A DNA stretch of 50,755 nucleotides from a virus (lineage: Duplodnaviria > Heunggongvirae > Uroviricota > Caudoviricetes), in the IMG/VR virus record IMGVR_UViG_2908959467_000003, positions 1 to 50,755 of that record; one strand, written 5' to 3'. The position numbers were made by a program, and so were the translations under genes. The stretch's first letter is position 1, and the number at the start of each line of letters is the position of its first letter. Positions 1-50,755 of the stretch are shown here, piece by piece. The notes below the pieces were generated by a model. That model had not been told where the DNA came from, did not search any database, and worked only from the letters and a program-made list of their open reading frames with translations.

Positions 1-1158
1 ATGCTCACCGTTAAGCAGATTGAAGCAGCAAAGCCGAAAGAAAAACCATACCGCCTACTCGATGGTAATGGCCTGTACCTTTATGTCCCTGTATCCGGAA
101 AAAAGGTCTGGCAGCTTCGCTACAAGATTGACGGTAAGGAGAAAATCCTGACCGTCGGAAAATATCCGCTAATGACTTTGCAGGAGGCAAGGGATAAAGC
201 ATGGACCGCGAGGAAAGATATCTCGGTTGGCATCGATCCGGTAAAGGCAAAAAAGGCTTCGTCTAACAACAATTCCTTTAGTGCGATTTACAAGGAATGG
301 TACGAGCACAAGAAGCAAGTCTGGTCAGTAGGCTATGCAACTGAACTTGCAAAAATGTTTGACGACGACATTTTACCTATCATTGGCGGCCTTGAAATTC
401 ATGATATTGAGCCGATGCAACTGCTGGAAGTAATCCGCAGATTTGAAGATCGCGGTGCAATGGAGCGAGCAAATAAAGCCCGCAGAAGATGCGGCGAGGT
501 TTTCCGTTACGCTATTGTCACTGGTAGGGCTAAATATAACCCGGCACCTGACCTTGCTGACGCCATGAAGGGATACCGCAAGAAAAACTTCCCGTTTCTT
601 CCAGCAGACCAGATCCCGGCATTCAACAAAGCACTTGCAACATTTTCAGGAAGTATCGTATCGCTCATTGCGACCAAAGTTTTACGCTACACAGCCCTCA
701 GAACGAAAGAGCTTCGTTCTATGCTATGGAAGAACGTCGATTTTGAAAACAGGATTATCACCATCGACGCCAGTGTGATGAAGGGACGCAAAATTCATGT
801 GGTCCCGATGTCAGACCAGGTGGTTGAACTTCTCACTACGCTAAGCTCCATCACTAAACCAGTATCAGAATTTGTTTTTGCCGGGCGCAACGATAAGAAG
901 AAGCCAATCTGCGAGAACGCGGTGCTACTTGTGATCAAACAAATCGGCTATGAGGGTCTGGAAAGCGGTCACGGATTCAGGCATGAATTCAGCACGATTA
1001 TGAACGAGCACGAATGGCCTTCTGACGCTATTGAAGTGCAACTGGCACATGCCAACGGCGGATCTGTGCGCGGTATTTACAACCATGCTCAGTATCTCGA
1101 TAAGCGCAGAGAAATGATGCAGTGGTGGGCGGATTGGCTTGATGAAAAAACTGAGTGA
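1..1158 (+). CDS. intS: Tyrosine integrase, P4 family (385 aa), IntS-like
   Basis: N-terminal KPYRLLDGNGLYL arm-binding-like region, C-terminal catalytic region (..HGFRHEF..IYNHAQY); recalled similarity to KplE1/CPS-53 IntS. Begins at window position 1. Confidence 0.8.
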   Translation: MLTVKQIEAAKPKEKPYRLLDGNGLYLYVPVSGKKVWQLRYKIDGKEKILTVGKYPLMTLQEARDKAWTARKDISVGIDPVKAKKASSNNNSFSAIYKEWYEHKKQVWSVGYATELAKMFDDDILPIIGGLEIHDIEPMQLLEVIRRFEDRGAMERANKARRRCGEVFRYAIVTGRAKYNPAPDLADAMKGYRKKNFPFLPADQIPAFNKALATFSGSIVSLIATKVLRYTALRTKELRSMLWKNVDFENRIITIDASVMKGRKIHVVPMSDQVVELLTTLSSITKPVSEFVFAGRNDKKKPICENAVLLVIKQIGYEGLESGHGFRHEFSTIMNEHEWPSDAIEVQLAHANGGSVRGIYNHAQYLDKRREMMQWWADWLDEKTE

Positions 1159-1182
1159 CCCACCTTAACAACTATCGAATAG

Positions 1183-1230
1183 CACAAAGCCTTGTAATCA
1201 AGTGCAAGGCTTTGTGTATCCCGTTTTCGC
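1183..1230 (+). terminator. Hairpin terminator downstream of integrase
   Basis: 12-bp inverted repeat CACAAAGCCTTG / CAAGGCTTTGTG (1183..1216) followed by a T-rich tract. Confidence 0.5.
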
Positions 1231-1312
1231 CTAGTTACCACTTCAAAAGTCGATCGGTGGCGATGTCAGTGCTAATATCAGCACAGCAAAAAAGAATGAA
1301 TACGGATGAATA

Positions 1313-3268
1313 ATGAGCTTTCTTTTGAAGACTGACAAAACATTGTCTAAAAATTACCAGCCAGGAGTTGATGGACTCCGTGCTGTTGCCGTCATTTTAG
1401 TTCTTATATTCCATGTAGGGTTCAGTAGTGTTCCAGGAGGGTTTGTTGGCGTTGATGTATTTTTTGTTATTTCTGGTTATCTGATAACTGGAATAATTTT
1501 TAATCAAACTGAGAAGGGAACTTTCAGTTACATTAATTTCATGTTAGCCAGGATAGCAAGACTGTACCCGGCTCTTATAGCAACGCTGATCGCCGTTTTT
1601 GCTGGATGCTTTATTCTGTACTCCCCTTCTGATTTTGTTAGCGTATCTAAATCAGCAATCTATGCTTTGTACTCAGCATCAAATATATTTTTTGCACAAA
1701 GCGTTGGTTATTTCGATACATCATCAGAAATAAATCCATTGTTGCACACATGGTCTCTTGGTGTAGAACAGCAGTTCTATCTTGCATGGCCTCTGATTAT
1801 CGGAGCAGCATATTTAGTAAAAAAGAGCCTTGTGCCATGGGTTCTGGTTATTATTAGTATTGCTTCTCTGGCATCCTCTCAGTGGGCAACTATAAACATG
1901 CAGACTGAAGCGTACTACTGGATGCCGTTCAGGGTTTTTGAGTTGTCTTTCGGCGGACTTGCATTCTTCATTTCTCGATGGATAAAACCATCTGAACTAA
2001 TGAAGGAGTCTATGATGGCTGCGGGACTTGCGATGATAGTATCATCTGCGTTGCTTTACTCATCATCAACTCAGTTCCCTGGTTTGCATGCCATGATTCC
2101 CGTATTGGGTGCCATGCTTTGCATTCTTTCACATGATGCAAAATACGCTGGCTTCGCTGTGAATAACAGGGTCAGCGTTACGATAGGCCTGATATCGTAT
2201 TCAGTTTATCTAATTCACTGGCCTATTATTGTGTTTTACAAATACTGGATATATAGAGAGTTAAATGATATCGAGAAAGCATCATTGATTTTATCTTCGC
2301 TGGCTGTTGGATTCTTAATGTACAACGCAATAGAAAATAAATTCAGAAAGATAAAAATAAATGAGTTTTGCTACAAATCAGTATTGCTTTTATCATTAAC
2401 TATATTGGTTATGATTTCGTATTCATCTTCAATAAAAGACAACGGATTTGCATTTAGAATACAAAATTATAAAGAAAACATGGAAATGCTCAAGCCTGGA
2501 TTTAAAGAATATTTATTCGGAGGCTTTGGGGTTAAGCAAGGTGAAATGGTAGTTCTTGGAGATAAAACCAAAAAGCCATCATTTGTTTTCATGGGTGACA
2601 GTTATGCAAGACAGTATTCATTAGCCATGAGTGAATTTCTTGCAAAGAGAAATCTATCAGCAGCAGCATTTTTCGCTGATGGAGCATATCTATCAAATAG
2701 CGTTTACGTTACAGAAAAAGGGAAGGTTTCTGTATATGGTGTGAAGATAGGAACAAAAGCGATAGATTACTCTAGATATAATAAGATACCACTTGTTTAT
2801 GCACAATCATGGCTTAGGTACATGGGGATGCTATCTGATAAAGATGGTAATGTGTATAAATTCAACGGAGACCATGATTATATGAAATTCAATGCTTCCG
2901 TTATTAACAATATTCAAGAGTACACAAATCAGAAAGTAATTGTTATTGGAAACCACCCGGCAGCAATAGGCTCTGACGGAGGTCTTTCTTGTGTGAGCCG
3001 ACCTTCATATGTTGAAAAGAAATGCATTGATAGTATTTTCAGCACAGAAAGCGGTGATAGGTTAGATAGCAATAATTATTTAAATAAATGGCTATCAGAT
3101 AACGGAAGTATAAAGTTTATAAACCCTTATGATTTCATGTGTAGGAATGGGAGATGTAACCTAGTATCTGACAAAGGTGACGTTATGTATTCTGATGAGT
3201 ATCATCTATCAAGATATGGAGCAAGAAAGGCAATTGAAGGGTTTGGAAATATAATTATCGATATATAA
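1313..3268 (+). CDS. Fused acyltransferase-3 / SGNH-hydrolase membrane protein (651 aa), O-antigen acetyltransferase-like
   Basis: N-terminal multi-TM region with AT3-like motifs (..VDGLRAVAVILV..FFVISGYLITG..), soluble C-terminal domain; AT-rich; sits between int and tailspike where conversion genes are found. Confidence 0.7.
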   Translation: MSFLLKTDKTLSKNYQPGVDGLRAVAVILVLIFHVGFSSVPGGFVGVDVFFVISGYLITGIIFNQTEKGTFSYINFMLARIARLYPALIATLIAVFAGCFILYSPSDFVSVSKSAIYALYSASNIFFAQSVGYFDTSSEINPLLHTWSLGVEQQFYLAWPLIIGAAYLVKKSLVPWVLVIISIASLASSQWATINMQTEAYYWMPFRVFELSFGGLAFFISRWIKPSELMKESMMAAGLAMIVSSALLYSSSTQFPGLHAMIPVLGAMLCILSHDAKYAGFAVNNRVSVTIGLISYSVYLIHWPIIVFYKYWIYRELNDIEKASLILSSLAVGFLMYNAIENKFRKIKINEFCYKSVLLLSLTILVMISYSSSIKDNGFAFRIQNYKENMEMLKPGFKEYLFGGFGVKQGEMVVLGDKTKKPSFVFMGDSYARQYSLAMSEFLAKRNLSAAAFFADGAYLSNSVYVTEKGKVSVYGVKIGTKAIDYSRYNKIPLVYAQSWLRYMGMLSDKDGNVYKFNGDHDYMKFNASVINNIQEYTNQKVIVIGNHPAAIGSDGGLSCVSRPSYVEKKCIDSIFSTESGDRLDSNNYLNKWLSDNGSIKFINPYDFMCRNGRCNLVSDKGDVMYSDEYHLSRYGARKAIEGFGNIIIDI

Positions 3269-3277
3269 TATAAATAA

Positions 3278-3314
3278 TTGTGCGCACTATTTAACTTTTT
3301 CATAGTGCGCACAA
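3278..3314. terminator. Bidirectional hairpin between convergent acyltransferase and tailspike genes
   Basis: 13-bp perfect inverted repeat TTGTGCGCACTAT / ATAGTGCGCACAA with 11-nt loop. Confidence 0.6.
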
Positions 3315-3316
3315 AT

Positions 3317-5473
3317 TTACAGCGTTGGGAAGTTTGTTGATAATGGTACTATTGCATATTCAAGTTTTGTTGGCGGATTATTTGCAGCGCTGTATGTTGA
3401 AAGAGCCTCAAGCACAATATACCCACTCCCGTTGTACCCTGCTTTGAAGCAACTTTGCAGGTTTGCTATGGATGTGTCTCCTGGATTTAACCGCTGATCA
3501 ATGGGTGATTTAAGGTCAGTTGCATCTGCCCTGTCCGTTGCGTCATGCGCACCGGAAGACATGATATAAGTAGCATAATTATTTTTTACACCTCCAGTCA
3601 CTTTTATGTGGAGAAGGTAAAGAGTGCGATCAGATGTAGAACCAGTCAATATCTGTTTATCAAGAGTAATTCGTACCTTTGAGCCATCAGATAACACAGG
3701 TAAAGACTTGCTTAACATTGCTACGCCATTAACAGTATTATCATAACCATTTCCGATATAGTTACCTGAACCTACAAAAGCTGAGTTCATTCGCCAGATA
3801 TCTTCTGCCGTAAATAACCCTGACGTAATGAAGTTACCTGTCCATACGTTTCTGTTTCTTTCTGGTCTTGCATTAAGCACCATTCCAACACCCCCGGCCA
3901 TGAAGTTGCCAGATATAACTGCTCCTGACATATCGGTAGTGTTGATGCATTGGAGTCTTAGGTCTTTGTTAACGCCAGGATCAAGAACCATTTGCATGGT
4001 ATTGCTGTTGATACTAATTCCGGCACACCACATGCCATTAAAACCGTTGTTATTGTTGTTTAACGCCTGTGAAGCGATGAAATTAAATATCCTCTGTTCT
4101 GAAGGATTTGTAGCACCTTTATAGTAGAAAACATTATTAGATATGCTAACAAGTGAGGTGCGCAAGAATATCGCAAAGTCATTTAACGGGTTTTCTTCAA
4201 AATGAAATACGTTGTTCGATATAGAAGATCTGCCACCTAATCCGACGCGAGTGCTGCTATCAAATTGCAATGACATCATCTTAATAGCAGTGTTAACAAA
4301 ACGGTTTGATGTTAAAGATACTTCAAGGCCGCCGGTAAAAGTATCAAATTCACATGCGCATTCCGTATTCCTGTTGAAGAAAAGATTGCCGTTAACATTC
4401 CCACCTACGGTAGCGCCACCAATTTTACCTAAGTCAGAGTTAGCTCCACTCTGCATAAAAACATCAAAGGTGTTATTCGTTACATGGAACATTGACTTGC
4501 GAGGCGTTCCAATGTCGACTGATGCAGTCGTGTTGCCAAGAATCATCAGATATGGATATACCTCACCCTGTTCACCTGACATTCCTGCATCAGAGATATA
4601 CTGATCTGTGTTGTCATCAGTCTTGCAGTAGTTATTATCAACTGAGATATGTACGCTGGTTGGGTCCTGACAGTTAACCATGATGTAGCCAACACCGCAG
4701 TTAAAGCATTGCATATCTTTTATCACCACTCGCGTTGGCAAATTCGCCAGCCCATCAGGGTAATCATTGAAAATTACCTGAGGACGCTGGGTGTGGTATG
4801 CATTTGCGGTGAACTTACCGCCGATAATCTCTACTGATTTTGCGCCAAGCGGATGGAAAATATAATCAATGCCATTGAAGGTAAATTCTCCAGTAGAAGC
4901 ATCGATAATGATGTCTCCTGGGATGGTGACGGGGGCCGTTACATCGTACACACCTGATGCTACAACTCTCGTTTTGTTTGCAACCGCATAATTTACAGCT
5001 GCCTGTAATTTTTCTGACGCATTACTTCCGGGGAATACCTCGGGGACAACCCATTTGATGGCATCCTGTACCGTGCCATATGGCATAATCCCAACAAGAC
5101 CAGCGCCGTCTTGATTAGAAAGCCTAATCTCAAATTGATCAGGGTCGTACTTCAGCACATTAGGGAAATAGAACTGCTGTGATCCATATGCATCGTACAC
5201 AGACATAGAATGACCTTGCACAGTTACAAACTTGGCAATCTGTCCGTTATATACCGGATATCCAGCAGCATTAATGATGATTGGTTGCGAAACAGGAACG
5301 TGAGAGCCATCTTCGTTCTCTACATAAACCTGAATCTGGTTTTCTGGATTTACGGGGTCCGTGTCAATTTTACCGATATAAATTTTGCCATTGGCAACCG
5401 CTTTAAAAGAACGCGCCATAGTGAAAAGTTGCGAAGGCATCGATACGATCACATTGGCTGTAATGTCTGTCAT
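3317..5473 (-). CDS. Tailspike protein (718 aa), P22 gp9-type head-binding domain with divergent receptor-binding domain
   Basis: N-terminus MTDITANVIVSMPSQLFTMARSFKAVANGKIYIGKIDTDPVNP.. matches the recalled P22 tailspike head-binding domain; remainder is G/N-rich beta-helix-like and unlike P22. Confidence 0.85.
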   Translation of the reverse strand: MTDITANVIVSMPSQLFTMARSFKAVANGKIYIGKIDTDPVNPENQIQVYVENEDGSHVPVSQPIIINAAGYPVYNGQIAKFVTVQGHSMSVYDAYGSQQFYFPNVLKYDPDQFEIRLSNQDGAGLVGIMPYGTVQDAIKWVVPEVFPGSNASEKLQAAVNYAVANKTRVVASGVYDVTAPVTIPGDIIIDASTGEFTFNGIDYIFHPLGAKSVEIIGGKFTANAYHTQRPQVIFNDYPDGLANLPTRVVIKDMQCFNCGVGYIMVNCQDPTSVHISVDNNYCKTDDNTDQYISDAGMSGEQGEVYPYLMILGNTTASVDIGTPRKSMFHVTNNTFDVFMQSGANSDLGKIGGATVGGNVNGNLFFNRNTECACEFDTFTGGLEVSLTSNRFVNTAIKMMSLQFDSSTRVGLGGRSSISNNVFHFEENPLNDFAIFLRTSLVSISNNVFYYKGATNPSEQRIFNFIASQALNNNNNGFNGMWCAGISINSNTMQMVLDPGVNKDLRLQCINTTDMSGAVISGNFMAGGVGMVLNARPERNRNVWTGNFITSGLFTAEDIWRMNSAFVGSGNYIGNGYDNTVNGVAMLSKSLPVLSDGSKVRITLDKQILTGSTSDRTLYLLHIKVTGGVKNNYATYIMSSGAHDATDRADATDLKSPIDQRLNPGDTSIANLQSCFKAGYNGSGYIVLEALSTYSAANNPPTKLEYAIVPLSTNFPTL

Positions 5474-5608
5474 TTAATTTGCTCCAGATACAAGGAATCG
5501 CCGCAGCGTGGCTACGGTTGGTGTTTGTTGCATACCGAAACGGTACGATTGTTGATTTGTACAGTAGGTTTTACGATGCCATTCCACCCAACTGGTGAGG
5601 CATCAAGG

Positions 5609-5869
5609 ATGTACAGCAAATACGACGAGGCGCAGTTTCACTTGAGACTTCCGCATGAACTTCACGCGAAAATTAAGCAGCGTGCGAAGATGAATAACAG
5701 GTCGCTGAACTCAGAGATAATTGCAGCGATTGAAGAATCATTGGCTAAACAAAGCTCTGCATCCGGTTACATTGACGATGCAGAGCGTATGGCAGAACAA
5801 CAATCCGATATGGTAAAGAAAATTGTCTTTGATACGCTCAAAGAGCTATATAAAAAAGACAGCAGCTAA
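5609..5869 (+). CDS. mnt: Mnt-like ribbon-helix-helix repressor (86 aa)
   Basis: MYSKYDEAQFHLRLPHELHAKIKQRAKMNNRSLNSEII.. resembles P22 Mnt; ATG at 5609 preceded by GGTGAGG. The longer track ORF from 5210 is an upstream extension. Confidence 0.7.
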   Translation: MYSKYDEAQFHLRLPHELHAKIKQRAKMNNRSLNSEIIAAIEESLAKQSSASGYIDDAERMAEQQSDMVKKIVFDTLKELYKKDSS

Positions 5870-5958
5870 CTATCAGTTACGGAGGATTTATGCAAAGAGA
5901 TATGATGAATATTGCATTCTACATATTTGGTTTTTGCACTTTCCTGGTGTTTGCAAAG

Positions 5959-7956
5959 CTATTCTGACAACGCATCAGACTTAGCCCCCTGCGTCAGAGC
6001 GTTAATGGCCTTTTGCGCCTGCTGCATGGCTTTCTCAAACGCTGTTGATCCGCGTGGGGTATTTGCCATTCGTAGCATTGCATTTCTGAATGGCTCACTC
6101 TCATAGGCGCGAGCAAGAAGTCCGTAGCTTACTGCTGCTCCAGTTGTCGCCGGGTTCATTGCCGTACCATACCCGATAATGAACGGGATGGTTTGCTGCC
6201 CTGTTGGTGTTGTTACTGCCGCTTTTGCAGCCTGCTGCGTGGATTGCAGATAGTTTTTTAATCCTTTCAGATAAGCAGCGTCCTGCCCCTTAAATGTGAT
6301 GCCAGTCTGGTTTTGCAGGATGTTAAGCTGTCGAAGGAACTGGTCAGGGGATCCACCTGATTTCTCCATCGCCTTCCCAATGATGCCATTGCGCATTTGC
6401 GCCCTACCAACACGACCAACTGAGTTATACAGCGTCTTAATTTCCGATTTGTTCTTGCTGAATAGCATGTTGTTGACAACTTCCGGCGTCAGGTCGCCTT
6501 TCATGAGAACATTCTTCAGCCTTGTATTCTTTAATTTCGCCGCTTCGTCAGCGTAGACGGCATTGGCCTGCTGATATTTACGGAGAGTATCGTTGCCAAG
6601 ATTCTGACCAATGGCACCATTGATATCGTCTGTCATCGCCTTGTAAACGCGCTGAATGGCAGCATCGGAACGGTTTGGTAACACTGGTCGTTCCCCCTTC
6701 ACGTCCATTCTGAACTGGCTGCGCAGATCGCTTAATTGCTTCAAATCCAGATTTACCGGACCATCAGGACCAGCATTGCGAACAAGCTCATCACGATAGG
6801 ACTGAAGTTTTGAAATAGTCTCGTTATCAGCAACCTTACCAAGCTTCTGCAGGTTAGATATTTCTGTATCAATCTGCTGAATTGCTCGCGCAGGCTGGAT
6901 ATTGACTCCCGCCATTGCATTCTGAACCTGCTCAAGACGGTTCCCTGCAGCACGACGAATTCCTGATGTTTTCGCTTTAAGGCTGTCAATAACAACAGCT
7001 GGATCATACTCACCGAATTTATCAGAAAATCTCTGCACCAACTGGCTTCTCGCTTCCTGTTGCGTTGCTCTCATTCCGCTTGTGCCAGCCAGGGGGATAT
7101 TTTCCGCTGTCGTCTGCGCCATTTTCCCGACGCGGGAAGTAGGCTGTAACAGGTCTGTGGTGTGCAGAGGAACTCCTTCACGCTCTGCAAATCTGATAGC
7201 CTGCTGCGCTTCTGGCGCAATAGCACCACGAACGCCACGATAAGCAGCACCTAATCCACGCCCGGCAGCGTTAATAGCGCCGCCTGCCAGAACGCCAACA
7301 CCTAAATCGGTAGCGAGGGCTTCCGCATCATCTTTCATACTGTTTGCAGCAAGTGATCCAACTGCGTTTTCTGCGAGAAGGCGAGTTGCCCCCCGAGCAA
7401 TTCGACCAGCAAGTGTTGGTGCCTGTGCTGCCGCTCTCTCAACGCCAGCAGGAGTGAGGTAAGGCAATGCTTCAGCAAACACCCTTCCCTCTGTCGTTTG
7501 TGGAGTGAGCGCGCCTTGCTGAAAGCCAAAGTCCTGCTCTAACCCCTGCGTTGTTACTCGTGGCGCTGGTTGATATGTACCATCGCCAATGCCGAGTTTA
7601 CCGCCAGCCCATGCCGCTGCGCTTGTTACAGCATCGGCAACTGATGCAGGTATGTTTGCCACGTTCACACCAGCCTGCACCAGTCCGCGACCAGTCTCTT
7701 TTACTGCTTCGCCAAGATCAGACATAAATCCACTTTGCTGTGGTTGATGCTGTGCTACTGGTTGTTGTGTCTCCACTGGCTGCACAGATGGCAATGGATA
7801 GGCAGCATAGAAAGCTTGCTTAGCCTGCTCTGCATTTTCTCCGGCTTGCGGGGCCACGACTTCATTGAAGTATTGCTCCTGAGCCTGCGCTTTTTGTTCT
7901 GGTGCTAACGCCTGATACTGTGGAGAGGCGATAACATCTTTCCATGCTTTAGCCAT
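5959..7956 (-). CDS. Ejection/internal protein, P22 gp16-like (665 aa)
   Basis: Position and size in the P22 order after gp20; A/Q/G-rich ejection-protein composition. Confidence 0.75.
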   Translation of the reverse strand: MAKAWKDVIASPQYQALAPEQKAQAQEQYFNEVVAPQAGENAEQAKQAFYAAYPLPSVQPVETQQPVAQHQPQQSGFMSDLGEAVKETGRGLVQAGVNVANIPASVADAVTSAAAWAGGKLGIGDGTYQPAPRVTTQGLEQDFGFQQGALTPQTTEGRVFAEALPYLTPAGVERAAAQAPTLAGRIARGATRLLAENAVGSLAANSMKDDAEALATDLGVGVLAGGAINAAGRGLGAAYRGVRGAIAPEAQQAIRFAEREGVPLHTTDLLQPTSRVGKMAQTTAENIPLAGTSGMRATQQEARSQLVQRFSDKFGEYDPAVVIDSLKAKTSGIRRAAGNRLEQVQNAMAGVNIQPARAIQQIDTEISNLQKLGKVADNETISKLQSYRDELVRNAGPDGPVNLDLKQLSDLRSQFRMDVKGERPVLPNRSDAAIQRVYKAMTDDINGAIGQNLGNDTLRKYQQANAVYADEAAKLKNTRLKNVLMKGDLTPEVVNNMLFSKNKSEIKTLYNSVGRVGRAQMRNGIIGKAMEKSGGSPDQFLRQLNILQNQTGITFKGQDAAYLKGLKNYLQSTQQAAKAAVTTPTGQQTIPFIIGYGTAMNPATTGAAVSYGLLARAYESEPFRNAMLRMANTPRGSTAFEKAMQQAQKAINALTQGAKSDALSE

Positions 7957-9344
7957 TAATCACCCCATAGTGAAGAAAAATTACTGCTGGCTGCTGGTTG
8001 TGATACCTGTGCAGGTTGAGATTGCTGCCGCTGAGATTTACCAACATTAACGTTATATTGTTGGTTGTAATTGTTGGTGTATTCCTGAATCTCACGAATC
8101 GACTGCTGCATAGCCTCCGGGCTTGAATAGTCAACCTGCGGCATCCCCTGAAAATACATCTTCGCTTCTGCAACGGTGTTAATACCACTGGCACCCATGT
8201 CCCTTGCTGCCGCCACACCCTGATTCTGCATTCTGCCCTGAATCCGTTGTGCTGAGTTATATAACTGGCGCTGCTCTTTTCCTGTTAATCTGCTGCGAAC
8301 ATCAGCACCAATTGCTGGATTACCTGCACCGCCTGTCATTCCTGTCATGAAATCGAGAGCAGAAGCGTCTGCATTTGCGATCGCGTCGATATCCTTCTTC
8401 ATGGCATAGTTTTGTGCTGATGCAGACGATGTTGCAGGCGCAGCGATTGAACTGGCAGGGACGCGAACCATATTCCCCTCGTTGTCGATGCCTTCGTAGA
8501 ACGCATTAGCCCCAGCGCCGTGAAGTTTCCCGCCTACCGTTACAGTTCTGCCATCTGATAACTGAACTGTACGCTCATCATTCCCAGCGGTTCCTCTTGT
8601 TGACGCTCGCTGCATTGCCAAATCCTGCCCGCGTCTCGCAGTAGAAGCAGATAAGTCCTGACCGCGCATCGTGATGTTCTGGCCTCGTGCTGTTAGCGCC
8701 TCGCCAGCCTGATTGCTGCGGATTGTCTCTGCCAGCCTGCCTCGGTCAATCTCACGACCTGCCATCTTGTCCTGAACATTGAAGTAATCAATCGGACCAA
8801 GAGCAGCCATCCCAAGGTGATCAACAAACTCACCAAATCCTGAAGGGTTCTGCTGATACATCTGAGCAACGCTGTTAGGGTCAACACCGACGCGAGTCAG
8901 TTCCTTGGCGTTGTTTTGCAGCCATGATTGCATTGCTTCTGGAGACGATGACGCAAGGCGTGCGCCAGCCGCTAAGGTGCCGATAGAATTACGCTGCTCT
9001 TCATCAATGAATCCCATGCCTTTACGAACGGATTCAATCTGGTCTGGATATTGAGTAGCCAACTGACGCAAAGCACCGCGATCACCAGACGCATAAGCAT
9101 TAGCGTATGCCTGCTGAAATTCTTTCTGCCGCTGAGCCTGCTTTTCCTGCTGAAAAACACCCGCAATACCTGAAAGACCTTGCAAGGCCGTCAGTCCAAC
9201 ATTGTTAGCGCCTGAACGCTCAATATCATTGTTCTGCCTGATAAGCTGAAGCGTATTTCCGATGTCATTTACGCTAGGGGCGTTTGAGTTGACGCCACCG
9301 ATACCAGCCAACAATCCGCCATTTGTTCCTTGCCAAGTAGCCAT
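7956..9344 (-). CDS. Ejection/internal protein, P22 gp20-like (462 aa)
   Basis: Synteny between gp7 and gp16 homologues; size matches. Confidence 0.75.
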
Positions 9345-9353
9345 GATTACCCC

Positions 9354-10046
9354 TTAAAACAACGAGCCAAGCAATCCGATACCAGCACCAATGCCAGCGC
9401 CCCAAGGTGTTGATGTTCCCAAAAGGCTGGCAAGACCTGCACCGGCAATCGCACCAGACGTGCCACCGCTAATTGCAGTCTGAAGACTTGATGGTTTATT
9501 GGCATTAGCAGCGGCAAGAGCTGCGCTTTGCTGTGCAATGCTGCTCATGTTGTTGGCGTACGTCTGCCCGGCGTTTGCCTGACCTTGCAGCGCACCAAGC
9601 CCAACGTTTGCCAGATTGTTGTAATTGCTCATCTGGTTTGATAACCAAGACTGACCGAGAGTCGGCGCGATTGTAGCCAGTTGATTGCTTGTGGCTGTCG
9701 AACCAAGTCCACCCGTCGCCTCCGCAGCAGCAAGACTCTGGTAGCGAGCCTGACCTGCAAGGTCTTTATACTGCTGAGAGTTGTAATACTGATTAAGTGC
9801 CTTCCCCTGACCTTCTAAACTGGAAAGATTCTGAAGCTGGTTAACATACTGCTCCGCAAGCGGCGTGAACAGAGCAAGGTTTTTCATGATCGTCTGCCAC
9901 TGCTGATTTTGCAGGTCTGCGGCATACTTCTGGGCTTCTGCTGCATACTTTGCGCTTTTATCAGAGCTACCACCTTTCCCGCCTTTTTCATGGCACCAAG
10001 GTTCCTCGCCGCGCAGTTTTCTGCCCAGCTTAAATGCATATAACAT
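9354..10046 (-). CDS. Ejection protein, P22 gp7-like (230 aa)
   Basis: Synteny and size; G/A-rich C-terminal tail. Confidence 0.75.
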   Translation of the reverse strand: MLYAFKLGRKLRGEEPWCHEKGGKGGSSDKSAKYAAEAQKYAADLQNQQWQTIMKNLALFTPLAEQYVNQLQNLSSLEGQGKALNQYYNSQQYKDLAGQARYQSLAAAEATGGLGSTATSNQLATIAPTLGQSWLSNQMSNYNNLANVGLGALQGQANAGQTYANNMSSIAQQSAALAAANANKPSSLQTAISGGTSGAIAGAGLASLLGTSTPWGAGIGAGIGLLGSLF

Positions 10047-10048
10047 GG

Positions 10049-10507
10049 CTATCTCCCGTGATTCAGGAAGTCGATTAGTTCTTCGCGTGTGGCGCTGTAA
10101 AACGTCACGTCATCCACGCCTTTGAAGTATTTCTTGATGGTTCCTACACGCTTAAGGCCAATCATTGCGCAGTACATCTGACCGTGGCGGAATTTGCGTG
10201 CAGCGAACGATGTTACGCACTGAACGGTGGTGTTAGTCAGAATGTATCGCCAGAACGACAGCCCGATTTCCTTGCTGAAGCCGCGAATCTCTGGCAGGTA
10301 CATGGCGTGGCAATCAAAGGTCAGCGGCTGAATCTCCTGATAGTAAACAATTCCGCCGAACTGCCCGTGCACGTTCACCTCAAAGTAACGGCATTCAGGC
10401 TTGTAGTCGTATCCATCGCCGTTGTTGCTCCCGGCGATAATGTCAGGGTGATTTCCTACTGCTTCGATCAGGTCGATGTTTCGCGTTGGTTTGAAATGAA
10501 TCATCAC
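10049..10507 (-). CDS. Head completion / tail accessory protein, P22 gp14-like (152 aa)
   Basis: Synteny between tail needle and gp7. Confidence 0.7.
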
Positions 10508-11352
10508 TGCTCCGCGATTATCTTGATGGTTGTGGCAGTAAACGCCGCACCATTCGACTGAATGGTTAACGTACTGCCATTTGTGGCAAGAAAGCCGTCT
10601 TTATCCACGCTGAAGAATGTAGCTAACAGGATGTTGTCGGTTGTTGTCGCCGCATTACGACTGCTGACCAGTGTGTCAGGAACAGAGCCGGAAAAGGTTA
10701 GCTGCATTGATCTGTTGGTGGTTCCGCTGGGCCACGTCCCGACAATCGACAGCTTGAAGAACAAGGTTTTGTTCTCGTTGAACACAACCATCTTGTTGTT
10801 AACGGTGTCGAAGAATGGTGCCAACGTGCCGGATGACGGCGTGAGCGTTTTCAGCAGGCTAACAAGGTTGGTCGGCGCTGTCGGGATGGTTACAGATACG
10901 CCAGAGTAAACAACCTCTGACTTCTTGCGAGTAGTGGCATACTCCAGAGCATCGATGCGCGTTTCATGGTCTGAAACCTGCGATTCCAGCGACTGAACTC
11001 TGGTATCAAGCGACGCAATATCGCTTTCATTCTGAGCGATTCGCGTTTCATGTTCCTGAAGAGTTGATTCTGCCTGGCTGATTCGCTCCTCATGATTAAC
11101 AAGCGTTGCTTCCGCAGCAGAAATTCGCTGCTCATGGTCAGCGAGAATCACATCCTGCTCATCGTTCCTGACTTGTGCGTCATAAGCGCCCTGTCCGGCC
11201 TCGTTGGCCTTGTTAGCCACGTTACCAACATCAGTGCCCTGTGCGATAACGTAAAGCAGATACGACTGCGAGAAGATATTGCGTGGAAGAACTGATGTAT
11301 CGAGCCGCGTAGCTTGGATGATTACCGGCACATTGAGATTCGAATCCGCCAT
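10504..11352 (-). CDS. Tail needle, P22 gp26-like with extra C-terminal knob domain (282 aa)
   Basis: N-terminus [43 protein letters not shown].. matches recalled gp26; heptad coiled coil; about 100 extra C-terminal residues as in Sf6-type needles. Confidence 0.8.
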
Positions 11353-12770
11353 TACTCAATCCTTATCTGGCAGCCAGACAGAGTGACAGGTGACTTCGTG
11401 ATAACGCGCAATTTGAAGCCAATGTTTTTCCTGATGCGCCCTACTCTCTTCCACAAAACGCGTTTGTCGTAAACGAACGGTTCATTCTGCTCAATCATCT
11501 GCTCACGTCCGTAATTGATTCCGTCAGTGGTTGCAGAGAGAAAAAGGCGGTCGGCGTACTGCGCAACGCCAGTTGACGATTCAACCTCAAAGTCAAACAC
11601 CCTGGCGTTATCCGCTTTGAACAACGGAGTAAACAGCAGGTGTTCCTGTTGCTTGTCGTACTGGCTGCTGATGTCGAACTGCAATTTCCCGGTCACGGAT
11701 TCCAGCTTATCTCCGCACGTTATCTGATTGCCTTCGTAAATGAAGTCGATAGCGCGGTACACATCGTCATACAGGCCTGTTTTCAGTACACACCATTGCG
11801 GACCATTGGCGCTTGAAGATGCGTCGTACACCAGAACATGGCGCGGAAGATGGATAATCAGAAGCTCATGCGCATCAAATCGCAGAGATTCCATCACGCC
11901 ATCAGCCAGTTCATCAGCAGTGTAGGAGCGGAGTATTTTCTCAATGCTCGCGCTGGCGATTGGTGACACCTGACCGGAGCCGATGATGTATACAGACGGC
12001 GCACCCGTTGCCGGATTGCTGATGAACGCATACGAATCAGCAAACTGCGTTTTGCAGTAGGTTCCGGCAATGCCTTTCTGCACCATTAACGATGGCTGGG
12101 CGACATACAAAGCAGCACCAACGGTGGTTGCCCCAGTCAGGGAAAAATACTCAATCGTCGATGAACCAAAACAGACGATGAAGTCTCGCCATGTTCCGAT
12201 GCCAATGATGCCGTCAGGCTGCGATTCTGCACGATATTGTGCGCTGTAGCGGTCAGGATGCGATTCGTCTTCAAGGTCAGTGATAAACCATGAATCAGTT
12301 CCGTCTTTTGACCACGCATAACGCCCACGTAAACGCGTAATGTCGCGAACCGAACCTAACTCATACTGAGTGAATCCGCTGTCTGTAGGCCAGTTTGAGA
12401 CTGTTTTAACCGTGCCATCATAGCGATACTCGACCAGTTGACCATTAACACCTACCGCCTGTGATGTTCGACCATGCGCCATTGATACGCGACCACTTCC
12501 GGCGACGTCACCGACTTCGCTTTCTCCTTTGTACAGTTTGCCACCACACACGCGATAAACAGCATTCTGCGCCATGTTGTACTCGACGCCGCGAGATACA
12601 CCGTTCACATCAGAGCGTTTGGCAATGCCAGGGAATGAGCGAAGATATCCGCTGCTGTTCAGGATTTCTTTGGGTGTAGCCAGCATATTCACTGGCAGAT
12701 AGTCGATATAGTCGGCGTTTCGAAAGTCTTTGCCGACACCTTTCATAAGCGGAAGTTGCTGAATCGGCAT
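11352..12770 (-). CDS. Tail accessory factor, P22 gp10-like (472 aa)
   Basis: Size and synteny identical to P22 gp10. Confidence 0.8.
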
Positions 12771-13248
12771 TTATTCGCCCCCGTTATCGCAAGGTTCCTT
12801 CCGGTGGAAGTAATTCCAACCATTCCACTTCGCCAACTGGTTACCGCTACCAACAGGCATACGGTTTGGATAACCGGACTTACATTTAGCGGCTTTTGCT
12901 CTGTCCATTGCAGACAGTTTGACGAGTCGCTCTTTCCCGTATCTGGCAGTGGTTATAAGTTTTGCTGGCGCTTCCAGCGCATAATCCGGAGCAATGCGGC
13001 AGGCAAGGTTGAAAATGACGGCATTGATGGCGTTATTTGATAAACCGTGCTCATCGCCCTGATCCGGAGCGACATCTGCATCAGCAAAAATGTAGCCAAC
13101 GTTGATACCAGGTGACGCATCACCGCCAAGCCATTCAGCCATCATCATTTCAAGGTCGTTGACGCCGTCTTCCATAGACTGCGGTTCGACATCGGTTAAC
13201 GTGGCATTTGATGCCACACCGAGCTTACGTAATGCCGCAAGAACTAAA

Positions 13249-13271
<23 letters not shown>
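12771..13271 (-). CDS. Tail accessory factor, P22 gp4-like (166 aa)
   Basis: [33 protein letters not shown].. resembles recalled gp4; start taken at the internal Met (13271) rather than the QS-repeat extension. Confidence 0.75.
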
Positions 13272-13503
<232 letters not shown>

Positions 13504-13511
13504 GCTTGTCT

Positions 13512-13539
13512 CCAGATAAAAAGGGAGCCGAAGCTCCCT
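13512..13539 (-). terminator. Rho-independent terminator-like hairpin after coat gene
   Basis: Minus-strand AGGGAGC-TTCG-GCTCCCT followed by a U-run. Confidence 0.5.
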
Positions 13540-13546
13540 CTGGTTA

Positions 13547-14842
13547 TCACGCGGTCTGATTAGGCAGACCAACACCAATTGCTTCTGGTCGTACAGCACA
13601 TGCTGAATACCACACAGCAATACGGCACTTACCAGACAGAGTGTTGATATCACCCTGCGTTGCGAAGATGCCGTTAACACCAATACCAGGAATGCTGAAG
13701 GAAGACGTTTTCATGCCAGCAAACAGTTCATGGGTTACCGGGATCGGCTGAGACAGAAGGCGGATTGAGTCATCAGCCCAGAACACGTTAGCGGTGGTTG
13801 TTGCCACGTTCAGAACGTTTACCGGAGTGGTATCAGCAAGAGAGGTGTTTACGTTAGCGTAAGCCTTCTCTTCTTTTGTCAGTGACGCGTCATCCAGTGC
13901 AATCGGCTTCGGCGTGATTTCGATGTGAGTACTATCGATCACACGGGTGATTGAGAAAGTTGCATCATCAGTCAGCACGTTCTTCGCCATCTGAGACAGG
14001 AATTTCACACCAGTGAAACTGATTTTGTCGCCGCGCTTAAATCCGGTGGTGGAGGATACGGTCACCGTTGCAACACGGTTGTCGACGTTCTCTTTGTTAC
14101 CATCGGTATCAAGGGTGTATGCCTGCGGCTTAAACTTCTGCGCGCCAGAAACAGTTACACCAGTAGCGGTTGACTTGGTAACTGCCGGAAGTTTCGGTGA
14201 GCGAAGAATTTCATCAAAGCCAGCAATCTGACGCTGAATAGTACCGTTGCGATACGTATCTTCAGGAACGCGCCCGAAGATGTCACCATCTACAAGATTG
14301 CGGCCTGCTTTGCGGTAATCGTCAGGGTTCAGGAAGTAACTGATACCCATGTCGCGGTTGAGTTCGCGGGAGAACATCAGTCGCTCTGCATCAGACACAA
14401 AATCCCAGCCAGACAGGCCAGTAGATGGACCAATTGCGCGGGTATCGTGAACAACAAGTGAGCCCATTTCGGTTGCCTGTTTGGCAATTGCTGACTCAAT
14501 GTTATTCGCCAGTTTTTTGGCGGATGCCTGGATGCGGCGACGGTAAGAACGCTCATCACGCAGGTCATCTGCACGAAGCTCGAAGAAATCGTTATCCGGA
14601 TCGCCCATGTTGCACTTCACGGAGAGTTCCAGAATCCCGGTTGCGTTGCCAGTTAAATCCCAGCCAGTCTGAGTTGGCGCTTCCTGCTCAACAGGCATCC
14701 ACACGGTGTTGCTTGAACGTTGCATGGATTCTGCCGGAGGGGTGTATTTTGTCACTTTGGACGCCATTGGCGTCAGGTTCTGGACGGTTTCGATGATTTC
14801 ATCGATAGCGTAAGTAACCAACTGCCCTTCTTTGAGAGTCAT
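13547..14842 (-). CDS. Major coat protein, P22 gp5-like (431 aa)
   Basis: Strong similarity to recalled P22 coat ([20 protein letters not shown].., ..[15 protein letters not shown].., ..[14 protein letters not shown]..). Confidence 0.9.
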
Positions 14843-14909
14843 ATATTGAATACCTTACTTTCTTTATGTGCTATACTATTGTTATATCAACATATAGCGC
14901 ATTAGGGTT

Positions 14910-15431
14910 ATGAGCATGGAACTGAATGAATACTTCGAATACCGCGATGGTTCTTTGGTTTGGAAAGCCAGAAGCTCTGAGTTTTTCAACAACAAAAAGA
15001 ATCGCAACTATCACAACGTTTGGAATGCAAAACACGCTGGGAAAGTTGCTGGTCTTTTAGAAAGCAATGGATATATCCGCATAAGAATTAACGGCATTAA
15101 GTGGCTAGCACACCGCATCGTATGGGTAATGTTTAACGGAGATATTCCAGAAGGCATGGAAATTGACCATATAAATGGGATTCGCCACGACAACAGAATT
15201 GAAAATCTTCGTCTTGTGAAAAAATCAGCAAACCAAAGGAATAGAATCAAACTATCTAAAAATAACTCCAGCGGAATATCTGGAGTTTACTTTTGCAACA
15301 CGCGGAAAAGATGGATCGCTCATAAGCGACTGCTTAATGCAAGAGTGCAAAAAGTATGTTCTTCATTCGAAGAGGCGAAAGAAGTAATCAGAAAGTTTGA
15401 CGAGGAAAACAACATCACGATATCGAAATAA
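14910..15431 (+). CDS. HNH homing endonuclease with AP2-like DNA-binding domain (173 aa)
   Basis: EIDHINGIRHDNRIENLRLV HNH core; GISGVYF..RWIAHKR AP2-like; AT-rich; antisense to the late operon between scaffold and coat genes. Confidence 0.75.
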   Translation: MSMELNEYFEYRDGSLVWKARSSEFFNNKKNRNYHNVWNAKHAGKVAGLLESNGYIRIRINGIKWLAHRIVWVMFNGDIPEGMEIDHINGIRHDNRIENLRLVKKSANQRNRIKLSKNNSSGISGVYFCNTRKRWIAHKRLLNARVQKVCSSFEEAKEVIRKFDEENNITISK

Positions 15432-16343
15432 TTATCGAATTCCTTTATTCAGTTGCGCCTTGAGCTTGCGGTATGTCTCTACATCCCCTTTGTTTGCTGC
15501 TGCTTCCATCTGCTTTTCAATCGCAGAGATATTTGCAGCAACAGCGTGTCCCTGAATGGGTTCATCAGGTAACGGGGCTTCTGAAACAGGTTTGGCTCGA
15601 GGCTTGAGAGTTAAACGTTCTGACAGTCGAGTGAGTTCAATCAGCGCGGATTGCCCGTCCATCGCCAGCAACTGGCGTGTTTTCTCAGGATTAGCACCAA
15701 GGTGATACATGAGAGCGGCGGATTTCTCCGGGAAGAGGCGCATGATGTCGGCACCGACTGCTGGCGGCACCAGTTGCATGAATGCATCCTCTTTCTCCTG
15801 ATAGTCAGGGATATTGAGCTTTTCCGCTGCGTCGTAGTGCTTACGGGCTGCCTCGACGTATTGCGCTGATTGCTGGGTGAACTCCTGAGTTTTGCGACCC
15901 TGCTCGGCGACAGCCTGGCTTCGTGCGTCCATAGCCTTGATCTGCCATTCACTGTTTGCCTGCTGGAAGGCAGCCAGTGCGCGGCTCTGGTCATAGTCGT
16001 ACTTAGCCAGCGCATCTTCGGAAAGATAATCGTTAGGGTCTGGTTGTTTTGGTAACTCAGGGTTCACCCGCAGGTGCTCCGGCAACTCTCCACGCTTAAC
16101 CGCTTCCATCTGCTGCTCAAGCTCACGCTGGCGTTTGCGTTCGATGCGGCGACGGGCAAATTCAGCATTAGTTGCCGGGTCTTGTTTTGGTTTCTCATCG
16201 TCTTTCAGGACAATCTCGAAGCCTTCTTCCTGACCTGCGATGTCGTTGGCATTATCGACAACTAAGCCATCAGCAGATGCCGCTGCATGATTGCCGGGCA
16301 GGGTTAATTCTTCAGAAGCCTGAATGTCGGTGGTTTGGTCCAT
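15432..16343 (-). CDS. Scaffolding protein, P22 gp8-like (303 aa)
   Basis: Size 303 aa and position between portal and coat. Confidence 0.85.
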
Positions 16344-16356
16344 GGTTAACTCTCTC

Positions 16357-18522
16357 TTATTGAGGTGTCTCGGCTACTCCGCCGGAGGGGATTTGAACTT
16401 GACGCATAAGATTCGCGAAATCCATGCGTTGTGAATGAGTCTGGTCTGCATCTTTAAGAAGCAGCTCAGCGTTAGCACGAGCATCTTTGCTGCGCTGTTG
16501 CTGGAATTGACCTACGAGCTTGAGGTACTCACGCAGTTCTGCCTGCTTGTCGAGGTCCATATTGTTGAAGATTTCTGCAATCTTCGCGGCGTTGAGTTGG
16601 TTTTGGGCTTCAACCTTGGCGGCTTCAACCTGAATCTGCGCCTGTTGGTTCTCTGCCTTGAGCAATTCAGCCTGACCTTGCAGAAGGATACCCTGCGCCT
16701 GAATTTGCTCTGCTGATGGCTGCTGCGGCTGCTGTTGAGCATGCTGTACCATCTCCATCTCTTCAGGTGTTTCTGGTTTCTTCAGCCCCATCATCACCAG
16801 TTGCTTGTTCGCGTACTCTCGCATCATCTCGACGCCTTTACCGTCAAGCAGCGTGAAGTATTGCAGCATCAGCATCTGGAACTCTGGAGTACCTTGCGGA
16901 ACCTTGGTGAGTAACTCCTGAATCTCTGCGCGGTTCTGTTCCTTCATGCTCTGGAAGGATGGCCCAACGTCCGTATAGCACTCATAGCGACCACGAATGT
17001 CGTTGAGTGTGACCACATTACCGGACTGGTAATCGACAACTTGCGCGTAGAGTTGAACGTCTTTCTCGCTACCATCTTCAAGTGTCAGCGTTACATGACG
17101 AGGAACGTCATAAATATCGTTGACCATTGAGGCATAAATCTCGCCATCACGTCGCATTGCGGTAGCCAGGTTATCCTGAAACACGTATGTCTCAAGGTCT
17201 GCCCGCATGTTCAGTTGATTGACGGTATCGAAAGCGACCTGACCGTTTGCTGCCTGCGCATCCACACCAAGACTAGCCACCTCTTTCACTGCGTTGGTGG
17301 CAGCCTCAAGCATGTAAGCGTTGGCTTGCGGCACTTCAGGGTTTTCCATGTAGGAGATTGGACCAATCGGCAGGTCGTTACCGTTTTCATCGGTCCTGTT
17401 CTGCAGATAGTACGGATAGTCATCATTTCCACCGTACATGTATTCGTAGCCTTCGATTTGCTCAGGGAAGAAGGTCGGTTTCTTCTTCGGTGAACGAGCA
17501 ACAATATCGGCGTTGAACGACATGATCATGTTACGAAGGCGTTGACCGTCTTTCGTCAGCCTTACCACGCCCTCGTAGCACTCCTTGTCACCAGCGAATG
17601 ACCATTCGCCGTACACAGGAACGATTGGGATATGCTCTCCAGCTATCTTCTCGCGGTCTTTCAGTATCTGCGTGCAGGTGATGATCGACTTATACACACG
17701 CCGACGCTTCACCTTGCGCTCTGCTACCTTAATGAATCCACGATTAGCCAGGTCGTCGATGACGTCTTTGATATCCTGCTGGTAATAGCTGACCGGCTCA
17801 CCTGTCAGCGGGTCGCGGTAGATGAAGACTTTCTCCTTCTTCTCTTCTACCTCGTAATACTCAGCGACGTAGACGACATCATTCGATACCCACGGAAACA
17901 GCCATGTATCGTTCGGATTCTGGAAAGATGGCAAGGTATCCGGATCAATACCGTAATCCTCTGCGAACTCTTTCCAGCCATTGCGTGACAAGGCGTTAAT
18001 CACCGTGCAGTGCTTAGCGTCGCTCTTATCCATCTGCTTGCTGTTGGCGTCCCATATGACGTGTGAGCAGGCTTCATGGATTGGAAGGCGTCGGATTACC
18101 TGATTGTTGCTTGTTGGGTCGTTGTCTTCGTACTGCGTGACCAGACGCCATGCGCCAACGCCAGACTCTATCTGCTCACGAACGCCAACGTTAACGGCAA
18201 TTTTTGCCGTGTTATGGCGCATATCAGTACGATACATCCCCATCAGCACATCGGCAGCATCAGGATTAGCTCCGTCTTTTGGTCTGAATAGAACGTCGAT
18301 AGGGTTCCGGCGCATCTCTGCGACCAGCTTCCTGACCACCGGGCGAACAACATCAAATTGTCCGCGATATTGCAGGGTGGTGTAGTTTGATAGCCAGTCA
18401 TCCCATTGCGACACTCGGCTAAAATACAGGTCATTTGTCGCCTCGGTTCTGGCTTCATCGCTCGCCATCCAGTCTGCGTCAAACTTACACAGAATGGAAT
18501 TGAGTCTGTTTTCGTCGGCCAT
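16357..18522 (-). CDS. Portal protein, P22 gp1-like (721 aa)
   Basis: Long-range similarity to recalled P22 portal, including the C-terminal Q/A-rich barrel region. Confidence 0.9.
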
Positions 18523-20022
18523 TTAAGTTCTCCGTGCGATGGGCCTGATTGGGGCTGGTATCTTTTTCTCTTTTGGTTTTTTGATGTCGCGCATCATTTT
18601 TGCGAAGCGGCGCATCATGTATGCATAGCGAACGGCGGATAGCACGTCGTCGTTAAGCTTGACGATTTTCCCGTTTTCATCACGGTGATAGAGGCGGAAC
18701 TCCTCAAAGAATGGCTCACAGGTGTTGAATACTTTGAAGCGACCATCAAGCATCATGTCGCGCAATTCAGTGATTCCAGGCTCAACAGCATTACCGCCAT
18801 CAGGCCATGTCGCATGATCCTGCAACATCATAAATCCAGCGTCTGCATACTGCCCTTTGAGCTGCTCACCGCCGCCCTTCTCGTGCTGGTTTCCGTCATG
18901 AGGCCATGCGGTTGGCACTTTATGCGCCCATGATTTAACAGCTCCCCATGCCTGAACAGCTGTTTTTTCTTTCGCCTTCCACACGCGTGAAACGTAGATT
19001 GTGTCTGCGTCCTTATCCCACCAAAGCTGAACCTGCGCCTGTGGGTGATCCCATCCGAAATCCATCCCGCCAATTACGTAGAAGTGATCAGGGCACTCGA
19101 ACGGCTGACACTTAATCGTCTCTTCCGGTATCTGGAAGATTCGACCACTACCCATCGTAGGAATACCGCGAGCACGCGCCTCTCTCTCATGCTCAGGATA
19201 AGATGCGATGATTTGCTCTTTCTGCTCGTCGGTATAGTGCTCAGCGTCGTAGATGGTCATGTTGACCACTTTCTGCGACTTGCTGGGATTCTTCAGGAAC
19301 TTGGTAACAACGTCAGACATCCCCATCAGAGGGGTAAACGTCAGAATTGAGAATTGCCCGTATTTGTTGGTACGGGTAAGGCCTTCGCCATAAATGCTAT
19401 ATGGTGGTTCTTCGTCAAACCACACGCCGTGGATTGTGTCACCCTGCCAGCGAGCACGGCCTTGCGAGTATGGTTTGAAGTAGCAGATTGAAATGCCATC
19501 TTCAACGCCATCAGCCGTGTGATGCTTAACCAGAAGATGATCAACAAGGTTCGGAAAGAAAGGAGACTTCTTCCAGCTAATGATGTCCTCTTTCGGTATT
19601 GAACCGTAGCCCGGCTCATCATTCTCTTCAATACGACCGCACAGGATGCGTTGAGTCGTTTTGGTTACCGTCTCGTTTGTCTCTCCACCAATCCAGAAGA
19701 CAACAGGCTCATAGAAACGCTTACCTTTCCACTCACCGCCATATTTACCATCAGCAGGATAGCCTTTTGTGCCCGGATAACGCCCTGTAAGGTGAAACGC
19801 GACTTCGGCAGCACCGGTAAATGACTTACCAAGCTGGTTACCAGCCATAAAACAGCGCTCTGGATAGTCATGCCCGGCGTCGATGAACTCACGCTGTTTG
19901 CTGTATGGCGTAAATTCATATAGCAGGTGTGTGTTACGGTAGTTCTCTTCTTCTTCGAGTAGCTCGAGCAATTCGATTTGCTCTTCGTCGCTCAGGTTAT
20001 CAAGAATCGCGTCCAGTTCCAC
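18523..20022 (-). CDS. Terminase large subunit, P22 gp2-like (499 aa)
   Basis: Size and synteny downstream of terS; overlaps terS stop. Confidence 0.9.
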
Positions 20023-20488
20023 GGTTGAATAGCTCCTTGATACGAGAGCGCCGCTTATCGCGATCTCCCTTATCAGGTGTCACGTCTTCAACTTGCGACT
20101 GCTCTTTGAGGCCCAAATCACGGGCGATGATGTTAGCGTTGAGAAGGTCAGCGGCTGCGCCAGAGAATTTCTGGTCGTAGATGATGTCTTCCGCTCGTGA
20201 TGTGACGTCAGAAAAACCTTCCATTGACCGGAAGGTTCCCCATGTTTGCCTGGTGATATCAAGGAAGGTACACAATCCTGAAATAGTCATGGCTCGCATC
20301 TTAGGGACATTAGCCTTAATTATTTCTCCCTGATATGAAAATACCTTACCCTCCCATAGTGGGTTATCATCAGCCCACTCGAAGTATTCACAACAAGCAG
20401 CCCACAGCGCCTCAGGCGATTCGAATTTAGGATTTCGCCCATGACTACTGCGGGCCTCCCAAAATCGGTTGCCCTTTGGTGCTGCCAT
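20000..20488 (-). CDS. Terminase small subunit, P22 gp3-like (162 aa)
   Basis: [48 protein letters not shown].. matches recalled P22 gp3. Confidence 0.9.
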
Positions 20489-20567
20489 ATTGATTATTTC
20501 CCTTCTGCTTGCTTATCCCATTCATCGCGGAATTTGGATGGGTTGTCGAAACCTTGAGTTGCCATGT

Positions 20568-20810
20568 TTACGCTCCGGTAGTGAACAGGTCTAACGCTTC
20601 CTTCGATTTACGCACCGCTTCGATAGTGCGGGTCGTGATATCTGAATTAGCGCCGCCTGACTGGAAGTGAATTTTGAATAGCTCAAGCTTCAGTTCGTCA
20701 GTGCCAATAAATTGAAATGCTTCCTCTGCGGCTGCGTTCTGGTTCATGACCAGCTTGTAAATCTCTAACTGGAATTTCGATTCTTCAGTCATGGGAATAA
20801 TCTCTGCCAT
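20568..20810 (-). CDS. Hypothetical protein (80 aa), P22 orf80-like position
   Basis: 80-aa ORF immediately upstream of terS. Confidence 0.4.
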   Translation of the reverse strand: MAEIIPMTEESKFQLEIYKLVMNQNAAAEEAFQFIGTDELKLELFKIHFQSGGANSDITTRTIEAVRKSKEALDLFTTGA

Positions 20811-20913
20811 TGTTGGCTCCGTTTATCCGTTAAAAGGGATATCAGTTAAGATATCCCGTGTAGGGTATAAGCCATTATCAAAGCCACTCAGTAAGGAATG
20901 GCTTTTGTAATAA

Positions 20914-21270
20914 CTACTGTTCGCTTAGCTTCTGCTTCAGCAAGTAACCTTCGAGCATCCAGATTTTGTTTACAGCATTTTGCCGGGCAATCTTCCGACC
21001 AATTTCTGCATCAAAGTTTTCCGGGCTTGCACAGGCACTCTCTCCGGTGACGGTGAAGCCATTCTTCAGCACCAGTACGCAGAAAGTAAGGAGGTCTGTA
21101 GATTTATGCGCTGTCCACGCATCGCCAACGCCCATATTGGCGGCACGAATACCGTCATAAGCAGTAAAGAAATGCTCTTCAAGAATGATGCTTTCGATAT
21201 ATTGGGGCGTAACGCGCGGTGCCGTTTTGCCTTTCTCAACGATTTCTTTTTCGATTTGCTGGTCGTTCAT
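20914..21270 (-). CDS. Hypothetical phage protein (118 aa)
   Basis: Plausible ORF between lysis cassette and terminase; no recognised motif. Confidence 0.4.
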   Translation of the reverse strand: MNDQQIEKEIVEKGKTAPRVTPQYIESIILEEHFFTAYDGIRAANMGVGDAWTAHKSTDLLTFCVLVLKNGFTVTGESACASPENFDAEIGRKIARQNAVNKIWMLEGYLLKQKLSEQ

Positions 21271-21457
21271 AATTATGACCCTGTGGAGTGGTTGCTTGAT
21301 TAGGATGTCTTTCCATCAGTCCGCCACCACAAAGAATCTTTTTTGCCATAAGGCTGGAGGTTCATCTTTCAGTGGCTGCCAGTGTTATTTCCCCACTTTC
21401 TGGCTTGGGTTGTTTCGCTGTACTGCCGTAATGCAAAAACTGGATTAACCTGCGAAA

Positions 21458-21988
21458 TCACACCATTCCGGGCAAATACATTTGCACTTCATTTGCCGCT
21501 CTCTCACGTGCAACATGAAGCAATCTTTTTCGCCCACCAACGCCCCACTTAGCCATTTGGCTTGCGCACTGGCTTATCGCTTTGGTTTCAGTATTGATGA
21601 TGTGATCGATTCTATTCAGACGGGACATTGCGCCAACGCCGAGACGGACAACCGTTTTGAAAACTTCATAAACTTCGATTTCAAATTCCGGCTTAATCCA
21701 TGCTGCATATCTGATTGCCAGAAGTTCAACGCCCCACACACCTGGTTCTGCACCACCTTTGATTATTTTAAGTGGTTGAATTTGTTCCAAAGTGCTTTTT
21801 TGCACTTTGGCCTCCAGTGCTTTTATGAAGCGTTTTATCTGCGAGCTACGCAAAAACTGGCTTGGGCGCTGTTGCTCTGTAGCCTCTCCGTTTGCAACTG
21901 CTGCTGCATGGAGATCGTTTAAGTTGTAGCGTCCGTCCTCATCAACACGAACGGACACACCATTGACAATAACTGTTGGGTACTTCAT
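21458..21988 (-). CDS. KilA-N domain protein (176 aa)
   Basis: N-terminal ..DGRYNLNDLHAAA..RPSQFLRS.QIKRFIKALE resembles the KilA-N signature. Confidence 0.5.
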   Translation of the reverse strand: MKYPTVIVNGVSVRVDEDGRYNLNDLHAAAVANGEATEQQRPSQFLRSSQIKRFIKALEAKVQKSTLEQIQPLKIIKGGAEPGVWGVELLAIRYAAWIKPEFEIEVYEVFKTVVRLGVGAMSRLNRIDHIINTETKAISQCASQMAKWGVGGRKRLLHVARERAANEVQMYLPGMV

Positions 21989-22130
21989 CAGTGATTACCT
22001 TTTAGTGATGAACCTTGTCACACAGGATTCCGGCCCACAGAAAGGCACCGATCACCAAACCGGCATCCTCAAGGGTCATCCTGAAAGGTTCTGTGTTCAG
22101 AAGTCGCGCGTGTGAAGCGCGTTTGTTGCA

Positions 22131-22160
22131 GATATAAAAAAGCCCCGCTAATGCGAGGCT
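22131..22160 (-). terminator. Rho-independent terminator downstream of lysis cassette
   Basis: Minus-strand GCCUCGC-AUUA-GCGGGGC followed by UUUUUU. Confidence 0.5.
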
Positions 22161-22333
22161 AAATCCTGGTGTTTGTGATGACTGGCTCTTATCTCAACGC
22201 AGCCCCTTACCGCGCGCCATATGCTCAATATCAAGCATCAGCAATGAGATGTTTAATCTGGATTCACTCCAGAAGTGATCATTACCCTGTCTACAGAGCC
22301 AGATGTGAAGGATGATGAGTAAAATTATCGCTA

Positions 22334-22771
22334 TCATCGAAGGCATTGCGTCCTGATGTATTCCTGCAGGTAGTTAACCTGCGCGGTTATCCTGTCGATT
22401 CCACTTCGGAGACGGTAATAATTGAGTTCAGCATCTGCTGTAAGTCTTGGGCTTTCTCCATCGCCCATGCCGCTGGCTCCGGTCGTTGACTTTGCACAGG
22501 TGGCGGCGACCTGCAGGCGCTTACGCCCAGCAGAAACATCAGCGCGGAGACTTTCGATAGTCGCGTTAGCATCAGCAAGCTCCTTTGTATATCTGGCATC
22601 GAGTTCTGCTACATCACGTTGACGCTTCTGCATGTCAGCGATGATGGATGCGGCCTTATCGCGCTGCTCTTTGTAGGTCATGGCGTTATCACGGTAATGA
22701 TTAACCGCCCATGACAGACAGACGATGATGCAGATAACCAGAGCGGAGATAATCGCGGTTACTCTGCTCAT
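22334..22771 (-). CDS. Rz: Rz i-spanin (145 aa)
   Basis: N-terminal TM helix then coiled coil; lambda-like position after R. Confidence 0.85.
22387..22572 (-). CDS. Rz1: Rz1 o-spanin lipoprotein, embedded in Rz (+1 frame)
   Basis: [20 protein letters not shown] lipobox then proline-rich segment; start chosen at the Met before the signal peptide. Confidence 0.7.
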
Positions 22772-23244
22772 ACCTCAATCTCTCTGACCGTTCCGCCAGC
22801 CTCTTTGAATTTTGCAATCAGGCTGTCAGCCTTATGCTCGAACTGGCCATAACCAGCACCCGGCAGTGAAGCCCAGATATTGCTGCAACGGTCGATAGCC
22901 TGACGGATATCACCGCGATCAATCATCGGTAAAGCGCCACGCTCTTTAATCTGTTGCAGTGCCACAGCGTCCTGGCTTTTGGGAGAGAAGTCTTTCAGGC
23001 CAAGTTGCTTGCGGTAGGCATCCCACCAACGGGAAAGAAGCTGGTAACGTCCGGCTGCTGTTGATTTGAGTTTTGGGTTTATCGTGACAAGTTTGCGAGG
23101 GTGATCGGAGTAATCAGTGAATAGCTCTCCGCCTACAATGACGTCATAACCATGATTTCTGGTTTTCTGTCGTCCGTTATCAGTTCCCTCTGACCACGCC
23201 AGCATATCGAGGAACGCCTTACGTTGATTATTGATTTCCACCAT
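22768..23244 (-). CDS. R: Endolysin, lambda R-type lytic transglycosylase (158 aa)
   Basis: [39 protein letters not shown].. near-identical to recalled lambda R. Confidence 0.9.
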
Positions 23245-23551
23245 CTTCTACTCCGGCTTTTTTAGCAGCGAAGCGTTTGATAAGCGAACCAATCGAGTCA
23301 GTACCGATATAGCCGATGAACACGCTCGTTATATAAGCGAGATTGCTACTTAGTCCTGCGAAGTCGAGAAGGTCCCGAATGAACCAGGCGATAATGGCGC
23401 ACATCGTTGCGTCGATTACTGTTTTTGTAAACGCACCGCCATTATATCTGCCACGAAGGTACGCCATTGCAAACGCAAGGATTGCCCCGATGCCTTGTTC
23501 CTTTGCCGCGAGAATGGCGGCTAACAGGTCATGTTTTTCTGGCATCTTCAT
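23228..23551 (-). CDS. S: Holin/antiholin, lambda S-type (107 aa)
   Basis: [34 protein letters not shown].. with the dual-start Met1-Lys2-Met3 motif. Confidence 0.9.
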
Positions 23552-23840
23552 GTCTTACCCCCAATAAGGGGATTTGCTCTATTTAATTAGGAATAAGGTC
23601 GATTACTGATAGAACAAATCCAGGCTACTGTGTTTAGTAATCAGATTTGTTCGTGACCGATATGCACGGGCAAAACGGCATGAGGTTGTTAGCGCAACCT
23701 CCTGCCACCCGCTTTCACGAAGCCAGCCATTGAGCTGGTTTTCTTTTATGCAAAGCACACCGCACCGTAGCCACAGCGGATAAGGTGATTATTTTTGTCT
23801 GTCTGGTATTTGGTTTGATGTGCTTTCAGAAAGGCCGTGC

Positions 23841-23877
23841 TTAAAACGCAAAAAGCCCCGAGCTATTAACTCAGGGC
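23841..23877 (-). terminator. tR'-like terminator downstream of the late promoter
   Basis: Minus-strand GCCCUGAG-UUAAUAG-CUCGGGGC followed by UUUUUGCGUUUU. Confidence 0.55.
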
Positions 23878-23913
23878 TTTATTTAACGAGTGCATTTATC
23901 CATCGTTGAGTCA

Positions 23914-23942
23914 AATTTACCCAACTTTATTCAAAAAGTCAA
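23914..23942 (-). promoter_or_regulatory. Late promoter PR'-like (-35 TTGACT, 17-bp spacer, -10 TAAATT)
   Basis: Minus strand reads TTGACTTTTTGAATAAAGTTGGGTAAATT, as in recalled lambda PR'; just downstream of Q. Confidence 0.6.
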
Positions 23943-23984
23943 TATTATGCCGTTAATATGTTGCCATCCGTGGCAATCATGCTG

Positions 23985-24608
23985 CTAACGTGTGACCGCG
24001 TTCAAAATGTTGTCTGCGATTGACTCTTCTTTGTGGCATTGCACCACCAGTGCGTCATACAGCGGCTTAACAGTGCGTGACCAGGTGGGTTGAGTAAGGT
24101 TTGGGATTAGCATCGTTACAGCGCGATATGCGGCGCTTGCTGGCATTCTTGAATAGCCGACACCTTTGCATCTTCCGCATTCTTTCTCAACAACTCTCCC
24201 CCACAGCTCTGTTTTGGCAATATCAACCGCACGGCCTGTACCGTGGCAATCTCTGCATCTTGCGCCCGGCGTCGCGGCACTACGGCAATAATCCGCATAA
24301 GCGAATGTTGCGAGCACTTGCAGTACCTTTGCCTTAGTATTTCCTTCGAGCTTTGCCACACCACGGTATTTCCCCGATACCTTGTGTGCAAATTGCATCA
24401 GATAGTTGATAGCCTTTTGTTTGTCGTTCTGGCTGAGTTCGTGCTTACCACAGAATGCAGCCATTCCGAATCCGGCCTGTGATTGTGCCATCCCCATAGC
24501 AGCCATCACATCAGTACCGGAAAGAGAGTCAGAAGCCGTGGCCCGTGGTGAGTCGCTCATCATCGGGCTTTTTGGCGAATGAAATTTAGCTACGCTTTCG
24601 AGTCTCAT
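23985..24608 (-). CDS. Q: Late antiterminator Q, lambda-type (207 aa)
   Basis: [44 protein letters not shown].. matches recalled lambda Q. Confidence 0.9.
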
Positions 24609-25270
24609 GAGCCTTCTCCCTGTACCTGAATCAATGTGAGGTTTCCGCAGAACACTGCGCCGGTATCGATATACATCTGGTTGGCAAATTTGAGTGGTTT
24701 CACTGCTGGCGTATGACCAAAGATGAACGTGTCCGCGCCTTTGATTTCTTTCACGATCCCGTCTTGTGAGTTGCTGATTCGTTCGCGGTTCCAGATTACC
24801 TGCTGATGATCAACTGGCTTTCCAAACTCGTATTCGTCACAAGGATAATCGGCGTGGCAGATGACATATTTTTTACCTTTGCTCACCAGTTCAATGATTA
24901 ACGGAAGTTCATCTGCTTTATGGGCAAGAGCTTTAGCCAGAATTTCTTTGTCGTAATCGAGATTAAAGAACCAGCCGCCGCCATTAAGCAGCCAGTGATT
25001 GACGTTTCCGCGCTCTGATAAGCCATCAATCATCATTTGCTCATGGTTTCCACGTACAGCTCTGAACCAGTGGAATGTGATTAATTCCAGGCATTCAACG
25101 TTCTCTGTACCGCGATCGACCAAATCGCCAACCGAGATAAGCAGGTCTTTTTTGGTGTCGAATCCTATCGTCTCCAGTTTTTTCATCAGGTTCGTGTAGC
25201 ATCCGTGCAGATCGCCAACTACCCAAATATTTCGGTATTTGCTGCCATCAATTCTTTCGTAATAGCGCAT
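24605..25270 (-). CDS. Ser/Thr protein phosphatase, lambda PPase/NinI-like (221 aa)
   Basis: GDLHGCY..GDLVDRG..GNHE metallophosphatase motifs; start at internal Met 25270. Confidence 0.85.
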
Positions 25271-25454
25271 CTCTTTCACTCCATCCGCGATGAACCATGA
25301 GAACGTCGTTGACGATGGCGTGCATTTTCCCGTCTTTATCATCAACGTATTTTCTGACCGTGCCGCGACTACATTTCAGTCTGCGTGCTACTTCTGTCTG
25401 GTTTCCGTATGCTTCAACGAGCATGTCTGGAATGGTTTTTACTGAGAACGTCAT
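25248..25454 (-). CDS. ninH: NinH-like protein (68 aa)
   Basis: Size and position between NinG and the phosphatase. Confidence 0.75.
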
Positions 25455-26062
25455 GCGGCCTCACTTCTGCTATTTCGCAGGTCTTTGAGTTTCTGTTGGT
25501 ACTCTGCCTTGATCGCCTTGCACTCTTCGATAGTCCAGCGATGGCGGTTATGGTTTGATTCGATTTCGTCTACTGCTTCCTGCCCGATTCGGTTAATCAG
25601 TTCGACGCGATACGGAACGAGATTTCCGCTTTTGTGTTGGTTGCACACCACGCATTGCTTGTGAATATTGCGTTCATCAAATCGGAGTTGAGGTGCCGCA
25701 GCAGTTGTCCGGTAATGTCCGGCATCCCACTGAGCAGACGTGAGCGTTCCGCACGAGATACATGGTAAGTCGCGGTCTCTTTCTCTGATGAAGGCGTTTA
25801 CGGCTTGTTGGGCTTGTTTAATCCAGTAACTGCGGGGCTTTAAGGCGAGTTTTCGAATCTTCAGTTTATCTTTCTGTTTCTGCTCCTCTCGTCGTCGTTT
25901 CTTCTCTGCTGCTTTTTCCGCTTTTTCGCGTTCTTTACTTCGTCGTTCTAGTGCTATCTTGGTTCCACACTCTGGAGAGCACCACCACTGATTAGCGAAT
26001 GCAGGGTGAAACCATTCCTGACATTCATCGTTTTTACATCGTCTTCGCGCTGGTTTAGCCAT
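25451..26062 (-). CDS. ninG: NinG/Rap-like recombination protein (203 aa)
   Basis: N-terminal Cys cluster ([17 protein letters not shown]), basic K/R/E-rich linker, lambda-like position. Confidence 0.8.
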
Positions 26063-26231
26063 CGTCTTCTTCCTCGTATATTGAGCTATTCGGATCGCTC
26101 ATCAGTTCTGCGCAGCAGTGCTCACACACGTGAACTTCCAGCACATGCAGCTTCTGACCGCAGTTAGCGCACGTTAAAGCCCGCTCGACGCTTTCTTTCT
26201 GGTATTGAAGGGATTGGGATGGGCTAAGCAT
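26055..26231 (-). CDS. ninF: NinF-like protein (58 aa)
   Basis: [40 protein letters not shown].. zinc-ribbon; start at internal Met. Confidence 0.7.
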
Positions 26232-26667
26232 GGCTTTCACCATTAAAAAGTCGCTTGTAAGCATCAATGTCTCGTTTTGCTTCACCAAGCTTTCGTCTTA
26301 ATTCCATGTTTTCTGATTCAAGCTTTTCCATGTCTTGCTGGTATCGATCGCGGTGTTCTTTCCATGCTTTTTGATACGCCTTCATGTATGTCATGTTGGC
26401 CTTTCTCTTTGCCTGACGAACTGCGTGGTGGTTTTTCACAAACCAGTCAGGGTCGTTAAATGCTGCTCTGGCGCATGTATACCAATAATTTGTTGCCTCC
26501 CTGTTTAGCCAATAAATACTGATAAATGGCAACCGGATAGACACCATTTTTCGTTGTGACTCTTTCTCGCCAAACATGTGGCCTTTTTTGATGCTAAGTC
26601 CAAATCCAGGTTGAATTAAAAGCATTGTCATTTCCTCGCACGATGTCTTAGCCACCGGATATCCCAC
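26224..26667 (-). CDS. Hypothetical protein between ninE and ninF (up to 147 aa; start uncertain), possibly YbcN-like
   Basis: ORF at a position that is empty in lambda; similarity to DLP12 YbcN is recalled, not verified. Confidence 0.35.
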
Positions 26668-26804
26668 AGGTGAGCCGTGTAGTTGAAGGTTTTTACGTCA
26701 GATTCTTTTGGGATTGGCTTGCGTTTATTTCTGGAGCGTTTCGTTGGAAGGTATTTGCAGTTTTCACAGATTATGTCGGTGATACTTCGTCGCTGTCTCG
26801 CCAC
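26628..26804 (-). CDS. ninE: NinE-like protein (58 aa, GTG start)
   Basis: Manual translation (V)[57 protein letters not shown]; AAGGAGG 4 nt upstream of GTG; missed by ATG-only logic. Confidence 0.6.
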
Positions 26805-26944
26805 ACGTCCTCCTTTTCCTGCGGTAGTGGTAACACCCCTGTTGGTGTTCTTTCACACCGGAGACACCATCGATTCCAGTAAGGTTGCCCGGGTCGAAAG
26901 CGATCGCCTTCCTTTCGCTCTCCACATCGATAACAGTGCTTCAT
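26771..26944 (-). CDS. ninD: NinD-like zinc-ribbon protein (57 aa)
   Basis: [31 protein letters not shown]; ATG overlaps the methyltransferase stop (ATGA). Confidence 0.5.
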
Positions 26945-27531
26945 GCGATCACCATTTTGCATGGTTTAATCGCCATGCCGGTAGCCAGTTCAAAATCGGA
27001 GTCGCACTGATTGCCCCACATATCCCACCCGGTCACTTTGTCGCGGCTAAATAACTCACAGCGCGGCACGTCGCCAAGCAACTTAGCTAACATGTCTCTT
27101 ACGATCGGTGGTTTTGCACTGTGCTCCATTCTCGGTGCGGTAAAGTGCTGGCATATGGAAGCGTCCATTCTCTCAGGCAACCGCCCTCGAACAGCAAACA
27201 AGCAATCCTCGCTATTTGCCCTGGTCATATGCCCCATTCCGATCGCACTGTTTCCTTTGTGCTTATTGGTTTTATGCCAGGTAAAGCCTTTCATAGTCAT
27301 CAACCTGAATCCCCACGCCTCAACTACCTTTAGCGCTTCGGCTGGCTGTGTCGGCACCCACCACATCGCTAACAAGCAAGATTCTGGATCCGCTAAATCC
27401 CATACTGGCAGTCGGCAAATGTCCTGAACATTCATAACATCGTATTTATGTCCAGCACCGCGATTGCCATCGTTGGCTTTGTCGCGATATTGCCAAGGCG
27501 GATCTGCGTAAATAAGTCGGTATTTGTTCAT
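26941..27531 (-). CDS. DNA N6-adenine methyltransferase, MT-A70 family (196 aa)
   Basis: N-terminal ..[10 protein letters not shown].. (DPPW catalytic motif); nin-region position. Confidence 0.8.
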
Positions 27532-27968
27532 TCAGTTTTATCTCCCCATCTCGCTTTCCACTCCAGAGCCAGTCGCGCTTCGTCTGACCACTTAACGCCA
27601 TGTTCTGTACCGAATGCCTGTATAAGCTCTAATAGCTCCGCAAATTCGCTTACACGCATCCTGCTGGTTGACTGTCCTATTACCACAAAGCCATTCCCGG
27701 CAAGGTTAGGAACAACGTCCTGCTGCTTTAATGCTGCGGTAAACACACACTTCCAGCTTCCTGCATCCAGCCAGCGACCATGCCATTCAACCTGACGCGA
27801 AACGTCACCAAGGCAAGCCCAAAGCTTCCGATTTTGGTCTAAGCTGCGGTTGCGCTCCTGAATGGTTACTACGATTGGTTTGGTTGGGTCTGGAAGGATT
27901 TGCTGGATGGCTTGAATGGCGTTCTGCTGATGGATGGGGCTTCTTAGTTCAAACGTTAGTTTCCTCAT
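27528..27968 (-). CDS. ninB: NinB recombination protein (146 aa)
   Basis: MRKLTFELRSPIHQQNAIQAIQQILPDPTKPIVVTIQERNRSLDQNRKLWACLGDVS.. matches recalled lambda NinB. Confidence 0.85.
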   Translation of the reverse strand: MRKLTFELRSPIHQQNAIQAIQQILPDPTKPIVVTIQERNRSLDQNRKLWACLGDVSRQVEWHGRWLDAGSWKCVFTAALKQQDVVPNLAGNGFVVIGQSTSRMRVSEFAELLELIQAFGTEHGVKWSDEARLALEWKARWGDKTE

Positions 27969-28185
27969 GGGATGAACTCCAGTGTGTGATGTTAAATTCC
28001 CATTTAATTACCTTTGCATACCCAATTTTGAACCCATCAATACCTATCCACCGCTTGCCACTCCAATAAGCTGTACCACTTTGCTTGAAATGATGTGGAT
28101 GCTTAGATTGAGTGGTCACTGTTACAGGTAAATATGGCTTCGGGTATTCCCCATTTCCTGGATAACCAGATTTAATTCTGCTCAT
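27949..28185 (-). CDS. Hypothetical protein (78 aa)
   Basis: ORF between helicase and ninB; no motif recognised. Confidence 0.35.
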   Translation of the reverse strand: MSRIKSGYPGNGEYPKPYLPVTVTTQSKHPHHFKQSGTAYWSGKRWIGIDGFKIGYAKVIKWEFNITHWSSSHEETNV

Positions 28186-28508
28186 TGATACCCTCTCTCA
28201 CTTAATCGCCTCCACGCTTCGTTAAACTCTTCTCGAGTTGCGCCGGATTTTCTTTCTTCAAACATCATGCATTCGCTGATGTCTCCCCATGACTTTGGTC
28301 GCTTTTCAGCAAACAGATCATCCCATTCGAATACCCAGCGGCCTGATTTTCGGTAGTGGTAAATGGTCAGCCATGTTGTGCAGTTCGCTGGATACCCATA
28401 GAGAACTTCGACTTTTTGATCACGGTCTTTATGCTTTTTCAGCAGGATAAAGCCAGCAACCAGCGAAGCTCCGGCAAGAATGATGATTGGAATTTGCCAG
28501 TCAGCCAC
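28182..28508 (-). CDS. Hypothetical membrane-anchored protein (108 aa)
   Basis: N-terminal hydrophobic helix (IPIIILAGASLVAGFILL); lambda ren-like position but unlike Ren. Confidence 0.4.
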   Translation of the reverse strand: MADWQIPIIILAGASLVAGFILLKKHKDRDQKVEVLYGYPANCTTWLTIYHYRKSGRWVFEWDDLFAEKRPKSWGDISECMMFEERKSGATREEFNEAWRRLSERGYQ

Positions 28509-28583
28509 ACTTCCCTCTCCCCCAAATAAAAAGGCCTGCGATTACCAGCAGGCCTGTTATTAGCTCAGTGATGTAGATGGTCA

Positions 28584-30020
28584 TCAGAATCCTCCTTTCT
28601 TCTTGGACTGCGGTTCCTCGCGTTCACGGCGGCGCATTTCAGCAGACTGTTGGTCTGTGTCATAAATAGCGCCATTTGCCTGAATGCAATACACCGTGCC
28701 GGTATTGCCATGACGATTGAGACGAAGGATTAGTTCGGTTTCACCAGGTGGAACACTGTCATCAAAAGCACCTTCACGATGGATCCCCACCCAATAATCG
28801 CAATCCTGTTCAATCTGCCCTGTATCTCGTGAGTCACTTGGTAATGGGCGTTTATTGGTTCGACTTTCCAGTGCGCGGTTAAGCTGCGTCAGAAGCACAA
28901 CAACGCAATCAAGCTCTTTGGCAAGGCTCTTCAGTCCTTTGGTGATCATGCCGTAGGCAAGGTCGTTACGATCGGCCTTTTCAGCGGTCATTAGTGTCAG
29001 GTAATCGACAAGAATCATGCCAACGCATCCTTTTTCTCGTTTGATTCGACGGCTTTCGCTGACGATTTGAGCCAGAGATAATCCCGGCGTGTCGTCGATG
29101 TAAAGCAGGTCGATTTCACTCAAGCGATTGGCTGTTTCGATCGCCCTGTTGAAGTCACCATCGTAATCACCCTGATAGCCGTCATCAGCGTCATTTGTCG
29201 CCGGAAGGTAAAAAATATTCGGGTTAACACCAGACTTCTGCCCTACCAGTTTTTCCAGTATCTGATCACCTGGCATTTCAAGGCTGAACATCAAAGCGGG
29301 CTTTTTCTCATGCACTGCGCAATTGATTGCCATCTGGCTGTATAGCGTCGTTTTCCCCATCTTAGGGCGAGCGCCAATGACAAACAGAGAGCCTTTCACC
29401 AGACCTTTCGGTGACAGCATCCTGTCCAGCGATGGGATCCCTGTGCTCATTCCCCGTTGTTCGCCTGATGGGTCAAATCGCTTCTCAAGGTCGCTAACCC
29501 AGTCTTCCATGACCTCACCAAATGAACGAAGGCCGCGACGCGATCCGGTTTTTGCATGGTCTGTCAGTTGCGTGAAAATCGACTGAATAGCTTCGTACTT
29601 CTGCGTTGCAGTCATTCCGTTGCGGGAATAGAGCAATTCCGTCGCTTCAGTCATGCGGTTGATGGCGTAGCGTTCCATTGCGGTTTCACGAACCTGCATT
29701 GCATAGGCAACGATGTTTGCTGCGCTTGGCGTGTTCTTTGCGATCTCAGCGATATAAGCAAAACCGCCAACAGACACAGTTAACGATTTACGCTCCAGTT
29801 CATCGAAAAGCGTCAGCCCATCTACTGGCTTTTGCTCCCGGTGCATTCTGGTTATTTCTTCGAAAAGGATTTTGTGTGGTCGGCTGTAAAATGAATCAGG
29901 CTTCAGCATCGCCAGAACTTTCCGGACGCGCTCACTGCTGTCATCATCCAGAAGCAATCCACCAATCACCGCCTGCTCTGCCTCGATGCTATGGGGCGGC
30001 GCATAAAAATTATCGGTCAT
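28584..30020 (-). CDS. Replicative DNA helicase, DnaB-like (P22 gene 12-type, 478 aa)
   Basis: Walker A GARPKMGKTTL and DnaB N-terminal region; ATG at 30020 with GAGGGTGA RBS (track start at 30035 is GTG). Confidence 0.85.
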   Translation of the reverse strand: MTDNFYAPPHSIEAEQAVIGGLLLDDDSSERVRKVLAMLKPDSFYSRPHKILFEEITRMHREQKPVDGLTLFDELERKSLTVSVGGFAYIAEIAKNTPSAANIVAYAMQVRETAMERYAINRMTEATELLYSRNGMTATQKYEAIQSIFTQLTDHAKTGSRRGLRSFGEVMEDWVSDLEKRFDPSGEQRGMSTGIPSLDRMLSPKGLVKGSLFVIGARPKMGKTTLYSQMAINCAVHEKKPALMFSLEMPGDQILEKLVGQKSGVNPNIFYLPATNDADDGYQGDYDGDFNRAIETANRLSEIDLLYIDDTPGLSLAQIVSESRRIKREKGCVGMILVDYLTLMTAEKADRNDLAYGMITKGLKSLAKELDCVVVLLTQLNRALESRTNKRPLPSDSRDTGQIEQDCDYWVGIHREGAFDDSVPPGETELILRLNRHGNTGTVYCIQANGAIYDTDQQSAEMRRREREEPQSKKKGGF

Positions 30021-30900
30021 CGTGTTCACCCTCACGAACTTTCAGGTAGGTATTATCGTTAAGCAGGAAATCAAATCCCTTTTTGTGCCAGACGGTTCCG
30101 CGTTGATGGTTTGGACGCTCTTCGAACATCCATCGGCAATTTTCGCCTACGTAGCTCAAATAATTTCTCCAGTCCTGCATCGTGAACCCATGCCCGTCAA
30201 GCTGGCGGGTTATCACTCCGGCTTTGCGCCAGAACGTTCGGATCTGGTTTTTACGCTTGTCATTCAGTGCGCGGATTTTTGGCGCTTCAGGAAGGATTTC
30301 GTGGTAAGCATCGACAACATCCTGACAGCTAACGGAAGGTTTTTTCTTGTCAGACTTTTTGTCTGCTGCGGTACTCTCTAATACGTCAGTATTAGAGATA
30401 TTATTTATATTATTGTTTATGGACAACCGTTGGACAACCGTTGGACAATCTCCGCTGAGAGGCGCGCCATTACTGGTGTTTGCGTTGGACAACCGTTGGA
30501 CAACCGTTGGACAATTTTTTGCCTGAAAATCGTCATATTTAACGATTGTAAACAGGCTAAATTTCTTCCCCATCGAGCAAATATTAAGCATCCCTTTCGA
30601 CTCAAAAGTCCGTAATAAGCTCCGAACTTTGTTGTCGGGGATGAATGTTTCTCTGACCAGCGACGGGCGTCCAGTTATCATCTGACCGCGATCAACAGTT
30701 ATCGTACCGATATCCGTATTGACGACAGTAGATTCGTGATTAGCCTTGAGGATTAAGTGAAGCCAAAGATGTACTGCCTGAGAGTCCTTATAGAGCCTGC
30801 TGTCCATAAACTGGCGGTGTATAGAGACATACCCCATACTGGATGCCTCCTGATGTTGTACAGGGTTATGCCTGTAATCAGCTAACTTAACGACGCCCAT
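30010..30900 (-). CDS. Replication initiator, lambda O / P22 gene 18-like (296 aa), contains ori
   Basis: Position upstream of helicase; the gene encodes the iteron cluster (protein repeat CPTVVQRLSN x2). Confidence 0.7.
   Translation of the reverse strand: MGVVKLADYRHNPVQHQEASSMGYVSIHRQFMDSRLYKDSQAVHLWLHLILKANHESTVVNTDIGTITVDRGQMITGRPSLVRETFIPDNKVRSLLRTFESKGMLNICSMGKKFSLFTIVKYDDFQAKNCPTVVQRLSNANTSNGAPLSGDCPTVVQRLSINNNINNISNTDVLESTAADKKSDKKKPSVSCQDVVDAYHEILPEAPKIRALNDKRKNQIRTFWRKAGVITRQLDGHGFTMQDWRNYLSYVGENCRWMFEERPNHQRGTVWHKKGFDFLLNDNTYLKVREGEHDDR
30385..30514. repeat. Origin-like iteron array: 11-bp TTGGACAACCG repeats in two triplets plus adjacent AT-rich tract
   Basis: ggacaaccgttggacaaccgttggacaa (30421..30448) and the same again at 30485..30514; AT-rich 30385..30420. 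Confidence 0.7.
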
Positions 30901-31048
30901 GTTTCACTCCTGCTTTGGCTAGTCTGTAAACACCAACAAGGCGCTCTGCGAACGCCCTGTTATTTGCTGCGGCTACCACTAATCCCTCAGGTGAATCAGG
31001 GTGTCGAATCTCTTCTTTTTCCTGGTATTTCTTACGACGTTTTGTCAT
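30887..31048 (-). CDS. Possible small basic protein (53 aa) between cII and O
   Basis: ATG at 31048 with AGGAG 6 nt upstream; MTKRRKKYQEKEEIRHPDSPEGLVVAAANNRAFAERLVGVYRLAKAGVKHGRR; overlaps O start by 14 nt. Confidence 0.25.
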   Translation of the reverse strand: MTKRRKKYQEKEEIRHPDSPEGLVVAAANNRAFAERLVGVYRLAKAGVKHGRR

Positions 31049-31082
31049 AATTACTCCTGTGGATTGATCCAGTCTTTCTACA

Positions 31083-31361
31083 TCAGGCCTCGAAGAATTC
31101 GCCGTTCTTCGGGGCTTTTTCTTTTGTCAGCATTCTGGCTACTTTCTTAGCCAGTTCCGCCAACTCCTCGTCTTCAACACCCCATTCAAGAACAGCCAGA
31201 AGCATTCCCATTTTTGGGATGAAGCTATCTTTCCATCGAGAAATTTGCGATTCATTAATCCCTAACGCGTCGGCAACCTTTCGCTGACCACGTACAGCAA
31301 TTCGATTCAGGATGTTGCTTGTAATTGCATTCGCTTTCTTGCGAGTACTTGTAAGTTCCAT
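31083..31361 (-). CDS. cII: CII-like transcriptional activator (92 aa)
   Basis: ..GINESQISRWKDSFIPKMGMLLAVLEWGV.. matches the recalled lambda CII core; start at internal Met. Confidence 0.8.
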   Translation of the reverse strand: MELTSTRKKANAITSNILNRIAVRGQRKVADALGINESQISRWKDSFIPKMGMLLAVLEWGVEDEELAELAKKVARMLTKEKAPKNGEFFEA

Positions 31362-31419
31362 ATGTAAGTATTTCCTTAACAAATAAGAAGTTATGCGCAT
31401 CAACTTATGCGCGTTGTAT

Positions 31420-31463
31420 TCCCGCATTTCGGCGGGAATGAGGACCATGACTGTTAAAGAGCG
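31420..31463 (-). promoter_or_regulatory. nutR-like site (boxA CGCTCTTTAACA + boxB hairpin)
   Basis: Minus strand CGCTCTTTAACA then UCCCGCCGAAAUGCGGGA hairpin, between cro and cII. Confidence 0.6.
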
Positions 31464-31469
31464 GTGTTA

Positions 31470-31664
31470 CTATTTGTTTTTCTTGTTGCTTGGGAAAGGA
31501 CGAACTTCCTCTCCAATCACACTGCCATCAGGCTTTACCGTAACCATGATGTTACGGCCTGCCAGAATGGCCTTGCTGATAGCGCACTGGATTACACCAA
31601 AGTCACTGGCTGCTTTAGCCTGTCCATGGATTTTGGCGTAATCGGCAAGTGTCATTCGAATCAT
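31470..31664 (-). CDS. cro: Cro-like repressor (64 aa)
   Basis: ..[42 protein letters not shown] resembles lambda Cro; ATG 31664 with GGAGAG RBS. Confidence 0.75.
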
Positions 31665-31695
31665 ATGCACTCTCCGTTATTAACCATGAACAAAG

Positions 31696-31735
31696 AATAC
31701 TACAGGTATTCAAAGCAATCAATACTCAGGGTATT
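31696..31735. promoter_or_regulatory. OR operator sites: two 15-bp palindromes AATAC-N5-GTATT in the cro/cI divergent promoter region
   Basis: AATACTACAGGTATT (31696..31710) and AATACTCAGGGTATT (31721..31735), centres 25 bp apart. Confidence 0.55.
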
Positions 31736-31770
31736 TTTAGTTTAAGTACCTTAGCTATTAGAATTAAGCT

Positions 31771-32487
31771 ATGGAAAATAAAAAATCACTGACGACAGAA
31801 CAGCTGGAAGACGCTAAGCGGCTTAAGGCTTTGTATGAGTCAAAAAAGAAAGAATTGGGGATAACCCAATACTCAATCGCTGATGAACTGGGTATCACCC
31901 AAGGAGCGGTAGGGCATTATCTTAATGGCAGAAATGCGCTAAACGTTGAGGTTGCATCTGGTTTTGCACGATTGTTGCAAGTCTCAATTGCTGATTTTAG
32001 CCAGTCAATTGCTGCCAAGGTTGCAGAACAGGCAGAAAGCCTTAAGAGCGATGCCAACGTAAGGTATGCAGGGGAATACAGAGCAGGAAAGAGGTATCCG
32101 GTGTTAAGCAGTATCCAGGCTGGCTCGTGGTGTGAAGCATGCGAACCATACACCATTAAAGACATAGATGTTTGGCTTGAGTCTGACGCGCATATTCAAG
32201 GTAATGCGTTTTGGCTTAAAGTGGAAGGTGATTCAATGACGGCACCGGTTGGGTTAAGCATTCCAGAGGGAACATTCGTTCTTTTCGATACCGGAAGGGA
32301 GGCGATCAACGGCAGCTTGGTCATAGCAAAACTTTCTGACTCTAACGAAGCAACATTCAAGAAGCTGATAATCGACGGCGGGAATAAATACCTCAAGGGA
32401 CTTAACCCTGCATGGCCTCTCGTGCCAATCAATGGAAACTGCAAGATTATAGGCGTTGCAATTGAGACAAAACTAAGGCTGGTTTGA
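31771..32487 (+). CDS. cI: CI-type prophage repressor with S24 peptidase domain (238 aa)
   Basis: N-terminal HTH (ITQYSIADELGITQGAVGHYLNG), C-terminal autocleavage domain (..VEGDSM..KK..). Confidence 0.85.
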   Translation: MENKKSLTTEQLEDAKRLKALYESKKKELGITQYSIADELGITQGAVGHYLNGRNALNVEVASGFARLLQVSIADFSQSIAAKVAEQAESLKSDANVRYAGEYRAGKRYPVLSSIQAGSWCEACEPYTIKDIDVWLESDAHIQGNAFWLKVEGDSMTAPVGLSIPEGTFVLFDTGREAINGSLVIAKLSDSNEATFKKLIIDGGNKYLKGLNPAWPLVPINGNCKIIGVAIETKLRLV

Positions 32488-32506
32488 TCACGCAAGGGGG
32501 ACGCTT

Positions 32507-32875
32507 ATGGTTGGAACCGCTATAGCAAGCTTTTTTGGGATGTTGGCAATCTCAACAATTTACGGCTTAGCGCATGCTTTTATTACGAAATCTCTATCAG
32601 AAAAAATAAGCCAGGCTTGGACGCATAGATCGGCTCGTTTCATGATTCTAGTGGTCATAGCAATACAAGGGATATCTGCATTTATCCTCTATGGATCAAG
32701 CTTATACCTATTGTATCAAGGCGCGACATTTACGCCTTACACCAGTGATTACGGAACTCTATACGATGGTAGTGAAGACATCTCTATGGCTTGGATCGTC
32801 TTTGGTTTATCTATGGCCGTGTCTGTTGTAGCAGACATCATTAAGGTAATTCTCGTCTTAACCTTCGCTGACTAA
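32507..32875 (+). CDS. Small multi-pass membrane protein (122 aa) co-oriented downstream of cI
   Basis: About 4 hydrophobic segments; AAGGGGGA RBS; occupies the slot where lambda has rexAB. Confidence 0.5.
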   Translation: MVGTAIASFFGMLAISTIYGLAHAFITKSLSEKISQAWTHRSARFMILVVIAIQGISAFILYGSSLYLLYQGATFTPYTSDYGTLYDGSEDISMAWIVFGLSMAVSVVADIIKVILVLTFAD

Positions 32876-33006
32876 CCCATAATCCCGGCAGCAATAGCTA
32901 TCGGGATCCACTTCACATATCCCGCATAAAAATCACTGAACAAGCAGACACCGAAAAAATAAATATCCTTTGTATTCATTTGTTTATCATTATTTCATCA
33001 AAAATA

Positions 33007-33046
33007 AATACCTTGGGTATTTACACAATAAAATACCTACAGTATT
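33007..33046. promoter_or_regulatory. OL operator sites (same AATAC-N5-GTATT family)
   Basis: AATACCTTGGGTATT (33007..33021) and AATACCTACAGTATT (33032..33046), centres 25 bp apart; degenerate third copy at 32962..32976. Confidence 0.55.
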
Positions 33047-33094
33047 CTTTAGCCATCAGCAGGACGCTGGAAGCCAAACGGAACAGATTGGCAG

Positions 33095-33135
33095 GCTCTT
33101 TAACATTGATGGGATTGTCCCGCCGAAATGCGGGA
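33095..33135 (+). promoter_or_regulatory. nutL-like site (boxA GCTCTTTAACA + boxB hairpin)
   Basis: boxB TCCCGCCGAAATGCGGGA identical to nutR on the other strand. Confidence 0.6.
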
Positions 33136-33242
33136 ACCAAAGAGTAGTTGGCTTTGGGGTGACGTGAAGTGCAGATGCACGACGGCAACCGGAAGATAAG
33201 CACCCGGCGCGTCACCGCCAAAGTCAATCATCGGAGGTCAAC

Positions 33243-33542
33243 ATGACAGTAGTCATTACATATCTGGCTGACGATAACGCCAGAAATCGCCGCAGAGCAC
33301 GCAGACAGGCTCAACGTGAACAGGCAATGCAAGAGCAGCGACTGGCGCGAAAAATTGAGCTAAAGCTCTCTGGTTGCGTCAGAGCAGATAAAGCAGCATC
33401 ACTCGGAAGCCTTCGCTGCAAGAAGGCAGAAGAAGTCGAGCGTAAACAGAACCGTATTTACTACCGCAAGCCACGCAGTGAAATGGGTGTGACTTGTGTT
33501 GGTCGCCAGAAAATGAAATTAGGCAGCAAACCACTTATTTGA
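33243..33542 (+). CDS. N: N-like antiterminator (99 aa)
   Basis: Arginine-rich motif NARNRRRARRQAQ; C-terminus ..RIYYRKPRSEMGVTCVGRQKMKLGSKPLI parallels lambda N. Confidence 0.8.
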   Translation: MTVVITYLADDNARNRRRARRQAQREQAMQEQRLARKIELKLSGCVRADKAASLGSLRCKKAEEVERKQNRIYYRKPRSEMGVTCVGRQKMKLGSKPLI

Positions 33543-33550
33543 GGTGATAT

Positions 33551-33874
33551 ATGGAAGCATTAGTAGTAGAGCGAAGCGAGGATGGCTACTGGACGCACCC
33601 AGAATACGCCAACCTGTTTGGGGATAGAGAGGTAATTTCAGCTGATGAGTTCAGATCTTTCTGCAAGCAGCATGGCATTGAATCATCAATTGTTGAAATG
33701 GAAAACGACAACAATCAAACGGTAATTGACTCGTATTTTGAAGATGGGAATCCAAACATCAGTGGATGGGAGCCAAGCATGCCAGATGGAGAAGGATGGT
33801 TTGTTGGTTCGATTCACGATACAGAAGACGGTCCGATCTGCGTTTGGTTCAGGAATGTAGATAAGGCCGCATAG
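33551..33874 (+). CDS. Hypothetical acidic protein (107 aa)
   Basis: First gene after N; pI clearly acidic; no recognised motif. Confidence 0.45.
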   Translation: MEALVVERSEDGYWTHPEYANLFGDREVISADEFRSFCKQHGIESSIVEMENDNNQTVIDSYFEDGNPNISGWEPSMPDGEGWFVGSIHDTEDGPICVWFRNVDKAA

Positions 33875-33890
33875 TCGGCCTTTATTTTTG
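33864..33890 (+). terminator. Rho-independent terminator (tL1-like)
   Basis: AGGCCG-CATAGT-CGGCCT followed by TTATTTTTG. Confidence 0.55.
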
Positions 33891-33911
33891 GCATAAACAA
33901 CAGAGGTGAAT

Positions 33912-34046
33912 ATGAACGCAGTTGAATTTACAAAATGGATGGCAGAGCAAGATATCACAGGATCCGACGAAAAGGCTGTGTACTACATGGCTCTGCTATG
34001 GATTCACAAAGCAAAAGAGGCTGCAAATGCTCTTGGAGGTGAGTGA
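33912..34046 (+). CDS. Small hypothetical protein (44 aa)
   Basis: ATG with GAGGTG RBS; stop overlaps next start (TGATG). Confidence 0.3.
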   Translation: MNAVEFTKWMAEQDITGSDEKAVYYMALLWIHKAKEAANALGGE

Positions 34047-34246
34047 TGTGCGAGTTTTATGAAGCAGATATCAAACGCCCAGAAATGGCAAGTGATGCAA
34101 CATTACGTGATTACTTCGCGGCAAAGGCTATGCAAGCAATGATTAGCAATCCATCGATTATCGATAATGATTCTGATGGAGCTGTTAATTATGCAGCAAG
34201 CGCTGCATATAAGTTTGCAGACGCAATGCTCAAAGCTCGCGAATAA
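34046..34246 (+). CDS. Hypothetical protein (66 aa)
   Basis: ATG 34046 preceded by GGAGGTGA. Confidence 0.35.
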   Translation: MCEFYEADIKRPEMASDATLRDYFAAKAMQAMISNPSIIDNDSDGAVNYAASAAYKFADAMLKARE

Positions 34247-34341
34247 GCACTGTGTATTCATTCCAACGAGTGAATACACGGAGCAATGTCGCTCGTAACT
34301 AAACAGGAGCCGACTTGTTCTGATTATTGGAAATCTTCTTT

Positions 34342-34368
34342 GCCCTCCAGTGTGAGGGCAATTTTTTT
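34342..34368 (+). terminator. Rho-independent terminator within the PL operon
   Basis: GCCCTC-CAGTGT-GAGGGC followed by AATTTTTTT; preceded by a second 9-bp-stem hairpin at 34252..34279. Confidence 0.5.
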
Positions 34369-34380
34369 GATGGAGGATAT

Positions 34381-35349
34381 ATGAGTGAAGTAACAGATTT
34401 AGTTGTTATTGAAAAATCAAATGCAATGACTGTATTTCAGTCTGCCGACCAGATTGAAGAAATCCTTCAAAAGGTTGAACGTGAAGTTATGTCCTTTGTG
34501 CCTGATATCACCACGGCAAAGGGCAGAAAGGAGATCGCTTCTCTGGCGTATAAAGTTGCGCAGACGAAAACATATCTCGATGGTCTTGGCAAAGACCTTG
34601 TTGCTGAACTGAAGGAAATTCCAAAGCTAATTGATGCCAACCGCAAGACAGTGCGCGATCGCCTTGATGAACTGAAAGCCAAGGCGCGCCAGCCTCTTAC
34701 TGATTATGAGGAAGAACAGGCGCTGATTAAAGCCGAAGAAGAAGCTAAGGCAGCAGCTGAAGCTCTCGCAAAGCAAATTGAGTCTGACCATGAAATAGCG
34801 ATTTTGATGGATCGCGAATTTGACCGCCAAAGAGAAGAGGCAAGACTCAAAGCGGAGCAGGAAAAGCGAGAGCATGAAGAACGCTTAAAAAGAGAAGCTG
34901 AAGAGAAAGCCAGAGCAGAAGCCGAAGCAAAGGCAAAAGCCGAAATTGAAGCAGCAGCAAGGCGAGAAGCAGAAGCTAAGGCCGCAGCGGAACGTGCAGA
35001 GCGTGAACGCATTGAAGCCGAGCAACGAGCACAGCGCGAAGCAAAAGAGGCGGCGGAACGAGCTGAAAGAGAAAAGCATGCGGCAATTGAAGCAGAACGC
35101 AGAAAAGCACAGGAGGAGGCTGAACGAATCCGTCGCGAGGCTGAAGCAAAAGAGCAAGCCAGAATAGCAGAAGAAAAAAGAATCAAGGACGAAGAAGAGC
35201 GTAGAGCAAAAGATAAAGCTCACCGGAAAGAAGTAAATAACAAAATACTTGCTGACCTTATCAAGGTTGGTGCATCAGAAGATGTTGCTAAAAATATCAT
35301 AACAGCCATCGTAAAAGGCGAAGTATTCGCAACAAAAATAACCTACTAA
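34381..35349 (+). CDS. Charged coiled-coil protein (322 aa), unknown function
   Basis: ATG 34381 with GGAGGA RBS; central approximately 150 aa of A/E/K/R repeats; globular ends. Confidence 0.5.
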   Translation: MSEVTDLVVIEKSNAMTVFQSADQIEEILQKVEREVMSFVPDITTAKGRKEIASLAYKVAQTKTYLDGLGKDLVAELKEIPKLIDANRKTVRDRLDELKAKARQPLTDYEEEQALIKAEEEAKAAAEALAKQIESDHEIAILMDREFDRQREEARLKAEQEKREHEERLKREAEEKARAEAEAKAKAEIEAAARREAEAKAAAERAERERIEAEQRAQREAKEAAERAEREKHAAIEAERRKAQEEAERIRREAEAKEQARIAEEKRIKDEEERRAKDKAHRKEVNNKILADLIKVGASEDVAKNIITAIVKGEVFATKITY

Positions 35350-35373
35350 TAAAACCAATATAAGGAACCACCC

Positions 35374-35505
35374 ATGATTTACGCAATCGCGGGAGGCGCT
35401 CGCATGGGTGCCTTCCAACTAAATGAATCTTTACTTGAGCGAATCACCCGTAAATTACGTGACGGATGGAAAAGAGTTGAGGTCTTATTATGCGCAATGA
35501 AATAG
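35374..35505 (+). CDS. Small hypothetical protein (43 aa)
   Basis: ATG with AAGGAA RBS; early-left region. Confidence 0.3.
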   Translation: MIYAIAGGARMGAFQLNESLLERITRKLRDGWKRVEVLLCAMK

Positions 35506-35642
35506 CCATCAATCACCAGATGCTTCGTGCTGCACAGAACAAAGCAGTAATAGCCAGATTTATTGGTGATTCAAAAATGTGGCTTGAAGCAAATAAAGCG
35601 ATGAAATCAGCTATCAACCTTCCGTGGTATCGCAGGAAATGA
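35490..35642 (+). CDS. Small hypothetical protein (50 aa)
   Basis: Overlapping ORF in a different frame. Confidence 0.25.
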   Translation: MRNEIAINHQMLRAAQNKAVIARFIGDSKMWLEANKAMKSAINLPWYRRK

Positions 35643-35809
35643 GTTTTACAGATAACTGGTCAGACGAAGAATTCATTCATCAGATGAAAGAATTAATCGG
35701 TAACGAAGGAGATATTCATGTCACTTGCAACCACAGTGAAGGAGAGCAAGTTACAGAGACGCATGTACACGCAGCAGGCGTTAATGTATCGCCAGAAGGG
35801 AGATCGTGA
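35639..35809 (+). CDS. Small hypothetical acidic protein (56 aa)
   Basis: ATG 35639 (MSFTDNWSDEEF..). Confidence 0.3.
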   Translation: MSFTDNWSDEEFIHQMKELIGNEGDIHVTCNHSEGEQVTETHVHAAGVNVSPEGRS

Positions 35810-35898
35810 AGGTGTTCGCGTATTTTTAAATGCGGCAAAGACTGAAGTATTAAATCAGCGTTATTTCCTTGGGCCGTGTCCATTCTGAGAACAATCAT

Positions 35899-36504
35899 AT
35901 GAGCAAAGAATTTTACGCAAGACTGGCAGCTATTCAGGAGAATCTGAACGCGCCAAAGAATCAGTACAACTCATTCGGCAAATATAAATACAGAAGCTGC
36001 GAAGACATTCTTGAAGGCGTTAAGCCGTTACTGAATGGCCTGTTTTTATCAATCAGCGATGAAGTTGTGTTGATTGGTGATCGGTATTACGTGAAAGCCA
36101 CGGCAACTATTACTGATGGCGAAAACAGTCATACAGCAACCGCTCTTGCACGAGAGGAAGAAAGCAAGAAAGGAATGGATTCTGCACAAGTTACGGGAGC
36201 TACAAGCTCTTATGCACGCAAGTATTGCCTCAATGGTTTGTTCGGCATTGATGATGCGAAAGATGCAGATACAGACGAGCATAAACATCAGCAGAACGCA
36301 GCAGCAAAGCAATCAAAACCATCACCTACACCTGAACAGGTTCTAAAAGCATTCACTGACGCAGCAATGCAGAAAAACACCGTGGAAGAGCTTAAACAGG
36401 CGTTCGCCAAAGCGTGGAAGATGCTCGAAGGCACACCGGAGCAGCACAAAGCGCAGGACGTTTACAACATCAGACGAGACGAATTAGAAGGAGCGGCTGC
36501 TTAA
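35899..36504 (+). CDS. erf: Erf single-strand annealing recombinase (201 aa)
   Basis: MSKEFYARLAAIQENLNAPKNQYNSFGKYKYRSCEDILEGVKPLL.. matches recalled P22 Erf; start at internal ATG. Confidence 0.85.
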   Translation: MSKEFYARLAAIQENLNAPKNQYNSFGKYKYRSCEDILEGVKPLLNGLFLSISDEVVLIGDRYYVKATATITDGENSHTATALAREEESKKGMDSAQVTGATSSYARKYCLNGLFGIDDAKDADTDEHKHQQNAAAKQSKPSPTPEQVLKAFTDAAMQKNTVEELKQAFAKAWKMLEGTPEQHKAQDVYNIRRDELEGAAA

Positions 36505-36887
36505 TGGCACATTCGATTACTGTAAGGCTAAACAAGCCCGCAAGAGAGTTTCAGGCCGGGGAAAATATCGGATTCAACATCCGTGCTGGCGTTCAGTATT
36601 ACGATCGCCAGACAAAAAAGAAAGAATGGACAAACTACAGCGCCGTTGTATTTGCCAAGCCGGGAGCGCAAGCGGATTACTACCGTAGTGTTCTTGTTGA
36701 AGGTGGCATTGTAGAAATTACCGGAGAAAACATCAGGGTTGATGTTTATCAGGGGCAAAATGGTCAATCAATCACTCTTGAATTACTGAATGCAAAGATT
36801 GGATTTGCAGCTTCAGGAAATGGCTCGCAGCAGCAAAGTAGTAACCAGCAGAACACTCCTGTATACGACGATTCCATCCCATTCTGA
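36504..36887 (+). CDS. SSB-like single-stranded DNA-binding protein (127 aa)
   Basis: OB-fold-like pattern and SSB-type acidic tail ..VYDDSIPF; start overlaps erf stop (TAATG). Confidence 0.65.
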   Translation: MAHSITVRLNKPAREFQAGENIGFNIRAGVQYYDRQTKKKEWTNYSAVVFAKPGAQADYYRSVLVEGGIVEITGENIRVDVYQGQNGQSITLELLNAKIGFAASGNGSQQQSSNQQNTPVYDDSIPF

Positions 36888-36910
36888 TTCAGAAAAATAA
36901 GGATTCCATT

Positions 36911-37207
36911 ATGCCAGCGCCTCTGCATGGTGCGGATGACCCGCGCCGCTGTTCCGGCAATTCCGTATCGGAGGTGCTGGATAAATTCAGGAAAAACTAC
37001 GACCGGATAATGTCGCTACCGCAGGAAACGAAAGAGGAAAAGGAATTTCGCCATTGTATATGGCTTGCAGAGAAAGAAGAACGCGAGCGAATTTACCAGA
37101 CATCAATCCGACCATTCCGCAAAGCCACATATACCCACTTCCCTGAATATATCGACCCACGCCTGCGTAATTACTTCTCACGCTATGGCGCTATCAGTAA
37201 TGACTGA
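36911..37207 (+). CDS. Hypothetical protein (98 aa)
   Basis: Early-left ORF, no motif recognised. Confidence 0.4.
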
Positions 37208-37217
37208 GGAATTTACA

Positions 37218-37382
37218 ATGAGAGGACTTGCATACAATCCCGGCATTCTTCCGGCAGAAATGATTATTCGCCAACGCGTAAAGCCAATGCCATCGAGAGA
37301 GGAATTGCTTAAGAGAAATTCTTTTCCATCAGTGAATCAAAACAAATATCTGAATGCGATGTGGCGGAGTGGGAAGAAATGA
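37218..37382 (+). CDS. Small hypothetical protein (54 aa)
   Basis: ATG with GAGGAA RBS. Confidence 0.3.
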
Positions 37383-37402
37383 AACAAATGTAACTAATTG
37401 AG

Positions 37403-37810
37403 ATGGATGGTTTTCTGAAAGGTAAATGCTTCCCACGAGATTTAAAGGTTAACGAAACAAACGCTGAATATCTGGTGCGTAAGTTCGGTGAGCTTGAATC
37501 AAAACTGGAAACGGCGTTGCGGGAGTGTCGTTCTGCTGGAATCACGATTGATAACCTTGAGGCTAAATGCGCGAAGATGGCTGCAGAAAATACCTCGCTT
37601 AAGCAATCTGAGAAGGAATTTAATGACTTTTGTCGTGAGGAGTTTGGCGAATGGGAAGATGATGTTACTGAAACCCCAGCCACCGATGCTTTCCTGGCTG
37701 AAGTACGGGCGCAGGGGGTAGAGATGTTTGCTGACCATCTGTTGTGCCCAGACCTTGATGACACTATCCGTGACTTTGCTGCCCAGCTTCGCAAAGGAGG
37801 CAACCAGTGA
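37403..37810 (+). CDS. Hypothetical protein (135 aa)
   Basis: Early-left ORF. Confidence 0.4.
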   Translation: MDGFLKGKCFPRDLKVNETNAEYLVRKFGELESKLETALRECRSAGITIDNLEAKCAKMAAENTSLKQSEKEFNDFCREEFGEWEDDVTETPATDAFLAEVRAQGVEMFADHLLCPDLDDTIRDFAAQLRKGGNQ

Positions 37811-37974
37811 GCGAAATTAATTACCAGGCACTGCGTGAGGTGGCGGAACGTGCAATTCCAGCAATGGAACGCCTGTTAATGTTGCCAGATGATGATGATT
37901 TGTTAAGTGAACAGGAACTTAAAGATTACGGTGTGGATATTGATGCGCTCAACGCCTTCAAATTTCTGACCTGA
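37807..37974 (+). CDS. Small hypothetical acidic protein (55 aa, GTG start)
   Basis: GTG preceded by AAGGAGG 7 nt upstream. Confidence 0.3.
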   Translation: MSEINYQALREVAERAIPAMERLLMLPDDDDLLSEQELKDYGVDIDALNAFKFLT

Positions 37975-37983
37975 CCAGAAACC

Positions 37984-38517
37984 GTGCTGGCGCTGCTGGA
38001 TGAGCTGGAAAGAAACCAGCAATACATCAAACGCCGCGACCAGGAGAACGAGGATATTGCGCTTACGGTTGGGAAGCTGCGCGTTGAGCTTGAAGCAGCA
38101 GAGAACAACCTTATTGATAGTGAATGCCATGTTGCTGAACTGGAAGAAGCGCTACGCGATAAGCAGGCGTTACTTGAAGCCTCTGAAAAGCGCAACGCAA
38201 AATTACAAAGCGAGAATGCATACATCCGCAACCGGTTCAAAGAACTGGACCTGTTAATCGGGAAAAACATTCTGGTCATGCAGGCTGCCATTATCGAATG
38301 GCAGGCAACTGGCGACGCTAAGAGCGGACTGGCATGGATTTATAACACACTGTTTGGCCCTGGCGAATTACCGGACGAATCTGAGAAAGATGCTCAGGCC
38401 TACTTTAATCGCAAATATGCACCGATTGACGAAAAGCTTATGGCGCTTCACAAGTGGTTTTGGGAACAAAGTGAAGCCGAGCGCGCCGCCGCCAACATTG
38501 GTGTGAAGGGGAAGTGA
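37984..38517 (+). CDS. Hypothetical coiled-coil protein (177 aa; start uncertain)
   Basis: Heptad-rich N-terminal half; the track start is a non-ATG codon with no good RBS. Confidence 0.4.
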   Translation: MLALLDELERNQQYIKRRDQENEDIALTVGKLRVELEAAENNLIDSECHVAELEEALRDKQALLEASEKRNAKLQSENAYIRNRFKELDLLIGKNILVMQAAIIEWQATGDAKSGLAWIYNTLFGPGELPDESEKDAQAYFNRKYAPIDEKLMALHKWFWEQSEAERAAANIGVKGK

Positions 38518-38518
38518 G

Positions 38519-38710
38519 ATGAACGGACAAATCTCAATTGTTCGACCGGGAGCATGTGACGATCGCGAGATACGCATGATTATTCGTCTGGCGATGGGGA
38601 AAACAATAACTGTTCTCATTACTCCTGAAAATCTCGCATTAGCATTAACAGGAAAGTCAGACCTTCCAGTAGAGCTAAAGCTGCGAAATATTGAGATTAA
38701 AGTGAAATAG
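38519..38710 (+). CDS. Hypothetical protein (63 aa)
   Basis: ATG with GAAGGGGAAG RBS. Confidence 0.4.
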   Translation: MNGQISIVRPGACDDREIRMIIRLAMGKTITVLITPENLALALTGKSDLPVELKLRNIEIKVK

Positions 38711-38712
38711 TT

Positions 38713-39099
38713 ATGAATACTCTTACCAAAGAATGGTTACAGAACACGATTACCAGCATTGAGTCAGCACGGGATGAAATACCGTTCGGACTCGATGAAG
38801 ATCAAAACAACATGCTTACCGCATTAAAAATTGCACTGGCATCACTGGGAGCAGAACCAGTTGCTTATATTTTCAAACATCCGGCCGGGAAATTATTCTG
38901 GGCTTTAACGGATGAAAGCAATAAAGATCAATCGGACGTTATTCCTGTTTATGCCGCCCCTCCAGTGCCAGTAGTACCTGAAGAAAAACCAATGCCTAAC
39001 CCTCTTAAAATGTACGCGGTCGATGCTGTTGCCGCTATTGCAGAGGTGAGAGGCTGGAACTCCTGCCGCGCCGCCATGCTTAAGGGAGATAAATCATGA
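38713..39099 (+). CDS. Hypothetical protein (128 aa)
   Basis: Early-left ORF; proline-rich linker. Confidence 0.4.
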   Translation: MNTLTKEWLQNTITSIESARDEIPFGLDEDQNNMLTALKIALASLGAEPVAYIFKHPAGKLFWALTDESNKDQSDVIPVYAAPPVPVVPEEKPMPNPLKMYAVDAVAAIAEVRGWNSCRAAMLKGDKS

Positions 39100-39377
39100 T
39101 TAATCGTACCAAGCTGGAGCACATCCTCGAATATGCCAGACAGCAGAGGCGCTTTGGTCAGCATTGCAAAATTCCGCCAGGAGATATGGTTGAAATCGTG
39201 GAGATTGCCATGCGCAAGGCTGGCAACTCTCCGGTAACTCCGGATGGCTATGCGGACATGCTGCAGCGCTGGCTGGTGTTTGGGATAGGCATGCTAAAAG
39301 CGGGTAGCCAGTTACCACGAAATCTAATCGCTGAAACCAAAGCCATGGTTGCAGCATTACAGCAGGAGGATGAATGA
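39096..39377 (+). CDS. Hypothetical protein (93 aa)
   Basis: ATG with AAGGGAGA RBS. Confidence 0.4.
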   Translation: MINRTKLEHILEYARQQRRFGQHCKIPPGDMVEIVEIAMRKAGNSPVTPDGYADMLQRWLVFGIGMLKAGSQLPRNLIAETKAMVAALQQEDE

Positions 39378-39604
39378 TGAGACGCTCAAGTTGGGATGCT
39401 CGCCTTGATAAGCGCATGAATATCGAGAAGCTAGAAGAACAAGGTCTTATCGCTGACAGTATGGAAGTTAGAAGGAGTCTTGTTGAACGAGTTATGAGAG
39501 GAGAAATAACTCCAGAGCAGTCCAGGGAAGAACTGAAACGGATTCAGAGAAATGCCAAGCGCAATGGACTTAAAACCAGAAACCAGGCATGGAGAGAAGG
39601 TTGA
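39374..39604 (+). CDS. Hypothetical basic protein (76 aa)
   Basis: Last sizeable gene of the early-left operon. Confidence 0.4.
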   Translation: MMRRSSWDARLDKRMNIEKLEEQGLIADSMEVRRSLVERVMRGEITPEQSREELKRIQRNAKRNGLKTRNQAWREG

Positions 39605-39637
39605 TGGCTAAATCCGCAGCAGAACGCAACTAACAAA

Positions 39638-39692
39638 CCTCGCACCGTCGAGGTTTTCTTTTATCTGAACTCGCTACGGCGAGTTTTGTTTT
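39638..39692 (+). terminator. Tandem terminator hairpins at the end of the early-left operon
   Basis: CCTCG-CACCGT-CGAGG + TTTTCTTTT, then AACTCGC-TACG-GCGAGTT + TTGTTTT. Confidence 0.5.
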
Positions 39693-39705
39693 ATGGAGAT
39701 GATAA

Positions 39706-39873
39706 ATGCACTTCCGAGTCACAGGTGAATGGAATGGAGAACCATTCAACAGAGTTATCGAAGCAGAGAACATCAACGACTGCTATGACCACTGGATGAT
39801 ATGGGCGCAGATAGCACATGCAGACGTAACCAATATTCGAATTGAAGAACTGAAAGAACACCAAGCCGCCTGA
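39706..39873 (+). CDS. Small hypothetical protein (55 aa) bracketed by terminators
   Basis: ATG with GGAGATGA RBS. Confidence 0.35.
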   Translation: MHFRVTGEWNGEPFNRVIEAENINDCYDHWMIWAQIAHADVTNIRIEELKEHQAA

Positions 39874-39888
39874 TGGCGGTTTTTTTAT
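39865..39888 (+). terminator. Rho-independent terminator
   Basis: GCCGCC-TGAT-GGCGGT followed by T7. Confidence 0.55.
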
Positions 39889-39896
39889 TACCTGAT

Positions 39897-39912
39897 TTGC
39901 AGGTTCGATTCC
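39897..39912 (+). other. 16-nt match to the T-arm region of tRNA-Arg (argW): TTGCAGGTTCGATTCC
   Basis: Sequence read directly; argW comparison is from memory. tRNA similarity stops on both sides, so not a tRNA gene. Confidence 0.55.
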
Positions 39913-39931
39913 CTATTCGGAGATAGCACTC

Positions 39932-40132
39932 ATGCAACACGAACTACAACCTGATTCACTGGTTGATTTGAAATTCATCATGGCCGATACTGGCTTCGGT
40001 AAAACCTTCATCTATGACCGGATTAAGTCCGGCGACCTGCCTAAAGCCAAAGTTATCCACGGGCGAGCAAGATGGTTATATCGTGACCATTGTGAATTCA
40101 AAAATAAGCTCTTAAGCCGCGCCAATGGGTAA
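39932..40132 (+). CDS. torI: Excisionase / recombination directionality factor, TorI/AlpA-like (66 aa)
   Basis: 66-aa winged-helix-type protein (..IMADTGFGKTFIYDRIKSGDLPKAKV..RARWLYRD..) between the two argW-like segments. Confidence 0.65.
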   Translation: MQHELQPDSLVDLKFIMADTGFGKTFIYDRIKSGDLPKAKVIHGRARWLYRDHCEFKNKLLSRANG

Positions 40133-40205
40133 AATAGCGGGTAAAATTTTTTTCACATCTAAAAAACACCATTCCAATCAATCCCCTGCCGCTTCAAGTA
40201 GATGT

Positions 40206-40220
40206 CTGCAGGGGACACCA
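40206..40220 (+). other. Putative att core: 15-nt match to the 3' terminus of argW (CTGCAGGGGACACCA)
   Basis: Exact 3'-terminal tRNA-Arg sequence including CCA; no tRNA body upstream; 160 bp upstream of the second integrase. Confidence 0.6.
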
Positions 40221-40380
40221 TGAACACTTCTCACTAAGTCCAATTAATTCCATAACTCACTGTTTTAACTGATATCATCTCCTTATACTCGTCCAGCAAA
40301 GTACCATTATTTCTAATGGAATCTATACATCTTTGCGTATAACATTGTGTATAACTGAGTTCGATCTTTTTTCTATACAC

Positions 40381-41556
40381 ATGCTGCTATCTGACATCCA
40401 AATAAAAAGAGCAAAACCGAAGGACAAACCCTATACGCTTAACGATGGTATGGGGCTATCACTCCTGATCGACACAGCGGGCAGTAAAGGCTGGCGTTTT
40501 CGCTATCGCTTTGCAGGTAAGCCTAAGATGATTTCCTTTGGCGTATATGGCGATGTGTCGTTGGCACAGGCACGTACCAAACGTGATGAAGCGCGTTCGA
40601 TGTTAGCCAAAGGGATAAACCCAAGTGAAGCCAGAAAAGCAGATAAGATTGCTTTGCAGTTCGCGCATGAGAACAGCTTTGAGTCTGTGGCCAGAGAATG
40701 GCACTCATCGAAAAAAGCCACCTGGTCAGAGGGTTATGCAAAAGAGGTTCTCAATTGTATGGAAAAGGATATTTTTCCTTTTATCGGCCAGCGCCCAATT
40801 GAGCAGATTGAACCATTAGAACTGCTAACCGTCCTGCAAAAAATAGAGAAAAGAGGTGCGCTAGAGCAAACCAGTAAGATCCGCCGCCGCTGTGGTGAAG
40901 TGCTTCGTTATGCTGTTGCCACTGGTAGAGCAAAGTATAATTTTGCACCCGATTTAGCTATCGCACTCAACAAACCTAAAACCCAACACTTCCCGTTCCT
41001 GACTGAAAGCGAGTTGCCCGAGTTCGTTAATGCTCTGGATAACTATCAGGGCAGTTTAGTTACCAAATACGCCACGCAGCTGTTGATGCTAACAGGCGTG
41101 CGAACAATTGAACTACGTGCAGCGGAATGGGCTGAGTTTGATTTAGATAATGCCTTATGGGAGATCCCCAAAGAACGGATGAAGAAACGCCGCCCCCATC
41201 TGGTTCCGTTATCAACTCAGGCGATCAATATCCTGAAAAAGCTGCAAGAAATAACAGGGAATTACAGCCTCGTTTTCCCTGGCCGAAATGACGTCAGGAA
41301 ACCAATGAGCGAAGCCAGCATCAACAAAGTGATAAAACTACTGGGTTATCACGGTCGGTTAACGGGTCACGGTTTCAGGCATACCATGAGCACCATCTTG
41401 CATGAGCATGGGTTTGAAAGTGCCTGGATTGAAATGCAGCTTGCGCATGTTGATAAGAACTCTATTCGAGGTACTTACAATCATGCGCAATATATTAAAG
41501 ATCGACAAGTAATGATGGAATGGTACGCTAGCTTATTAAATACGACCTGCTATTAA
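40381..41556 (+). CDS. Tyrosine integrase, P4 family (391 aa)
   Basis: MLLSDIQIKRAKPKDKPYTLNDGMGL.., ..RRRCGEVLRYAVATGRAKYNFAPDLA.., ..HGFRHTMST..; paralogous to the int at 1..1158. Confidence 0.85.
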   Translation: MLLSDIQIKRAKPKDKPYTLNDGMGLSLLIDTAGSKGWRFRYRFAGKPKMISFGVYGDVSLAQARTKRDEARSMLAKGINPSEARKADKIALQFAHENSFESVAREWHSSKKATWSEGYAKEVLNCMEKDIFPFIGQRPIEQIEPLELLTVLQKIEKRGALEQTSKIRRRCGEVLRYAVATGRAKYNFAPDLAIALNKPKTQHFPFLTESELPEFVNALDNYQGSLVTKYATQLLMLTGVRTIELRAAEWAEFDLDNALWEIPKERMKKRRPHLVPLSTQAINILKKLQEITGNYSLVFPGRNDVRKPMSEASINKVIKLLGYHGRLTGHGFRHTMSTILHEHGFESAWIEMQLAHVDKNSIRGTYNHAQYIKDRQVMMEWYASLLNTTCY

Positions 41557-42486
41557 ATCCAGCATGAAACAAATATGGTGAGTAATTTGATACTGTTTGT
41601 TTTTTGGCAACCCAGGGAAATGCCTTACAGTTGGTTGACTATTGTAATAATAATAGTTAAGACCAATGTTGCTGCCAAACTGGGTTGGATGTTGGGGAAC
41701 AAGATTTGTAATTTGATCTGAAACATCTAAAAATTTTGCAGTAACATTTGAACTTCCTCGTTGCGTGTTGCTTGATACAAAATGACGAATCCAAACTGTA
41801 TTCGCTTGTAAATTCTTGAACACCAAATGTGCGGCAACAGCAGAAGGTTGACCACCTCCAAGATCTAGTACCTGGCCAGTAATTGTATAATCGCCAAATC
41901 CTAAGTAATTTTGTCCCACGAATTGATGTGCGTGCGTGAAAAGTTCCGGCCCATTATAATCAGCATTTTTTGCTAACTTTCTAAAGTTATCGCTAATAAT
42001 AATTAACTTCGACAAAGGAAGAAGAGCGCACTGATTAGGAAGCATTTTATTATTTAAAACAACATGATAACTAATCAATTGATTTGTCGCCAACAACTGA
42101 ATATCAGAGTTGGATAATGATGGATTATCATATAGAAGTGCAACTCGTCTATTTAAGTTAGCATTCAACCAATTATTAATATCATTAATCGTTGTATTGG
42201 GCTGAATAAGATATCCAGAGATGATATTGTTTTTATTTGTTAATACACTTGATAAATTTTGATTTAAAGTTAAGACGTTATTGTGTGAAGAAAAATCTTC
42301 CTGATAAGGATTAAGGATAACAATTATGTCAGAATTCCAAACATTTAAACATGTTAATAAATTTCTCGTATTGACGTTAATTGGTTCTAAAATTGGTAGC
42401 AGACCATTTAGGCTAACTCCCTTCGCAACGAGGTCCCTAAGGCATAATAACTCTGTACTTCTCGCATACAAATATGGGCTATACAT
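41536..42486 (-). CDS. Cargo protein B (316 aa), unknown function; second gene of an AT-rich two-gene operon
   Basis: N/S/L-rich low-GC ORF, 21 nt after gene A; no recognised motif; 3' end overlaps the convergent int by 21 bp. Confidence 0.6.
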   Translation of the reverse strand: MYSPYLYARSTELLCLRDLVAKGVSLNGLLPILEPINVNTRNLLTCLNVWNSDIIVILNPYQEDFSSHNNVLTLNQNLSSVLTNKNNIISGYLIQPNTTINDINNWLNANLNRRVALLYDNPSLSNSDIQLLATNQLISYHVVLNNKMLPNQCALLPLSKLIIISDNFRKLAKNADYNGPELFTHAHQFVGQNYLGFGDYTITGQVLDLGGGQPSAVAAHLVFKNLQANTVWIRHFVSSNTQRGSSNVTAKFLDVSDQITNLVPQHPTQFGSNIGLNYYYYNSQPTVRHFPGLPKNKQYQITHHICFMLDLIAGRI

Positions 42487-42507
42487 AACTTACAACTCCT
42501 GAGGATA

Positions 42508-43389
42508 TCAACAAATTTTAATTTTTACATCCATCAAATTCATGATGAATTCTTTTTGCTTTCTTGATAATGGTGTTGCATAACCTAAAACACGTAAACA
42601 TGCTGGAAGAGAATAAATATAATCCAAAAAAACTTTGTCGTTACATCTTTTTTTCATAGCAGAGATAAAGTATTTATTTGCTATGTTTAATGGCATCTGC
42701 ATGAATATCTCTTTACAATATTCATAAACCAATCCATTAGGCATATTTATTTTAGTTGAAGTGTAATCTTCTATTATAGCTAAGAACTCTTCCTTTCTAA
42801 GAACTGAAAACAAGCTGTCACTTTTAATATAATCAATATTTGAATCTGCCTCCTTAATGACACTCAATTGATCTTTTTTATTCAAAACCATAACTCCCAC
42901 TCTGGGGAGATTTAAAGCACAATATTTACTTGCATACTCTGGATGTGTAACTATATACACTTTATCAAAAACATCCAAATAATCAGGGGCTTGAGTAATC
43001 AACCTTTTTGGTGAATCATACTCTGTCTTAATCTCGTAAGCTGTAGACGTACCATTAAACACCGCAACATCCACTATAGAGTTTTTAATTGGTAACTCTA
43101 TGGACGACGAACTTGTTTTTGGGCTGTGCTTACCGAATATTATTTTATTGACAAGTGCTGTCTTATAAACATATTCATTTCTATAATTCAGACGCAAAAA
43201 ATCATATAATGATGTAAATAAATCCCTTAGTGAAATCTCATGTTCATTATTATCATTGTTTGAAAACAGTGTTTCATAGCAGTAAGAATCAAAACTCCCA
43301 AATAAATCCGAAATATCCTTACCTTTTGCTAAGGATGAAAAAATGGGGCGACGGAAAAATTTAGCATATTCCTTTTTATTATGACTCAT
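42508..43389 (-). CDS. Cargo protein A (293 aa), putative PD-(D/E)xK nuclease-fold protein
   Basis: ..SIELPIKNSIVDVAVFNGTSTAYEIKTEYD.. gives the E / hydrophobic-D / E-x-K arrangement; AT-rich. Confidence 0.6.
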   Translation of the reverse strand: MSHNKKEYAKFFRRPIFSSLAKGKDISDLFGSFDSYCYETLFSNNDNNEHEISLRDLFTSLYDFLRLNYRNEYVYKTALVNKIIFGKHSPKTSSSSIELPIKNSIVDVAVFNGTSTAYEIKTEYDSPKRLITQAPDYLDVFDKVYIVTHPEYASKYCALNLPRVGVMVLNKKDQLSVIKEADSNIDYIKSDSLFSVLRKEEFLAIIEDYTSTKINMPNGLVYEYCKEIFMQMPLNIANKYFISAMKKRCNDKVFLDYIYSLPACLRVLGYATPLSRKQKEFIMNLMDVKIKIC

Positions 43390-44069
43390 TACTCATACTC
43401 TATAAACATCATGCAATTTGATAAGTTATGACGAATTCTCACCATCCAGTTACTACCTGTACATACTAATCAAAAAAAACGAGTACGCAAGATACGAAAG
43501 TACTTTTCTTGTTCACCAGTTAGCTTACCTTGATCCTCACCAGCGACTGGAAGATAGGTAGCAGTATATGTGGAAACCTTCCCCTAGCTAGGTCTACAAA
43601 CGTAGTTTGGGCATTTAGGCTCCACGATTCACGGTTTGACACGGCCTGATATCTGCACATTCGTTTTGATATGCAGCAATCGTGAAAAAGGGAAAATATA
43701 CGCTCGACAGACCAAAACGGCACTACACCGCACCCGCCTGCGGTTTTCATATCACTAAAAATTTTCAGCCTGGATTTTTTACAAACGATACCGCCAGTCC
43801 GTGCCAGTCCTCGAGATGTACTGCGATACAGGAACTGAAAAGAATGAAAAGAAATTCATTTTTTTTCAGTTTTACTGTCCGTCGAATCTATGGCCTGAAT
43901 ACGCAACTCTATGATATTAAATGGATAATTAATTTTAGGTGTGTGATTTTATGAAGGTTTGTGAAACATGAAGAAGATAACCAGTTGAAAAATAATAATT
44001 TTATGACCGTATAAACTGAAATCCTGTGTTCAGGTTCCGGGAACAGATCGGCCATTCCCGACGCATACT

Positions 44070-44342
44070 TTACCCATTCTTTTGCGCAGCCAGCAGCAAC
44101 TTTAAAGCCTTTTCCCGTTCCTCGGGTGGAATTGCATCAATCAGCTCTTTAACCCTTCCCTGCCCGTTCAGCGCGCTTGGACTAACGGAATGGGAGAAAG
44201 CAACATTCATCACAAACGAGTGACCGCACTCCACATTAGAGCAATAGCAGTACACATCGTACAGTTGTGGGTGTTTCCTGTTTGTTTTACCTATCCGTGC
44301 TACTGCCTGACATGTGGGGCAGTACATTCTCATCATCTTCAT
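44070..44342 (-). CDS. ogr: Ogr/Delta-family zinc-finger late-gene activator (90 aa; start may be an internal Met)
   Basis: C-x2-C...C-x4-C pattern (MYCPTCQ..CYCSNVEC) as in P2 Ogr / P4 Delta. Confidence 0.7.
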   Translation of the reverse strand: MKMMRMYCPTCQAVARIGKTNRKHPQLYDVYCYCSNVECGHSFVMNVAFSHSVSPSALNGQGRVKELIDAIPPEEREKALKLLLAAQKNG

Positions 44343-44408
44343 CGTTCTGTGCCCTATACTGTTGCCCGCCAGAAGAAGGGATTTGGATCCCTACCTCTTG
44401 TTCTGAAC

Positions 44409-44598
44409 GTGTAACACTGGTAACACGTGTAACGCTATTGATTTAAAAGGATTTAATCTGTTACCAGTTAGCAAAATCAAGAGGTAACGCGTGGTAACAC
44501 ACCATTTTTTGTTACCTCTGTTACCAGTCAGTATTTTTGACTGGTAACACTGAAGAACCGCATCAGTAACGGGTGTTACCTCTGTTACCAGTGTTACC
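44409..44598. repeat. Iteron cluster: at least 12 copies of (G)GTAACAC / GTGTTACC in about 190 bp, P4 crr/ori-like
   Basis: Repeats read directly; motif TGTTACC is one base from the recalled P4 alpha-binding octamer TGTTCACC. Confidence 0.65.
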
Positions 44599-44624
44599 TC
44601 ATAAAAATAAGACTCACGCGATAA

Positions 44625-47312
44625 TCACTCAGGTTCAGCGCTTCCCAGTACCTGTGTATTGAACTGGTACACACGTTTAAGCCCTATTTCTGGCAGGCGA
44701 ATGCTGTTTTGCGTCCGGCCATCTTCACCGGGTTTCAGCCAGCCCGCGTCCACACACAACCTGGCCACCTTACGCGAGTCAAATCCCTTACAGATCTCCT
44801 TCCAGCCTGACGGGAGAACGTAGAACGTCACAACCGGCTCTGTCACGTTGTCTCCTTTATCGACTTTTCTGAATCCCATCATTGAAACAGGCCGGTTCCT
44901 GTCGTCATTCCAGTCAGCAAACCGACTGAACTGATTACGCGTCATGAAGTCCCGAACCTGTTCAAGTGCCGCTTTATCTTCCTGATTAGCTGTATGGCCC
45001 CGGTCAGCCATCCATGCAGCCAGACAGCTTTGAGCGGCACGAAAGGCCTCTCCCTCCGGCCATCCTGTGATGCCCGCTTTTGTGGCCAGCTCCCCGGCCA
45101 TCGCAACCAGAGCAAAACGGGTAACAGCCCGGCCAACCTGATTCCCGGCATTTTCCGGCGTCAGCCTTCGGGTATACTCTTTCAATAAGGCTTTCGCCTG
45201 ACTGGTCAGTTCCGGCAGATCAGCGGTCAGGCAATACAGCCAGTCGCGGAATGGTGCACCATGATAATGCGCTACGTGCTGCTCAAGATGCTCAGCCAGG
45301 GTTTTCCCGCTACTGAAGCCATGAAGTTCTTCAAACACGCCATACTTGCCCGAATCGCTTGGGATCTGGATCATTCTGACCTCAACCCCGGCATACGTAC
45401 GTTCCCCGGCGCTTGCCGCATGCTCTACCAGTGACAGTTCCCCGGTAGACAGAAACAACAGATTCCAGCGGTTGGTTTCCCTTACCGAACCATCTGTTCT
45501 GGCTCTGGCTTTGCCCTGCCCGTTAGCCAGCATATAAGCGATATTCCCCGCCTCCCTGCCGTCAACCTCCCGGATTTCATCCAGCATCAGCGTGGCATCA
45601 TTGCGGCGGCTCGCCGTTCCTTCTAAGGCATTCCCCGTCGCCCGCCACGTATGCCAGAAATCTGTTCCACCACATACTGATGCAGCCACTTTCATCGTCG
45701 TGGTTTTACCGTCTGTGGATTCCCCTTTGAGGTGATAACCTCCACCGCCGATACCAACCAGTTTCAGAAGGGGGGCAGCAAATGCCAGACTCACCGCAAA
45801 GGCAAGACGGGCATTCTTTATGCAATAACGGCCTATATTTTCACGCCAGCCCTCTGATGTGCCGCTGACACGAAAATCACGCCCCTGCACACTCGATGTT
45901 TGTAAGATGACTGACTGGGCTTCGCGCCCTATCACTTCATCCTGGAGAACGTAAACCCCGCCGTGCCAGCCAGTTTTATTCACACAGGTTACTTTTCTGT
46001 CCGGTTTACACAGCGAGATATATTCCATCAGGAATGCTCTGGCCATGCCATTAATGTTGATGTAAGAAAGCCCGTTAACCAGCAGAACGCGGCGCAGTTC
46101 TTCCCCGCTACCGCCCAGCATCTCCATCGGCATTGCCCATTTACGGCTGTTTCCGTTGGTATCTTCCCATTCCAGCAAACGCCCGTAATTACTTCCATCA
46201 GCATCACTGGTGATTGCCGTCACCCGCAACGGACTGCAAATTTTGATATTACGTATCTCTGTATCACCATCAGACTTATTAACCAGCTTGTCGTACCACA
46301 AATATTCTTTTGTCAGCCGGAACCCTTCTGGTAAACGGGTCTGCCCTTTGCCATGCAGCGTCATTTCTTCACGAAAGGCATCTCTCGCCCGTTCTTTCCC
46401 CACTTCCTGCCGATAATCATCCCAGTCAGCCTTATGGCGTACCGGAGGGAGCGTTACCCAGCCATCCACCGCTTTGGCGGCTTTCTCTGCCTGAATACGC
46501 CCGGTGTTTTCTTTGCCGTCAGCCAGATCATTATCTCCGGCCAGAATGATCCGAGTTTCCGGCCAGCGTTTTCGGATCTGCTCCGTCACCTTCAGTAAAT
46601 TGGTGGCAGCGACAGCCGCCACGATCCATCCTTCAGTCAGCAGACTGACGGTAAGCGCCGTGGCAAAACCCTCAGTGATAATCACCTGTTCAGGTGTTTC
46701 AGCGGGTATATCGGTCAGGGCAATGAATGCGCCAGACAGCTGGCTACCGGGCAGCAGACTTTTATCCCCGTCAGGATTGATAAGCTGGCCACCAGTAATA
46801 TTCCCGGAAATATCCGTCAAAGGCAGCAGTAATGAACCGGTGGAAAATGTTATTCCGGCCAGATTCAAAGGCTGTGACAGCAAGGGAAGTGAATACCCGT
46901 GTAAGCCCTTATTTGTCAGATAGACCGGCTCACCATTGCAGGACTGCTGTCTGAGTCTGGTATATCGCTCCGCGCCCGCTTCTTTTCCTGCGGCCTTTTT
47001 CCTGGCTGGCAATGCGGGCTTCTCCTGTATTTCTGGTAATGCAAGCGCCTCAGATACCATCCCGGCGACTTCTTTTATCTTTCTTCCTGTCACCAGACGA
47101 ACCAGATCAAGACCATCGCCATGACCGCACTGATTACAAAACCACGTCCCTCGCCCCGCTTTATCGTCCAGTCGAAAACGATCTTTTCCACCACAGGCAG
47201 GGCAAGCCCCATGATGTCCTGCGGACGGTACTTTAATACCTAATGCTGACAGGATATAAGGCCAGCGCCCAATTGCAGCTCCGGAAATCGTGGATACAGA
47301 CGGTGTTTTCAC
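44625..47312 (-). CDS. Primase-helicase, P4 alpha-type (895 aa)
   Basis: N-terminal zinc-binding primase motif (CPACGGKDRFRLDD..WFCNQCGHGDG), central P-loop (GESTDGKTTT). Confidence 0.85.
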   Translation of the reverse strand: MKTPSVSTISGAAIGRWPYILSALGIKVPSAGHHGACPACGGKDRFRLDDKAGRGTWFCNQCGHGDGLDLVRLVTGRKIKEVAGMVSEALALPEIQEKPALPARKKAAGKEAGAERYTRLRQQSCNGEPVYLTNKGLHGYSLPLLSQPLNLAGITFSTGSLLLPLTDISGNITGGQLINPDGDKSLLPGSQLSGAFIALTDIPAETPEQVIITEGFATALTVSLLTEGWIVAAVAATNLLKVTEQIRKRWPETRIILAGDNDLADGKENTGRIQAEKAAKAVDGWVTLPPVRHKADWDDYRQEVGKERARDAFREEMTLHGKGQTRLPEGFRLTKEYLWYDKLVNKSDGDTEIRNIKICSPLRVTAITSDADGSNYGRLLEWEDTNGNSRKWAMPMEMLGGSGEELRRVLLVNGLSYININGMARAFLMEYISLCKPDRKVTCVNKTGWHGGVYVLQDEVIGREAQSVILQTSSVQGRDFRVSGTSEGWRENIGRYCIKNARLAFAVSLAFAAPLLKLVGIGGGGYHLKGESTDGKTTTMKVAASVCGGTDFWHTWRATGNALEGTASRRNDATLMLDEIREVDGREAGNIAYMLANGQGKARARTDGSVRETNRWNLLFLSTGELSLVEHAASAGERTYAGVEVRMIQIPSDSGKYGVFEELHGFSSGKTLAEHLEQHVAHYHGAPFRDWLYCLTADLPELTSQAKALLKEYTRRLTPENAGNQVGRAVTRFALVAMAGELATKAGITGWPEGEAFRAAQSCLAAWMADRGHTANQEDKAALEQVRDFMTRNQFSRFADWNDDRNRPVSMMGFRKVDKGDNVTEPVVTFYVLPSGWKEICKGFDSRKVARLCVDAGWLKPGEDGRTQNSIRLPEIGLKRVYQFNTQVLGSAEPE

Positions 47313-47719
47313 AGCAGCACCTCCTGACCTTCCGGCTTCACAAATTCAAAACCTTCGGGTAGTTCGCCATCAGGTGCTCCGAAAATAATATCCCGGTAAA
47401 CCTCACGCATCTCTGTGACACCAAAAACTGACAGGCGAATATTTTCTGACATAAAGCCTGGTTTAAGCATTTTTTCCAGTTTCTCTGCGGCCAGTATGCA
47501 ACCAGCATCAGCCCCAAACTCATTCACCCACGGCATTTCAATATGGTAAATAATATTACTCACCACTTTTTCGTGGGAGAGTTCTATTCGTTCGCCATCT
47601 TCAATATAAACAGGTTCATTATGAACACGCACCATTAAGGAAATGAATGCATCAGCAATGTAGTAGCGTAAGACTGCTGTTCGTAAAGCATGCGCCTTTA
47701 AATTTTGATTATTATTCAT
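47309..47719 (-). CDS. Hypothetical protein (136 aa) upstream of the primase
   Basis: Overlaps primase start; position analogous to P4 epsilon/orf151. Confidence 0.45.
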   Translation of the reverse strand: MNNNQNLKAHALRTAVLRYYIADAFISLMVRVHNEPVYIEDGERIELSHEKVVSNIIYHIEMPWVNEFGADAGCILAAEKLEKMLKPGFMSENIRLSVFGVTEMREVYRDIIFGAPDGELPEGFEFVKPEGQEVLL

Positions 47720-47948
47720 CGCGCATCACTCCCTTAATTGTGCTGGTTTCCTTAACAACGCCATCCAGTTGTTCGGCAATACAGGCCACTAAAGCCGCAG
47801 CGCCTTCCGCTGAAACAGTTCTCGCTCCATTCACTGTGGGCACGGACAAGACCTCTGCAAGAAACTCACTGGCCAGTGCCGCCCGTAACAGACGACTCTC
47901 CCCCTGTTCACTCAATATGCAGCCTTGCTTAAAATTCATGGATTTCAT
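47712..47948 (-). CDS. Hypothetical protein (78 aa)
   Basis: Operon member; no motif. Confidence 0.4.
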   Translation of the reverse strand: MKSMNFKQGCILSEQGESRLLRAALASEFLAEVLSVPTVNGARTVSAEGAAALVACIAEQLDGVVKETSTIKGVMRDE

Positions 47949-48148
47949 GCAACCACCTCCCCGGCTCTTTTCACAGGGATACGGGCAGCAAAGCTCAGGA
48001 TAAATTCAGTGGCAAGTTTAAGGCGTGCAGCATGCTCGCATTCTGCGATTACACGCACAGGGCGTGGACGGGCATCACGGTCTGTACGGCGGACAGCCAG
48101 AAAGACAAAGGTAAATTCAGGGTGAGATAAAGCAGGGACTGTAGCCAT
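47945..48148 (-). CDS. Small hypothetical protein (67 aa), first gene of the alpha operon
   Basis: ATG at 48148 with GAAGGAGG RBS; the longer track ORF to 48535 is an unsupported extension. Confidence 0.4.
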   Translation of the reverse strand: MATVPALSHPEFTFVFLAVRRTDRDARPRPVRVIAECEHAARLKLATEFILSFAARIPVKRAGEVVA

Positions 48149-48160
48149 AATGGCAACCTC

Positions 48161-48425
48161 CTTCAGATAGCGGGTAACGCTACCACCGGAGTTCCTACGC
48201 TCATGGGTGGTAGCCCAGACGGGGGTAGGAATACCGGCTCTGAAGGATACCGGCCAGCCCGAAAGCTGCCCCGCCTGGACTACCATAATTCTGATGATGT
48301 GGCGTAAAAAATAAAAAAATACAATCAGCCACCACACCATAAATTTTAGGTGAGTCAAAGCTGCGACACAAAAAAACACGCCTGGCGCGTGTAGTATCGC
48401 CTTCAGATAACACGGGTTCCTACGC
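48161..48425 (-). promoter_or_regulatory. Candidate RNA immunity region (P4 seqA/cI/seqC-like) with internal terminator
   Basis: Two direct copies of CTTCAGATA..GTTCCTACGC (48401..48425, 48161..48200) flank a reverse-complement copy (48225..48247); hairpin + U7 at 48370..48392. Confidence 0.4.
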
Positions 48426-48577
48426 CCGGCTGCCGATTTTGCGGCAACCTTTAAACTATATCCCGCGCATTCCTGGTGAGGCAAGAAATTTATAACCGAA
48501 AACTGATCATTGCCTGGATTAATTAACGCTGGCATGCTTAAGCCTCTGCTTAAAAATAGTTCTTCATTTTTCCTGAT

Positions 48578-48608
48578 GCTGTAAACGAGACCCGCCTCTG
48601 AGCGGGTC
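48578..48608 (-). terminator. Hairpin terminator after capsid-like gene
   Basis: Minus-strand GACCCGC-UCAGAG-GCGGGUC followed by UCGUUUAC. Confidence 0.45.
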
Positions 48609-48622
48609 TTTCTGTCGCTAAG

Positions 48623-49627
48623 TCAATCCGCAAACGTCAGGGCGCTCTCATCGACAGCCGCGTACAGTTCAGGTTCACCGAGTGCATAACCTTCATTGCG
48701 CAGGTAGGAATGCACGTATTCACTGCTTTCATCATCAAACTCAGCACGAAACCAGCGTGTTATCGCCTGAGTGTAAATATGCAGATTATCCAGCGTCGTT
48801 ACTGCCAGACGCTTACCCGGCATAAACGGGGGAATAAACGCAAAGCGGCCAGCAACAGAACTTGTAGCCATCTGTGCCGCATTCACATCAGACGGGCGGT
48901 CTGCGGCATTAAATAACTTCAGGCGTTGATGTGCTGCCAGCTCTGCCCCAACCAGTACAACCAGACGAGGATCTTCACGAAACTGCTCAGCAATAAGCTC
49001 TGTAATCAGATGGTTGGCCAGAGCATCAATATTTTTCCAGGTGCCAGTCTCTCCCAGAGTGACAGGCTCAGAGATGATTTGCTTTCCGTTCCCGTAGGCT
49101 TTCGCCAGTGCATGCCAGCCAATATTGACATCCTCGCCTTTTTTATTGATTTCCGGGTTTGTAGTATTTGCAATCGACACACCATTGAAACCGACCCGCA
49201 GCATGTCCAGCGCATATGCCTGGGCAAAAAAGCTCTCAACCGTTTTCTCAAACTCATCCGGCACGCCGGTATGGTAAATATGAGACATATCGGAATAGCT
49301 GATCCGGGCGCAGGTATCCGTCTCTGTCAGAAAGAACTCCGTACCATTGATTGCCATTTTTTTGTGGAAACGGCCACCATCCACACGTCCGGTATACAGT
49401 TCACTGGCACCAATATTGACGGCATTACCTGACACGGCGTTAACATCACGTAGGGTAATATTTTTAATAAGCCACCCGGATTCCAGAATTGAGGTACGCA
49501 GTATATTTTCAGTAGGTTCGCTTAATGCAAAGCGTCTGTTTGATTCTTCCTGATAGTTAGTGCCAGTGACGAATTTATTATGATAACGACGTGCTGCGTC
49601 CGGCCTTTCAGTTTTGAAGGCATACAT
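48623..49627 (-). CDS. P2 gpN-family major capsid-like protein (334 aa)
   Basis: Blocks alignable to recalled P2 gpN (GFNGV, ..IGW.., DALANHLITELIAEQFREDPRLVVLVG, LDNLHIY); from memory, unverified. Confidence 0.5.
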   Translation of the reverse strand: MYAFKTERPDAARRYHNKFVTGTNYQEESNRRFALSEPTENILRTSILESGWLIKNITLRDVNAVSGNAVNIGASELYTGRVDGGRFHKKMAINGTEFFLTETDTCARISYSDMSHIYHTGVPDEFEKTVESFFAQAYALDMLRVGFNGVSIANTTNPEINKKGEDVNIGWHALAKAYGNGKQIISEPVTLGETGTWKNIDALANHLITELIAEQFREDPRLVVLVGAELAAHQRLKLFNAADRPSDVNAAQMATSSVAGRFAFIPPFMPGKRLAVTTLDNLHIYTQAITRWFRAEFDDESSEYVHSYLRNEGYALGEPELYAAVDESALTFAD

Positions 49628-49649
49628 AGTTTTTCACCTTTTTAAGTAT

Positions 49650-50510
49650 TTAAGAAAAGATTTTATTTTTGTACTCAGTAACCAGATTGTATTTCATTAC
49701 ATGCTCAACATAATCCCGGTCACTTACGACTGAACGTAATACATAATTATCTGCTCGATAGTACTCCCTGTAAGCCATAGCTCTTGCCATTCCACCGTTA
49801 TTTAATACATAACGATCAGTTGGAACGCTACAACGACTAATAATTTCACTCACGGAATCAGATAAAGACTTGAGTGCATCAGTAATAAATTTAATATCAC
49901 GGACAACGTCACTGTCATTAAATACAGAAATAAAATCAGCAGGGATCTGGCCGGATTGAGGAAATATATTCAGTAAACGCTTATCGATTCCCTTCCCAAT
50001 GTAGTTTCCTTCATCGGCCAGTACTCCCGGCAAAAGCTTGATCGTGCTCAATCGACTATGTTGTTCATTCAACCGGGAAACAGCCAGATGGTAATACCGT
50101 TCAGCATCCGCTCGTTCAGCATGCCCCATTTTATTCGTTTTGGCTTCAGCAATGCTACTGACGCCGTTTTTTGAGAATGTGCTTTTCCATGCAACTTCCG
50201 CATTTGTCACTTCACGCTGCCGGAAAGATAACTCTTCCTCTTCCTGACGACACAACTGGGCATAACGGCTCAGGAGCAGGTTGATCTCATTCGCCACAGT
50301 TTCCGTATCAGGTACTGTTAACCCCGTAAGTGAATACAGCTTTTCACCTTTAGCTCGCAGCTTATTCAGTGAATATATTTCAATAATACGCACAATACAG
50401 GCCGTGTCGCTATGAGTCTCTTTAAATGATCTTACTTTGTAACTATCTAACACCGACACATGTTCGTTCTTAATTGATGCCAATTTCTTCTTAAAAACAT
50501 TGTCAACCAT
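49650..50510 (-). CDS. Hypothetical protein (286 aa), AT-rich, unknown function
   Basis: Low-GC ORF between AlpA and the capsid-like gene; no recognised motif. Confidence 0.5.
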   Translation of the reverse strand: MVDNVFKKKLASIKNEHVSVLDSYKVRSFKETHSDTACIVRIIEIYSLNKLRAKGEKLYSLTGLTVPDTETVANEINLLLSRYAQLCRQEEEELSFRQREVTNAEVAWKSTFSKNGVSSIAEAKTNKMGHAERADAERYYHLAVSRLNEQHSRLSTIKLLPGVLADEGNYIGKGIDKRLLNIFPQSGQIPADFISVFNDSDVVRDIKFITDALKSLSDSVSEIISRCSVPTDRYVLNNGGMARAMAYREYYRADNYVLRSVVSDRDYVEHVMKYNLVTEYKNKIFS

Positions 50511-50527
50511 ATATTTGCCACCTCAAT

Positions 50528-50755
50528 TTAGGAGTTTAATTTTCTATTGAGAATATTCTTCTCTATCCATTCATTAACTTCATGCTCCACCCATGCAACA
50601 GAACGAGAACCGATAGAAACTTGGTTCGGAAATTCATCATTCTTTATCTTTAGATAAATTGTTGACTTGGGTAAGCCAGTCAAATTAATCACTTCTGATA
50701 TTCTCAGAAGTCTATATCTTTTTTGGGGTGCGTTTTCCCGAGGCAATAAGCTCAT
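50528..50755 (-). CDS. alpA: AlpA-family transcriptional regulator (75 aa)
   Basis: ..RLLRISEVINLTGLPKSTIYLKIKNDEFPNQVSIGSRSVAWVEHEVNEWI matches the AlpA HTH signature; start codon is the last 3 nt of the window. Confidence 0.75.
   Translation of the reverse strand: MSLLPRENAPQKRYRLLRISEVINLTGLPKSTIYLKIKNDEFPNQVSIGSRSVAWVEHEVNEWIEKNILNRKLNS

Follow-up and report, generated by a model that had tools for sequence, protein, structure and literature searches.

[quoted passage not shown] By homology, this gene is placed below in the Agt/Mog family as the orthologue of Sf6 gene 33 (phrog_1376). The initial annotation had proposed a 322-residue protein at this place, and the reading frame was borne out, including a strong Shine-Dalgarno sequence, GGAGGA (34372–34377, + strand), located 3 nt 5′ of the ATG. 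The ORF finder had set the start at a TTG in position 34327. Considering that in the alignment all the homologues begin with MSE(V/T)TDL, the ATG at 34381 was taken as the right start and the TTG was ruled out.

Two hairpins or terminators had been claimed upstream of the gene. Both hairpins were recovered on the + strand and both were more stable than 200 shuffled sequences, but only the second one is terminator-like. The first, a stable 14-bp hairpin at 34250–34281 (−18.8 kcal/mol, z −6.1, none of the 200 shuffles being equally stable), lies directly 3′ of the stop of the upstream open reading frame (34043–34246) and is not a classic intrinsic terminator, as it has no T-run. The second site (34340–34368) is formed by an 8-bp G+C-rich stem at 34340–34361 (−13.2 kcal/mol, z −3.3, more stable than all 200 shuffles) followed by seven T residues at 34362–34368. 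Its counterpart in the record of Shigella phage Sf6 is annotated as "terminator, homology to phage lambda tL2A" just 5′ of gene 33. Read-through into the gene should therefore need N antitermination and, since the terminator sits 13 nt 5′ of the start codon, the protein would probably be made only under N antitermination, together with the products of cIII, kil, erf, ssb, and abc2.

The placement in the early-left (pL) operon agreed with both the presence of an N-like gene upstream (33243–33542) and the gene order of Sf6; the cI-like gene, the N-like gene, and the target gene are all on the + strand. The next gene downstream is a cIII homologue (35374–35505; PF02061, E 4e-15), followed by a kil homologue (35490–35642; PF06301, E 1.7e-20), also on the + strand. 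The single-strand annealing protein gene erf occupies 35869–36504 on the same strand, with an uncertain start codon; it corresponds to the Erf-like gene 28 of Sf6, and the Erf seed of the window recruited clusters whose representatives match PF04404. The target gene had been described as followed by Erf, which is correct in that erf lies about 520 nt downstream, but cIII, kil, and two small open reading frames come first. Next on the + strand is ssb (36504–36887, the listed open reading frame starting at 36414; Sf6 gene 27), whose product has the C-terminal tail ...YDDSIPF. Its identification was supported by the equivalent open reading frame of contig L087, where the Agt-family gene is 99% identical to that of the window, and which matches PF00436 at 1.7e-38. 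Finally, abc2 (36911–37207, + strand; PF11043, E 5e-60) encodes a P22-type anti-RecBCD protein and is the sole recognisable host-nuclease modifier in the module of the window.

Domain Architecture and the Charged Helix

The protein was divided into conserved ends and a charged centre, all regions being given here on the + strand. The N-terminal domain (residues 1–112; 34381–34716) was delimited by its invariant columns, by the periodicity of conservation, and by the AlphaFold2 model, in which it had a pLDDT of 86. Its parts are an "LVVIE" segment at the N-terminus, a pair of short helices, the loop VPDxxTxKGR, which is invariant, and a helix spanning residues 46–112. The invariant residues of this helix, R49, K63, G70, K78, D85, R88, P105, and E110, fall on a single face, and conservation along it oscillates with a period of 3.6 residues, a value that none of 2000 shuffles reached. 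Such an arrangement is as expected for a putative binding surface. The domain is followed by a variable linker (residues 113–149; 34717–34827) with the semi-conserved motif "DHE-A-LM--FDR", where the relatives carry insertions, and by the core of the charged helix (residues 150–280; 34828–35220), which would measure about 20 nm if fully helical and was assigned to the ER/K type on its composition, its charge pairing, and the AlphaFold2 model. The small C-terminal domain of about 45 residues (281–322; 35221–35346) follows the pattern "HRKxVNxxxxxxLxxxGxSExxAKxIxxAIxKGxhxxxxIxY"; among 113 sequences, H281 was found in 88% and the terminal Y322 in 90%.

The initial annotation had described a helical centre rich in A, E, K, and R between two globular ends, and the composition, the predicted helix, and the conservation of both ends agree with this layout. 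Residues 113–280 consist of 27% E, 26% A, 15.5% R, and 11% K, while in the core 61% of the residues are charged, 27% are Ala, and only 6% belong to the group LIVMFWY. The AlphaFold2 monomer model, calculated with a 38-sequence alignment, predicted one continuous helix from residue 81 to 295 with pLDDT of 90–95, a result that does not tell monomer from oligomer.

It was the description of this helix as a coiled coil that failed. In the best register, the hydrophobic occupancy of the a and d positions was only 0.12–0.25 across the core, in windows of 28 residues, and the 3.5-residue hydrophobic periodicity was not found there, the observed power being reached by 37% of the shuffles. Instead, the core contains 52 pairs of opposite charge at i,i+4, where composition-preserving shuffles gave 23.9 ± 3.7 (z 7.6), and only 3 pairs of like charge, where 23.3 were expected. 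An excess of opposite-charge pairing at i,i+4 is the signature of ER/K single α-helices, known for example in myosin VI and X and in caldesmon, in which the helix, a stiff spacer, determines how far apart the end domains lie and what effective concentration they have towards each other. The core has all the features of this class, namely, a very high content of E, K, and R, few hydrophobic residues, and the i,i+4 excess, so that, judged from its sequence, the charges of the centre are arranged as in ER/K single α-helices, and the hydrophobic heptads of a coiled coil are missing. It differs from those domains in being rich in Ala, phage-encoded, and variable in length, and its monomeric state in solution is putative. 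The helix length differs between relatives, and the proteins of close relatives have 245–333 residues. The composition of the helix is retained although its sequence and length change, which is the behaviour to be expected of a spacer.

Relatives and Linkage to Recombination Modules

The DNA of the gene is 95–99% identical to more than 300 records of lambdoid, P22-like, and Stx phages, the distribution among P22-like phages having been proposed as a check. The best-annotated match is gene 33 of Sf6 (AAQ12223; about 98% nucleotide identity), described as "gene 33, similar to phage D3 Orf53". It is the orthologue, with matching flanks that include the tL2A-like terminator and cIII downstream. 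Orf53 of Pseudomonas phage D3 has the N-terminal domain in common with the window protein (55% identity), and in D3-type relatives an Erf-type gene comes directly next, unlike in the window. The profile phrog_1376 matched the full length (E 1.2e-109) and is classed in PHROGs as function unknown. Neither Sf6 gene 33 nor D3 Orf53 nor phrog_1376 carries an assigned function.

A functional statement was found in phage phi80, which was detected by tblastn of phage genomes. Its Agt protein (phage Lula record, PHI80_40, AFV29176.1) is 50% identical by BLASTP over 322 of 322 residues (E 1e-63), and agt is annotated in GenBank as "anti-toxin for Gam; Mog (modifier of Gam)". The gene located 8 nt 3′ of it, gamL, is annotated as "host RecBCD/SbcCD enzymes inhibitor; toxic without Mog" and is followed by recT and exo. 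The functional statement about Agt is the GenBank annotation of phi80 alone, and a text search of the literature returned no further description of agt, gamL, or Gam toxicity. The work of Rotman et al. of 2012 (J Bacteriol 194:6802) is said to be the source of the agt and gamL annotations. Both Agt and the window protein have 322 residues, the succession of N-terminal domain, charged helix, and C-terminal domain, and a place in the pL operon 5′ of recombination genes; the downstream genes differ, being gamL-recT-exo directly after agt in phi80 and cIII-kil-erf-ssb-abc2 in the window. Full-length homology, the three-part architecture, and the promoter-proximal place in the early operon were all found, and by these sequence features the window protein is a member of the phi80 Agt/Mog–Sf6 gp33 family. 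The earlier statement that the function is unknown holds insofar as the protein is poorly characterised, but its clear homologue phi80 Agt bears a functional annotation. Clear homology to a characterised family, which had been named as the finding that would overturn the first description, was thus encountered by half: there is no curated family, but there is a full-length homologue in phi80 Agt/Mog and an orthologue in Sf6 gene 33.

Searches of Pfam, NCBIfam, and PADLOC with the whole protein, the N-terminal 121 or 160 residues, and the C-terminal 54 residues gave nothing significant, and none of 38 diverse relatives matched Pfam. Against the PDB, the single sequence and the profiles of the whole protein and of the N- and C-terminal domains returned only low-complexity or insignificant helix-hairpin matches, and the fold searches gave no informative match. 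The family is nevertheless large, and part of its interest is that, for all its thousands of clusters and the sharp conservation of the N-terminal domain, neither Pfam nor NCBIfam holds a model of it. In an exhaustive phmmer search with residues 1–121, 4940 clusters at 50% identity matched the N-terminal domain, of which 3409 had E-values no higher than 1e-10. The domain was always N-terminal, in proteins of about 250–400 residues. The layout of N-terminal domain, charged helix, and C-terminal domain was present in 115 of 150 representatives among the matches listed, and the C-terminal motif ...GxIxxVxIxY likewise ends 115 of 150 representatives among the matches listed. The middle region, of 52–255 residues, is charged, rich in Ala, and poor in Pro and Gly across the family, its sequence and length being unconserved. 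An intact N-terminal allele with at least 95% identity was found in 508 of 5426 complete E. coli genomes (about 9%), whereas only 25 of 72,556 plasmid records matched the family, mostly phage-sized non-mobilisable replicons. The family is essentially phage-restricted. Since the gene is already known, very common, and long sequenced, as Sf6 gene 33 and in about one of every eleven complete E. coli genomes, the finding of it is not new; it is of interest mainly as a widespread gene that accompanies phage recombination modules and for which no family model exists.

This companionship was examined in 75 of 80 retrieved loci, located on contigs taken as one genome per species. Within the first four co-directional downstream open reading frames, ERF was found 25 times, RecT 19, Rad52 6, and Sak4-type AAA_24 6 times, together with YqaJ exonuclease (27), DUF3799 nuclease (7), and SSB (21); lambda-type Gam was matched once. 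By local clustering with Pfam-checked representatives, an annealing protein lay at most six open reading frames away in 55 of the 75 loci, and in most of the others an exonuclease is present, suggesting a Rec module whose annealing protein escaped recognition. The next open reading frame starts at most 25 nt past the stop in 43 loci, which suggests coupled expression; in 11 of them it is of Erf type, in 5 it is RecT, and in 7 it is GamL-like, the GamL-like gene starting 8 nt after the stop. The linkage spans Enterobacterales, Pseudomonas, Vibrio, and β-proteobacteria, and four unrelated families of annealing proteins. Whichever of the four annealing-protein types a recombination module has, the gene stands almost constantly at its front. 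A 2025 survey of lambdoid Rec modules discusses GamL, never mentions agt, and does not count the gene as a module member, so that this position is absent from it. It should be kept in mind that genes syntenic in a single long operon need not share a function, and that in the window cIII and kil separate the gene from erf.

Possible Roles of the Family

Starting from what is established above, namely, the membership in the family, the three-part build, the ER/K-like distribution of charges in the helix, and the conserved linkage, we tentatively prefer, at somewhat less than an even chance, a reading in which the gene is an accessory or adaptor of the phage recombination module that tunes nuclease or recombination proteins. 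The gene would be the promoter-proximal accessory gene of the Rec module, transcribed from pL. The stiff ER/K-type helix, of some 20–30 nm, would hold the conserved ends apart while tolerating changes in its own length. Of two partners, one may dock on the invariant face of the N-terminal helix and the other on the small C-terminal domain, which ends in Tyr. The adaptor could thereby modulate those phage proteins whose targets are the DNA-end nucleases of the host and recombination, and the neutralisation of GamL toxicity in phi80, as annotated, would be one instance of it. In the window, the candidate partners would be Abc2/RecBCD or Erf/SSB. Against this reading, no contact between the N- and C-terminal domains appears in the AlphaFold2 monomer models, the fold searches were uninformative, and the 2025 survey leaves the gene out of the Rec module.

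A rather doubtful reading, which still deserves some weight, is that the gene encodes an early host-takeover or counter-defence protein, for example, a long-helix decoy or inhibitor of an SMC/Rad50-like nuclease or of another defence protein, and that its adjacency to the Rec module is mere operon neighbourhood. Lambdoid early-left operons are rich in accessory genes directed at the host, and ral, cIII, kil, and abc2 belong to the same operon in the window and in Sf6. A recombination-related fold or motif was not detected by the family, PDB, and fold searches, and the length of the helix is highly variable even among near-identical phages, as in fast-evolving host-interaction genes. The omission of the gene from the Rec module in the 2025 survey goes in the same direction. 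However, the linkage holds across all the host groups and the four annealing-protein families mentioned, and in mosaic genomes chance would hardly place the neighbour so close in 43 of 75 loci. As for defence systems, PADLOC yielded a single match, to LmuB, which was insignificant (E 0.034).

It seems unlikely that the protein is a self-associating rod, in which two helices pair in antiparallel fashion through an alanine stripe, placing the N-terminal domain of one chain beside the C-terminal domain of the other, to form a dimeric KfrA-like rod that bridges DNA or proteins. The Ala and hydrophobic positions of the core do show a periodicity of 3.67 residues, reached by 0.6% of the shuffles, but this was one of six tests and is only marginal after correction. 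Conserved beta-prone segments stand at both extreme ends of the protein, LVVIE and h-x-I-x-Y, and an antiparallel homodimer would be compatible with the free variation of the helix length. Against such pairing, the charge pattern is that of single α-helices, and no match to Pfam KfrA_N or to another DNA-binding model was obtained.

Taking into account the phi80 annotations, one could also suppose that the family is strictly a cognate antitoxin or chaperone of a Gam-type inhibitor and that in the Erf-Abc2 phage of the window it persists as a functionless mosaic remnant, which we consider very unlikely. The wording of those annotations, an antitoxin for Gam and a gamL toxic without Mog, speaks directly for it, as do the seven loci with a GamL-like gene 8 nt past the stop. 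But GamL-like genes occur in only about 10 of the 75 loci (and Abc2 in 3), being absent from the other 65, and the GamL profile found no such gene in the six-frame translation of the window. A GamL gene immediately downstream characterises the pair in phi80 and is no family trait. With the window and most of the loci devoid of GamL, a literal "Gam antitoxin" cannot be the general function, and the suppression of GamL toxicity annotated for phi80 Agt cannot apply literally to the window. Neither does the gene look like a remnant: the allele is intact in those 508 E. coli genomes and recurs in more than 300 phage records, and the N-terminal domain is strongly constrained in the 4940 clusters. 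Such conservation where the supposed Gam partner is missing argues against decay. 

Most database records call the protein TolA, but the probability of a cell-envelope protein of this kind is close to nil, because every defining test failed: apart from an A/E/K-rich helical centre that resembles domain II of E. coli TolA in composition, there is no transmembrane anchor (maximum 19-residue Kyte-Doolittle mean 1.03, at residue 293), the C-terminal domain PF06519, matched by E. coli TolA at 2e-38, matches neither the window protein nor its C-terminal 54 residues, the NCBIfam TolA models do not match the window protein, BLASTP against E. coli TolA gave E 0.22 over 58 columns inside the low-complexity charged region only, and the context is a phage pL operon and not tol-pal. 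In contrast to the TolA of the Tol-Pal system, with which it shares a long A/E/K-rich α-helical middle, the window protein is a cytoplasmic phage protein; the name "TolA" is a misnomer and should be spread no further.

Returning to the adaptor reading, a wider form of it is conceivable but somewhat doubtful. In this form the family would be a general, unlisted fifth component of Rec modules, accompanying Erf, RecT, Rad52, and Sak4 systems in phages of Proteobacteria, and its ER/K tether would couple the annealing protein or the nuclease inhibitor to a host target such as RecBCD, SbcCD, SSB, or the replisome. If it is true that the protein tunes Gam- or Abc2-type inhibitors or annealing proteins, this would bear on recombineering, where Gam toxicity is a practical limit that the co-expression of an Agt-type partner might relieve.

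The family might also be the functional counterpart of genes that occupy the same slot in Firmicutes phages. There, DUF1351, Sipho_Gp157, DUF2483, and Mu-Gam-like genes lie directly 5′ of erf, sak4, or recT and of SSB. Homology to DUF1351 (PF07083) was rejected and only the likeness of position was kept: the Pfam model matched neither the window protein nor its 38 relatives, and when profiles of the whole protein and of each of its end domains were compared by hhalign with a DUF1351 profile, the probability stayed below 1%. As the latter profile was thin, with 4 sequences, a very remote link is still conceivable. Phage TP901-1 and Enterococcus phage vB_Efm_LG62, inspected for examples of DUF1351, were uninformative. 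Analogous functions have been proposed for the occupants of the slot 5′ of the annealing protein (PMC8093625). A true DUF1351 protein is gp48 of the Oenococcus phage phi9805, where the gene order is gp48-sak4-ssb.

The charged helix and the N-terminal region

In the charged helix of the target protein, the alanine and hydrophobic positions of residues 150-280 (window 34828-35220) followed a hendecad-like periodicity of 3.67 residues, which was reached by 0.6% of shuffles in one of six tests. This possible alanine stripe could permit antiparallel pairing. Near-identical E. coli alleles (P0003, P0005, P0017, and P0098) also vary within this helix, where segments of 11-77 residues were deleted or duplicated in frame, and the length of the protein ranged from 245 to 333 residues across these alleles. 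Imperfect GAAGC-rich repeats were observed in the DNA, and slippage or recombination between them is the probable origin of these changes. Two antisense ORFs were detected on the minus strand within the gene, one of 160 residues (window 34704-35186) and the other of 112 residues (window 34885-35223); they do not look like genes and resemble by-products of a repetitive coding sequence rich in GAA, GCA, and AAG. The LMDREFDR segment of the target protein, near alignment residue 150, is replaced in many distant relatives by a conserved segment, h-h-D-x-S-W-E-E-F; this comparison of sequences suggests that the conserved N-terminal region reaches approximately residue 150 in part of the Agt family.

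Hairpins upstream and nuclease-inhibitor genes

A terminator-like hairpin with a T-run (window 33863-33882) was found at the end of the 107-residue ORF 33551-33874, which brings to three the hairpins between the N-like gene and the target gene. Another of them, very stable and with a 14-bp stem (window 34250-34281; −18.8 kcal/mol, z −6.1), is located directly 3′ of the stop codon of ORF 34043-34246. It has no T-run, and its role may therefore lie in RNA processing or stability and not in termination.

The last gene of the erf-ssb module (window 36911-37207) encodes a P22-type Abc2 anti-RecBCD protein (PF11043, E 5e-60). In phi80, the 93-residue gamL product (positions 4977-5255 of the phi80 locus L083) is annotated as an inhibitor of RecBCD and SbcCD, and its search against Pfam gave no family match, lambda Gam included. 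Several loci of Enterobacter and Escherichia carry a GamL-like ORF 8 nt 3′ of the Agt-family gene.

Database names and suspected contamination of assemblies

The annotation of the Agt family in databases is chaotic: homologues in records of PhiPLPE, phiARM81mr, Plectonema phage Lbo240-yong2, HF4s, and Vibrio phages carry the unrelated names tail-fibre protein, integrase, ribosome recycling factor, antitoxin, TolA, and "coil containing protein". Considering that the copy of the Agt-family gene in the 3.9 kb contig JAFADF010000066.1, from an "Actinomycetes bacterium" MAG, is 99% identical to that of the window, this contig is almost certainly an enterobacterial phage contamination of the bin. 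Similar doubt applies to the matches in assemblies of Chryseobacterium, Coriobacteriia, and Woesearchaeota.

Follow-up and report, generated by a model that had tools for sequence, protein, structure and literature searches.

A maintained tRNA-Arg T-arm-identical element ahead of the excisionase gene torI in the argW-specific IntS/TorI prophage cassette

The window (the whole stretch of 50,755 nt that was analysed) starts at the ATG of an intS-type integrase gene and carries a prophage whose right end is formed by the excisionase gene torI and an att core, beyond which lies a P4-like satellite (Table 1). The integrase is of the P4 type, with Arm-DNA-bind_3, Phage_int_M and Phage_integrase domains (Pfam), and residues 1–66 of TorI match the 'Tor inhibition protein' of PDB 1Z4H (E=6.6e-43), with copies in E. 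coli recovered by tblastn at 100% identity. The body between the two genes is P22-like, with minus-strand late genes and a plus-strand early-left operon. The host argW gene and attL would lie to the left of the window; in JB2, the closest annotated genome (98% identical), argW ends 161 bp before the intS ATG and the core is present. In both JB2 and Sf6 the interval between core and intS contains five GTTCG-type TorI sites along with TAAA arm sites, an arm that in our case would fall to the left of position 1. The resulting order, attL–intS…torI–attR, places attP between xis and int, as is also the case in KplE1, HK620, Sf6 and Kapi1 (PMC2951348, PMC3509656, PMC8787464).

Table 1. Features at the two prophage ends and at the phage/satellite junction (window numbering).
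Feature	Position	Strand	Basis or remark
intS-type integrase, prophage left end	1–1158	+	98% DNA identity to annotated intS
Intrinsic terminator (stem 39863–39882 + T-run)	39863–39889	+	terminator scan; left mosaic boundary of the torI cassette
16-mer TTGCAGGTTCGATTCC	39897–39912	+	exact match to E. coli argW T-arm
Family-wide 13-nt core of the 16-mer, CAGGTTCGATTCC	39900–39912	+	conserved in 16 diverged lineages
torI Shine-Dalgarno (SD) GGAGA	39919–39923	+	read from sequence; GGAG kept in relatives
torI, excisionase / recombination directionality factor (RDF), 66 aa	39932–40132	+	PDB 1Z4H match
Primer attR-IHF2, left end of the 135-bp attR	40109–40128	+	exact single match in the window
Two direct GGGTAAAA repeats, read as IntS arm-type (P) sites	40127–40146	+	only copies in the window, at 40127 and 40139
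AATCCCCTGC, inverted copy of core bases TGCAGGGGA	40180–40189	+	conserved in P arm
GTAGATGTC, putative phage-side core-type half-site (C)	40198–40206	+	inference
16-nt att core CTGCAGGGGACACCAT	40206–40221	+	phage attR fused to satellite attL
Putative 7-bp overlap TGCAGGG	40207–40213	+	deduced from inverted repeat
Satellite Int-proximal arm (attL side), GTGTATA-type repeats	40222–40380	+	directly after argW in AVS0528
Satellite integrase, P4-type	40381–41556	+	start as annotated in Ecol_276 and AVS0528; Pfam domains

We thus find a winged-helix excisionase of the TorI type, a core at a fixed distance and a P4-type IntS at the opposite end, all as in the KplE1/HK620/Sf6 module; the 1Z4H match and the 98% intS identity bear out the original prediction that the integrase and the excisionase, placed at opposite ends, follow the layout of the KplE1/CPS-53 IntS/TorI module. 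TorI, intS, the 16-nt core and the order xis–attP–int, which puts intS and torI at opposite prophage ends, are the same as in the argW-located modules of KplE1 (CPS-53), HK620, Sf6 and Kapi1. The same holds for the GGGTAAAA repeats, which come immediately after the torI stop, and for the argW-like 16-mer, present in identical form 35 nt before the torI ATG in K-12 and Sf6. Nothing structural differs from the KplE1 cassette itself; however, attR is here fused to a P4-like satellite rather than being followed by dsdC, and the phage body is a full-length P22-like genome rather than a 10-kb remnant. Textbook knowledge of the KplE1/HK620/Sf6 family already covers the att core, the arrangement of the genes and the tandem occupancy of argW by phage and satellite. 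Ahead of torI stand three intrinsic terminators (39635–39656, 39667–39686 and 39863–39882). Rho-dependent termination upstream of torI is also said, in work by Menouni of 2013, to maintain KplE1 lysogeny.

Two strings in the window match E. coli argW exactly and occur in it once each: the 16-mer TTGCAGGTTCGATTCC and the 15-mer CTGCAGGGGACACCA (40206–40220). The annotated tRNA-Arg of E. coli AVS0528 reads …GGGCTAATTGCAGGTTCGATTCCTGCAGGGGACACCA (also given as GTCCTCTTAGTTAAATGGATATAACGAGCCCCTCCTAAGGGCTAATTGCAGGTTCGATTCCTGCAGGGGACACCA). In the tRNA the 16-mer spans the end of the variable loop, the 5′ strand of the T-stem, the T-loop and 2 nt of the 3′ T-stem, and the 15-mer spans the remaining T-stem, the 3′ strand of the acceptor and the CCA. 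As had been claimed from the sequence, the two are contiguous in argW, where they share one C, and stand 293 bp apart around torI in the window (39913–40205). When the window was simulated 300 times under a first-order Markov model, the longest exact argW match on either strand ranged from 9 to 14 nt and never attained 15; set against this simulated maximum of 14, the pair of collinear matches on one strand, 16 and 15 nt long, excludes chance for both strings. ARAGORN finds no tRNA gene in the whole window and Rfam no tRNA family match in 39500–40500 even at E<=10, on which grounds a hidden tRNA or tRNA pseudogene is rejected. A search for a contiguous T-arm and 3′ end in phage attP yielded matches that were either prophage records with the host argW or phage-encoded tRNAs. 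The separation that led to the description of a 'split' tRNA is thus real, but the label is misleading since the same arrangement is standard in K-12, Sf6 and hundreds of prophages: it is a regular feature of the cassette and reflects no local rearrangement.

The downstream string had been put forward as the att core shared by prophage attR and satellite attL, and this is now established with one refinement: the published KplE1/HK620/Sf6 core is the 16-nt CTGCAGGGGACACCAT (PMC2951348; PMC8787464), which adds a 16th base, the T at 40221. The comparison with K-12 KplE1 that had been suggested gives homology to the window from 39882 to 40221, with dsdC beyond, and in satellite-only strains (e.g., AVS0528) argW is directly joined to the sequence of the window from 40222 onward, such that the homologies to K-12 and to the satellite-only strains break exactly at this point. 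These breakpoints show 40206–40221 to be the IntS strand-exchange core, at which the phage's right end meets the left end of the satellite; either order of integration, phage first or satellite first, would yield an identical junction. Ecol_276 has the same tandem, and there another copy of the core closes the satellite just before dsdC, with argW identity reaching 20 nt (ATTCCTGCAGGGGACACCAT). Erwinia phage 49 and Salmonella phage g341c, with cassettes that are only ~72–76% identical at the DNA level, have an unchanged core, and the TGCAGG… string starts 74 nt past the torI stop in the window and all relatives alike.

The core region, GATGTC-TGCAGGG-GACACC, is an imperfect inverted repeat around 7 bp (GATGTC-N7-GACACC), from which we deduce the probable core-type half-sites and a 7-bp overlap, TGCAGGG. 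In relatives, the sequence to the left of the core is TTCGATGTA, followed by TGCAGGG and GACACC. As TTCGATGTA still resembles the argW T-loop, the T-loop-like TTCGAT appears to be the type of sequence kept at a core-type half-site. If the overlap is indeed TGCAGGG, then the left half-site of attB would be argW TTCGATTCC.

We next turn to the upstream string, hereinafter the element. It is found at the same place in ~80 IMG/VR copies; a scan of IMG/VR with a TorI alignment gave 100% identical copies only, and the distant lineages came from distant queries. The 80 E. coli-type IMG/VR copies are alike only from the T-run of the terminator (~39882–39889) rightward, and to the left of it they fall into at least two unrelated contexts. 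The shared sequence thus places the 16-mer 10–17 nt in from the left mosaic boundary of the cassette. To gauge its conservation, we drew torI-type loci of Serratia, Citrobacter, Pantoea, Edwardsiella, Tatumella, Arsenophonus, Proteus, Erwinia and uncultured contigs from genome and viral collections and dereplicated them. In 16 diverged lineages of this set, with TorI proteins 48–85% identical, a (CA)GGTTCGATTCC motif is found 27–43 nt before the excisionase ATG. The mean pairwise identity across these lineages is 0.90 for the 11-mer GGTTCGATTCC (with 7 of 11 columns invariant), as compared to 0.27 for the 20 columns to the left of the motif and 0.45 for the 8 columns to its right, and to 0.84, 0.92 and 0.58 for the first, second and third codon positions of torI, respectively. 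Of the 16 nt, 13 are common to the whole family: the additional TTG is confined to the E. coli branch, and Serratia and Pantoea instead extend the tRNA match rightward (…ATTCCTG).

The motif has also been duplicated, with tandem direct copies in two independent lineages at periods of 16 and 14 nt. The first type is represented by the loci L134 and L135, with CAGGTTCGATTCCCGT CAGGTTCGATTCCCAT, and by L137, with the same 16-nt period and a variant second copy (GGTTCGGTTCC), and the second by L131, with TGTTCGATTCCCGC GTTCGATTACC. Conversely, the element is cleanly missing from one locus (L016), through an indel of ~24 nt between the terminator and the SD, and is absent from Erwinia phage 49 and lineages of the MELRED/MRELRD type, all of which keep the arm sites and the core; Erwinia phage 49 also keeps its GTTCG arrays. 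This absence from many functional-looking relatives indicates that any role of the element is accessory. A few E. coli prophage copies (L044, L071, L073, L082 and L092) have single-nucleotide polymorphisms within it. On these comparative grounds we consider the torI-upstream element shown to be under purifying selection, a conservation that appears to be unreported in the accessible literature. What the sequence comparisons add to that literature is that selection maintains the T-arm-identical block before torI, at times in duplicate, as an accessory element.

What might such an element do? The TorI sites of the family are 8-mers built on GTTCG, GATCG or GTCCG, the mutation of which to CAAGC abolishes the TorI repression of intS (PMC2951348, section 8). 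From the published coordinates we re-mapped the five 8-mers on the attL of JB2, namely CAGTTCGC, CAGTCCGC, CAGTTCGT, TGGTTCGC and CAGATCGT. The element contains the same pentamer, GTTCG (39903–39907), and its AGGTTCGA agrees with I4 at 6 of 8 positions, a likeness of sequence alone. The resemblance to sites I1–I5 of KplE1 attL (PMC2951348) extends to the (C)AG or GG that precedes GTTCG, to the occurrence of direct-repeat arrays in some lineages, and to a location adjoining the start of a gene that the sites could regulate; I4 and I5 indeed repress PintS (PMC2951348). However, the element, a candidate TorI site, is usually single, lies on the other side of the core from the five mapped sites, which are all on the int side (PMC2951348), and continues into an invariant ATT(C/T)C in place of C/T. 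A lone GTTCG is weak evidence because the mapped TorI sites cooperate in arrays and are followed by C/T, not ATTCC. A second likeness is to attB: the 3′ part of the element is exactly TTCGATTCC, the tRNA-side flank of attB next to the putative overlap TGCAGGG.

With a probability only slightly above one half (roughly 0.55), we favor the reading that the two argW-like strings are two parts of one known cassette, the att core and a putative torI-controlling binding site. Under this proposal, the element would be a DNA site for the cassette's own proteins, TorI and/or IntS. IntS would have to recognize TTCGATTCC as its left core-type half-site at attB, and the tRNA identity of the element would then reflect protein recognition shared with attB rather than half of a broken att site. 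Its job might be the control of torI expression, via autoregulation by TorI and/or repression by IntS made constitutively in the lysogen. The position suits such control, being past the three intrinsic terminators and just before the SD. A protein site at the DNA level is also the better reading in that there is no conserved or significant RNA fold. We infer from sequence both which protein would bind and in which direction it would act; inspection by eye for covariation of the element with the RDF sites or the C half-sites of the same phage gave no clear pattern, and covariation with host T-arms would tell little, given that the argW T-loops of enterobacteria are probably identical.

A more elaborate scheme, possible but on the whole unlikely, would have the element be a mimic of one half of attB used as an operator, with torI silenced through a loop made by IntS. 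The core-binding domains of IntS would sit on the element and its arm-binding domain on the GGGTAAAA sites at the 3′ end of torI, such that the 200-bp gene would be looped out and silenced; TorI could also bind GTTCG and thereby autoregulate. If true, such an operator loop would provide reciprocal control of integrase and excisionase, and would account for the retention, 300 bp away from the real core, of a copy of the tRNA-side half of attB.

A promoter offers another account of this region, for which we see an outside chance. The Sf6 record NC_005344 annotates the equivalent of 39889–39916 as 'pI; possible integrase expression promoter; homology to HK620', and the 16-mer could accordingly supply the −35/−10 hexamers or an activator box of a promoter driving torI and, in the phage form, intS. 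The place immediately ahead of the SD suits a promoter, Arsenophonus (L023) has a lambda-pI-like TTGCGTGTAATTG box at this position, and a promoter could coexist with an operator. However, a consensus scan of 39600–40450 gave no sigma-70-like site (2.0 being expected by chance), the candidate hexamers are poor (TTACCT/CCCTAT), the conserved GGTTCGATTCC is unlike either hexamer, and the TTGC-N6-TTGC activator box is absent. The published work describes PtorI as 'non-characterized' (PMC2951348). A sigma-70 promoter is thus left without consensus support in that scan, with an activator-dependent type being compatible with it. The parallel with lambda pI and xis–int is one of a regulatory element, putative here, at the start of an excisionase gene that is insulated by terminators from upstream transcription, as a result of which the gene would be expressed mainly from antiterminated early transcripts. 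Unlike lambda, the cassette has no CII box (TTGC-N6-TTGC) and no recognizable sigma-70 hexamers; moreover, its attP lies between xis and int, so that integration separates the two genes, and intS has its own autoregulated promoter.

That the element is a passive relic without present function, being either the decaying scar of a longer tRNA-derived attP or what remained when an earlier tandem integration suffered a deletion that began at the middle att site and stopped short of torI, seems doubtful to us as a full explanation. Several observations are in line with such an origin. The argW match extends differently by lineage, with TTGCAGG… in E. coli and …ATTCCTG in Serratia and Pantoea, giving a union of 18 nt. 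The T-loop-like TTCGAT beside the core in relatives suggests that the homology of the ancestral attP probably reached the T-loop. The tandem array of the window is itself of the kind able to leave such a scar, and the cassette has a mosaic junction as its left edge, with remnants of a P22-type xis in K-12 and g341c. An ancestral cassette with more argW-derived sequence would fit both the partial tRNA matches and the T-loop-like flank of the core, and a deletion in a tandem array that left a T-arm scar before torI may account for the origin of the element, but would leave its maintenance unexplained. For under neutrality the 11-mer should resemble its flanks (0.27–0.45) or third codon positions (0.58) rather than stand at 0.90, and the tandem duplication arose twice. 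The suggestion that the 16-mer is a remnant of an earlier integration may thus hold as to its origin, which is compatible with present function; a passive remnant is at odds with conservation at the level of coding positions and with the duplications, with the 'no function' part alone being disfavored.

The original prediction had also offered that the 16-mer might be an arm element of the phage attP, and a related possibility is that it assists, as an accessory arm of attP/attR, in assembling the intasome for integration or excision. It does lie on the P-arm side, in most lineages in a fixed register with torI and the core (~306 bp), and its identity to the left flank of attB means that IntS could bind it. 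However, a 135-bp attR amplified with primer attR-IHF2 recombines in vitro in the excision reaction (PMC3509656, section 3.6), and the left end of this fragment, at 40109, leaves the 16-mer 197 bp outside. The 16-mer is hence dispensable for in vitro excision and does not belong to the functional attR. TAAA is common to the IntS arm-type sites (PMC2951348, section 8), and the two GGGTAAA motifs after torI are invariant in 28 lineages; neither GGGTAAA nor TAAA is present in the 16-mer. It is further ~300 bp from the core, far past the mapped arm, and is missing in many relatives whose cores and arms are intact. The motif and the published minimal attR together lead us to reject an arm-type site, and a looser accessory part in the intasome is very improbable. 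Weakest of all, to the point of being negligible, is an RNA-level mimic of the tRNA T-arm in the torI leader (e.g., a signal for a processing or modifying enzyme): copies of the Edwardsiella type fold into a perfect 6-bp hairpin, GACAGG-TTCGATTC-CCTGTC, and in the Serratia copy CAGG can pair with CCTG, but in the version of the window, K-12 and Sf6 the CCCTA on the 3′ side prevents a T-stem, folding z-scores for five lineages lie between −0.87 and +0.34 with no common structure, and there is no Rfam match, leading us to reject the RNA-level mimic for want of a conserved or significant fold.

The element is thus a short maintained block directly before the excisionase gene, in an integration cassette that is widespread among enterobacteria. 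As expression of torI alone suffices to trigger excision (PMC2951348), a cis-element controlling torI would bear on the stability of the lysogen. If the element does so, the lysogens concerned would include those of Sf6, HK620, Kapi1, argW-integrated Stx phages and many cryptic prophages.

To the right of the core, the satellite has an integrase that is 46% identical to IntS (BLASTP), the sce7725/sce7726 pair, ogr/Delta, a DUF927 primase and an Icd-like gene, these assignments resting on synteny with the annotated Ecol_276 element. Its ORFs agree with that element in size and order, and the core copy of its right end lies beyond the window. An integrase at a tRNA att site, ogr/Delta, an alpha-type primase and an Icd-like gene place it among the P4-like satellites, with which it shares the succession of a P4-type integrase at the att site, a variable hotspot, and then ogr/Delta, the DUF927 primase and the Icd-like gene. 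Such satellites occupy tRNA 3′ ends in tandem with helper-type prophages, and the present one uses the same argW 3′ end as the phage. The two elements differ in their block of argW identity, which is 20 nt (ATTCCTGCAGGGGACACCAT) in the satellite as against 16 in the phage, and in their arms, which carry GTGTATA-type repeats in the former and GGGTAAA in the latter.

The torI excisionase gene, the phage attachment site and the intS integrase gene form a single cassette. Just to the left of this cassette, both K-12 (locus L001, ~1425-1470) and phage g341c (locus L006, ~1939-1990) retain a truncated xis gene of P22 type, reduced to a 5′ piece (..SLTLDEAC.FLKIS), while the window has a small ORF and a terminator in its place. 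The persistence of this fragment beside the cassette in the two former genomes indicates that torI-attP-intS took the place of a P22-type xis-int module via recombination at the left boundary.

The torI region is enriched in terminator-like sites, with five observed as against 0.5 expected. Three of these are intrinsic-terminator-like hairpins followed by T-runs, lying in a 250-bp stretch directly 5′ of the gene and flanking a 55-codon ORF (see table), which suggests that torI is reached only by antiterminated transcripts. Antisense to the start region of torI, the Rfam family STnc130, a candidate sRNA of Salmonella, gave a hit below threshold (26 bits, where the gathering score is 55; E=0.16). 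On the other side of torI, the P arm contains AATCCCCTGC, an inverted copy of the core bases TGCAGGGGA, which most of the lineages compared keep in their P arm; a similar AATCCCCTGA is found in the int-side arm of Sf6. AATCCCCTGC may be an additional integrase site.

Features at and around the torI-satellite junction (window coordinates)
Feature	Position	Strand	Remark
Terminator-like hairpin and T-run	39635-39656	+	Directly 5′ of torI
Terminator-like hairpin and T-run	39667-39686	+	Directly 5′ of torI
55-codon ORF	39706-39873		
STnc130-like match	39854-39982	-	Sub-threshold
Terminator-like hairpin and T-run	39863-39882	+	Directly 5′ of torI
AATCCCCTGC	40180-40189		P arm; candidate integrase site
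Satellite arm repeats	40222-40380		GTGTATA-type
Two genes adjoining satellite integrase	41536-43389	-	P4-like defence hotspot position

While the phage arms carry GGGTAAA motifs, the satellite arms instead show GTGTATA-type repeats, both in the window and in Ecol_276 (locus L008, 11380-11476). The repeat at the right end of the satellite matches argW over 20 nt (ATTCCTGCAGGGGACACCAT), 4 nt longer than the phage core, implying that the left half-site of the satellite attL in the tandem array is derived from the phage rather than from the tRNA. Just inside this right end, which lies past that of the window, Ecol_276 has about 20 GGGCT repeats (11232-11336).

Tandems of phage and satellite recur at this attachment site. 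One example is the diverged lineage represented by IMG/VR contig 2917942753_000004 (locus L134, ~1770-2000), whose TorI shares 77% identity with the Edwardsiella-type query: directly after the phage attR core come an arm of satellite type and the start of an integrase, similar to those of the window. Additionally, in loci L122, L028/L143 and L167 the first ~45 nt past the attR core contain GTTCG/GTCCG pairs spaced like the TorI sites I1-I2; these pairs appear to be relics of the int-side arm of an element that formerly lay alongside. Among 5426 complete E. coli RefSeq genomes the torI-satellite junction was found in only 10, and the intS region of the window has no full-length match of at least 99% identity in complete E. 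coli RefSeq genomes (best 98.0%).

The two genes adjoining the satellite integrase are annotated in other genomes as sce7725 and sce7726 family proteins; no PADLOC model matched the first, and the second matched the PADLOC model PDLC02989 'cll' (E=1e-18).

Follow-up and report, generated by a model that had tools for sequence, protein, structure and literature searches.

An 11-kb satellite at argW of Escherichia coli E62 encodes its own major capsid protein and probably parasitises ESSI-2-like Peduoviridae

The DNA analysed here, a stretch of 50,755 nucleotides from E. coli E62 (hereafter the window), carries a P22-like prophage at positions 1-40205 (96% identical to phage IME10), followed by a satellite that spans position 40206 to about 51220, or 11.0 kb, and ends 465 bp past the window. 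All ORFs of the satellite are intact and all could be accounted for, the capsid protein gene being the sole head-module gene present. The features that lie inside the window are as follows.

40206-40221, plus strand: satellite attL, which is also attR of the P22-like prophage; displaced argW 3′-end repeat CTGCAGGGGACACCA(T)
40381-41556, plus strand: P4-family tyrosine integrase (Pfam Arm-DNA-bind_3, Phage_int_M, Phage_integrase)
41536-43389, minus strand: cargo hotspot with the gene pair sce7725 and sce7726 (NCBIfam)
41536-42486, minus strand: sce7725 (NCBIfam, 1e-71)
42508-43389, minus strand: sce7726 (NCBIfam, 1e-51)
43710-43875, no strand assigned: candidate cos of ESSI-2 type, matching the joined termini of ESSI-2, ev015 and ev040
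44070-44342, minus strand: Ogr/Delta-type zinc-finger late activator (Pfam Ogr_Delta, 5e-14)
44399-44600, no strand assigned: iteron cluster, putative replication origin or crr, just 3′ of the primase-helicase gene
44625-47312, minus strand: primase-helicase (Pfam Zn_Ribbon_Prim, Toprim_3, DUF927)
47309-47948, minus strand: two small genes (136-aa and 78-aa proteins; PHROG families of unknown function)
47945-48148, minus strand: Icd-like cell-division-inhibitor gene (NCBIfam phage_ICD_like, 3.5e-18, residues 141-188)
48203-48461, minus strand: P4/P1-type immunity region (Rfam)
48203-48290, minus strand: C4 antisense RNA (Rfam C4, 81 bits; gathering score 45)
48371-48448, minus strand: isrK-like RNA (Rfam isrK, 69.5 bits; gathering score 50)
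48409-48461, minus strand: a1/b1 target sites (Rfam c4-a1b1, 43.8 bits; gathering score 46.7)
48623-49627, minus strand: full-length paralogue of the P2-family major capsid protein (GpN-like, HK97-fold; Pfam Phage_cap_P2, 1e-66)
49650-50510, minus strand: orphan 286-aa all-alpha protein, a family-specific marker
50528-50755, minus strand: AlpA/Vis-type regulator-excisionase (Pfam Phage_AlpA, 5e-20; 46% identity to P4 ORF88/Vis)

The capsid gene, the C4 and isrK-like RNAs, the cos block and the AlpA gene had not featured in an earlier reading of the window made from its letters (the sequence-only reading).

The 15-bp sequence CTGCAGGGGACACCA occurs once in the window, at 40206-40220, where about 0.06 matches are expected by chance with up to 2 mismatches permitted, and it is identical to the 3′ end of argW, which in E62 lies 160 bp upstream of window position 1. 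The sequence-only reading had put the satellite integrase about 160 bp past a tRNA-Arg 3′-end core, and this proved accurate, the tRNA gene being argW and the distance 161 bp. It had also regarded the first integrase (IntS, 1-1158) as a paralogue using the same tRNA target, and the two proteins are indeed 46% identical (40% for the satellite integrase and P4 Int), with both genes at the argW 3′ end; the cargo, Ogr/Delta gene and iterons that it named were likewise borne out. The element, described as running to the window edge, continues beyond it, and the far att repeat that was to be sought rightwards was found as ATTCCTGCAGGGGACACCA at window-equivalent positions 51202-51220 (L001 26103-26121), starting about 450 bp past the window end and followed by the chromosomal csc sucrose genes and dsdA. 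In many E. coli genomes without the prophage, the 11.0-kb element sits alone at argW and the match begins exactly at window position 40206; thus, it is separate from the P22-like prophage, in agreement with the view of an independent integrative satellite in tandem with it. The prophage is simply a co-tenant of the argW att site and, as had been noted, is not of helper type. A single larger phage was rejected because csc genes follow the far att repeat and the element stands alone elsewhere. The tandem layout itself is ordinary, with one tRNA target and two integrases.

At the integrase end, the cargo region has a GC content of 30-36%, and its slot is filled differently in relatives, with DprA plus HAD in E. 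coli R12 and DUF5343 in Cronobacter. The sce7726 protein matched the PADLOC 'cll' model at 1e-18 and was 39% identical to P4 cII over 61 aa; this cII-like match was all that PADLOC returned for the element, sce7725 going unrecognised. The exchangeable cargo adjoining cos, here sce7725/sce7726, probably acts against phages.

At the opposite end, AlpA is the first gene of an operon that continues with the 286-aa protein and the capsid protein (gaps of 17 and 22 bp). The capsid protein covers positions 16-325 of the 327 in the Phage_cap_P2 profile, matches PDB entries 7JW1 (P2 gpN) and 7OZ4, and is collinear with the capsid proteins of helper-type phages. Identity is 48.8% with its counterpart in ESSI2_ev015 and about 25% with P2-like (Peduovirus) capsid proteins, and the capsid gene is the second most conserved in the element, with 73% identity between E. 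coli and Cronobacter. No recognisable relative of the 286-aa protein was found, and hhalign comparison of its family with Sid and Psu gave probabilities of 0.6% and 0.3%, respectively; we propose for it a putative role in capsid assembly, as a partner protein or as a determinant of size. Beyond the window, 56-73 bp upstream of alpA, is a dyad, TGTGCAAGTATATATACA, that recurs in the Cronobacter relative and also in an Enterobacter relative, there with one altered half-site. The late-promoter motif TGT-N12-ACA was rejected as a general signal, since it was not enriched (8 observed versus about 10 expected), and the putative helper has no exact copy in its O/P intergenic region; the copy preceding alpA, which one relative shares fully and a second in part, is therefore offered as a lead only.

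The primase-helicase is of mixed descent. Over residues 5-317 it shares 38% identity with the primase part of P4 alpha, whereas the helicase part is a DUF927 domain of the SaPI-Rep/SCCmec-Cch type (matching SaPI protein 8TCH and SCCmec Cch 5DGK) instead of the D5-type domain of P4, and the C-terminal DNA-binding part of alpha has been replaced as well. The sequence-only reading, which had called the protein an alpha-type primase-helicase, was thus right for the primase and not for the helicase. Between ogr and the primase stop codon, 282 bp hold 13 GTTAC/GTAAC units, oriented both ways; this cluster contains all but one of the seven TGTTACC copies of the whole window, and the Cronobacter relative has an iteron cluster at the matching place.

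Of the two small proteins encoded next, the 136-aa one bears a weak likeness to DUF5375/P4 orf106 (the DUF5375 match is sub-threshold here and recorded for the Cronobacter orthologue), and the 78-aa one occupies the position of P4 epsilon, to which BLAST detected no similarity. No epsilon-like anti-repressor was identified in the element, where BLAST against the P4 epsilon ORF was negative. An ORF overlapping the C4 RNA region matched Pfam Phage_ASH at 4.5e-33, and a SatelliteFinder-type scan might score Epsilon/Ash as present on that basis. As annotated, the ORF of the Icd-like gene has 196 aa and reaches 48535, an over-extension across the RNA genes; within it, GAAGGAGG stands before an ATG at 48148. 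Over 423 bp, the immunity region and the P4 cI region share 71% identity, the sole DNA homology to P4.

The cos block was compared with joined phage termini, and this revealed a 28-nt identical stretch that includes the 15 nt with which the ESSI-2 record both begins and ends. The sequence CTACACCGCACCCGC at 43723-43737 corresponds to the cohesive end, whose 15-nt length is deduced from GenBank records; in ev015 and ev040, sequencing adaptors mark the physical genome ends. Across eight satellites (from E. coli, Cronobacter, Franconibacter, Enterobacter, Siccibacter and others) and three phages, a 19-nt core shows no variation within a conserved block of about 165 bp, while the leftward sequence is unrelated, homology ending about 20 bp left of the core. 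The proteins of these eight satellites are just 45-82% identical, and the conservation of cos across them points to functional constraint. At least 120 viral contigs contain the exact core, and 80 of these are ESSI-2-like phages. IMG/VR was searched for 11-kb contigs from virions that end at cos, but its satellite-type matches were prophage predictions or fragments and were discarded as packaging evidence. The satellite Ogr shares 52% and 50% identity with the Ogr-like proteins of ESSI2_ev015 and ESSI-2, respectively, versus about 20% with P4 Delta.

Three independent features, the capsid protein, Ogr and cos, point to the ESSI-2-like lineage, and the likely helpers are therefore ESSI-2-like Peduoviridae (Seongnamvirus, Quadragintavirus and relatives), not P2 itself. 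The sequence-only reading had deduced a P2-type helper and left the relationship unclear; the P2 family stands, and the same three features narrow it to this lineage. Genome sizes are 11.0 kb for the satellite versus 28.8-30.9 kb for ESSI-2-like phages. A collection of E. coli phages was the source of ESSI2_ev015 and ev040, and complete E. coli genomes also contain ESSI-2-like prophages.

The 11-kb region at argW is a real phage satellite and not a classic P4. It resembles P4, and the P4-like family as surveyed by de Sousa and Rocha (PMC8628076, PMC10085698), in its size, tRNA site, P4-family integrase, Vis/AlpA, C4 immunity followed by a kil/icd-like gene, orf106-like gene, alpha-type primase domain, iterons 3′ of the replication gene, Ogr/Delta, and a cargo hotspot between cos and int with a cII-like (sce7726) gene. 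It differs from P4 in that it lacks the sid-delta-psu operon, a homologue of the P4 epsilon ORF and the P2/P4 cos, has DUF927 as its helicase half, encodes a full-length major capsid protein together with an orphan helical protein, and has an Ogr and a cos of the ESSI-2-like lineage. BLAST of all element proteins against P4 Sid and Psu gave no match, and no match to the P4 cos junction was found in the element. Thus, the label P4-like given to it earlier fits the integrase, Vis/AlpA, C4 RNA, Icd-like and orf106-like genes and primase domain, but not where sid, psu, the P4 epsilon ORF and cos are concerned; among the seven components of the SatelliteFinder P4-like definition, integrase, Delta and AlpA are present, while Sid and Psu are missing.

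The gene content that defines Gram-negative PICIs is also found here (int, alpA, a primase-replicase with a 3′ origin, its own att, a size in the 10-15 kb range and no tail or lysis genes). Like EcCICFT073 and PmCI172 (PMC6092414), the element is an int-alpA-primase/replicase island whose putative origin directly follows the 3′ end of the replication gene, with a helper-type cos, through which packaging is predicted, and a SaPI Rep-related helicase; with PmCI172, which makes small capsids (PMC6092414), it shares a capsid-protein homologue. Unlike these PICIs, it has P4-type C4 RNA immunity and Ogr/Delta, lacks rpp and terS, and has as its predicted helper a P2-family myovirus, not a lambda/phi80-like or Mu-like phage. 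SaPIbov5, from an unrelated lineage and host (Staphylococcus), offers a likeness of strategy only, putative here: its Ccm, like the satellite protein, is an HK97-fold paralogue of the helper capsid protein, and it carries a helper cos copy. In cf-PICIs, too, the satellite supplies the capsid protein, but within a full head module (portal, protease, connectors, TerS and TerL), in contrast to the capsid protein and one unknown partner seen here.

Taken as a whole, the element is probably a P4/PICI-hybrid mosaic satellite that parasitises ESSI-2-like Peduoviridae, a reading in which the element's boundaries, its independence from the prophage, the homologies and the conservation of cos are established, whereas packaging, capsid redirection and helper identity are predicted. 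The mosaic joins P4-type modules (argW integrase, Vis/AlpA, C4 immunity with an Icd-like gene, orf106-like gene and alpha primase domain), a replication part in which the primase is fused to a SaPI/SCCmec-type DUF927 helicase with GTTACC iterons just downstream, and a helper-exploitation module of ESSI-2-like kinship, comprising Ogr, a core-identical cos and a capsid paralogue co-transcribed with the 286-aa protein. In the proposed cycle, C4 RNA would hold the prophage quiescent until infection or induction of an ESSI-2-like phage switched on the AlpA operon and replication, and AlpA and Int would excise the element by way of the 15-19-bp argW repeats. Late genes would be cross-activated by the Ogr proteins of satellite and helper, and the satellite capsid protein, probably with the 286-aa protein, would assemble, or co-assemble with the helper scaffold-protease and portal, into capsids sized for about 11 kb, some 37% of the 29-31-kb helper genome. 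Satellite homologues of capsid proteins are known to yield small capsids, as with SaPIbov5 Ccm and PmCI172 (PMC6092414). The helper terminase would then cut and package satellite concatemers at the shared cos, and helper tails and lysis functions would complete the transfer.

The satellite is present in at least 421 of 5426 complete E. coli genomes, mostly at ≥99% identity, versus 44 of the 5426 for ESSI-2-like terminase-portal DNA (at least 80% query cover). E62 has no resident helper of ESSI-2 type, since the cos region is present in one copy only. So many near-identical copies against so few helper genomes could mean vertical inheritance of an immobile island. One rival reading is a non-mobile island in which a P4-like island and what is left of an ESSI-2-like prophage (capsid gene, ogr and cos) have fused and decayed, with retention for the cargo; the near-identity of most copies, the rarity of the helper lineage in E. 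coli and its absence from E62 speak for it. We consider such a decayed island unlikely. The ORFs are undamaged, gene order and size are alike in at least six genera at 45-82% protein identity, and the order is fixed in all relatives (AlpA, 286-aa protein, capsid protein, C4 region, primase, iterons, Ogr, cos, cargo), with the cos core unchanged throughout. No phage capsid protein is more than 49% identical to that of the satellite, which hence was not captured recently. Moreover, the element has its own replicon and immunity system, and in E. coli R12 the same core, at 98-100% protein identity, occupies another locus with other cargo and an integrase just 59% identical.

Alternatively, the capsid paralogue and the 286-aa protein could serve mainly in interference or defence, poisoning the capsid assembly of invading P2-family phages instead of forming the satellite shell, while the element travels in full-size heads or goes unpackaged. 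Satellites commonly block their helpers via capsid proteins (PMC6092414), the cargo/defence hotspot adjoins cos, and a capsid gene is missing from other small elements (L108 and L052) with this cos and a similar Ogr, so that this gene may not be needed for packaging at this cos. Such a role is quite unlikely, however, as the capsid protein has the full length, collinearity and strong conservation that an assembling subunit should show, and a genome about one-third the size of the helper's fits a small-capsid strategy. A canonical P4-like satellite requiring a P2/186-type (Peduovirus) helper would account for the P4 homology (integrase, Vis/AlpA, C4 immunity RNA and primase domain), the Ogr/Delta domain and the size of about 11 kb, but it is very unlikely given an ESSI-2-type cos block, the absence of sid, psu and epsilon homologues and of a P2/P4 cos match, and an Ogr and capsid protein whose similarity to ESSI-2-like phages is about double that to P2/P4.

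Returning to the mosaic satellite of ESSI-2-like phages, we tentatively suggest, short of even confidence, that it represents a distinct and widespread enterobacterial family, carried by about 8% of complete E. coli genomes, ST131 among them, that has swapped Sid/Psu for its own capsid paralogue and a helical partner and parasitises ESSI-2-like Peduoviridae via shared cos and Ogr. We found no description of it as a separate family in the full-text literature searched. A survey that uses psu as its anchor (Rousset 2022, PMC9122126) would have missed the argW element. If the reading is correct, satellite catalogues anchored on psu and sid may overlook or mis-file a common family found in pandemic ST131. 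The analysis names a concrete, testable helper lineage, the ESSI-2-like phages. If the proposal is true, the family would stand between P4, which steals a whole capsid, and the cf-PICIs, which bring a whole capsid, and it would provide a tractable E. coli system for a third route of capsid piracy in the P2/P4 world, in which a capsid paralogue replaces the external scaffold.

The chromosome of E. coli E62 (NZ_CP022393.1) matches the window at 100% identity; no tRNA gene lies within the window, and the complete argW tRNA-Arg gene was found 160 bp upstream of its position 1. The 15-mer CTGCAGGGGACACCA, the same as the argW 3' end, occurs once in the window, at 40206-40220. A third att copy, ATTCCTGCAGGGGACACCA, was located about 450 bp beyond the window end (window-equivalent 51202-51220; 26103-26121 of L001, an E62 segment reaching past that end) and has chromosomal genes behind it, namely the csc sucrose genes, dsdA and emrKY. 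The satellite starting at 40206 thus extends past the window edge, as the sequence-only reading had it, and what lies beyond its far repeat is chromosome, not the remainder of one larger element. In D6, G3X16-2, Ec387 and other genomes, a 100% match begins exactly at window position 40206, and the satellite sits at argW without the P22-like prophage. The integrases of prophage and satellite are 46% identical. These data together indicated that two independent elements stand in tandem at one tRNA target, in support of the shared target proposed earlier from the paralogous integrases; the tandem arrangement is an ordinary one. In the right arm of the satellite, outside the window, 10-bp-periodic AATAATGGTGA-type repeats (L001 25781-25824 and 25930-25978; window-equivalent 50880-50923 and 51029-51077) are possibly Int/AlpA arm sites, and similar repeats occur in relatives; a (GGGCT)9 microsatellite lies in the same arm.

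The left 40 kb of the window is a P22-like prophage whose morphogenesis genes are 96% identical to those of phage IME10, and whose annotation includes intS, torI, ERF, nin genes and a LexA-type (CI-like) repressor. Its recombination module (1-3268 and 39932-40132) is of the KplE1/CPS-53 IntS/TorI type, and an acyltransferase gene adjoining intS (1313-3268) may serve in O-antigen modification. Within the early region (37865-38517 and 38713-39270; L001 12765-13418 and 13614-14170), an ead/Ea22-like gene is interrupted by an internal stop, and the annotation gives two DUF551 genes as truncated; this decay is minor, and the prophage otherwise looks intact.

The 11.0-kb satellite carries its integrase on the plus strand and all else on the minus strand, as follows:

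Features of the satellite (window coordinates)
40381-41556, plus: integrase
41536-43389, minus: sce7725/sce7726 low-GC gene pair (cargo)
680 bp between sce7726 and the Ogr/Delta gene: gap
44070-44342, minus: Ogr/Delta
282 bp between the Ogr/Delta and primase-helicase genes: iteron region
44625-47312, minus: primase-helicase, 895 aa
Upstream of the primase-helicase gene, minus: two small ORFs, 136 aa and 78 aa
47945-48148, minus: Icd-like gene (probable true ORF)
48203-48290, minus: C4 antisense RNA (81 bits)
48371-48461, minus: isrK-like and a1/b1 elements
48623-49627, minus: P2-family major capsid protein (Pfam 1e-66)
49650-50510, minus: 286-aa protein of no family
50528-50755, minus: AlpA

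The second integrase, the cargo, the Ogr/Delta zinc-finger gene and the iterons expected from the sequence-only reading were all present. The iteron region holds 13 GTTAC/GTAAC units; of the 7 TGTTACC copies in the 50.7-kb window, 6 fall within it. It lies just 3' of the replication gene, the same position as P4 crr and PICI origins. The RefSeq 'Icd-like' CDS (196 aa; 47945-48535) spans the C4 and isrK-like RNA genes, a region whose translation Pfam Phage_ASH also models; a strong Shine-Dalgarno sequence precedes the candidate start at 48148, from which the true ORF probably begins.

Comparison with P4 revealed homology of the integrase to Int (40% identity), of AlpA to ORF88/Vis (46%), of the primase domain to alpha (38% over 317 aa), of sce7726 to part of cII and, weakly, of Ogr to Delta, while the cI/C4 region gave the only DNA-level match (71% over 423 bp). 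The same comparison found no sid, psu, epsilon, P4/P2 cos or P4 D5-type helicase in the satellite, and the description 'P4-like' does not hold strictly. The predicted alpha-type primase-helicase is alpha-type in its primase domain, whereas its helicase half is DUF927, related to SaPI protein 8TCH and SCCmec Cch.

The closest phage relative of the satellite capsid protein is that of ESSI2_ev015 (Peduoviridae, Quadragintavirus; 48.8% over 96% of the length), compared with about 25% identity for P2-like (Peduovirus) capsid proteins. The satellite protein aligns collinearly with those of ev015 and ESSI-2; single-residue indels and a shorter tail at the C-terminus are the only differences. The solved P2 gpN (PDB 7JW1) matches it as well. 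The satellite Ogr shares 50-52% identity with the Ogr-like proteins of these two phages.

When joined, both termini of the linear ev015 record match window 43708-43872. The 15-mer GCGGGTGCGGTGTAG stands at both ends of the ESSI-2 record, the signature of a cohesive end, and its reverse complement is exact at 43723-43737, within a 28-nt stretch identical to ESSI-2. Moreover, Nextera adaptor sequence occurs in the ev015 and ev040 records exactly at the cos-matching point, which thus marks physical DNA ends. The adaptor lies at the ev015 record start (L003, LR597649 / NC_049395, 1-47) and is embedded at the ev040 cos junction (L006, NC_049393, ~29.6 kb); it is contamination of public records, yet a useful marker of genome ends. 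Alignment of 8 satellites (from E. coli E62 and R12, Cronobacter, Franconibacter, two Enterobacter, Siccibacter and one probably mislabelled assembly) with 3 phages showed conservation over about 165 bp, in which a 19-nt core is invariant; towards the cargo, similarity ends about 20 bp to the left of this core. The exact core was found in at least 120 IMG/VR contigs, 80 of which have ESSI-2-like terminase, portal or tail genes. We read the conserved block as a cos site common to the satellite and ESSI-2-like phages.

An identical core is also present in the small elements L108 (IMGVR_UViG_2751185772_000009), L052 (IMGVR_UViG_2874084528_000002) and L021, whose Ogr proteins are mostly 70-76% identical to that of the satellite (56% in L021) and which have neither the capsid paralogue nor the 286-aa protein. 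L108 carries an integrase, DUF4222, a D5-type helicase and SLATT plus reverse-transcriptase cargo, and one L052 protein shares 84% identity with P4 alpha. Given the common core and similar Ogr, several satellite lineages may exploit ESSI-2-like phages.

Under the seven-component definition of P4-like satellites (PMC8628076, PMC10085698), the element, having no Sid or Psu and with alpha and epsilon equivocal, rates at most as a degenerate 'Type C' hit, and it would fall outside psu-anchored surveys (PMC9122126). It matches the loose layout of Gram-negative PICIs and is not a cf-PICI; its capsid paralogue recalls the capsid-protein homologues of PmCI172 and SaPIbov5 (PMC6092414). Full-text searches turned up no description of its family within the literature covered. 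The satellite is best read as a P4/PICI hybrid with a capsid paralogue plus the cos and Ogr of ESSI-2-like phages.

Homologues of the 286-aa protein (n = 105) measure about 288 aa and lack Pfam domains, and the named ones are almost all from Enterobacteriaceae. Every complete relative has the gene order AlpA, 286-aa protein, capsid protein, C4/Icd, 78-aa, 136-aa, primase, iterons, Ogr, cos, cargo. Between E. coli and Cronobacter, identity is 82% for the primase, 74% for AlpA, 73% for the capsid protein, 68% for Ogr and 49% for the 286-aa protein, and this conservation argues for a functional capsid gene. E. coli R12 carries the core at 98-100% identity at another locus, where the integrase is a different one (59%) that sits at the AlpA end and the cargo is DprA+HAD. 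This indicates recent mobility and a cargo hotspot beside cos, comparable to those that Rousset et al. (PMC9122126) described for P2/P4. DprA-type cargo also adjoins cos in an ESSI-2-like prophage of E. coli 20KM0223N, so that prophage and satellite echo the cos-adjacent defence hotspots of P2 and P4; the regions concerned are 6001-9424 in the prophage segment (L010) and 6547-8757 in the R12 segment (L009). A complete enterobacterial-type satellite of this family was also found in an assembly labelled as the Gram-positive Vagococcus sp. WN89Y (L017, NZ_JBQPOM010000063.1), for which mislabelling or contamination is the probable explanation.

By analogy with P4 and PICIs, we infer a life cycle in which C4 RNA would keep immunity until a helper sets off the AlpA operon, Int and AlpA would excise the satellite, and the primase-helicase would replicate it at the iterons. 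The two Ogr proteins would then cross-activate late genes, the helper terminase would package at the shared cos, and the satellite capsid protein, perhaps together with the 286-aa one, would make capsids, or bias assembly to capsids, fitting 11 kb (~37% of the helper genome). AlphaFold2 gave a confident, all-helical model for the 286-aa protein (pLDDT 87.5); structure and profile comparison found no informative relative, so its proposed role follows from gene position only. A dyad upstream of alpA, TGTGCAAGTATATATACA, turns up again in one divergent relative and in part in another; its motif class was not enriched, and no exact copy occurs in the O/P region of the putative helper.

At least 421 of 5426 complete E. 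coli genomes, many ST131 strains among them, hold at least 80% of the satellite, and its type of cos region is present in 499 genomes. E62 contains this region once and thus has no resident helper of the ESSI-2 type. One ESSI-2-like prophage lies in E. coli EH09-18-41 (NZ_CP063503). As ESSI-2-like terminase-portal DNA (at least 80% of the query covered) was found in only 44 E. coli genomes, the satellite would usually depend on an incoming phage, or may often be stranded.

Follow-up and report, generated by a model that had tools for sequence, protein, structure and literature searches.

What does the low-GC gene pair beside the integrase of this P4-like satellite do? A sequence-only reading of the 50,755-nucleotide stretch of DNA analyzed here (the window) had described two co-oriented minus-strand open reading frames (ORFs) of 293 and 316 aa separated by a 21-nt gap, and these coordinates were borne out.

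Layout of the gene pair

The pair and its spacer are as follows.

42508..43389, minus strand, gene A (293 aa; sce7726/Phage_P4_cII family)
42487..42507, minus strand, A-B spacer (21 nt; read directly from the sequence)
41536..42486, minus strand, gene B (316 aa; sce7725 family; modeled as one TIM-barrel-like domain)

An AGGAG Shine-Dalgarno sequence was present at 42500..42496, 9 nt ahead of the gene B ATG, and no terminator-like site was found in the 21-nt spacer. The last 21 bp of gene B are shared with the 3' end of the integrase gene, which converges on it. GC content was 0.325 across 41536..43389 (gene A, 0.306; gene B, 0.341; GC3, 0.27), compared to 0.479 for the satellite backbone and 0.467 for the whole window, in agreement with the earlier impression that the pair is AT-richer than its flanks. 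The cassette marks the GC minimum of the window (z = -4.5 relative to 25 non-overlapping windows), and 0.28% of all 1,854-bp windows were equally low in GC.

An exchangeable cargo slot in an argW satellite

Flanked by att copies, the satellite that carries the pair encodes an integrase, AlpA, Ogr, an alpha primase, and P4-type C4/CI RNA immunity. The features that define the slot are as follows.

40206..40221, no strand, att copy CTGCAGGGGACACCA... (matches the 3' end of tRNA-Arg argW exactly; left end of the satellite)
40333..41556, plus strand, P4/IntS-type tyrosine integrase of the satellite (RefSeq start, 40381)
41526..43712, minus strand, exchangeable cargo module (genes B and A plus 323 bp of upstream DNA specific to the cargo)
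43390..43712, minus strand, cargo-specific 5' region (323 bp; absent from the EC12 satellite)
43713..44069, minus strand, conserved backbone of the satellite, downstream of ogr (from 43713 on, identity with the EC12 satellite is 95%)
44070..44342, minus strand, Ogr/Delta-like zinc-finger activator (Pfam Ogr_Delta, E = 5e-14; right flank of the slot)

Alignment with the related satellite of EC12 (92 to 95% identical) covered 40206-41525 and 43713-50755 with nothing aligning between, placing the junctions of the cargo slot at 41525/41526 and 43712/43713. Homology to the EC12 satellite begins exactly at the att copy at 40206, which a blastn search of the argW region against the window identified as the junction with a P22-like prophage; a third att copy lies ~450 bp beyond the window end, in the E62 record. 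The integrase contains Arm-DNA-bind_3, Phage_int_M, and Phage_integrase domains (Pfam), and its last ~10 codons fall within the swapped module, as EC12 homology stops at 41525. Assignment of this integrase to the adjacent lambdoid/P22-like prophage was rejected, since an IntS at argW already belongs to that prophage and torI is separated from the integrase by an att copy.

A total of four cargoes were found between the int and ogr flanks at argW: the A-B pair, RT+SLATT (EC12), retron Ec48 (SC455), and PARIS (FDAARGOS_1261), the last represented there by AAA and DUF4435 proteins. The alternative cargoes occupy the identical slot in the same orientation. The same Ogr protein (WP_000783295) also flanks the RT+SLATT and PARIS cargoes, while the SC455 satellite has a different Ogr/Delta-like protein in that position beside retron Ec48. 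Variable genes, known defense systems among them, thus occur at a fixed integrase-proximal site between conserved flanks, as expected of a hotspot. These exchanges between sister satellites support the original description of the pair as operon-like, AT-rich cargo lodged in a variable slot of a P4-like satellite, next to the integrase. The slot defined by Rousset et al. (2022) is bounded by psu and int and lies next to cos; here, the boundary is ogr, psu and sid are absent from the satellite, and blastn found no P4 cos-like sequence near the slot. We conclude that the slot is the equivalent of the P4 hotspot in a divergent satellite lineage. The Rousset survey was anchored on psu (PMC9122126) and would have missed such a lineage; surveys of this design overlook the corresponding cargo hotspot in P4-like satellites that lack psu.

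The sequence-only reading had assigned the pair a 680-bp leader (43390..44069). Because the swapped module is 41526..43712, just 323 bp of this leader (43390..43712) is cargo, and the remainder (43713..44069) belongs to the satellite backbone. The cargo-specific part presumably holds the operon's own promoter. No convincing promoter for the cassette was located in the upstream region; near the start, the cargo strand has a single consensus promoter-like site (43406..43378), which was judged unconvincing because it takes in the start codon. The leader matched no RNA family in an Rfam search and contained no small gop-like ORF. A bidirectional terminator-like hairpin (43717..43744) sits on the cargo/backbone junction, with terminator-like sites on both strands.

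Protein A is a predicted nuclease of the P4 cII family

Protein A was a member of NCBIfam family sce7726 (NF033832; 175.6 bits against a cutoff of 70; E = 1e-51). The Pfam domain PF26915 (Phage_P4_cII) was carried by a homologue (P0001) with 100% identity over 90% of protein A and by 119 others. Among PADLOC 2.0 models, protein A matched that for the "cll" component of gop-beta-cII, a system named Rst_gop_beta_cll in DefenseFinder, and no other; comparison with P4 cII by hhalign gave a probability of 97.5%.

The predicted structure was confident and showed a nuclease fold, in which an MmcB-like PD-(D/E)xK core (~aa 70 to 180) is flanked by helical parts, an N-terminal region and a C-terminal domain. 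The core has the restriction-endonuclease-like alpha-beta-beta-beta-alpha-beta arrangement with D...(D/E)xK residues, and E72, E98, D107, E119, and K121 were invariant in 78/78 homologues. The E/D/E-x-K motif noticed earlier in this protein is therefore real (no variation at E98, D107, E119, or K121 across the family), and the assignment to PD-(D/E)xK nucleases made on that basis now has both motif conservation and the predicted fold behind it. Judged by family membership and these residues, the gene A product looks like a catalytically intact, MmcB-like member of the P4 cII family. PDB sequence searches with single sequences and profiles returned only noise.

Protein B is a remote relative of P4 beta

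Protein B belonged to NCBIfam family sce7725 (NF033831; 242.2 bits against a cutoff of 60; E = 1e-71), with the match spanning positions 1 to 311 of 312. Its relationship to P4 beta was much more distant. BLASTP found no significant match between the two, hhalign with P4 beta as a single sequence was not significant (5.6%), hmmscan gave no match to Pfam Beta_protein (PF14350) even at E ≤ 1, and B matched no PADLOC 2.0 model, the beta model included. The informative comparison was profile to profile, after an alignment of the beta family had been built: hhalign then gave 88.9% (E = 2.4e-6) over 249 columns, covering the N-terminal Y-P-x-R-x-x-E and G-D motifs. Since the connection emerges from profile-profile comparison alone, and neither the Beta_protein model nor the PADLOC beta model matches, we regard B as a relative of the beta family, not a member, and as a remote homologue of P4 beta. 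A Pfam NAD_synthase match (E = 0.11) was dismissed as noise.

The earlier reading had recognized no motif in this partner; however, ~10 polar residues of B are near-invariant whether or not a RES gene is present (see below), and structure prediction gave a confident TIM-barrel-like model. Foldseek of BFVD returned one real match, to a Gordonia phage protein, and gave no information on P4 beta. With its enzyme-like set of invariant residues, B looks like a working enzyme, which would make the beta-like barrel an enzyme, not a simple antitoxin.

The earlier reading had been unable to place the pair in a named defense family. It can now be assigned to NCBIfam families sce7726 and sce7725, with A in PF26915 and the PADLOC cll model and B a remote beta homologue. 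The cassette is therefore a co-directional pair of a cII-like and a beta-like gene without gop.

Distribution and neighborhoods of related loci

A total of 80 related loci from many phyla were collected by a contig search with the gene A alignment. Wherever the contig allowed, gene A was followed by gene B on the same strand. A RES-domain gene (PF08808; E = 1e-12 to 1e-18) lay directly after the pair in 39 loci, with the spacing of the neighboring ORF within -31 to +15 nt in 36 of the 39. No RES third gene was found in the window or in any of the 22 closest loci, which form an Escherichia coli/beta- and gammaproteobacterial clade, and the non-RES loci had no recurrent alternative third-gene family. 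The sce7725 family as a whole comprises ~1,500 clusters at 50% identity in many phyla.

Outside satellites, the pair was found in Acidobacteria, Bacteroidota, Firmicutes, and Actinobacteria, while a Morganella locus had the same Ogr/pair/integrase layout as the window. Other neighbors of the homologues included integrases, transposases, type I restriction-modification S subunits, LmuB, ThsB, PDC-S02, and a Schlafen-like protein. Many neighbors were housekeeping genes, which counts against a defense function. In E. coli, the pair occurred in 476 of 5,426 complete genomes (~9%), always within this satellite; carriers included many O25b:H4-ST131 isolates and strain SE15. The E. coli copies were nearly clonal (at least 99% identity in 422 genomes, many of them ST131); expansion of a lineage, rather than selection, may explain why they are so common. 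IS insertions were seen in or beside the cassette in a few genomes.

We found no experimental test of the A-B pair in the literature, where sce7725 and sce7726 are mentioned just in passing, and the pair was not reported as a tested system in DefensePredictor, the modularity preprint, Domainator, or the Rousset supplements. The name "sce7726 family protein" appears among the product names in a DefensePredictor supplementary table.

Function of the pair

We consider it fairly likely that genes A and B, the exchangeable cargo of an argW P4-like satellite, form a two-gene anti-phage module related to gop-beta-cII but co-directional and gop-less. The pair is probably a phage defense module, a phenotype that we infer from its homology to the validated gop-beta-cII system; from the slot, which otherwise holds retron Ec48, PARIS, and RT+SLATT; from the conflict-system signature of A-to-B synteny across phyla and RES association; from the appearance of both proteins as working enzymes; and from the foreign (low-GC), mobile, and patchy nature of the cassette. 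The gop-beta-cII system confers resistance to lambda and P1 (PMC9122126), and its activation by phage orf184 kills the cell (bioRxiv 10.1101/2023.04.06.535777). Points that weigh against the defense reading are the remoteness of the link between B and beta, the absence of the pair as a cataloged system from PADLOC 2.0, and the failure to locate a convincing promoter. Nuclease A would then be the effector and the beta-like protein B, a putative enzyme, the sensor or regulator. A and B would be made from one transcript and act jointly, with B either detecting infection (by way of a phage protein or of a metabolite or nucleic acid state that the phage induces) or restraining A. After the trigger, A would cut DNA, and phage replication would be blocked directly or via abortive infection. 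In the three-gene relatives, the RES-domain protein might serve as an NAD+-targeting toxin and added suicide effector, like Gop in P4.

It is possible, although in our judgment unlikely, that the pair is instead an addiction (toxin-antitoxin-like) module that stabilizes the satellite or a genomic island, with A as the toxin, B as an enzymatic or binding antitoxin, and phage protection as a side effect. P4 gop is toxic without beta and has been read as one half of a toxin-antitoxin pair (PMC9122126), RES domains (PF08808) are the classic toxins of Xre-RES systems, genes A and B are tightly coupled, and the IS insertions mentioned above would fit such a module. Against this, the slot swaps with bona fide defense systems, toxin-antitoxin-like systems of such a slot turned out to be defense systems, and B, at 316 aa with an enzyme-like conserved core, is unlike typical labile antitoxins. 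We are more doubtful of a restriction-modification-like pair, in which B would mark self by modifying host DNA or a nucleotide pool, leaving incoming DNA without the mark to be cut by A. A role in the satellite life cycle or MmcB-like DNA repair rather than immunity (control of lysogeny or replication, or exploitation of the helper) is improbable, because, despite the MmcB-like core of A, the P4 gop-beta-cII genes were called nonessential by Rousset et al. (PMC9122126), sister satellites lack the pair and carry other cargo instead, and the pair is AT-rich foreign DNA that is widespread outside satellites and frequently joined to a RES toxin.

A bolder extension of the defense reading, to which we give little credence at present, is that the cII-like nuclease and beta-like barrel form a widespread, self-sufficient immune core. 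The barrel would perform a novel catalytic step, making, destroying, or sensing a nucleotide-derived or nucleic acid signal that licenses the nuclease, and interchangeable suicide effectors (RES or Gop/SLATT) would be bolted on. If true, this would account for the actual role of P4 beta and PD-lambda-2C and would add a new class of enzymatic sensors to bacterial immunity.

Comparison with known systems

Protein A has its core fold and its E...D...ExK catalytic constellation in common with MmcB-like and NucS-type PD-(D/E)xK nucleases. Compared with these nucleases, A has extra conserved helical domains at both termini and an obligate partner from sce7725, and our analysis found no link of A itself to DNA repair.

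PD-lambda-2 resembles the cassette in having a beta-family component, PD-lambda-2C, whose link to the beta family was also seen as a PADLOC cross-hit. The partners differ, being a HigB-like toxin and an Xre-peptidase in PD-lambda-2 and a cII-like nuclease here, and neither A nor B matched the PD-lambda-2 models of PADLOC. PD-lambda-2C is required for defense but not for toxin neutralization (PMC9519451; Vassallo et al. 2022), which suggests by analogy that beta-like proteins are sensor or accessory components.

Also related are the sce7726-sce7725-RES operons, for which no published name was located. Their A and B proteins are orthologous to those of the window, in the same order and with the same invariant residues, but a third gene, RES, is present that the E. 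coli/beta- and gammaproteobacterial clade lacks.

The gop-beta-cII system of P4 likewise occupies the integrase-proximal cargo slot of a P4-type satellite as AT-rich accessory DNA, and it likewise combines a cII-family MmcB-like PD-(D/E)xK protein (PF26915) with a beta-like, TIM-barrel-like protein. However, gop, a SLATT-like small membrane toxin, is missing here, and a phmmer search for gop homologues came up empty both in the six-frame translated window and in the 80 related loci. In the P4, Pseudomonas, and Acinetobacter gop-beta-cII loci, a small ORF is followed by beta, and the two are convergent with cII, whereas here A is followed by B in a coupled, co-directional arrangement. Protein A also has an extra beta-strand with the invariant E98, which P4 cII lacks in the alignment. 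With its three-component set incomplete and the convergent architecture absent, the cassette falls outside gop-beta-cII proper, and the differences in gene order and orientation and the absence of gop may mean that the logic of that system does not carry over. Nevertheless, the link turns two "hypothetical" families into a testable system. The pair would be a natural minimal version of gop-beta-cII without a separate toxin, pointing to a nuclease and a beta-like protein as the conserved core to which swappable toxins (Gop or RES) are added.

Layout and composition of the gene pair

Two minus-strand genes had been proposed beside the integrase, and an ORF check confirmed their positions and lengths exactly:

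42508..43389, minus strand: gene A, 293-aa ORF
41536..42486, minus strand: gene B, 316-aa ORF

Given that AGGAG lies 9 nt upstream of the B ATG and that no terminator was found in the 21-nt spacer between the genes, A and B are read as a single putative operon. The proposed AT richness of the cargo was borne out by GC contents of 0.306 for A and 0.341 for B (GC3 ~0.27) versus 0.479 in the remaining satellite; the A-B stretch is the lowest-GC 1.85-kb segment in the 50.7-kb window (z = -4.5 versus nonoverlapping windows).

Relationship of A and B to phage P4 proteins

Protein A far exceeded the NCBIfam sce7726 cutoff and matched the PADLOC model "cll", which is the P4 cII model (P4's own cII scores E = 3e-113 against it). 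Close homologues of A carry precomputed Pfam PF26915, named Phage_P4_cII, and P4 cII itself is labeled "sce7726 family protein" in RefSeq. With hhalign, the A family aligned to P4 cII over 173 columns (97.5%; E = 8e-12). Residues E72, E98, D107, E119, K121, and Q133 were invariant in the A family (78 homologues from many phyla). The C-terminal helical domain of A (residues ~231 to 285; 42535..42699) has an invariant L-P-x-x-L-R-x-L-G motif; its match to TTHA1432 (PDB 2ysk), which repeats a similar LPxxLR motif, was weak and below the interpretable range (E = 0.25).

Protein B is a full-length member of the sce7725 family and had no match to Pfam or PADLOC models. Profile-profile comparison of 34 sce7725 sequences with 27 P4-beta-family sequences gave 88.9% probability (E = 2.4e-6; 249 columns), with an N-terminal Y-x-P-x-(L)-x-x-R-x-x-E motif and a G-D motif common to both profiles. 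We read the apparent homology to P4 beta as real but remote, and B as related to Pfam Beta_protein but outside that family. The near-invariant residues of the B family (E12, E34, N59, N174, D199, H220, H235, S238, K297, and H304) would be expected of an enzyme or specific ligand binder rather than of a passive antitoxin. At 50% identity, the sce7725 family comprises 1,494 clusters (E <= 1e-3); each of the best 150 matches listed was a single-domain protein of ~310 aa.

A P4-like satellite at argW

The window is 100% identical to Escherichia coli E62 (NZ_CP022393.1, 4162380..4213134), where the order is tRNA-Arg (argW), IntS, a P22-like prophage to torI, a 16-nt att copy, and an ~11-kb element:

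~1..40.1 kb: P22-like prophage, ending in torI
40206..40221: 16-nt copy of the argW 3' end

The att sequence occurs a third time ~450 bp past the window end, ahead of the csc genes. Gene order in the ~11-kb element is integrase (plus strand), B and A, Ogr, a DUF927/Toprim alpha-type primase, small ORFs with an Ash/Icd-like ORF, a P2-family capsid homologue with a 286-aa ORF, and AlpA. Rfam searches recovered C4 antisense RNA at 48203..48290 (81 bits), isrK in the P4-type immunity region (69.5 bits), and the c4 a1b1 target at 43.8 bits, slightly below the gathering score of 46.7; the P4 cI region is ~80% identical to that of the satellite. The element, which lacks psu and sid, is a P4-like satellite, and it owns the integrase adjoining the cassette. 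Surveys of P4 hotspots that used psu as an anchor would have passed over this psu-less satellite.

Several other features of the site were observed. C4 RNA, isrK, and a1b1 together form a P4 CI-RNA-type immunity region (48203..48461, minus strand) that overlaps the 196-aa Ash/Icd-like ORF (47945..48535). The capsid homologue is a near-full-length relative of the P2 major capsid protein, gpN (PF05125; E = 1e-66):

48623..49627, minus strand: P2 gpN-like capsid homologue
49650..50510, minus strand: adjoining unannotated 286-aa ORF

A satellite with its own capsid-protein gene, not Sid-type size redirection, may represent a distinct P4-like lineage. Two elements are arranged in tandem at argW: in strains such as E62 and "Bongo", the P22-like prophage (IntS to torI) separates the satellite from the tRNA (1..40221; also locus L003), and the satellite directly abuts tRNA-Arg in nearly all other sampled genomes. 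Within the prophage we noted the following:

1313..3268, plus strand: low-GC (~0.37) acyltransferase-family gene beside IntS, probably an O-antigen-modifying moron
14916..15431, plus strand: HNH endonuclease gene oriented opposite to the P22-type major capsid and scaffolding genes that flank it, which looks like a homing-endonuclease insertion
26941..27531, minus strand: MT-A70 family methyltransferase in the nin region, a possible moron with an anti-restriction or epigenetic role

The cargo slot and its variants

The cassette and its flanks were found in 476 of 5,426 complete E. coli genomes, all copies being chromosomal, and the cassette was at least 99% identical in 422 of the 476. In sampled records it lies between the same integrase and the same ogr, and many of these hosts are O25b:H4-ST131. 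Sister satellites at the same argW site have flanks 87 to 96% identical and different cargo in the slot:

EC12 satellite: reverse transcriptase and SLATT protein
SC455 satellite: retron Ec48 (reverse transcriptase and membrane effector)
FDAARGOS_1261 satellite: AAA ATPase and DUF4435 (PARIS architecture)

Sister cargo shares its place, orientation, and integrase 3'-end overlap with the A-B pair. The slot, suspected from its integrase-proximal position, is a real cargo hotspot. Alignment of EC12 with the window placed the module junctions at 41525/41526 and 43712/43713, so the exchangeable module is 41526..43712. Of the 680-bp leader assigned to the pair in the sequence-only reading, 323 bp belong to the cargo, but the other 357 bp are backbone 3' of ogr; a terminator-like hairpin lies right at the cargo/backbone boundary.

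All cargo variants of this satellite family extend 4 to 22 nt into the 3' end of the integrase gene, with which they converge (window 41536..41556; loci L084 3919..3938, L095 8339..8342, and L096 8318..8339). The cargo therefore provides the final integrase codons, and its transcription runs antisense into int. The EC12 integrase is a pseudogene. IS1, ISEcp1, or ISEc23 lies inside or just upstream of the cassette in a few genomes (H10 to H13; L085 3499..5915), and in one the sce7725 gene is split by IS1; these insertions may mean that a costly module is occasionally inactivated.

Related loci and architectures

A scan of one genome per species yielded 80 loci in Proteobacteria, Acidobacteria, Bacteroidota, Firmicutes, Actinobacteria, Spirochaetes, Nitrospirae, and others. 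In almost every locus whose contig permits, sce7726 is followed by sce7725 on the same strand, and the two genes are separated or overlap by no more than a few tens of bases. At 39 loci, each from the more divergent group, a third co-oriented gene encodes a RES-domain protein of ~340 aa that frequently also has HEPN_RES_NTD1; 36 of the 39 ORFs of this neighbor cluster start within -31 to +15 nt of the sce7725 stop. No RES or gop homologue was found in the 22 closest loci or the window. Beta-family genes in Pseudomonas and Acinetobacter instead have the P4 layout, in which a small ORF precedes beta and a Phage_P4_cII gene converges on the two. Two sister architectures can therefore be distinguished. 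Both contain a predicted nuclease and a predicted beta-like barrel; they differ in orientation and attached toxin (Gop, RES, or none). Gop is SLATT-like by HHpred.

Elsewhere, the immediate neighbors of the pair include integrases, transposases, and type I restriction-modification specificity subunits; LmuB, ThsB, PDC-S02, AspBHI-like, and Schlafen-like proteins; and ordinary housekeeping genes. The Ogr/pair/integrase arrangement recurs at a Morganella locus. In Pseudomonas aeruginosa (L086 to L090, 4563..6847 and 7264..7859), a gop-like/beta/cII trio adjoins a HigB-like toxin and HTH pair, beside filamentous-phage-like genes (DUF2523 and Phage_Coat_B), a neighborhood that recalls the HigB-like, Xre, and beta composition of PD-lambda-2.

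Proposed function and comparison with known systems

E. coli is protected from lambda and P1 by gop-beta-cII (PMC9122126), which kills the cell when the phage accessory protein orf184 is expressed (bioRxiv 10.1101/2023.04.06.535777), and the beta-like component of PD-lambda-2 is needed for defense, not for toxin neutralization (PMC9519451). Based on these data, the RES association, and the slot that the pair occupies, the best-supported reading is that A-B would be an antiphage module of the same broad kind as gop-beta-cII. In the two-gene form, the predicted nuclease A would be the effector and beta-like B a sensor or regulator; the trigger, the target of A, and catalysis by B are likewise what we infer. 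The catalytic-looking centers of both proteins are strictly conserved even in loci with RES, which suggests that both activities are part of the core mechanism and that RES is an add-on.

A restriction-modification-like split, with B marking self and A cutting, is possible; it has no specific support and fits the RES and Gop partners less well. A pure addiction module is also possible, but it fits poorly with a slot whose cargo alternates with PARIS and retrons. A role in DNA repair or in the satellite life cycle is unlikely: the sister satellites do not carry the pair, which is also common outside satellites.

Our full-text literature search found no functional study of sce7725/sce7726, and the A-B pair as a system is absent from PADLOC 2.0. 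The pair is a useful handle on the function of beta-like proteins. We regard it not as a new kind of system but as a novel version of the gop-beta-cII type, minimal in content and very common.

Follow-up and report, generated by a model that had tools for sequence, protein, structure and literature searches.

A mirror-symmetric iteron array downstream of a primase-helicase gene is the probable replication origin of a P4-like/PICI-type phage satellite

What does a dense cluster of short repeats directly downstream of a primase-helicase gene do for the element that carries it, and which protein reads it? The question was raised by a 50,755-nucleotide stretch of viral DNA (Caudoviricetes; IMG/VR record IMGVR_UViG_2908959467_000003; hereafter the window), for which an earlier note, made from the sequence alone, had reported a dense array of this kind, with at least 12 motif copies in both orientations, and had proposed that it was the replication origin or a cis-replication region. 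The cluster is real and far beyond chance. The core GTAAC/GTTAC occurs 13 times at 44411-44597, seven times on the + strand and six times on the − strand, against 0.37 copies expected per 200 bp from the background of 94 cores per 50.7-kb window, and 44410-44598 is the only 200-bp stretch of the window with at least five cores; the dense array directly downstream of the primase gene was thus confirmed. Over the whole window, GGTAACA was found 14 times where 4.1 copies were expected, and 0 of 100 shuffles got to 14. The copy number within the array depends on how strictly the motif is defined: GGTAAC is present ten times and GGTAACA/TGTTACC nine times, and the exact 8-mer as written in the earlier note, GGTAACAC/GTGTTACC, just five times, so that the count of at least 12 in both orientations stands for the cores, 12 of which are conserved iterons at positions kept in relatives, and not for the 8-mer. 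Oriented alike, the 12 main iterons have the consensus ASWGGTAACAS with an invariant GTAAC, with two alternating forms, ACTGGTAACA and AGAGGTAACA. Neither a DnaA box, with up to 1 mismatch allowed, nor an IHF consensus was present in 44300-44700, Rfam gave no RNA family match over the array, and a DNA search of the phage collection with the array returned zero matches.

The putative origin (44410-44598) consists of the 12 conserved iterons in a dyad-symmetric 6+6 set, six per orientation, in the order >>> < >> | << > <<<, mirror-symmetric about ~44504. It begins on the side of the neighboring Ogr/Delta-like gene with a distal triplet on the + strand at 9-bp spacing (44410-44434; tGTAACA at 44410-16, GGTAACA at 44419-25 and tGTAACg at 44428-34). 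This is followed by a 24-bp AT-rich spacer (44436-44458) with a TTTAAATCAA-like conserved core, which is a candidate DNA-unwinding element: it reaches 80% AT in a 25-bp window and is AT-rich in 13/13 related loci, with a mean of 77% AT. The corresponding spacer towards the primase gene is GC-rich; the AT-rich segment is off-centre, on one side only. A single TGTTACC on the − strand (44459-44465), opposite in orientation to the distal triplet, precedes an inner pair on the + strand (44483-44499; GGTAACg at 44483-89 and GGTAACA at 44493-99). The dyad centre, computed from the iteron coordinates, falls in the CCATTTTTT tract between the inner pairs (44500-44509), the centre of the array being just a short T-tract. 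On the other side lie the inner TGTTACC pair on the − strand (44510-44525; copies at 44510-16 and 44519-25), a single GGTAACA on the + strand (44543-44549) that mirrors 44459-65, and the proximal, primase-side TGTTACC triplet on the − strand, again at 9-bp spacing (44574-44598; copies at 44574-80, 44583-89 and 44592-98). The last of these iterons ends at 44598, so that 26 nt separate it from the stop codon of the primase-helicase gene. The 13th copy, aGTAACg on the + strand (44565-44571), has no mirror partner and is not conserved (47.8% identity among 13 loci with GGTAACA-class arrays); it is probably non-functional.

The adjacent gene (44625-47312, − strand) encodes an 895-aa protein, here termed Pri-Rep, that combines a Zn-ribbon and Toprim primase, a DUF927 helicase, a helical linker and a C-terminal winged helix. 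Residues 1-317 form the Zn-ribbon/Toprim primase and are 39% identical to P4 alpha; nothing beyond these residues aligned with P4 alpha. Residues 331-614 are the DUF927 helicase; in sequence comparison the helicase core matched SCCmec Cch (5dgk) and, with an E-value of 1.5e-13, SaPIbov1 Rep (8tch). When residues 645-895 were modelled with AlphaFold (pLDDT 78), Foldseek matched the model to both of these structures (8tch, E 3e-5; 5dgk, E 3.5e-4). Sequence identity between Pri-Rep and SaPIbov1 Rep is ~16%. The C-terminal domain (aa 790-895; 44628-44945, − strand), which is the proposed iteron reader, is predicted to be a winged helix whose nearest counterpart is the C-terminal domain of SaPIbov1 Rep. 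Comparison of the Pri-Rep C-terminal profile with the P4 alpha C-terminus using hhalign gave a probability of 0.2%. A protein search of the phage collection yielded partial matches only and no full-length relative of Pri-Rep.

Relatives were collected by a pattern scan with one genome per species, which gave 55 loci in over 20 genera of enterobacteria, encoding relatives of 60-93% identity; 52 of the loci have a readable primase stop and form the denominator of the array survey. The repeats, whose absence from related elements the earlier note had named as telling against its reading, were present with nearly the same spacing in 50 of these 52 loci. A dense array lies within ~100 bp of the primase stop in 47 loci, and in three it is found 1.15 kb downstream, past an inserted tyrosine-recombinase-like ORF; the two remaining loci are one contig that ends too early to tell and one truncated gene with no array. 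The iteron word falls into classes: (T)GGTAACA, the class of the window, in 21 loci, GGGTAACA in 3, GGTGTAACA in 10, GGTGGAACA in 8, TGGGAACA in 3, TGGATACA in 1, GGTTACA in 1 and TGTAGTACA in 3. In a 9-nt register the classes are 1-3 substitutions apart and all end in ACA, and the spacing >9>9>31<24>9>17<10<24>31<9<9< recurs in most of them with small variations. Among 13 GGTAACA-class loci from different genera, pairwise identity was 93.6% for iterons and 54.9% for spacers (Mann-Whitney p=1e-20). Array position, copy number and geometry are thus conserved across genera while the spacers drift. The three loci in which the inserted recombinase-like ORF splits primase and array are L038, L044 and L055, which belong to the TGGGAACA class and retain a 6+6-like geometry. 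L007 carries the name of a Firmicute ('Vagococcus sp. WN89Y'), probably through contamination or a mislabelled assembly; its primase is 81% identical to that of the window, and its array is a typical GGTAACA one.

The switches between iteron classes indicate which protein goes with the array. In Xenorhabdus, Proteus and Pectobacterium/Brenneria, proteins that are 94-97% identical overall are paired with different iterons: GGTAACA and GGTGTAACA in Xenorhabdus L010 and L014, which are 96% identical, GGGTAACA and GGTGTAACA in Proteus L019 and L017, and GGTAACA, GGTTACA and TGGATACA in Pectobacterium/Brenneria L021, L008 and L009. Within such pairs, differences cluster in the final ~55-95 residues, and a further group of them falls in the variable N-terminal 200 residues. 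Enrichment of differences in residues 836-889 over residues 200-835 was calculated by Fisher's test (L008/L021, p=1e-5; L009/L021, 8e-6; L017/L019, p=0.003; L010/L014, 0.004), and at matched core identity the C-terminal domains of same-motif pairs were 0.98 identical versus 0.91 for different-motif pairs; the pairs are phylogenetically non-independent, with ~4-5 independent switches visible. The GGTGTAACA to GGTGGAACA switch showed no significant C-terminal enrichment. In nucleotide sequence, divergence forms a block that covers the last 100-200 nt of the primase gene and the first ~200 nt downstream, and over the next ~700 nt, including the Delta-like gene, identity mostly returns to 85-99%. 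Because divergence in these near-identical pairs is limited to the array and the last ~50 codons of the primase gene, with flanks at 90-99% identity, the primase tail and not the Delta-like protein is the matched partner of the iterons. The co-variation, taken as a sequence pattern, identifies C-terminal domain and iterons as a matched pair, and is silent on whether the pair serves initiation or, for example, regulation only. Residue 866 is Arg in all proteins of the GGTAACA class and Lys in all GGGTAACA, GGTGTAACA and GGTGGAACA proteins; in the alignment, ~846, 850, 867-871 and 880 also track class. The model places these residues where the second helix begins and on the beta-hairpin wing; ~846, 850, 866-871 and 880 are candidate specificity residues.

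Precedents for an iteron array of this kind are found in the staphylococcal pathogenicity islands and phage-inducible chromosomal islands. SaPI Reps are hexameric helicases that load themselves and use a C-terminal winged helix to recognise iterons of 5-6 nt; 6-12 iterons lie immediately downstream of rep, in opposed directions around an AT-rich region, and in SaPI5 primase and Rep are fused (PMC9371898). E. coli PICIs are organised in this way too, and a pri-rep-ori segment from one of them, EcCICFT073, drives plasmid replication (PMC6092414). General features of Gram-negative PICIs include an origin downstream of pri, capsid genes and C4/isrK matches, and their primases include DUF927 types (PMC10111431). 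The window element resembles SaPIbov1, SaPI5 (PriRep5) and EcCICFT073 in having the array, as these have their origin, immediately 3′ of the initiator gene; its short iterons are within the 6-12 range (12 here) and in opposed orientations; its initiator is a helicase with a predicted C-terminal winged helix related to that of SaPI Rep; and, like SaPI5, it has a primase fused to the helicase. It differs in having a primase module of the P4-alpha type (Zn-ribbon/Toprim), in that the AT-rich segment (44436-44458) is off-centre where that of SaPIs is described as central, and in that the iterons form an interleaved 6+6 mirror, unlike the mainly two opposed iteron sets (GTCTACC) of EcCICFT073. Membership of the EcCICFT073 replicon in the same family was rejected, its Pri-Rep being unrelated in sequence and its iterons different. 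The DUF927 helicase fold is also common to Pri-Rep and the SCCmec Cch/Cch2 helicases. An iteron plasmid origin of the RepA/Pi/TrfA type was likewise rejected on repeat size, initiator domains and absent DnaA boxes: the iterons here measure 7-9 bp and occur in both direct and inverted orientation, unlike the ~17-22-bp direct repeats of that type, and the initiator has primase and helicase domains, unlike WH1-WH2 Reps, which have no helicase activity.

Judged by its organisation, the array belongs with the known PICI/SaPI origins in which iterons follow rep, and appears to be an unusually clear example of them. We consider it most probably the cis-acting replication origin of a ~10.5-kb P4-like/PICI-type satellite, read by the winged-helix tail of Pri-Rep; binding, melting, helicase loading and origin activity are what we infer from these features. 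The comparison with P4 ori/crr that the earlier note had suggested was made using the annotation of NC_001609. As in P4 crr, the iteron cluster lies directly downstream of the primase-helicase gene, and the iterons are short, in both orientations and at 9-bp tandem spacing. They belong to the same GGT..AACA series (GGTGAACA in P4, GGTAACA here, GGTGTAACA or GGTGGAACA in relatives), and the homologous N-terminal primase, the immunity RNA region and an orf106-like gene are common to both elements. The helicase and C-terminal DNA-binding parts have no detectable relation to P4 alpha. In P4, ori and crr are 4.5 kb apart with the same iterons in both, and crr consists of two 120-bp direct repeats with five iterons each; the window element has one cluster, made up of a single dyad-symmetric set of twelve. 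The P4 type-1 octamer TGTTCACC has zero copies in the array. The earlier note had reported a single copy at about 43511; it is present at 43510, and further copies are at 4569 and 30023. The copy at 43510 is put down to chance, since the three copies in the window compare with 1.5 expected and 20/100 shuffles did as well. The comparison therefore agreed in position and in the common primase module and failed for the octamer, the two clusters and the alpha-type DNA-binding domain. Membership in the P4 ori/crr system was rejected on these same three points (no octamer, no bipartite clusters and no C-terminal domain of the alpha type).

It might nonetheless be supposed that the array is a crr-like enhancer, which would bind the primase-helicase and be needed in cis while initiation took place at a separate origin elsewhere in the element. 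The likenesses of position, iteron orientation and 9-bp tandem spacing to P4 crr speak for this, as does an element that is otherwise P4-like (orf106-like gene, C4/isrK immunity region, Delta-like and AlpA-like genes). As the P4 origin has the iterons of crr, a second cluster would then be expected, but no second ori-like motif cluster was found in the window, in the complete JJ1887 element or within ±6 kb of nine related loci, and a single cluster points to an origin and not to a P4-style pair of ori and crr. The initiator, moreover, is SaPI-Rep-like, and that class has a single origin 3′ of rep (PMC9371898, PMC6092414). We therefore regard an enhancer of this type as unlikely; of the two roles that had been proposed, origin is favored.

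Judged slightly less likely again is an operator or copy-control array, at which Pri-Rep binding would block read-through into the Ogr/Delta-like gene, autoregulate or 'handcuff' copies, and which would not be the initiation site. The array does occupy the gap between the primase gene and the Delta-like gene, in which no intrinsic terminator was found, and plasmid iterons commonly double as control sites. In addition, a TGT-N12-ACA element, the element type of P2 Ogr-dependent late promoters, overlaps the outermost iteron at 44399-44416; it is the sole copy in 40001-50755 and is centred ~65 bp upstream of the Delta-like start codon. This element is conserved only in close relatives, however, and one copy was found where ~2.6 would be expected from base frequency, so that it may be there by chance. 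PICI-like relatives without a Delta-like gene retain the same array after the primase, which ties the array to the primase and not to Delta, and a symmetric arrangement of twelve sites over 190 bp, together with an AT-rich segment, is more like an origin than an operator. A control role could exist alongside origin function. Least likely of all is that the array is bound by another protein (Ogr/Delta-like, AlpA-like, integrase arm-type or terminase) or is a structural palindrome or cruciform without a reader: several DNA-binding proteins are encoded in the element and the single-stranded DNA of the array region folds far better than shuffles (z = −7), but the fold score is a trivial consequence of the inverted iterons, the spacers are not conserved, switches of the iterons leave the Delta-like region as it is and are accompanied by changes in the primase C-terminus alone, no similarity to P4 cos was found, and the array is not an att arm, the ends of the element being ~4 kb and ~6 kb away.

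If the array is the origin, the C-terminal winged helix of each Pri-Rep subunit would read one iteron (nnGGTAACA, invariant core GTAAC), and the 6+6 mirror layout would gather subunits on each half-origin, possibly as one hexamer each. The AT-rich spacer (44436-44458) and/or the central T-tract would then melt, Pri-Rep would load itself as the replicative helicase, as reported for SaPI Reps, and its N-terminal primase would make primers, with host polymerase doing the remainder. What goes beyond the routine is the strict 6+6 mirror geometry, kept despite a rewritten iteron word, and the natural series of matched tails and iterons. More tentatively, and with a good deal less confidence than attaches to the origin itself, the 6+6 layout might be a loading template on which the six winged helices of a hexamer occupy the iterons of a half-origin, two hexamers assemble in this way, wing residues reprogram specificity and co-resident replicons are orthogonal. 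If this were so, the fixed mutual orientation of the hexamers would be a bacterial, self-loading analogue of double-hexamer origin licensing; few wing residues (e.g., Arg/Lys 866 and 880) would respecify the site, with all twelve iterons following in concert; and mutually orthogonal replicons would allow several satellites to share one cell. Three genomes with two elements were observed, Pantoea leporis (L042/L043), P. stewartii (L027/L053) and Enterobacter intestinihominis (L004/L050), and the iteron classes differ in 3/3. From the observed class frequencies, the probability of this by chance is roughly estimated at ~0.4; the two-element genomes fit selection for non-cross-reacting replicons and are only a hint of it, the sample being too small for significance.

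On the origin reading, an origin would be located for a satellite that is present in ~8% of complete E. coli genomes and whose family spans over 20 genera of enterobacteria. Initiator tails and the iterons matched to them would provide a natural mutagenesis table of how a winged helix reads a 7-9-bp site, and the fixed 6+6 geometry leads to a testable prediction on the assembly of a self-loading primase-helicase on DNA. 'P4-like' satellites, it appears, can carry a replicon of the SaPI-Rep type, and the ori and crr biology of P4 is for this reason not transferable to them by default.

The array lies in a ~10.5-kb phage satellite of the P4-like/Gram-negative-PICI type, as assigned from island gene content including P4-type immunity RNAs. 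In E. coli JJ1887 the island is situated between tRNA-Arg/yfdC and dsdC. The array was found in 448 of 5426 complete E. coli genomes (~8%), nearly always at ≥99% identity, and many of the E. coli genomes listed with it are ST131. The gene order in the window is integrase, sce7725/sce7726 pair, 76-aa ORF, Ogr/Delta-like zinc finger, array and primase-helicase, followed by a P4 orf106-like gene, a 78-aa ORF, an Ash/Icd-like ORF, a P2-family major capsid gene, a 286-aa ORF and an AlpA-like regulator. The satellite tyrosine integrase (40333-41556, + strand) marks one boundary side of the element. The Ogr/Delta-like zinc-finger gene (44070-44342, − strand) is downstream of the array with respect to primase transcription and shows no co-variation with the iterons, and the P4 orf106-like gene (DUF5375/phrog_5991; 47309-47719, − strand) is just upstream of the primase, as in P4. 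The immunity RNAs (C4 antisense RNA, isrK and c4-a1b1; 48203-48461, − strand) lie inside the Ash/Icd-like ORF. In Rfam, C4 antisense RNA (81 bits) and isrK (69.5 bits) were above their gathering scores and c4-a1b1 (43.8 bits) was slightly under its own, and window 48068-48463 is 71% identical in nucleotides to P4 8285-8707 (cI region); the satellite therefore has RNA immunity of the P4 type.

Several further observations were made on the satellite and its surroundings. The P2-family major capsid gene is full-length (334 aa, Pfam E 1e-66) and lies within 48623-50510 on the − strand; it and the adjacent 286-aa ORF, which has no family match, form a pair kept in ~25 related loci, and may provide the satellite's own small capsid or interfere with the helper. 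No sid/psu homologue was detected in the ~10.5-kb satellite, and no P2/P4 cos site was found in the window. Gene content between the Delta-like gene and the integrase varies: the window has the sce7725/sce7726 pair there (41536-43389, − strand), L061 a DUF2971 pair (4326-6159) and L062 a SduA_C (Shedu-like) gene (8044-9379). This slot resembles a hotspot of anti-phage defence genes; the annotation of P4 cII also names the sce7726 family. Lambdoid/P22-like prophage genes (ERF, anti-RecBCD, ead/Ea22 and TorI) lie immediately before the satellite integrase, in window 36000-40200, and no tRNA was found in window 38000-50755; the JJ1887 satellite, in contrast, directly follows tRNA-Arg. Together these observations suggest that a prophage and the satellite integrated in tandem at a single att site. 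Assembly contigs of ~10.5-10.8 kb gave no evidence of a free circle: L061 has chromosomal flanks, and the L062 contig has no terminal overlap and has tRNA-like sequence at its end. Upstream of the AlpA-like gene, repeats with a ~10-bp period were seen in L002 (AATAATGGTGA-like; 22560-22800, just past the window end) and in L062 (TAGTTAACAG-like; 90-150), and JJ1887 has a (GGGCT)n tandem repeat of ~12 units there; these may be sites for the regulator or integrase arm sites near attR. Elsewhere, the window has a perfect tandem repeat of TCTGGC (6.7 copies) at 13319-13358 and, at 30420-30514, two runs of the 11-nt unit TGGACAACCGT ~35 bp apart.

Follow-up and report, generated by a model that had tools for sequence, protein, structure and literature searches.

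RNA-Based Immunity in P4, P1 and Related Elements

In phage P4, the immunity factor is an RNA (PMC4825925), and the Rfam families isrK and C4 have been equated with its seqA site and its CI RNA, respectively (PMC3632133; PMC4825925). A comparable arrangement is found in the c4-icd-ant operon of phages P1 and P7, where an antisense RNA of family RF01695 is processed to a three-stem molecule carrying two recognition elements, a' and b' (PMC5320573). Its targets lie upstream (a1/b1) and at the icd ribosome-binding site (a2/b2), which b' occludes, and small loop differences set immunity specificity (PMC5320573). In Salmonella Gifsy-1, a full-length isrK element with its terminator is followed by a complementary C4-like RNA, STnc1160 (PMC4825925). 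Phage N15 has also been cited as using a structurally similar system (PMC3632133).

The window examined here, a 50,755-nt stretch of viral DNA (Caudoviricetes), carries a module of the same general build in the leader of a minus-strand operon. It shares with P1 and P7 the RF01695 family and the predicted three-stem RNA with its two recognition elements. Unlike the P1 operon, which controls the antirepressor gene ant, the operon in the window is concerned with replication, and the sequence similarity of P1-type plasmids to the leader is confined to the C4 portion. Gifsy-1 has the same succession of isrK, terminator and complementary C4-like RNA, yet there the short RNA activates orf45-anrP in trans, the setting is a lambdoid prophage, and an antiterminator is controlled. 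Phage phiKO2 and Klebsiella phages are 80-82% identical to the leader over the isrK and C4 parts, and the leader also matches regions upstream of ant in Stx phages. In these N15/phiKO2-type and Stx modules, however, the match is limited to the RNA parts (42-43% of the query), and other genes lie downstream. The closest counterpart is P4, with which the window shares homologous DNA, both RNA families and the order in which they occur.

Homology of the Leader to the P4 Immunity Region

The initial annotation had drawn attention to this leader through a bipartite motif, CTTCAG..TTCCTAC, present in three copies with the middle one inverted. A pattern search recovers all three, at 48401-48423 (upstream, plus strand), 48225-48245 (middle, minus strand) and 48161-48198 (downstream, plus strand). 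Allowing a gap of 5 to 25 nt, CTTCAG-N(5-25)-TTCCTAC occurs exactly three times in the 50.7-kb window, against 0.02 expected, and none of 100 shuffles reaches three copies, so the repeats are real and not a product of chance. Each box measures only 7-9 nt, which is the one point in favor of functionless coincidence. That explanation is already refuted by the count and by massive covariation among relatives, and it must also contend with the homology of these regions to characterized RNAs; its probability is practically nil.

Scanned in full against Rfam with the gathering thresholds, the window gave exactly two matches, both full length, on the minus strand and within the leader. One is to the C4 antisense RNA family RF01695 (81.1 bits against a gathering score of 45; model positions 1-87 of 87; E 2e-14), and the other is to isrK, RF01394 (69.5 bits against a gathering score of 50; positions 1-77 of 77, terminator included). 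When window positions 48100-48560 (minus strand) were compared with phage records by BLASTN, the top phage match was P4 (X51522, 8318-8707), with 70.5% identity over 363 nt, E 3e-42 and 79% of the query covered. The P4-homologous stretch runs from 48448 to 48139 on the minus strand, and its P4 partner is the segment historically annotated as 'cI gene product'. Scanned with Rfam, the P4 segment likewise yields isrK and C4, in the same order as in the window.

The BLASTN match, the shared Rfam pair and the published equivalence of these families with seqA and CI RNA together make the likeness to P4 one of homology. It is very probable that the leader is the RNA-based immunity region of an E. coli P4-like satellite prophage, homologous to that of phage P4, and the parallel with P4 immunity proposed in the initial annotation is borne out by BLASTN, Rfam and covariation alike. 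Conservation extends to the two promoter hexamers, hairpins 1 and 2 of isrK, the terminator and the stems of the C4 RNA. It further includes a seqC site lying over the Shine-Dalgarno sequence of an Icd/Kil-like gene, a long open reading frame (ORF) nested in the kil frame, and a primase/helicase gene at the operon end. The system is of a known kind and its mechanism is not new, with a specificity allele, GUAGGAA/UCUGAAGG, that differs from P4's. The allele seems new as judged against P4 only; phiR73 represents the other characterized P4-type immunity.

Promoter, IsrK-Like RNA and Terminator

Read along the minus strand, the leader begins with a promoter and hairpins, continues through GUAGGAA...UCUGAAGG, a hairpin with U7 and a spacer, and then enters a structured segment that carries CCUUCAGA...UUCCUAC. 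The seqC site follows as GUAGGAA...UCUGAAGGAGG, with an ATG 8 nt beyond. The antisense RNA gene therefore sits inside the leader of its own operon, in the order promoter, isrK, C4 and then the first gene at 48148 (minus strand). The leader had been given as 390 bp long and non-coding. Measured from the predicted transcription start (about 48448), the distance to the ATG is about 300 nt, and from the stop codon of the upstream capsid gene (48623) it is 474 nt. A 196-codon ORF (48535..47945), in frame with the first gene, also crosses it. Neither length agrees with the 390 bp given, and the leader is not purely non-coding.

The predicted sigma-70 promoter lies at 48455..48484 (minus strand) and reads TTGCCT - 18 nt - TATAGT, with 9 of 12 consensus matches in a consensus scan. 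It resembles PLE, and both hexamers are invariant columns in the alignment of the window with P4. Transcription is predicted to start near 48448, and the isrK model begins 7 nt downstream of the promoter. These features suggest that the PLE-like promoter at 48484..48455 is active.

The IsrK-like, or seqA, RNA occupies 48371..48448 (minus strand; RF01394) and comprises hairpin 1, hairpin 2, a single-stranded linker and an intrinsic terminator. Its predicted fold agrees with the Rfam model, and the stems are kept in 61 relatives. According to model and fold, seqA box 1, GUAGGAA (48417..48423, minus strand), lies in the 8-nt loop of hairpin 2, and box 2, UCUGAAGG (48400..48407, minus strand), occupies the unpaired linker just before the terminator. 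The terminator itself (48369..48392, minus strand) was recognized by the consensus scan, by the isrK model and in the 61 relatives, and consists of a 6-bp GC-rich stem, a 5-nt loop and U7. This agrees with the earlier report of a hairpin and U7 after the upstream copy: the stem-loop spans 48392..48376 and is followed by TTTTTTT.

The terminator lies between PLE and cI, as in P4, and is conserved in relatives. We take the element at 48392..48369 to be the counterpart of P4 t1 as described by Briani et al. 2000, where t1 is said to serve CI autoregulation; that work is cited in PMC4825925. Between the terminator and the C4-like RNA lies a spacer (48291-48370, minus strand) in which a long hairpin, AUGGUGUGGUGGC...GCCACAUCAU, is possible in the full-leader fold. 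Relatives have spacers that differ in length by 18 nt or by 45 nt, in each case a multiple of three, and in the window the spacer from t1 to the CI RNA is 27 nt shorter than in P4.

The C4-Like RNA and Its Targets

The C4/CI-type antisense RNA gene covers 48203..48290 on the minus strand (RF01695). The mature RNA is predicted to extend from a GGU motif to the end of the closing stem, 48284..48208, a length of 77 nt with both ends placed by analogy. The GGU (48284..48282) stands at the foot of the closing stem, and RNase P cleaves the P1/P7 C4 precursors at GGW (PMC5320573). A small RNA had been anticipated around 48215..48260; one is indeed predicted there, but it is larger than that interval. 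Its computed fold (minimum free energy -47.8 kcal/mol, z = -5.3) reproduces the Rfam model, with a 17-bp closing stem around two hairpins and the boxes left unpaired.

Model and fold place seqB box 2', CCUUCAGA (48239..48246, minus strand), in the 12-nt loop of the third stem, which is the second hairpin, and box 1', UUCCUAC (48225..48231, minus strand), in the single-stranded joint before the closing stem. These correspond to the b' and a' positions of the P1 C4 RNA, respectively (PMC5320573). In the seqC target, motif and complementarity locate box 1, GUAGGAA, at 48192..48198 (minus strand), while box 2, UCUGAAGGA, lies at 48159..48167 (minus strand) over the Shine-Dalgarno sequence AGGAGG. 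An overlap of the downstream copy with the Shine-Dalgarno sequence of the first gene had been reported earlier and is directly visible, with UCUGAAGGAGG, AGGAGG at 48162..48157 and the ATG at 48148.

All three sites match perfectly in the window. The complementarity, put at 7+7 nt in the initial annotation, is present, but it is longer than that: it amounts to 7+8 pairs at seqA and 7+9 pairs at seqC, where box 2 is one pair longer. When the whole 310-nt leader is folded as one molecule, the seqA-seqB duplex is predicted in cis.

Covariation of the Pairing Sites

Relatives were collected by scanning viral contigs with the conserved isrK 5' hairpin, which gave 120 loci, 96 distinct 500-nt leaders and 87 leaders that could be parsed as isrK-like. 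In 84 of these 87, a reverse-complement copy of the hairpin-2 loop lies downstream and is followed 25-40 nt later by a direct copy. Pairs were counted in an alignment (A2) of 61 distinct P4-like leaders, the window and P4 included. A search with the C4 loop pattern GGCCGGTATCCN7GCCGGTAT found one match in viral contigs and, in genome contigs, only 11 chance matches in unrelated phyla.

The middle element had been proposed to pair with both outer copies, and the conservation of these pairings now supports it; the outcome that would have told against the proposal, a lack of conservation or covariation in homologous elements, is decisively contradicted. Across the 61 leaders, 99.7% of cells are paired in the 15-pair seqA-seqB duplex and 99.1% in the 16-pair seqB-seqC duplex, and each duplex has 12 pairs in which both partners have changed. 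When the columns are slid by 1-3 positions as a control, only 40-51% (seqA-seqB) and 37-48% (seqB-seqC) of cells are paired, and 0 of 500 shuffles reach the observed covariation score for either duplex. The pairing of seqA box 1 with seqB box 1' is 100% in the 61 relatives, with compensatory changes in 6 of 7 pairs, a figure that is partly true by construction because box 1 was a selection criterion for the set. Only 3 of the 87 leaders failed this criterion, and box 2 was not selected on. Box 2 pairs in 99.4% of cells with seqA (compensatory changes in 6 of 8 pairs) and in 98.4% with seqC (6 of 9 pairs).

The intramolecular scaffold behaves differently from the boxes, showing little variation and some compensatory changes in the C4 stems. 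Scaffold stems are 95.2% paired overall, and all 27 C4 scaffold pairs are 100% paired among the 61 relatives. A constant RNA frame bearing variable specificity determinants would be expected to show this pattern. A hairpin between the two seqC boxes is only 72% paired in A2, probably owing to alignment gaps.

The same data bear on an alternative drawn from Gifsy-1, in which the terminated transcript (48448..48371) would open the long transcript in trans and activate downstream translation, a role beyond that of a target for the C4-like RNA. The full-length isrK match with its terminator would suit such a role, and published work describes IsrK as a dual small and messenger RNA that activates orf45-anrP translation, with the C4-like RNA STnc1160 downstream of isrK in Gifsy-1 (PMC4825925). 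The module is nonetheless closer to P4 than to Gifsy-1, with 70.5% identity over the leader and the gene order kil...alpha, and the covariation reflects selection on seqA-seqB and seqB-seqC pairing. As a replacement for P4-type immunity, IsrK-type activation is therefore unlikely; as an additional activity, it could be compatible with it.

Diversity and Specificity of the Recognition Boxes

Pairwise alignment with P4 shows how the boxes of the two modules differ. Box 1 is GUAGGAA here and GUGAGAA in P4, while box 2 is UCUGAAGG here and UUCACAGG in P4, so that 2 positions in box 1 and 4 in box 2 differ in each of the three sites. The differences are identical at all sites, with matching changes in seqB, and the stems are conserved. 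Cognate duplexes have computed energies of -28.4 kcal/mol (seqA) and -35.1 kcal/mol (seqC), compared with -14.4 and -23.6 kcal/mol for crosses with P4 partners. Conserved flanks, which stems normally keep unavailable, account for much of this residual cross-pairing energy. A difference of just 4 nt, in the a' loop that determines specificity and in its targets, separates the heteroimmune phages P1 and P7 (PMC5320573). With six positions per site differing from P4, against four nucleotides in that pair, heteroimmunity is predicted here as well, and the element is most likely heteroimmune to P4.

Box diversity extends well beyond these two alleles. Among 73 distinct modules, we counted 9 box-1 types, 23 box-2 types and 38 combinations; the 61 P4-like leaders alone contain at least 5 box-1 alleles and at least 12 box-2 alleles in many combinations. 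For several box-1/box-2 allele pairs, each of the four possible combinations occurs. Where leader backbones are nearly the same, almost all differences fall in the boxes, and they always affect the three sites jointly. Between leaders L031 and L033, for instance, 18 of 45 box positions and 3 of 292 others differ (Fisher p 6e-15), and P4 differs from L031 at 6 of 45 box positions and 3 of 292 others. Mean pairwise diversity is 0.36 in box columns (26-32, 42-49, 234-241, 249-255, 282-288 and 315-322 of A2, loci L015-L134) and 0.12 in scaffold columns. These coordinated changes must also keep the eta reading frame open.

The contrast between box and scaffold diversity, together with the many combinations, speaks for a combinatorial RNA address that is subject to diversifying selection. 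We give roughly even odds to the proposal that the two boxes form a combinatorial address code under strong diversifying selection, in which GUAGGAA/UCUGAAGG defines its own immunity group. A switch at all three sites may proceed through patchy gene conversion or through stepwise compensatory mutation. This reading extends, in principle, what is known from P1/P7 and P4/phiR73, and no survey of box-allele diversity was found in the searchable literature. The comparative data suggest that the immunity types encoded by RNA in P4-like satellites form a large repertoire, which could serve the typing of satellites and the study of how three-site RNA specificity evolves. By setting immunity, the module would determine which satellites can coexist or superinfect.

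The Nested Reading Frame and the Controlled Operon

The first gene of the operon (47945..48148, minus strand) encodes an Icd/Kil-like protein of 67 aa, compared with 65 aa for Kil in P4, and shares 53% identity with kil, the C-terminal part of the P4 ORF. It matches NCBIfam NF033153 (phage_ICD_like) with 68.1 bits against a cut-off of 25 over residues 12-59. The same frame is open upstream as an eta-like nested ORF of 196 aa (47945..48535, minus strand), which starts upstream of the promoter and crosses the RNA module from end to end; its last 67 codons contain the entire Icd-like domain. In the 61 leaders, the kil frame is open through the module in 60, compared with 1 and 0 for the other two frames, which contain on average 4.7 and 2.6 stop codons per leader. 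In 58 of the 61, an ATG precedes the 5' end of isrK, and leader lengths differ by multiples of three. Dismissing the 196-aa coding sequence (CDS) as a plain over-extension error is ruled out by the frame being open in 60 of 61 relatives.

P4 offers a parallel for this arrangement. Forti et al. 1999 reportedly described kil and eta as nested P4 genes in the same frame, with kil (65 aa) the first gene after PLE and under immunity control. The same study is said to give eta a length of 197-199 aa, with a start upstream of PLE and translation only from the late promoter PLL, and to have found that eta translation prevents Rho-dependent termination at timm. By position, frame and size, we take the 196-aa ORF to correspond to the eta of Forti et al. 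1999. It is probably the counterpart of P4 eta, and the region would then be dual RNA- and protein-coding.

A late promoter of the PLL type was sought in the window and none was located; no TGT-N12-ACA dyad lies upstream of the eta-like ORF. The only such dyad in the element is upstream of delta, and the window-wide count is below chance. Upstream genes on the same strand could supply read-through transcription into the eta-like frame. They encode an excisionase-like helix-turn-helix (HTH) protein, a 286-aa protein and a P2-family capsid protein.

The long ORF also raises the possibility that the immunity factor is the 196-aa protein and that the repeats are mere by-products of its coding sequence. 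Its frame is open in 60 of 61 relatives with leader lengths varying by multiples of three, it is covered by phrog_6928 (E 3.5e-57), and it is annotated as a CDS in RefSeq. The 'transcriptional repressor' label of phrog_6928 recurs in the P4 RefSeq record, and the NCBI pipeline PGAP annotates the 196-aa ORF as one 'Icd-like' CDS. Against this, the changes at the three sites preserve base pairing, G-U wobble included, and not amino acids, and the two covariance-model matches are well above their gathering scores. The Icd-like domain, moreover, is confined to the last 67 codons, and the P4 immunity factor itself is RNA (PMC4825925). An eta-type read-through frame that is translated and coexists with the RNAs accounts better for the open frame, and a protein factor is very improbable.

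Protein labels are common on DNA of this type. C4-encoding DNA is widely annotated as protein, under names such as 'ash family protein', 'transcriptional repressor' and several 'transcriptional regulator' families of PHROG, which match only residues 72-144 of the 196-aa ORF. In the RefSeq record for the locus (E. coli E62), an RNA feature is absent. The locus should carry two RNA genes, IsrK/seqA and C4/CI, where a single 196-aa 'Icd-like' CDS now stands, and related DNA is labeled 'ash family protein' or 'transcriptional repressor' in many records.

The rest of the operon (44625..47948, minus strand), assigned by domain search, encodes proteins of 78 and 136 aa and an alpha-like primase/helicase of 895 aa with Zn_Ribbon_Prim, Toprim_3 and DUF927 domains. 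Several features of this layout depart from P4. The delta gene comes after alpha, the alpha product is a DUF927 protein of 895 aa, and directly upstream of the leader stands a capsid gene of the P2 family, with no sid or psu found. With an organization unlike that of P4, regulation around the module may differ as well.

Proposed Mechanism

The sequence analysis itself establishes the homology, the RNA families, the complementarity with its covariation, the terminator, the Shine-Dalgarno overlap and the conserved open frame. In the scheme set out here, RNA processing, the termination mechanism, autoregulation, the role of eta and heteroimmunity are modeled on work with P4 and P1. The constitutive promoter (48484..48455, minus strand) would produce a leader of about 300 nt that presents seqA first, with box 1 in a hairpin loop and box 2 in the linker right before the terminator. 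Transcripts that read through would contain the tRNA-like, three-stem C4/CI RNA, which is probably excised by RNase P at GGU 48284 and trimmed at its 3' end to about 77 nt. Its exposed CCUUCAGA and UUCCUAC would then pair with seqA and seqC. The C4-like RNA is thus predicted to be expressed in the element and to act as its repressor.

Pairing at seqA would increase termination at the upstream terminator and so autoregulate the RNA. At seqC, pairing would cover the ribosome-binding site of the Icd/Kil-like gene, block its translation and lead to premature termination. In P4, the sites of premature termination by CI RNA are presumably t1, t4 and the Rho-dependent timm. The replication genes up to the alpha-like primase would in this way stay silent in the lysogen, and likewise in a same-type element that superinfects it. 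Transcripts starting further upstream would be translated across the region through the long eta-like frame and would escape control.

The Element, Its Distribution and Its Neighborhood

E. coli E62 (NZ_CP022393) carries the leader with 100% identity, 430 complete E. coli genomes carry it with 99% or more, and 2812 of 5426 genomes have a match of some kind to the module. Genes found in the element encode an integrase, the Zn-ribbon/Toprim/DUF927 primase, an Ogr/Delta protein and the excisionase-like HTH protein. Among the element's ORFs, neither sid nor psu was recognized, and the window ends inside the element. When the whole element was compared with phage records by megablast, no close relative emerged; the only match was to the attP region of the neighboring HK620/Sf6-type prophage.

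A defective element whose features are intact and whose immunity circuit lies idle would account for part of this picture. It would fit the unusual gene order, the failure to find sid or psu among the ORFs, and a neighboring prophage that is of HK620/Sf6 type and not a P2-type helper. Decay of this kind is quite unlikely, given that all element ORFs are intact, that 430 complete E. coli genomes share the leader at 99% identity or more, and that all three sites are perfectly matched. In addition, IsrK-like elements of P4-like prophages in S. Typhi were required in a transposon screen (PMC3632133). A functioning P4-type immunity region remains the preferred reading.

Several further features of the surrounding DNA deserve mention. 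The P2-family major capsid gene directly upstream of the leader (48623-49627, minus strand) matches PF05125 (E 1e-66), with its product scoring slightly under the TIGR01551 equivalog cut-off; it is unusual for a P4-like element to have a capsid homologue of its own. Positions 44396-44612, in the interval from the primase gene end to delta, hold dense direct and inverted TGTTACC/GGTAACA repeats, which may be iterons of a replication origin or a crr-like site. The TGT-N12-ACA dyad (44399-44416) lies about 60-75 nt upstream of the Ogr/Delta start (44342) and, by its position alone, looks like an activator site of the kind in the late promoters of P2 and P4.

A gene pair of the sce7725 and sce7726 families (41536-43389, minus strand) stands between delta and the integrase gene, at a location that corresponds to a defense hotspot of P4-like satellites. 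The sce7726-family protein (42508-43389) matches the PADLOC candidate defense model PDLC02989 (E 1e-18). Positions 1-40221 of the window belong to a prophage whose end by the satellite integrase is 97-99% identical to the attP/TorI region of HK620, Sf6 and IME10, a match that makes a P22-like prophage the direct neighbor of the P4-like element. The window yielded no tRNA gene. Just past the window end, in E. coli E62 (L001, 6480-6530), the AT-rich region upstream of the element's excisionase-like gene contains a (CCCAG)n tandem array with about 10 units.
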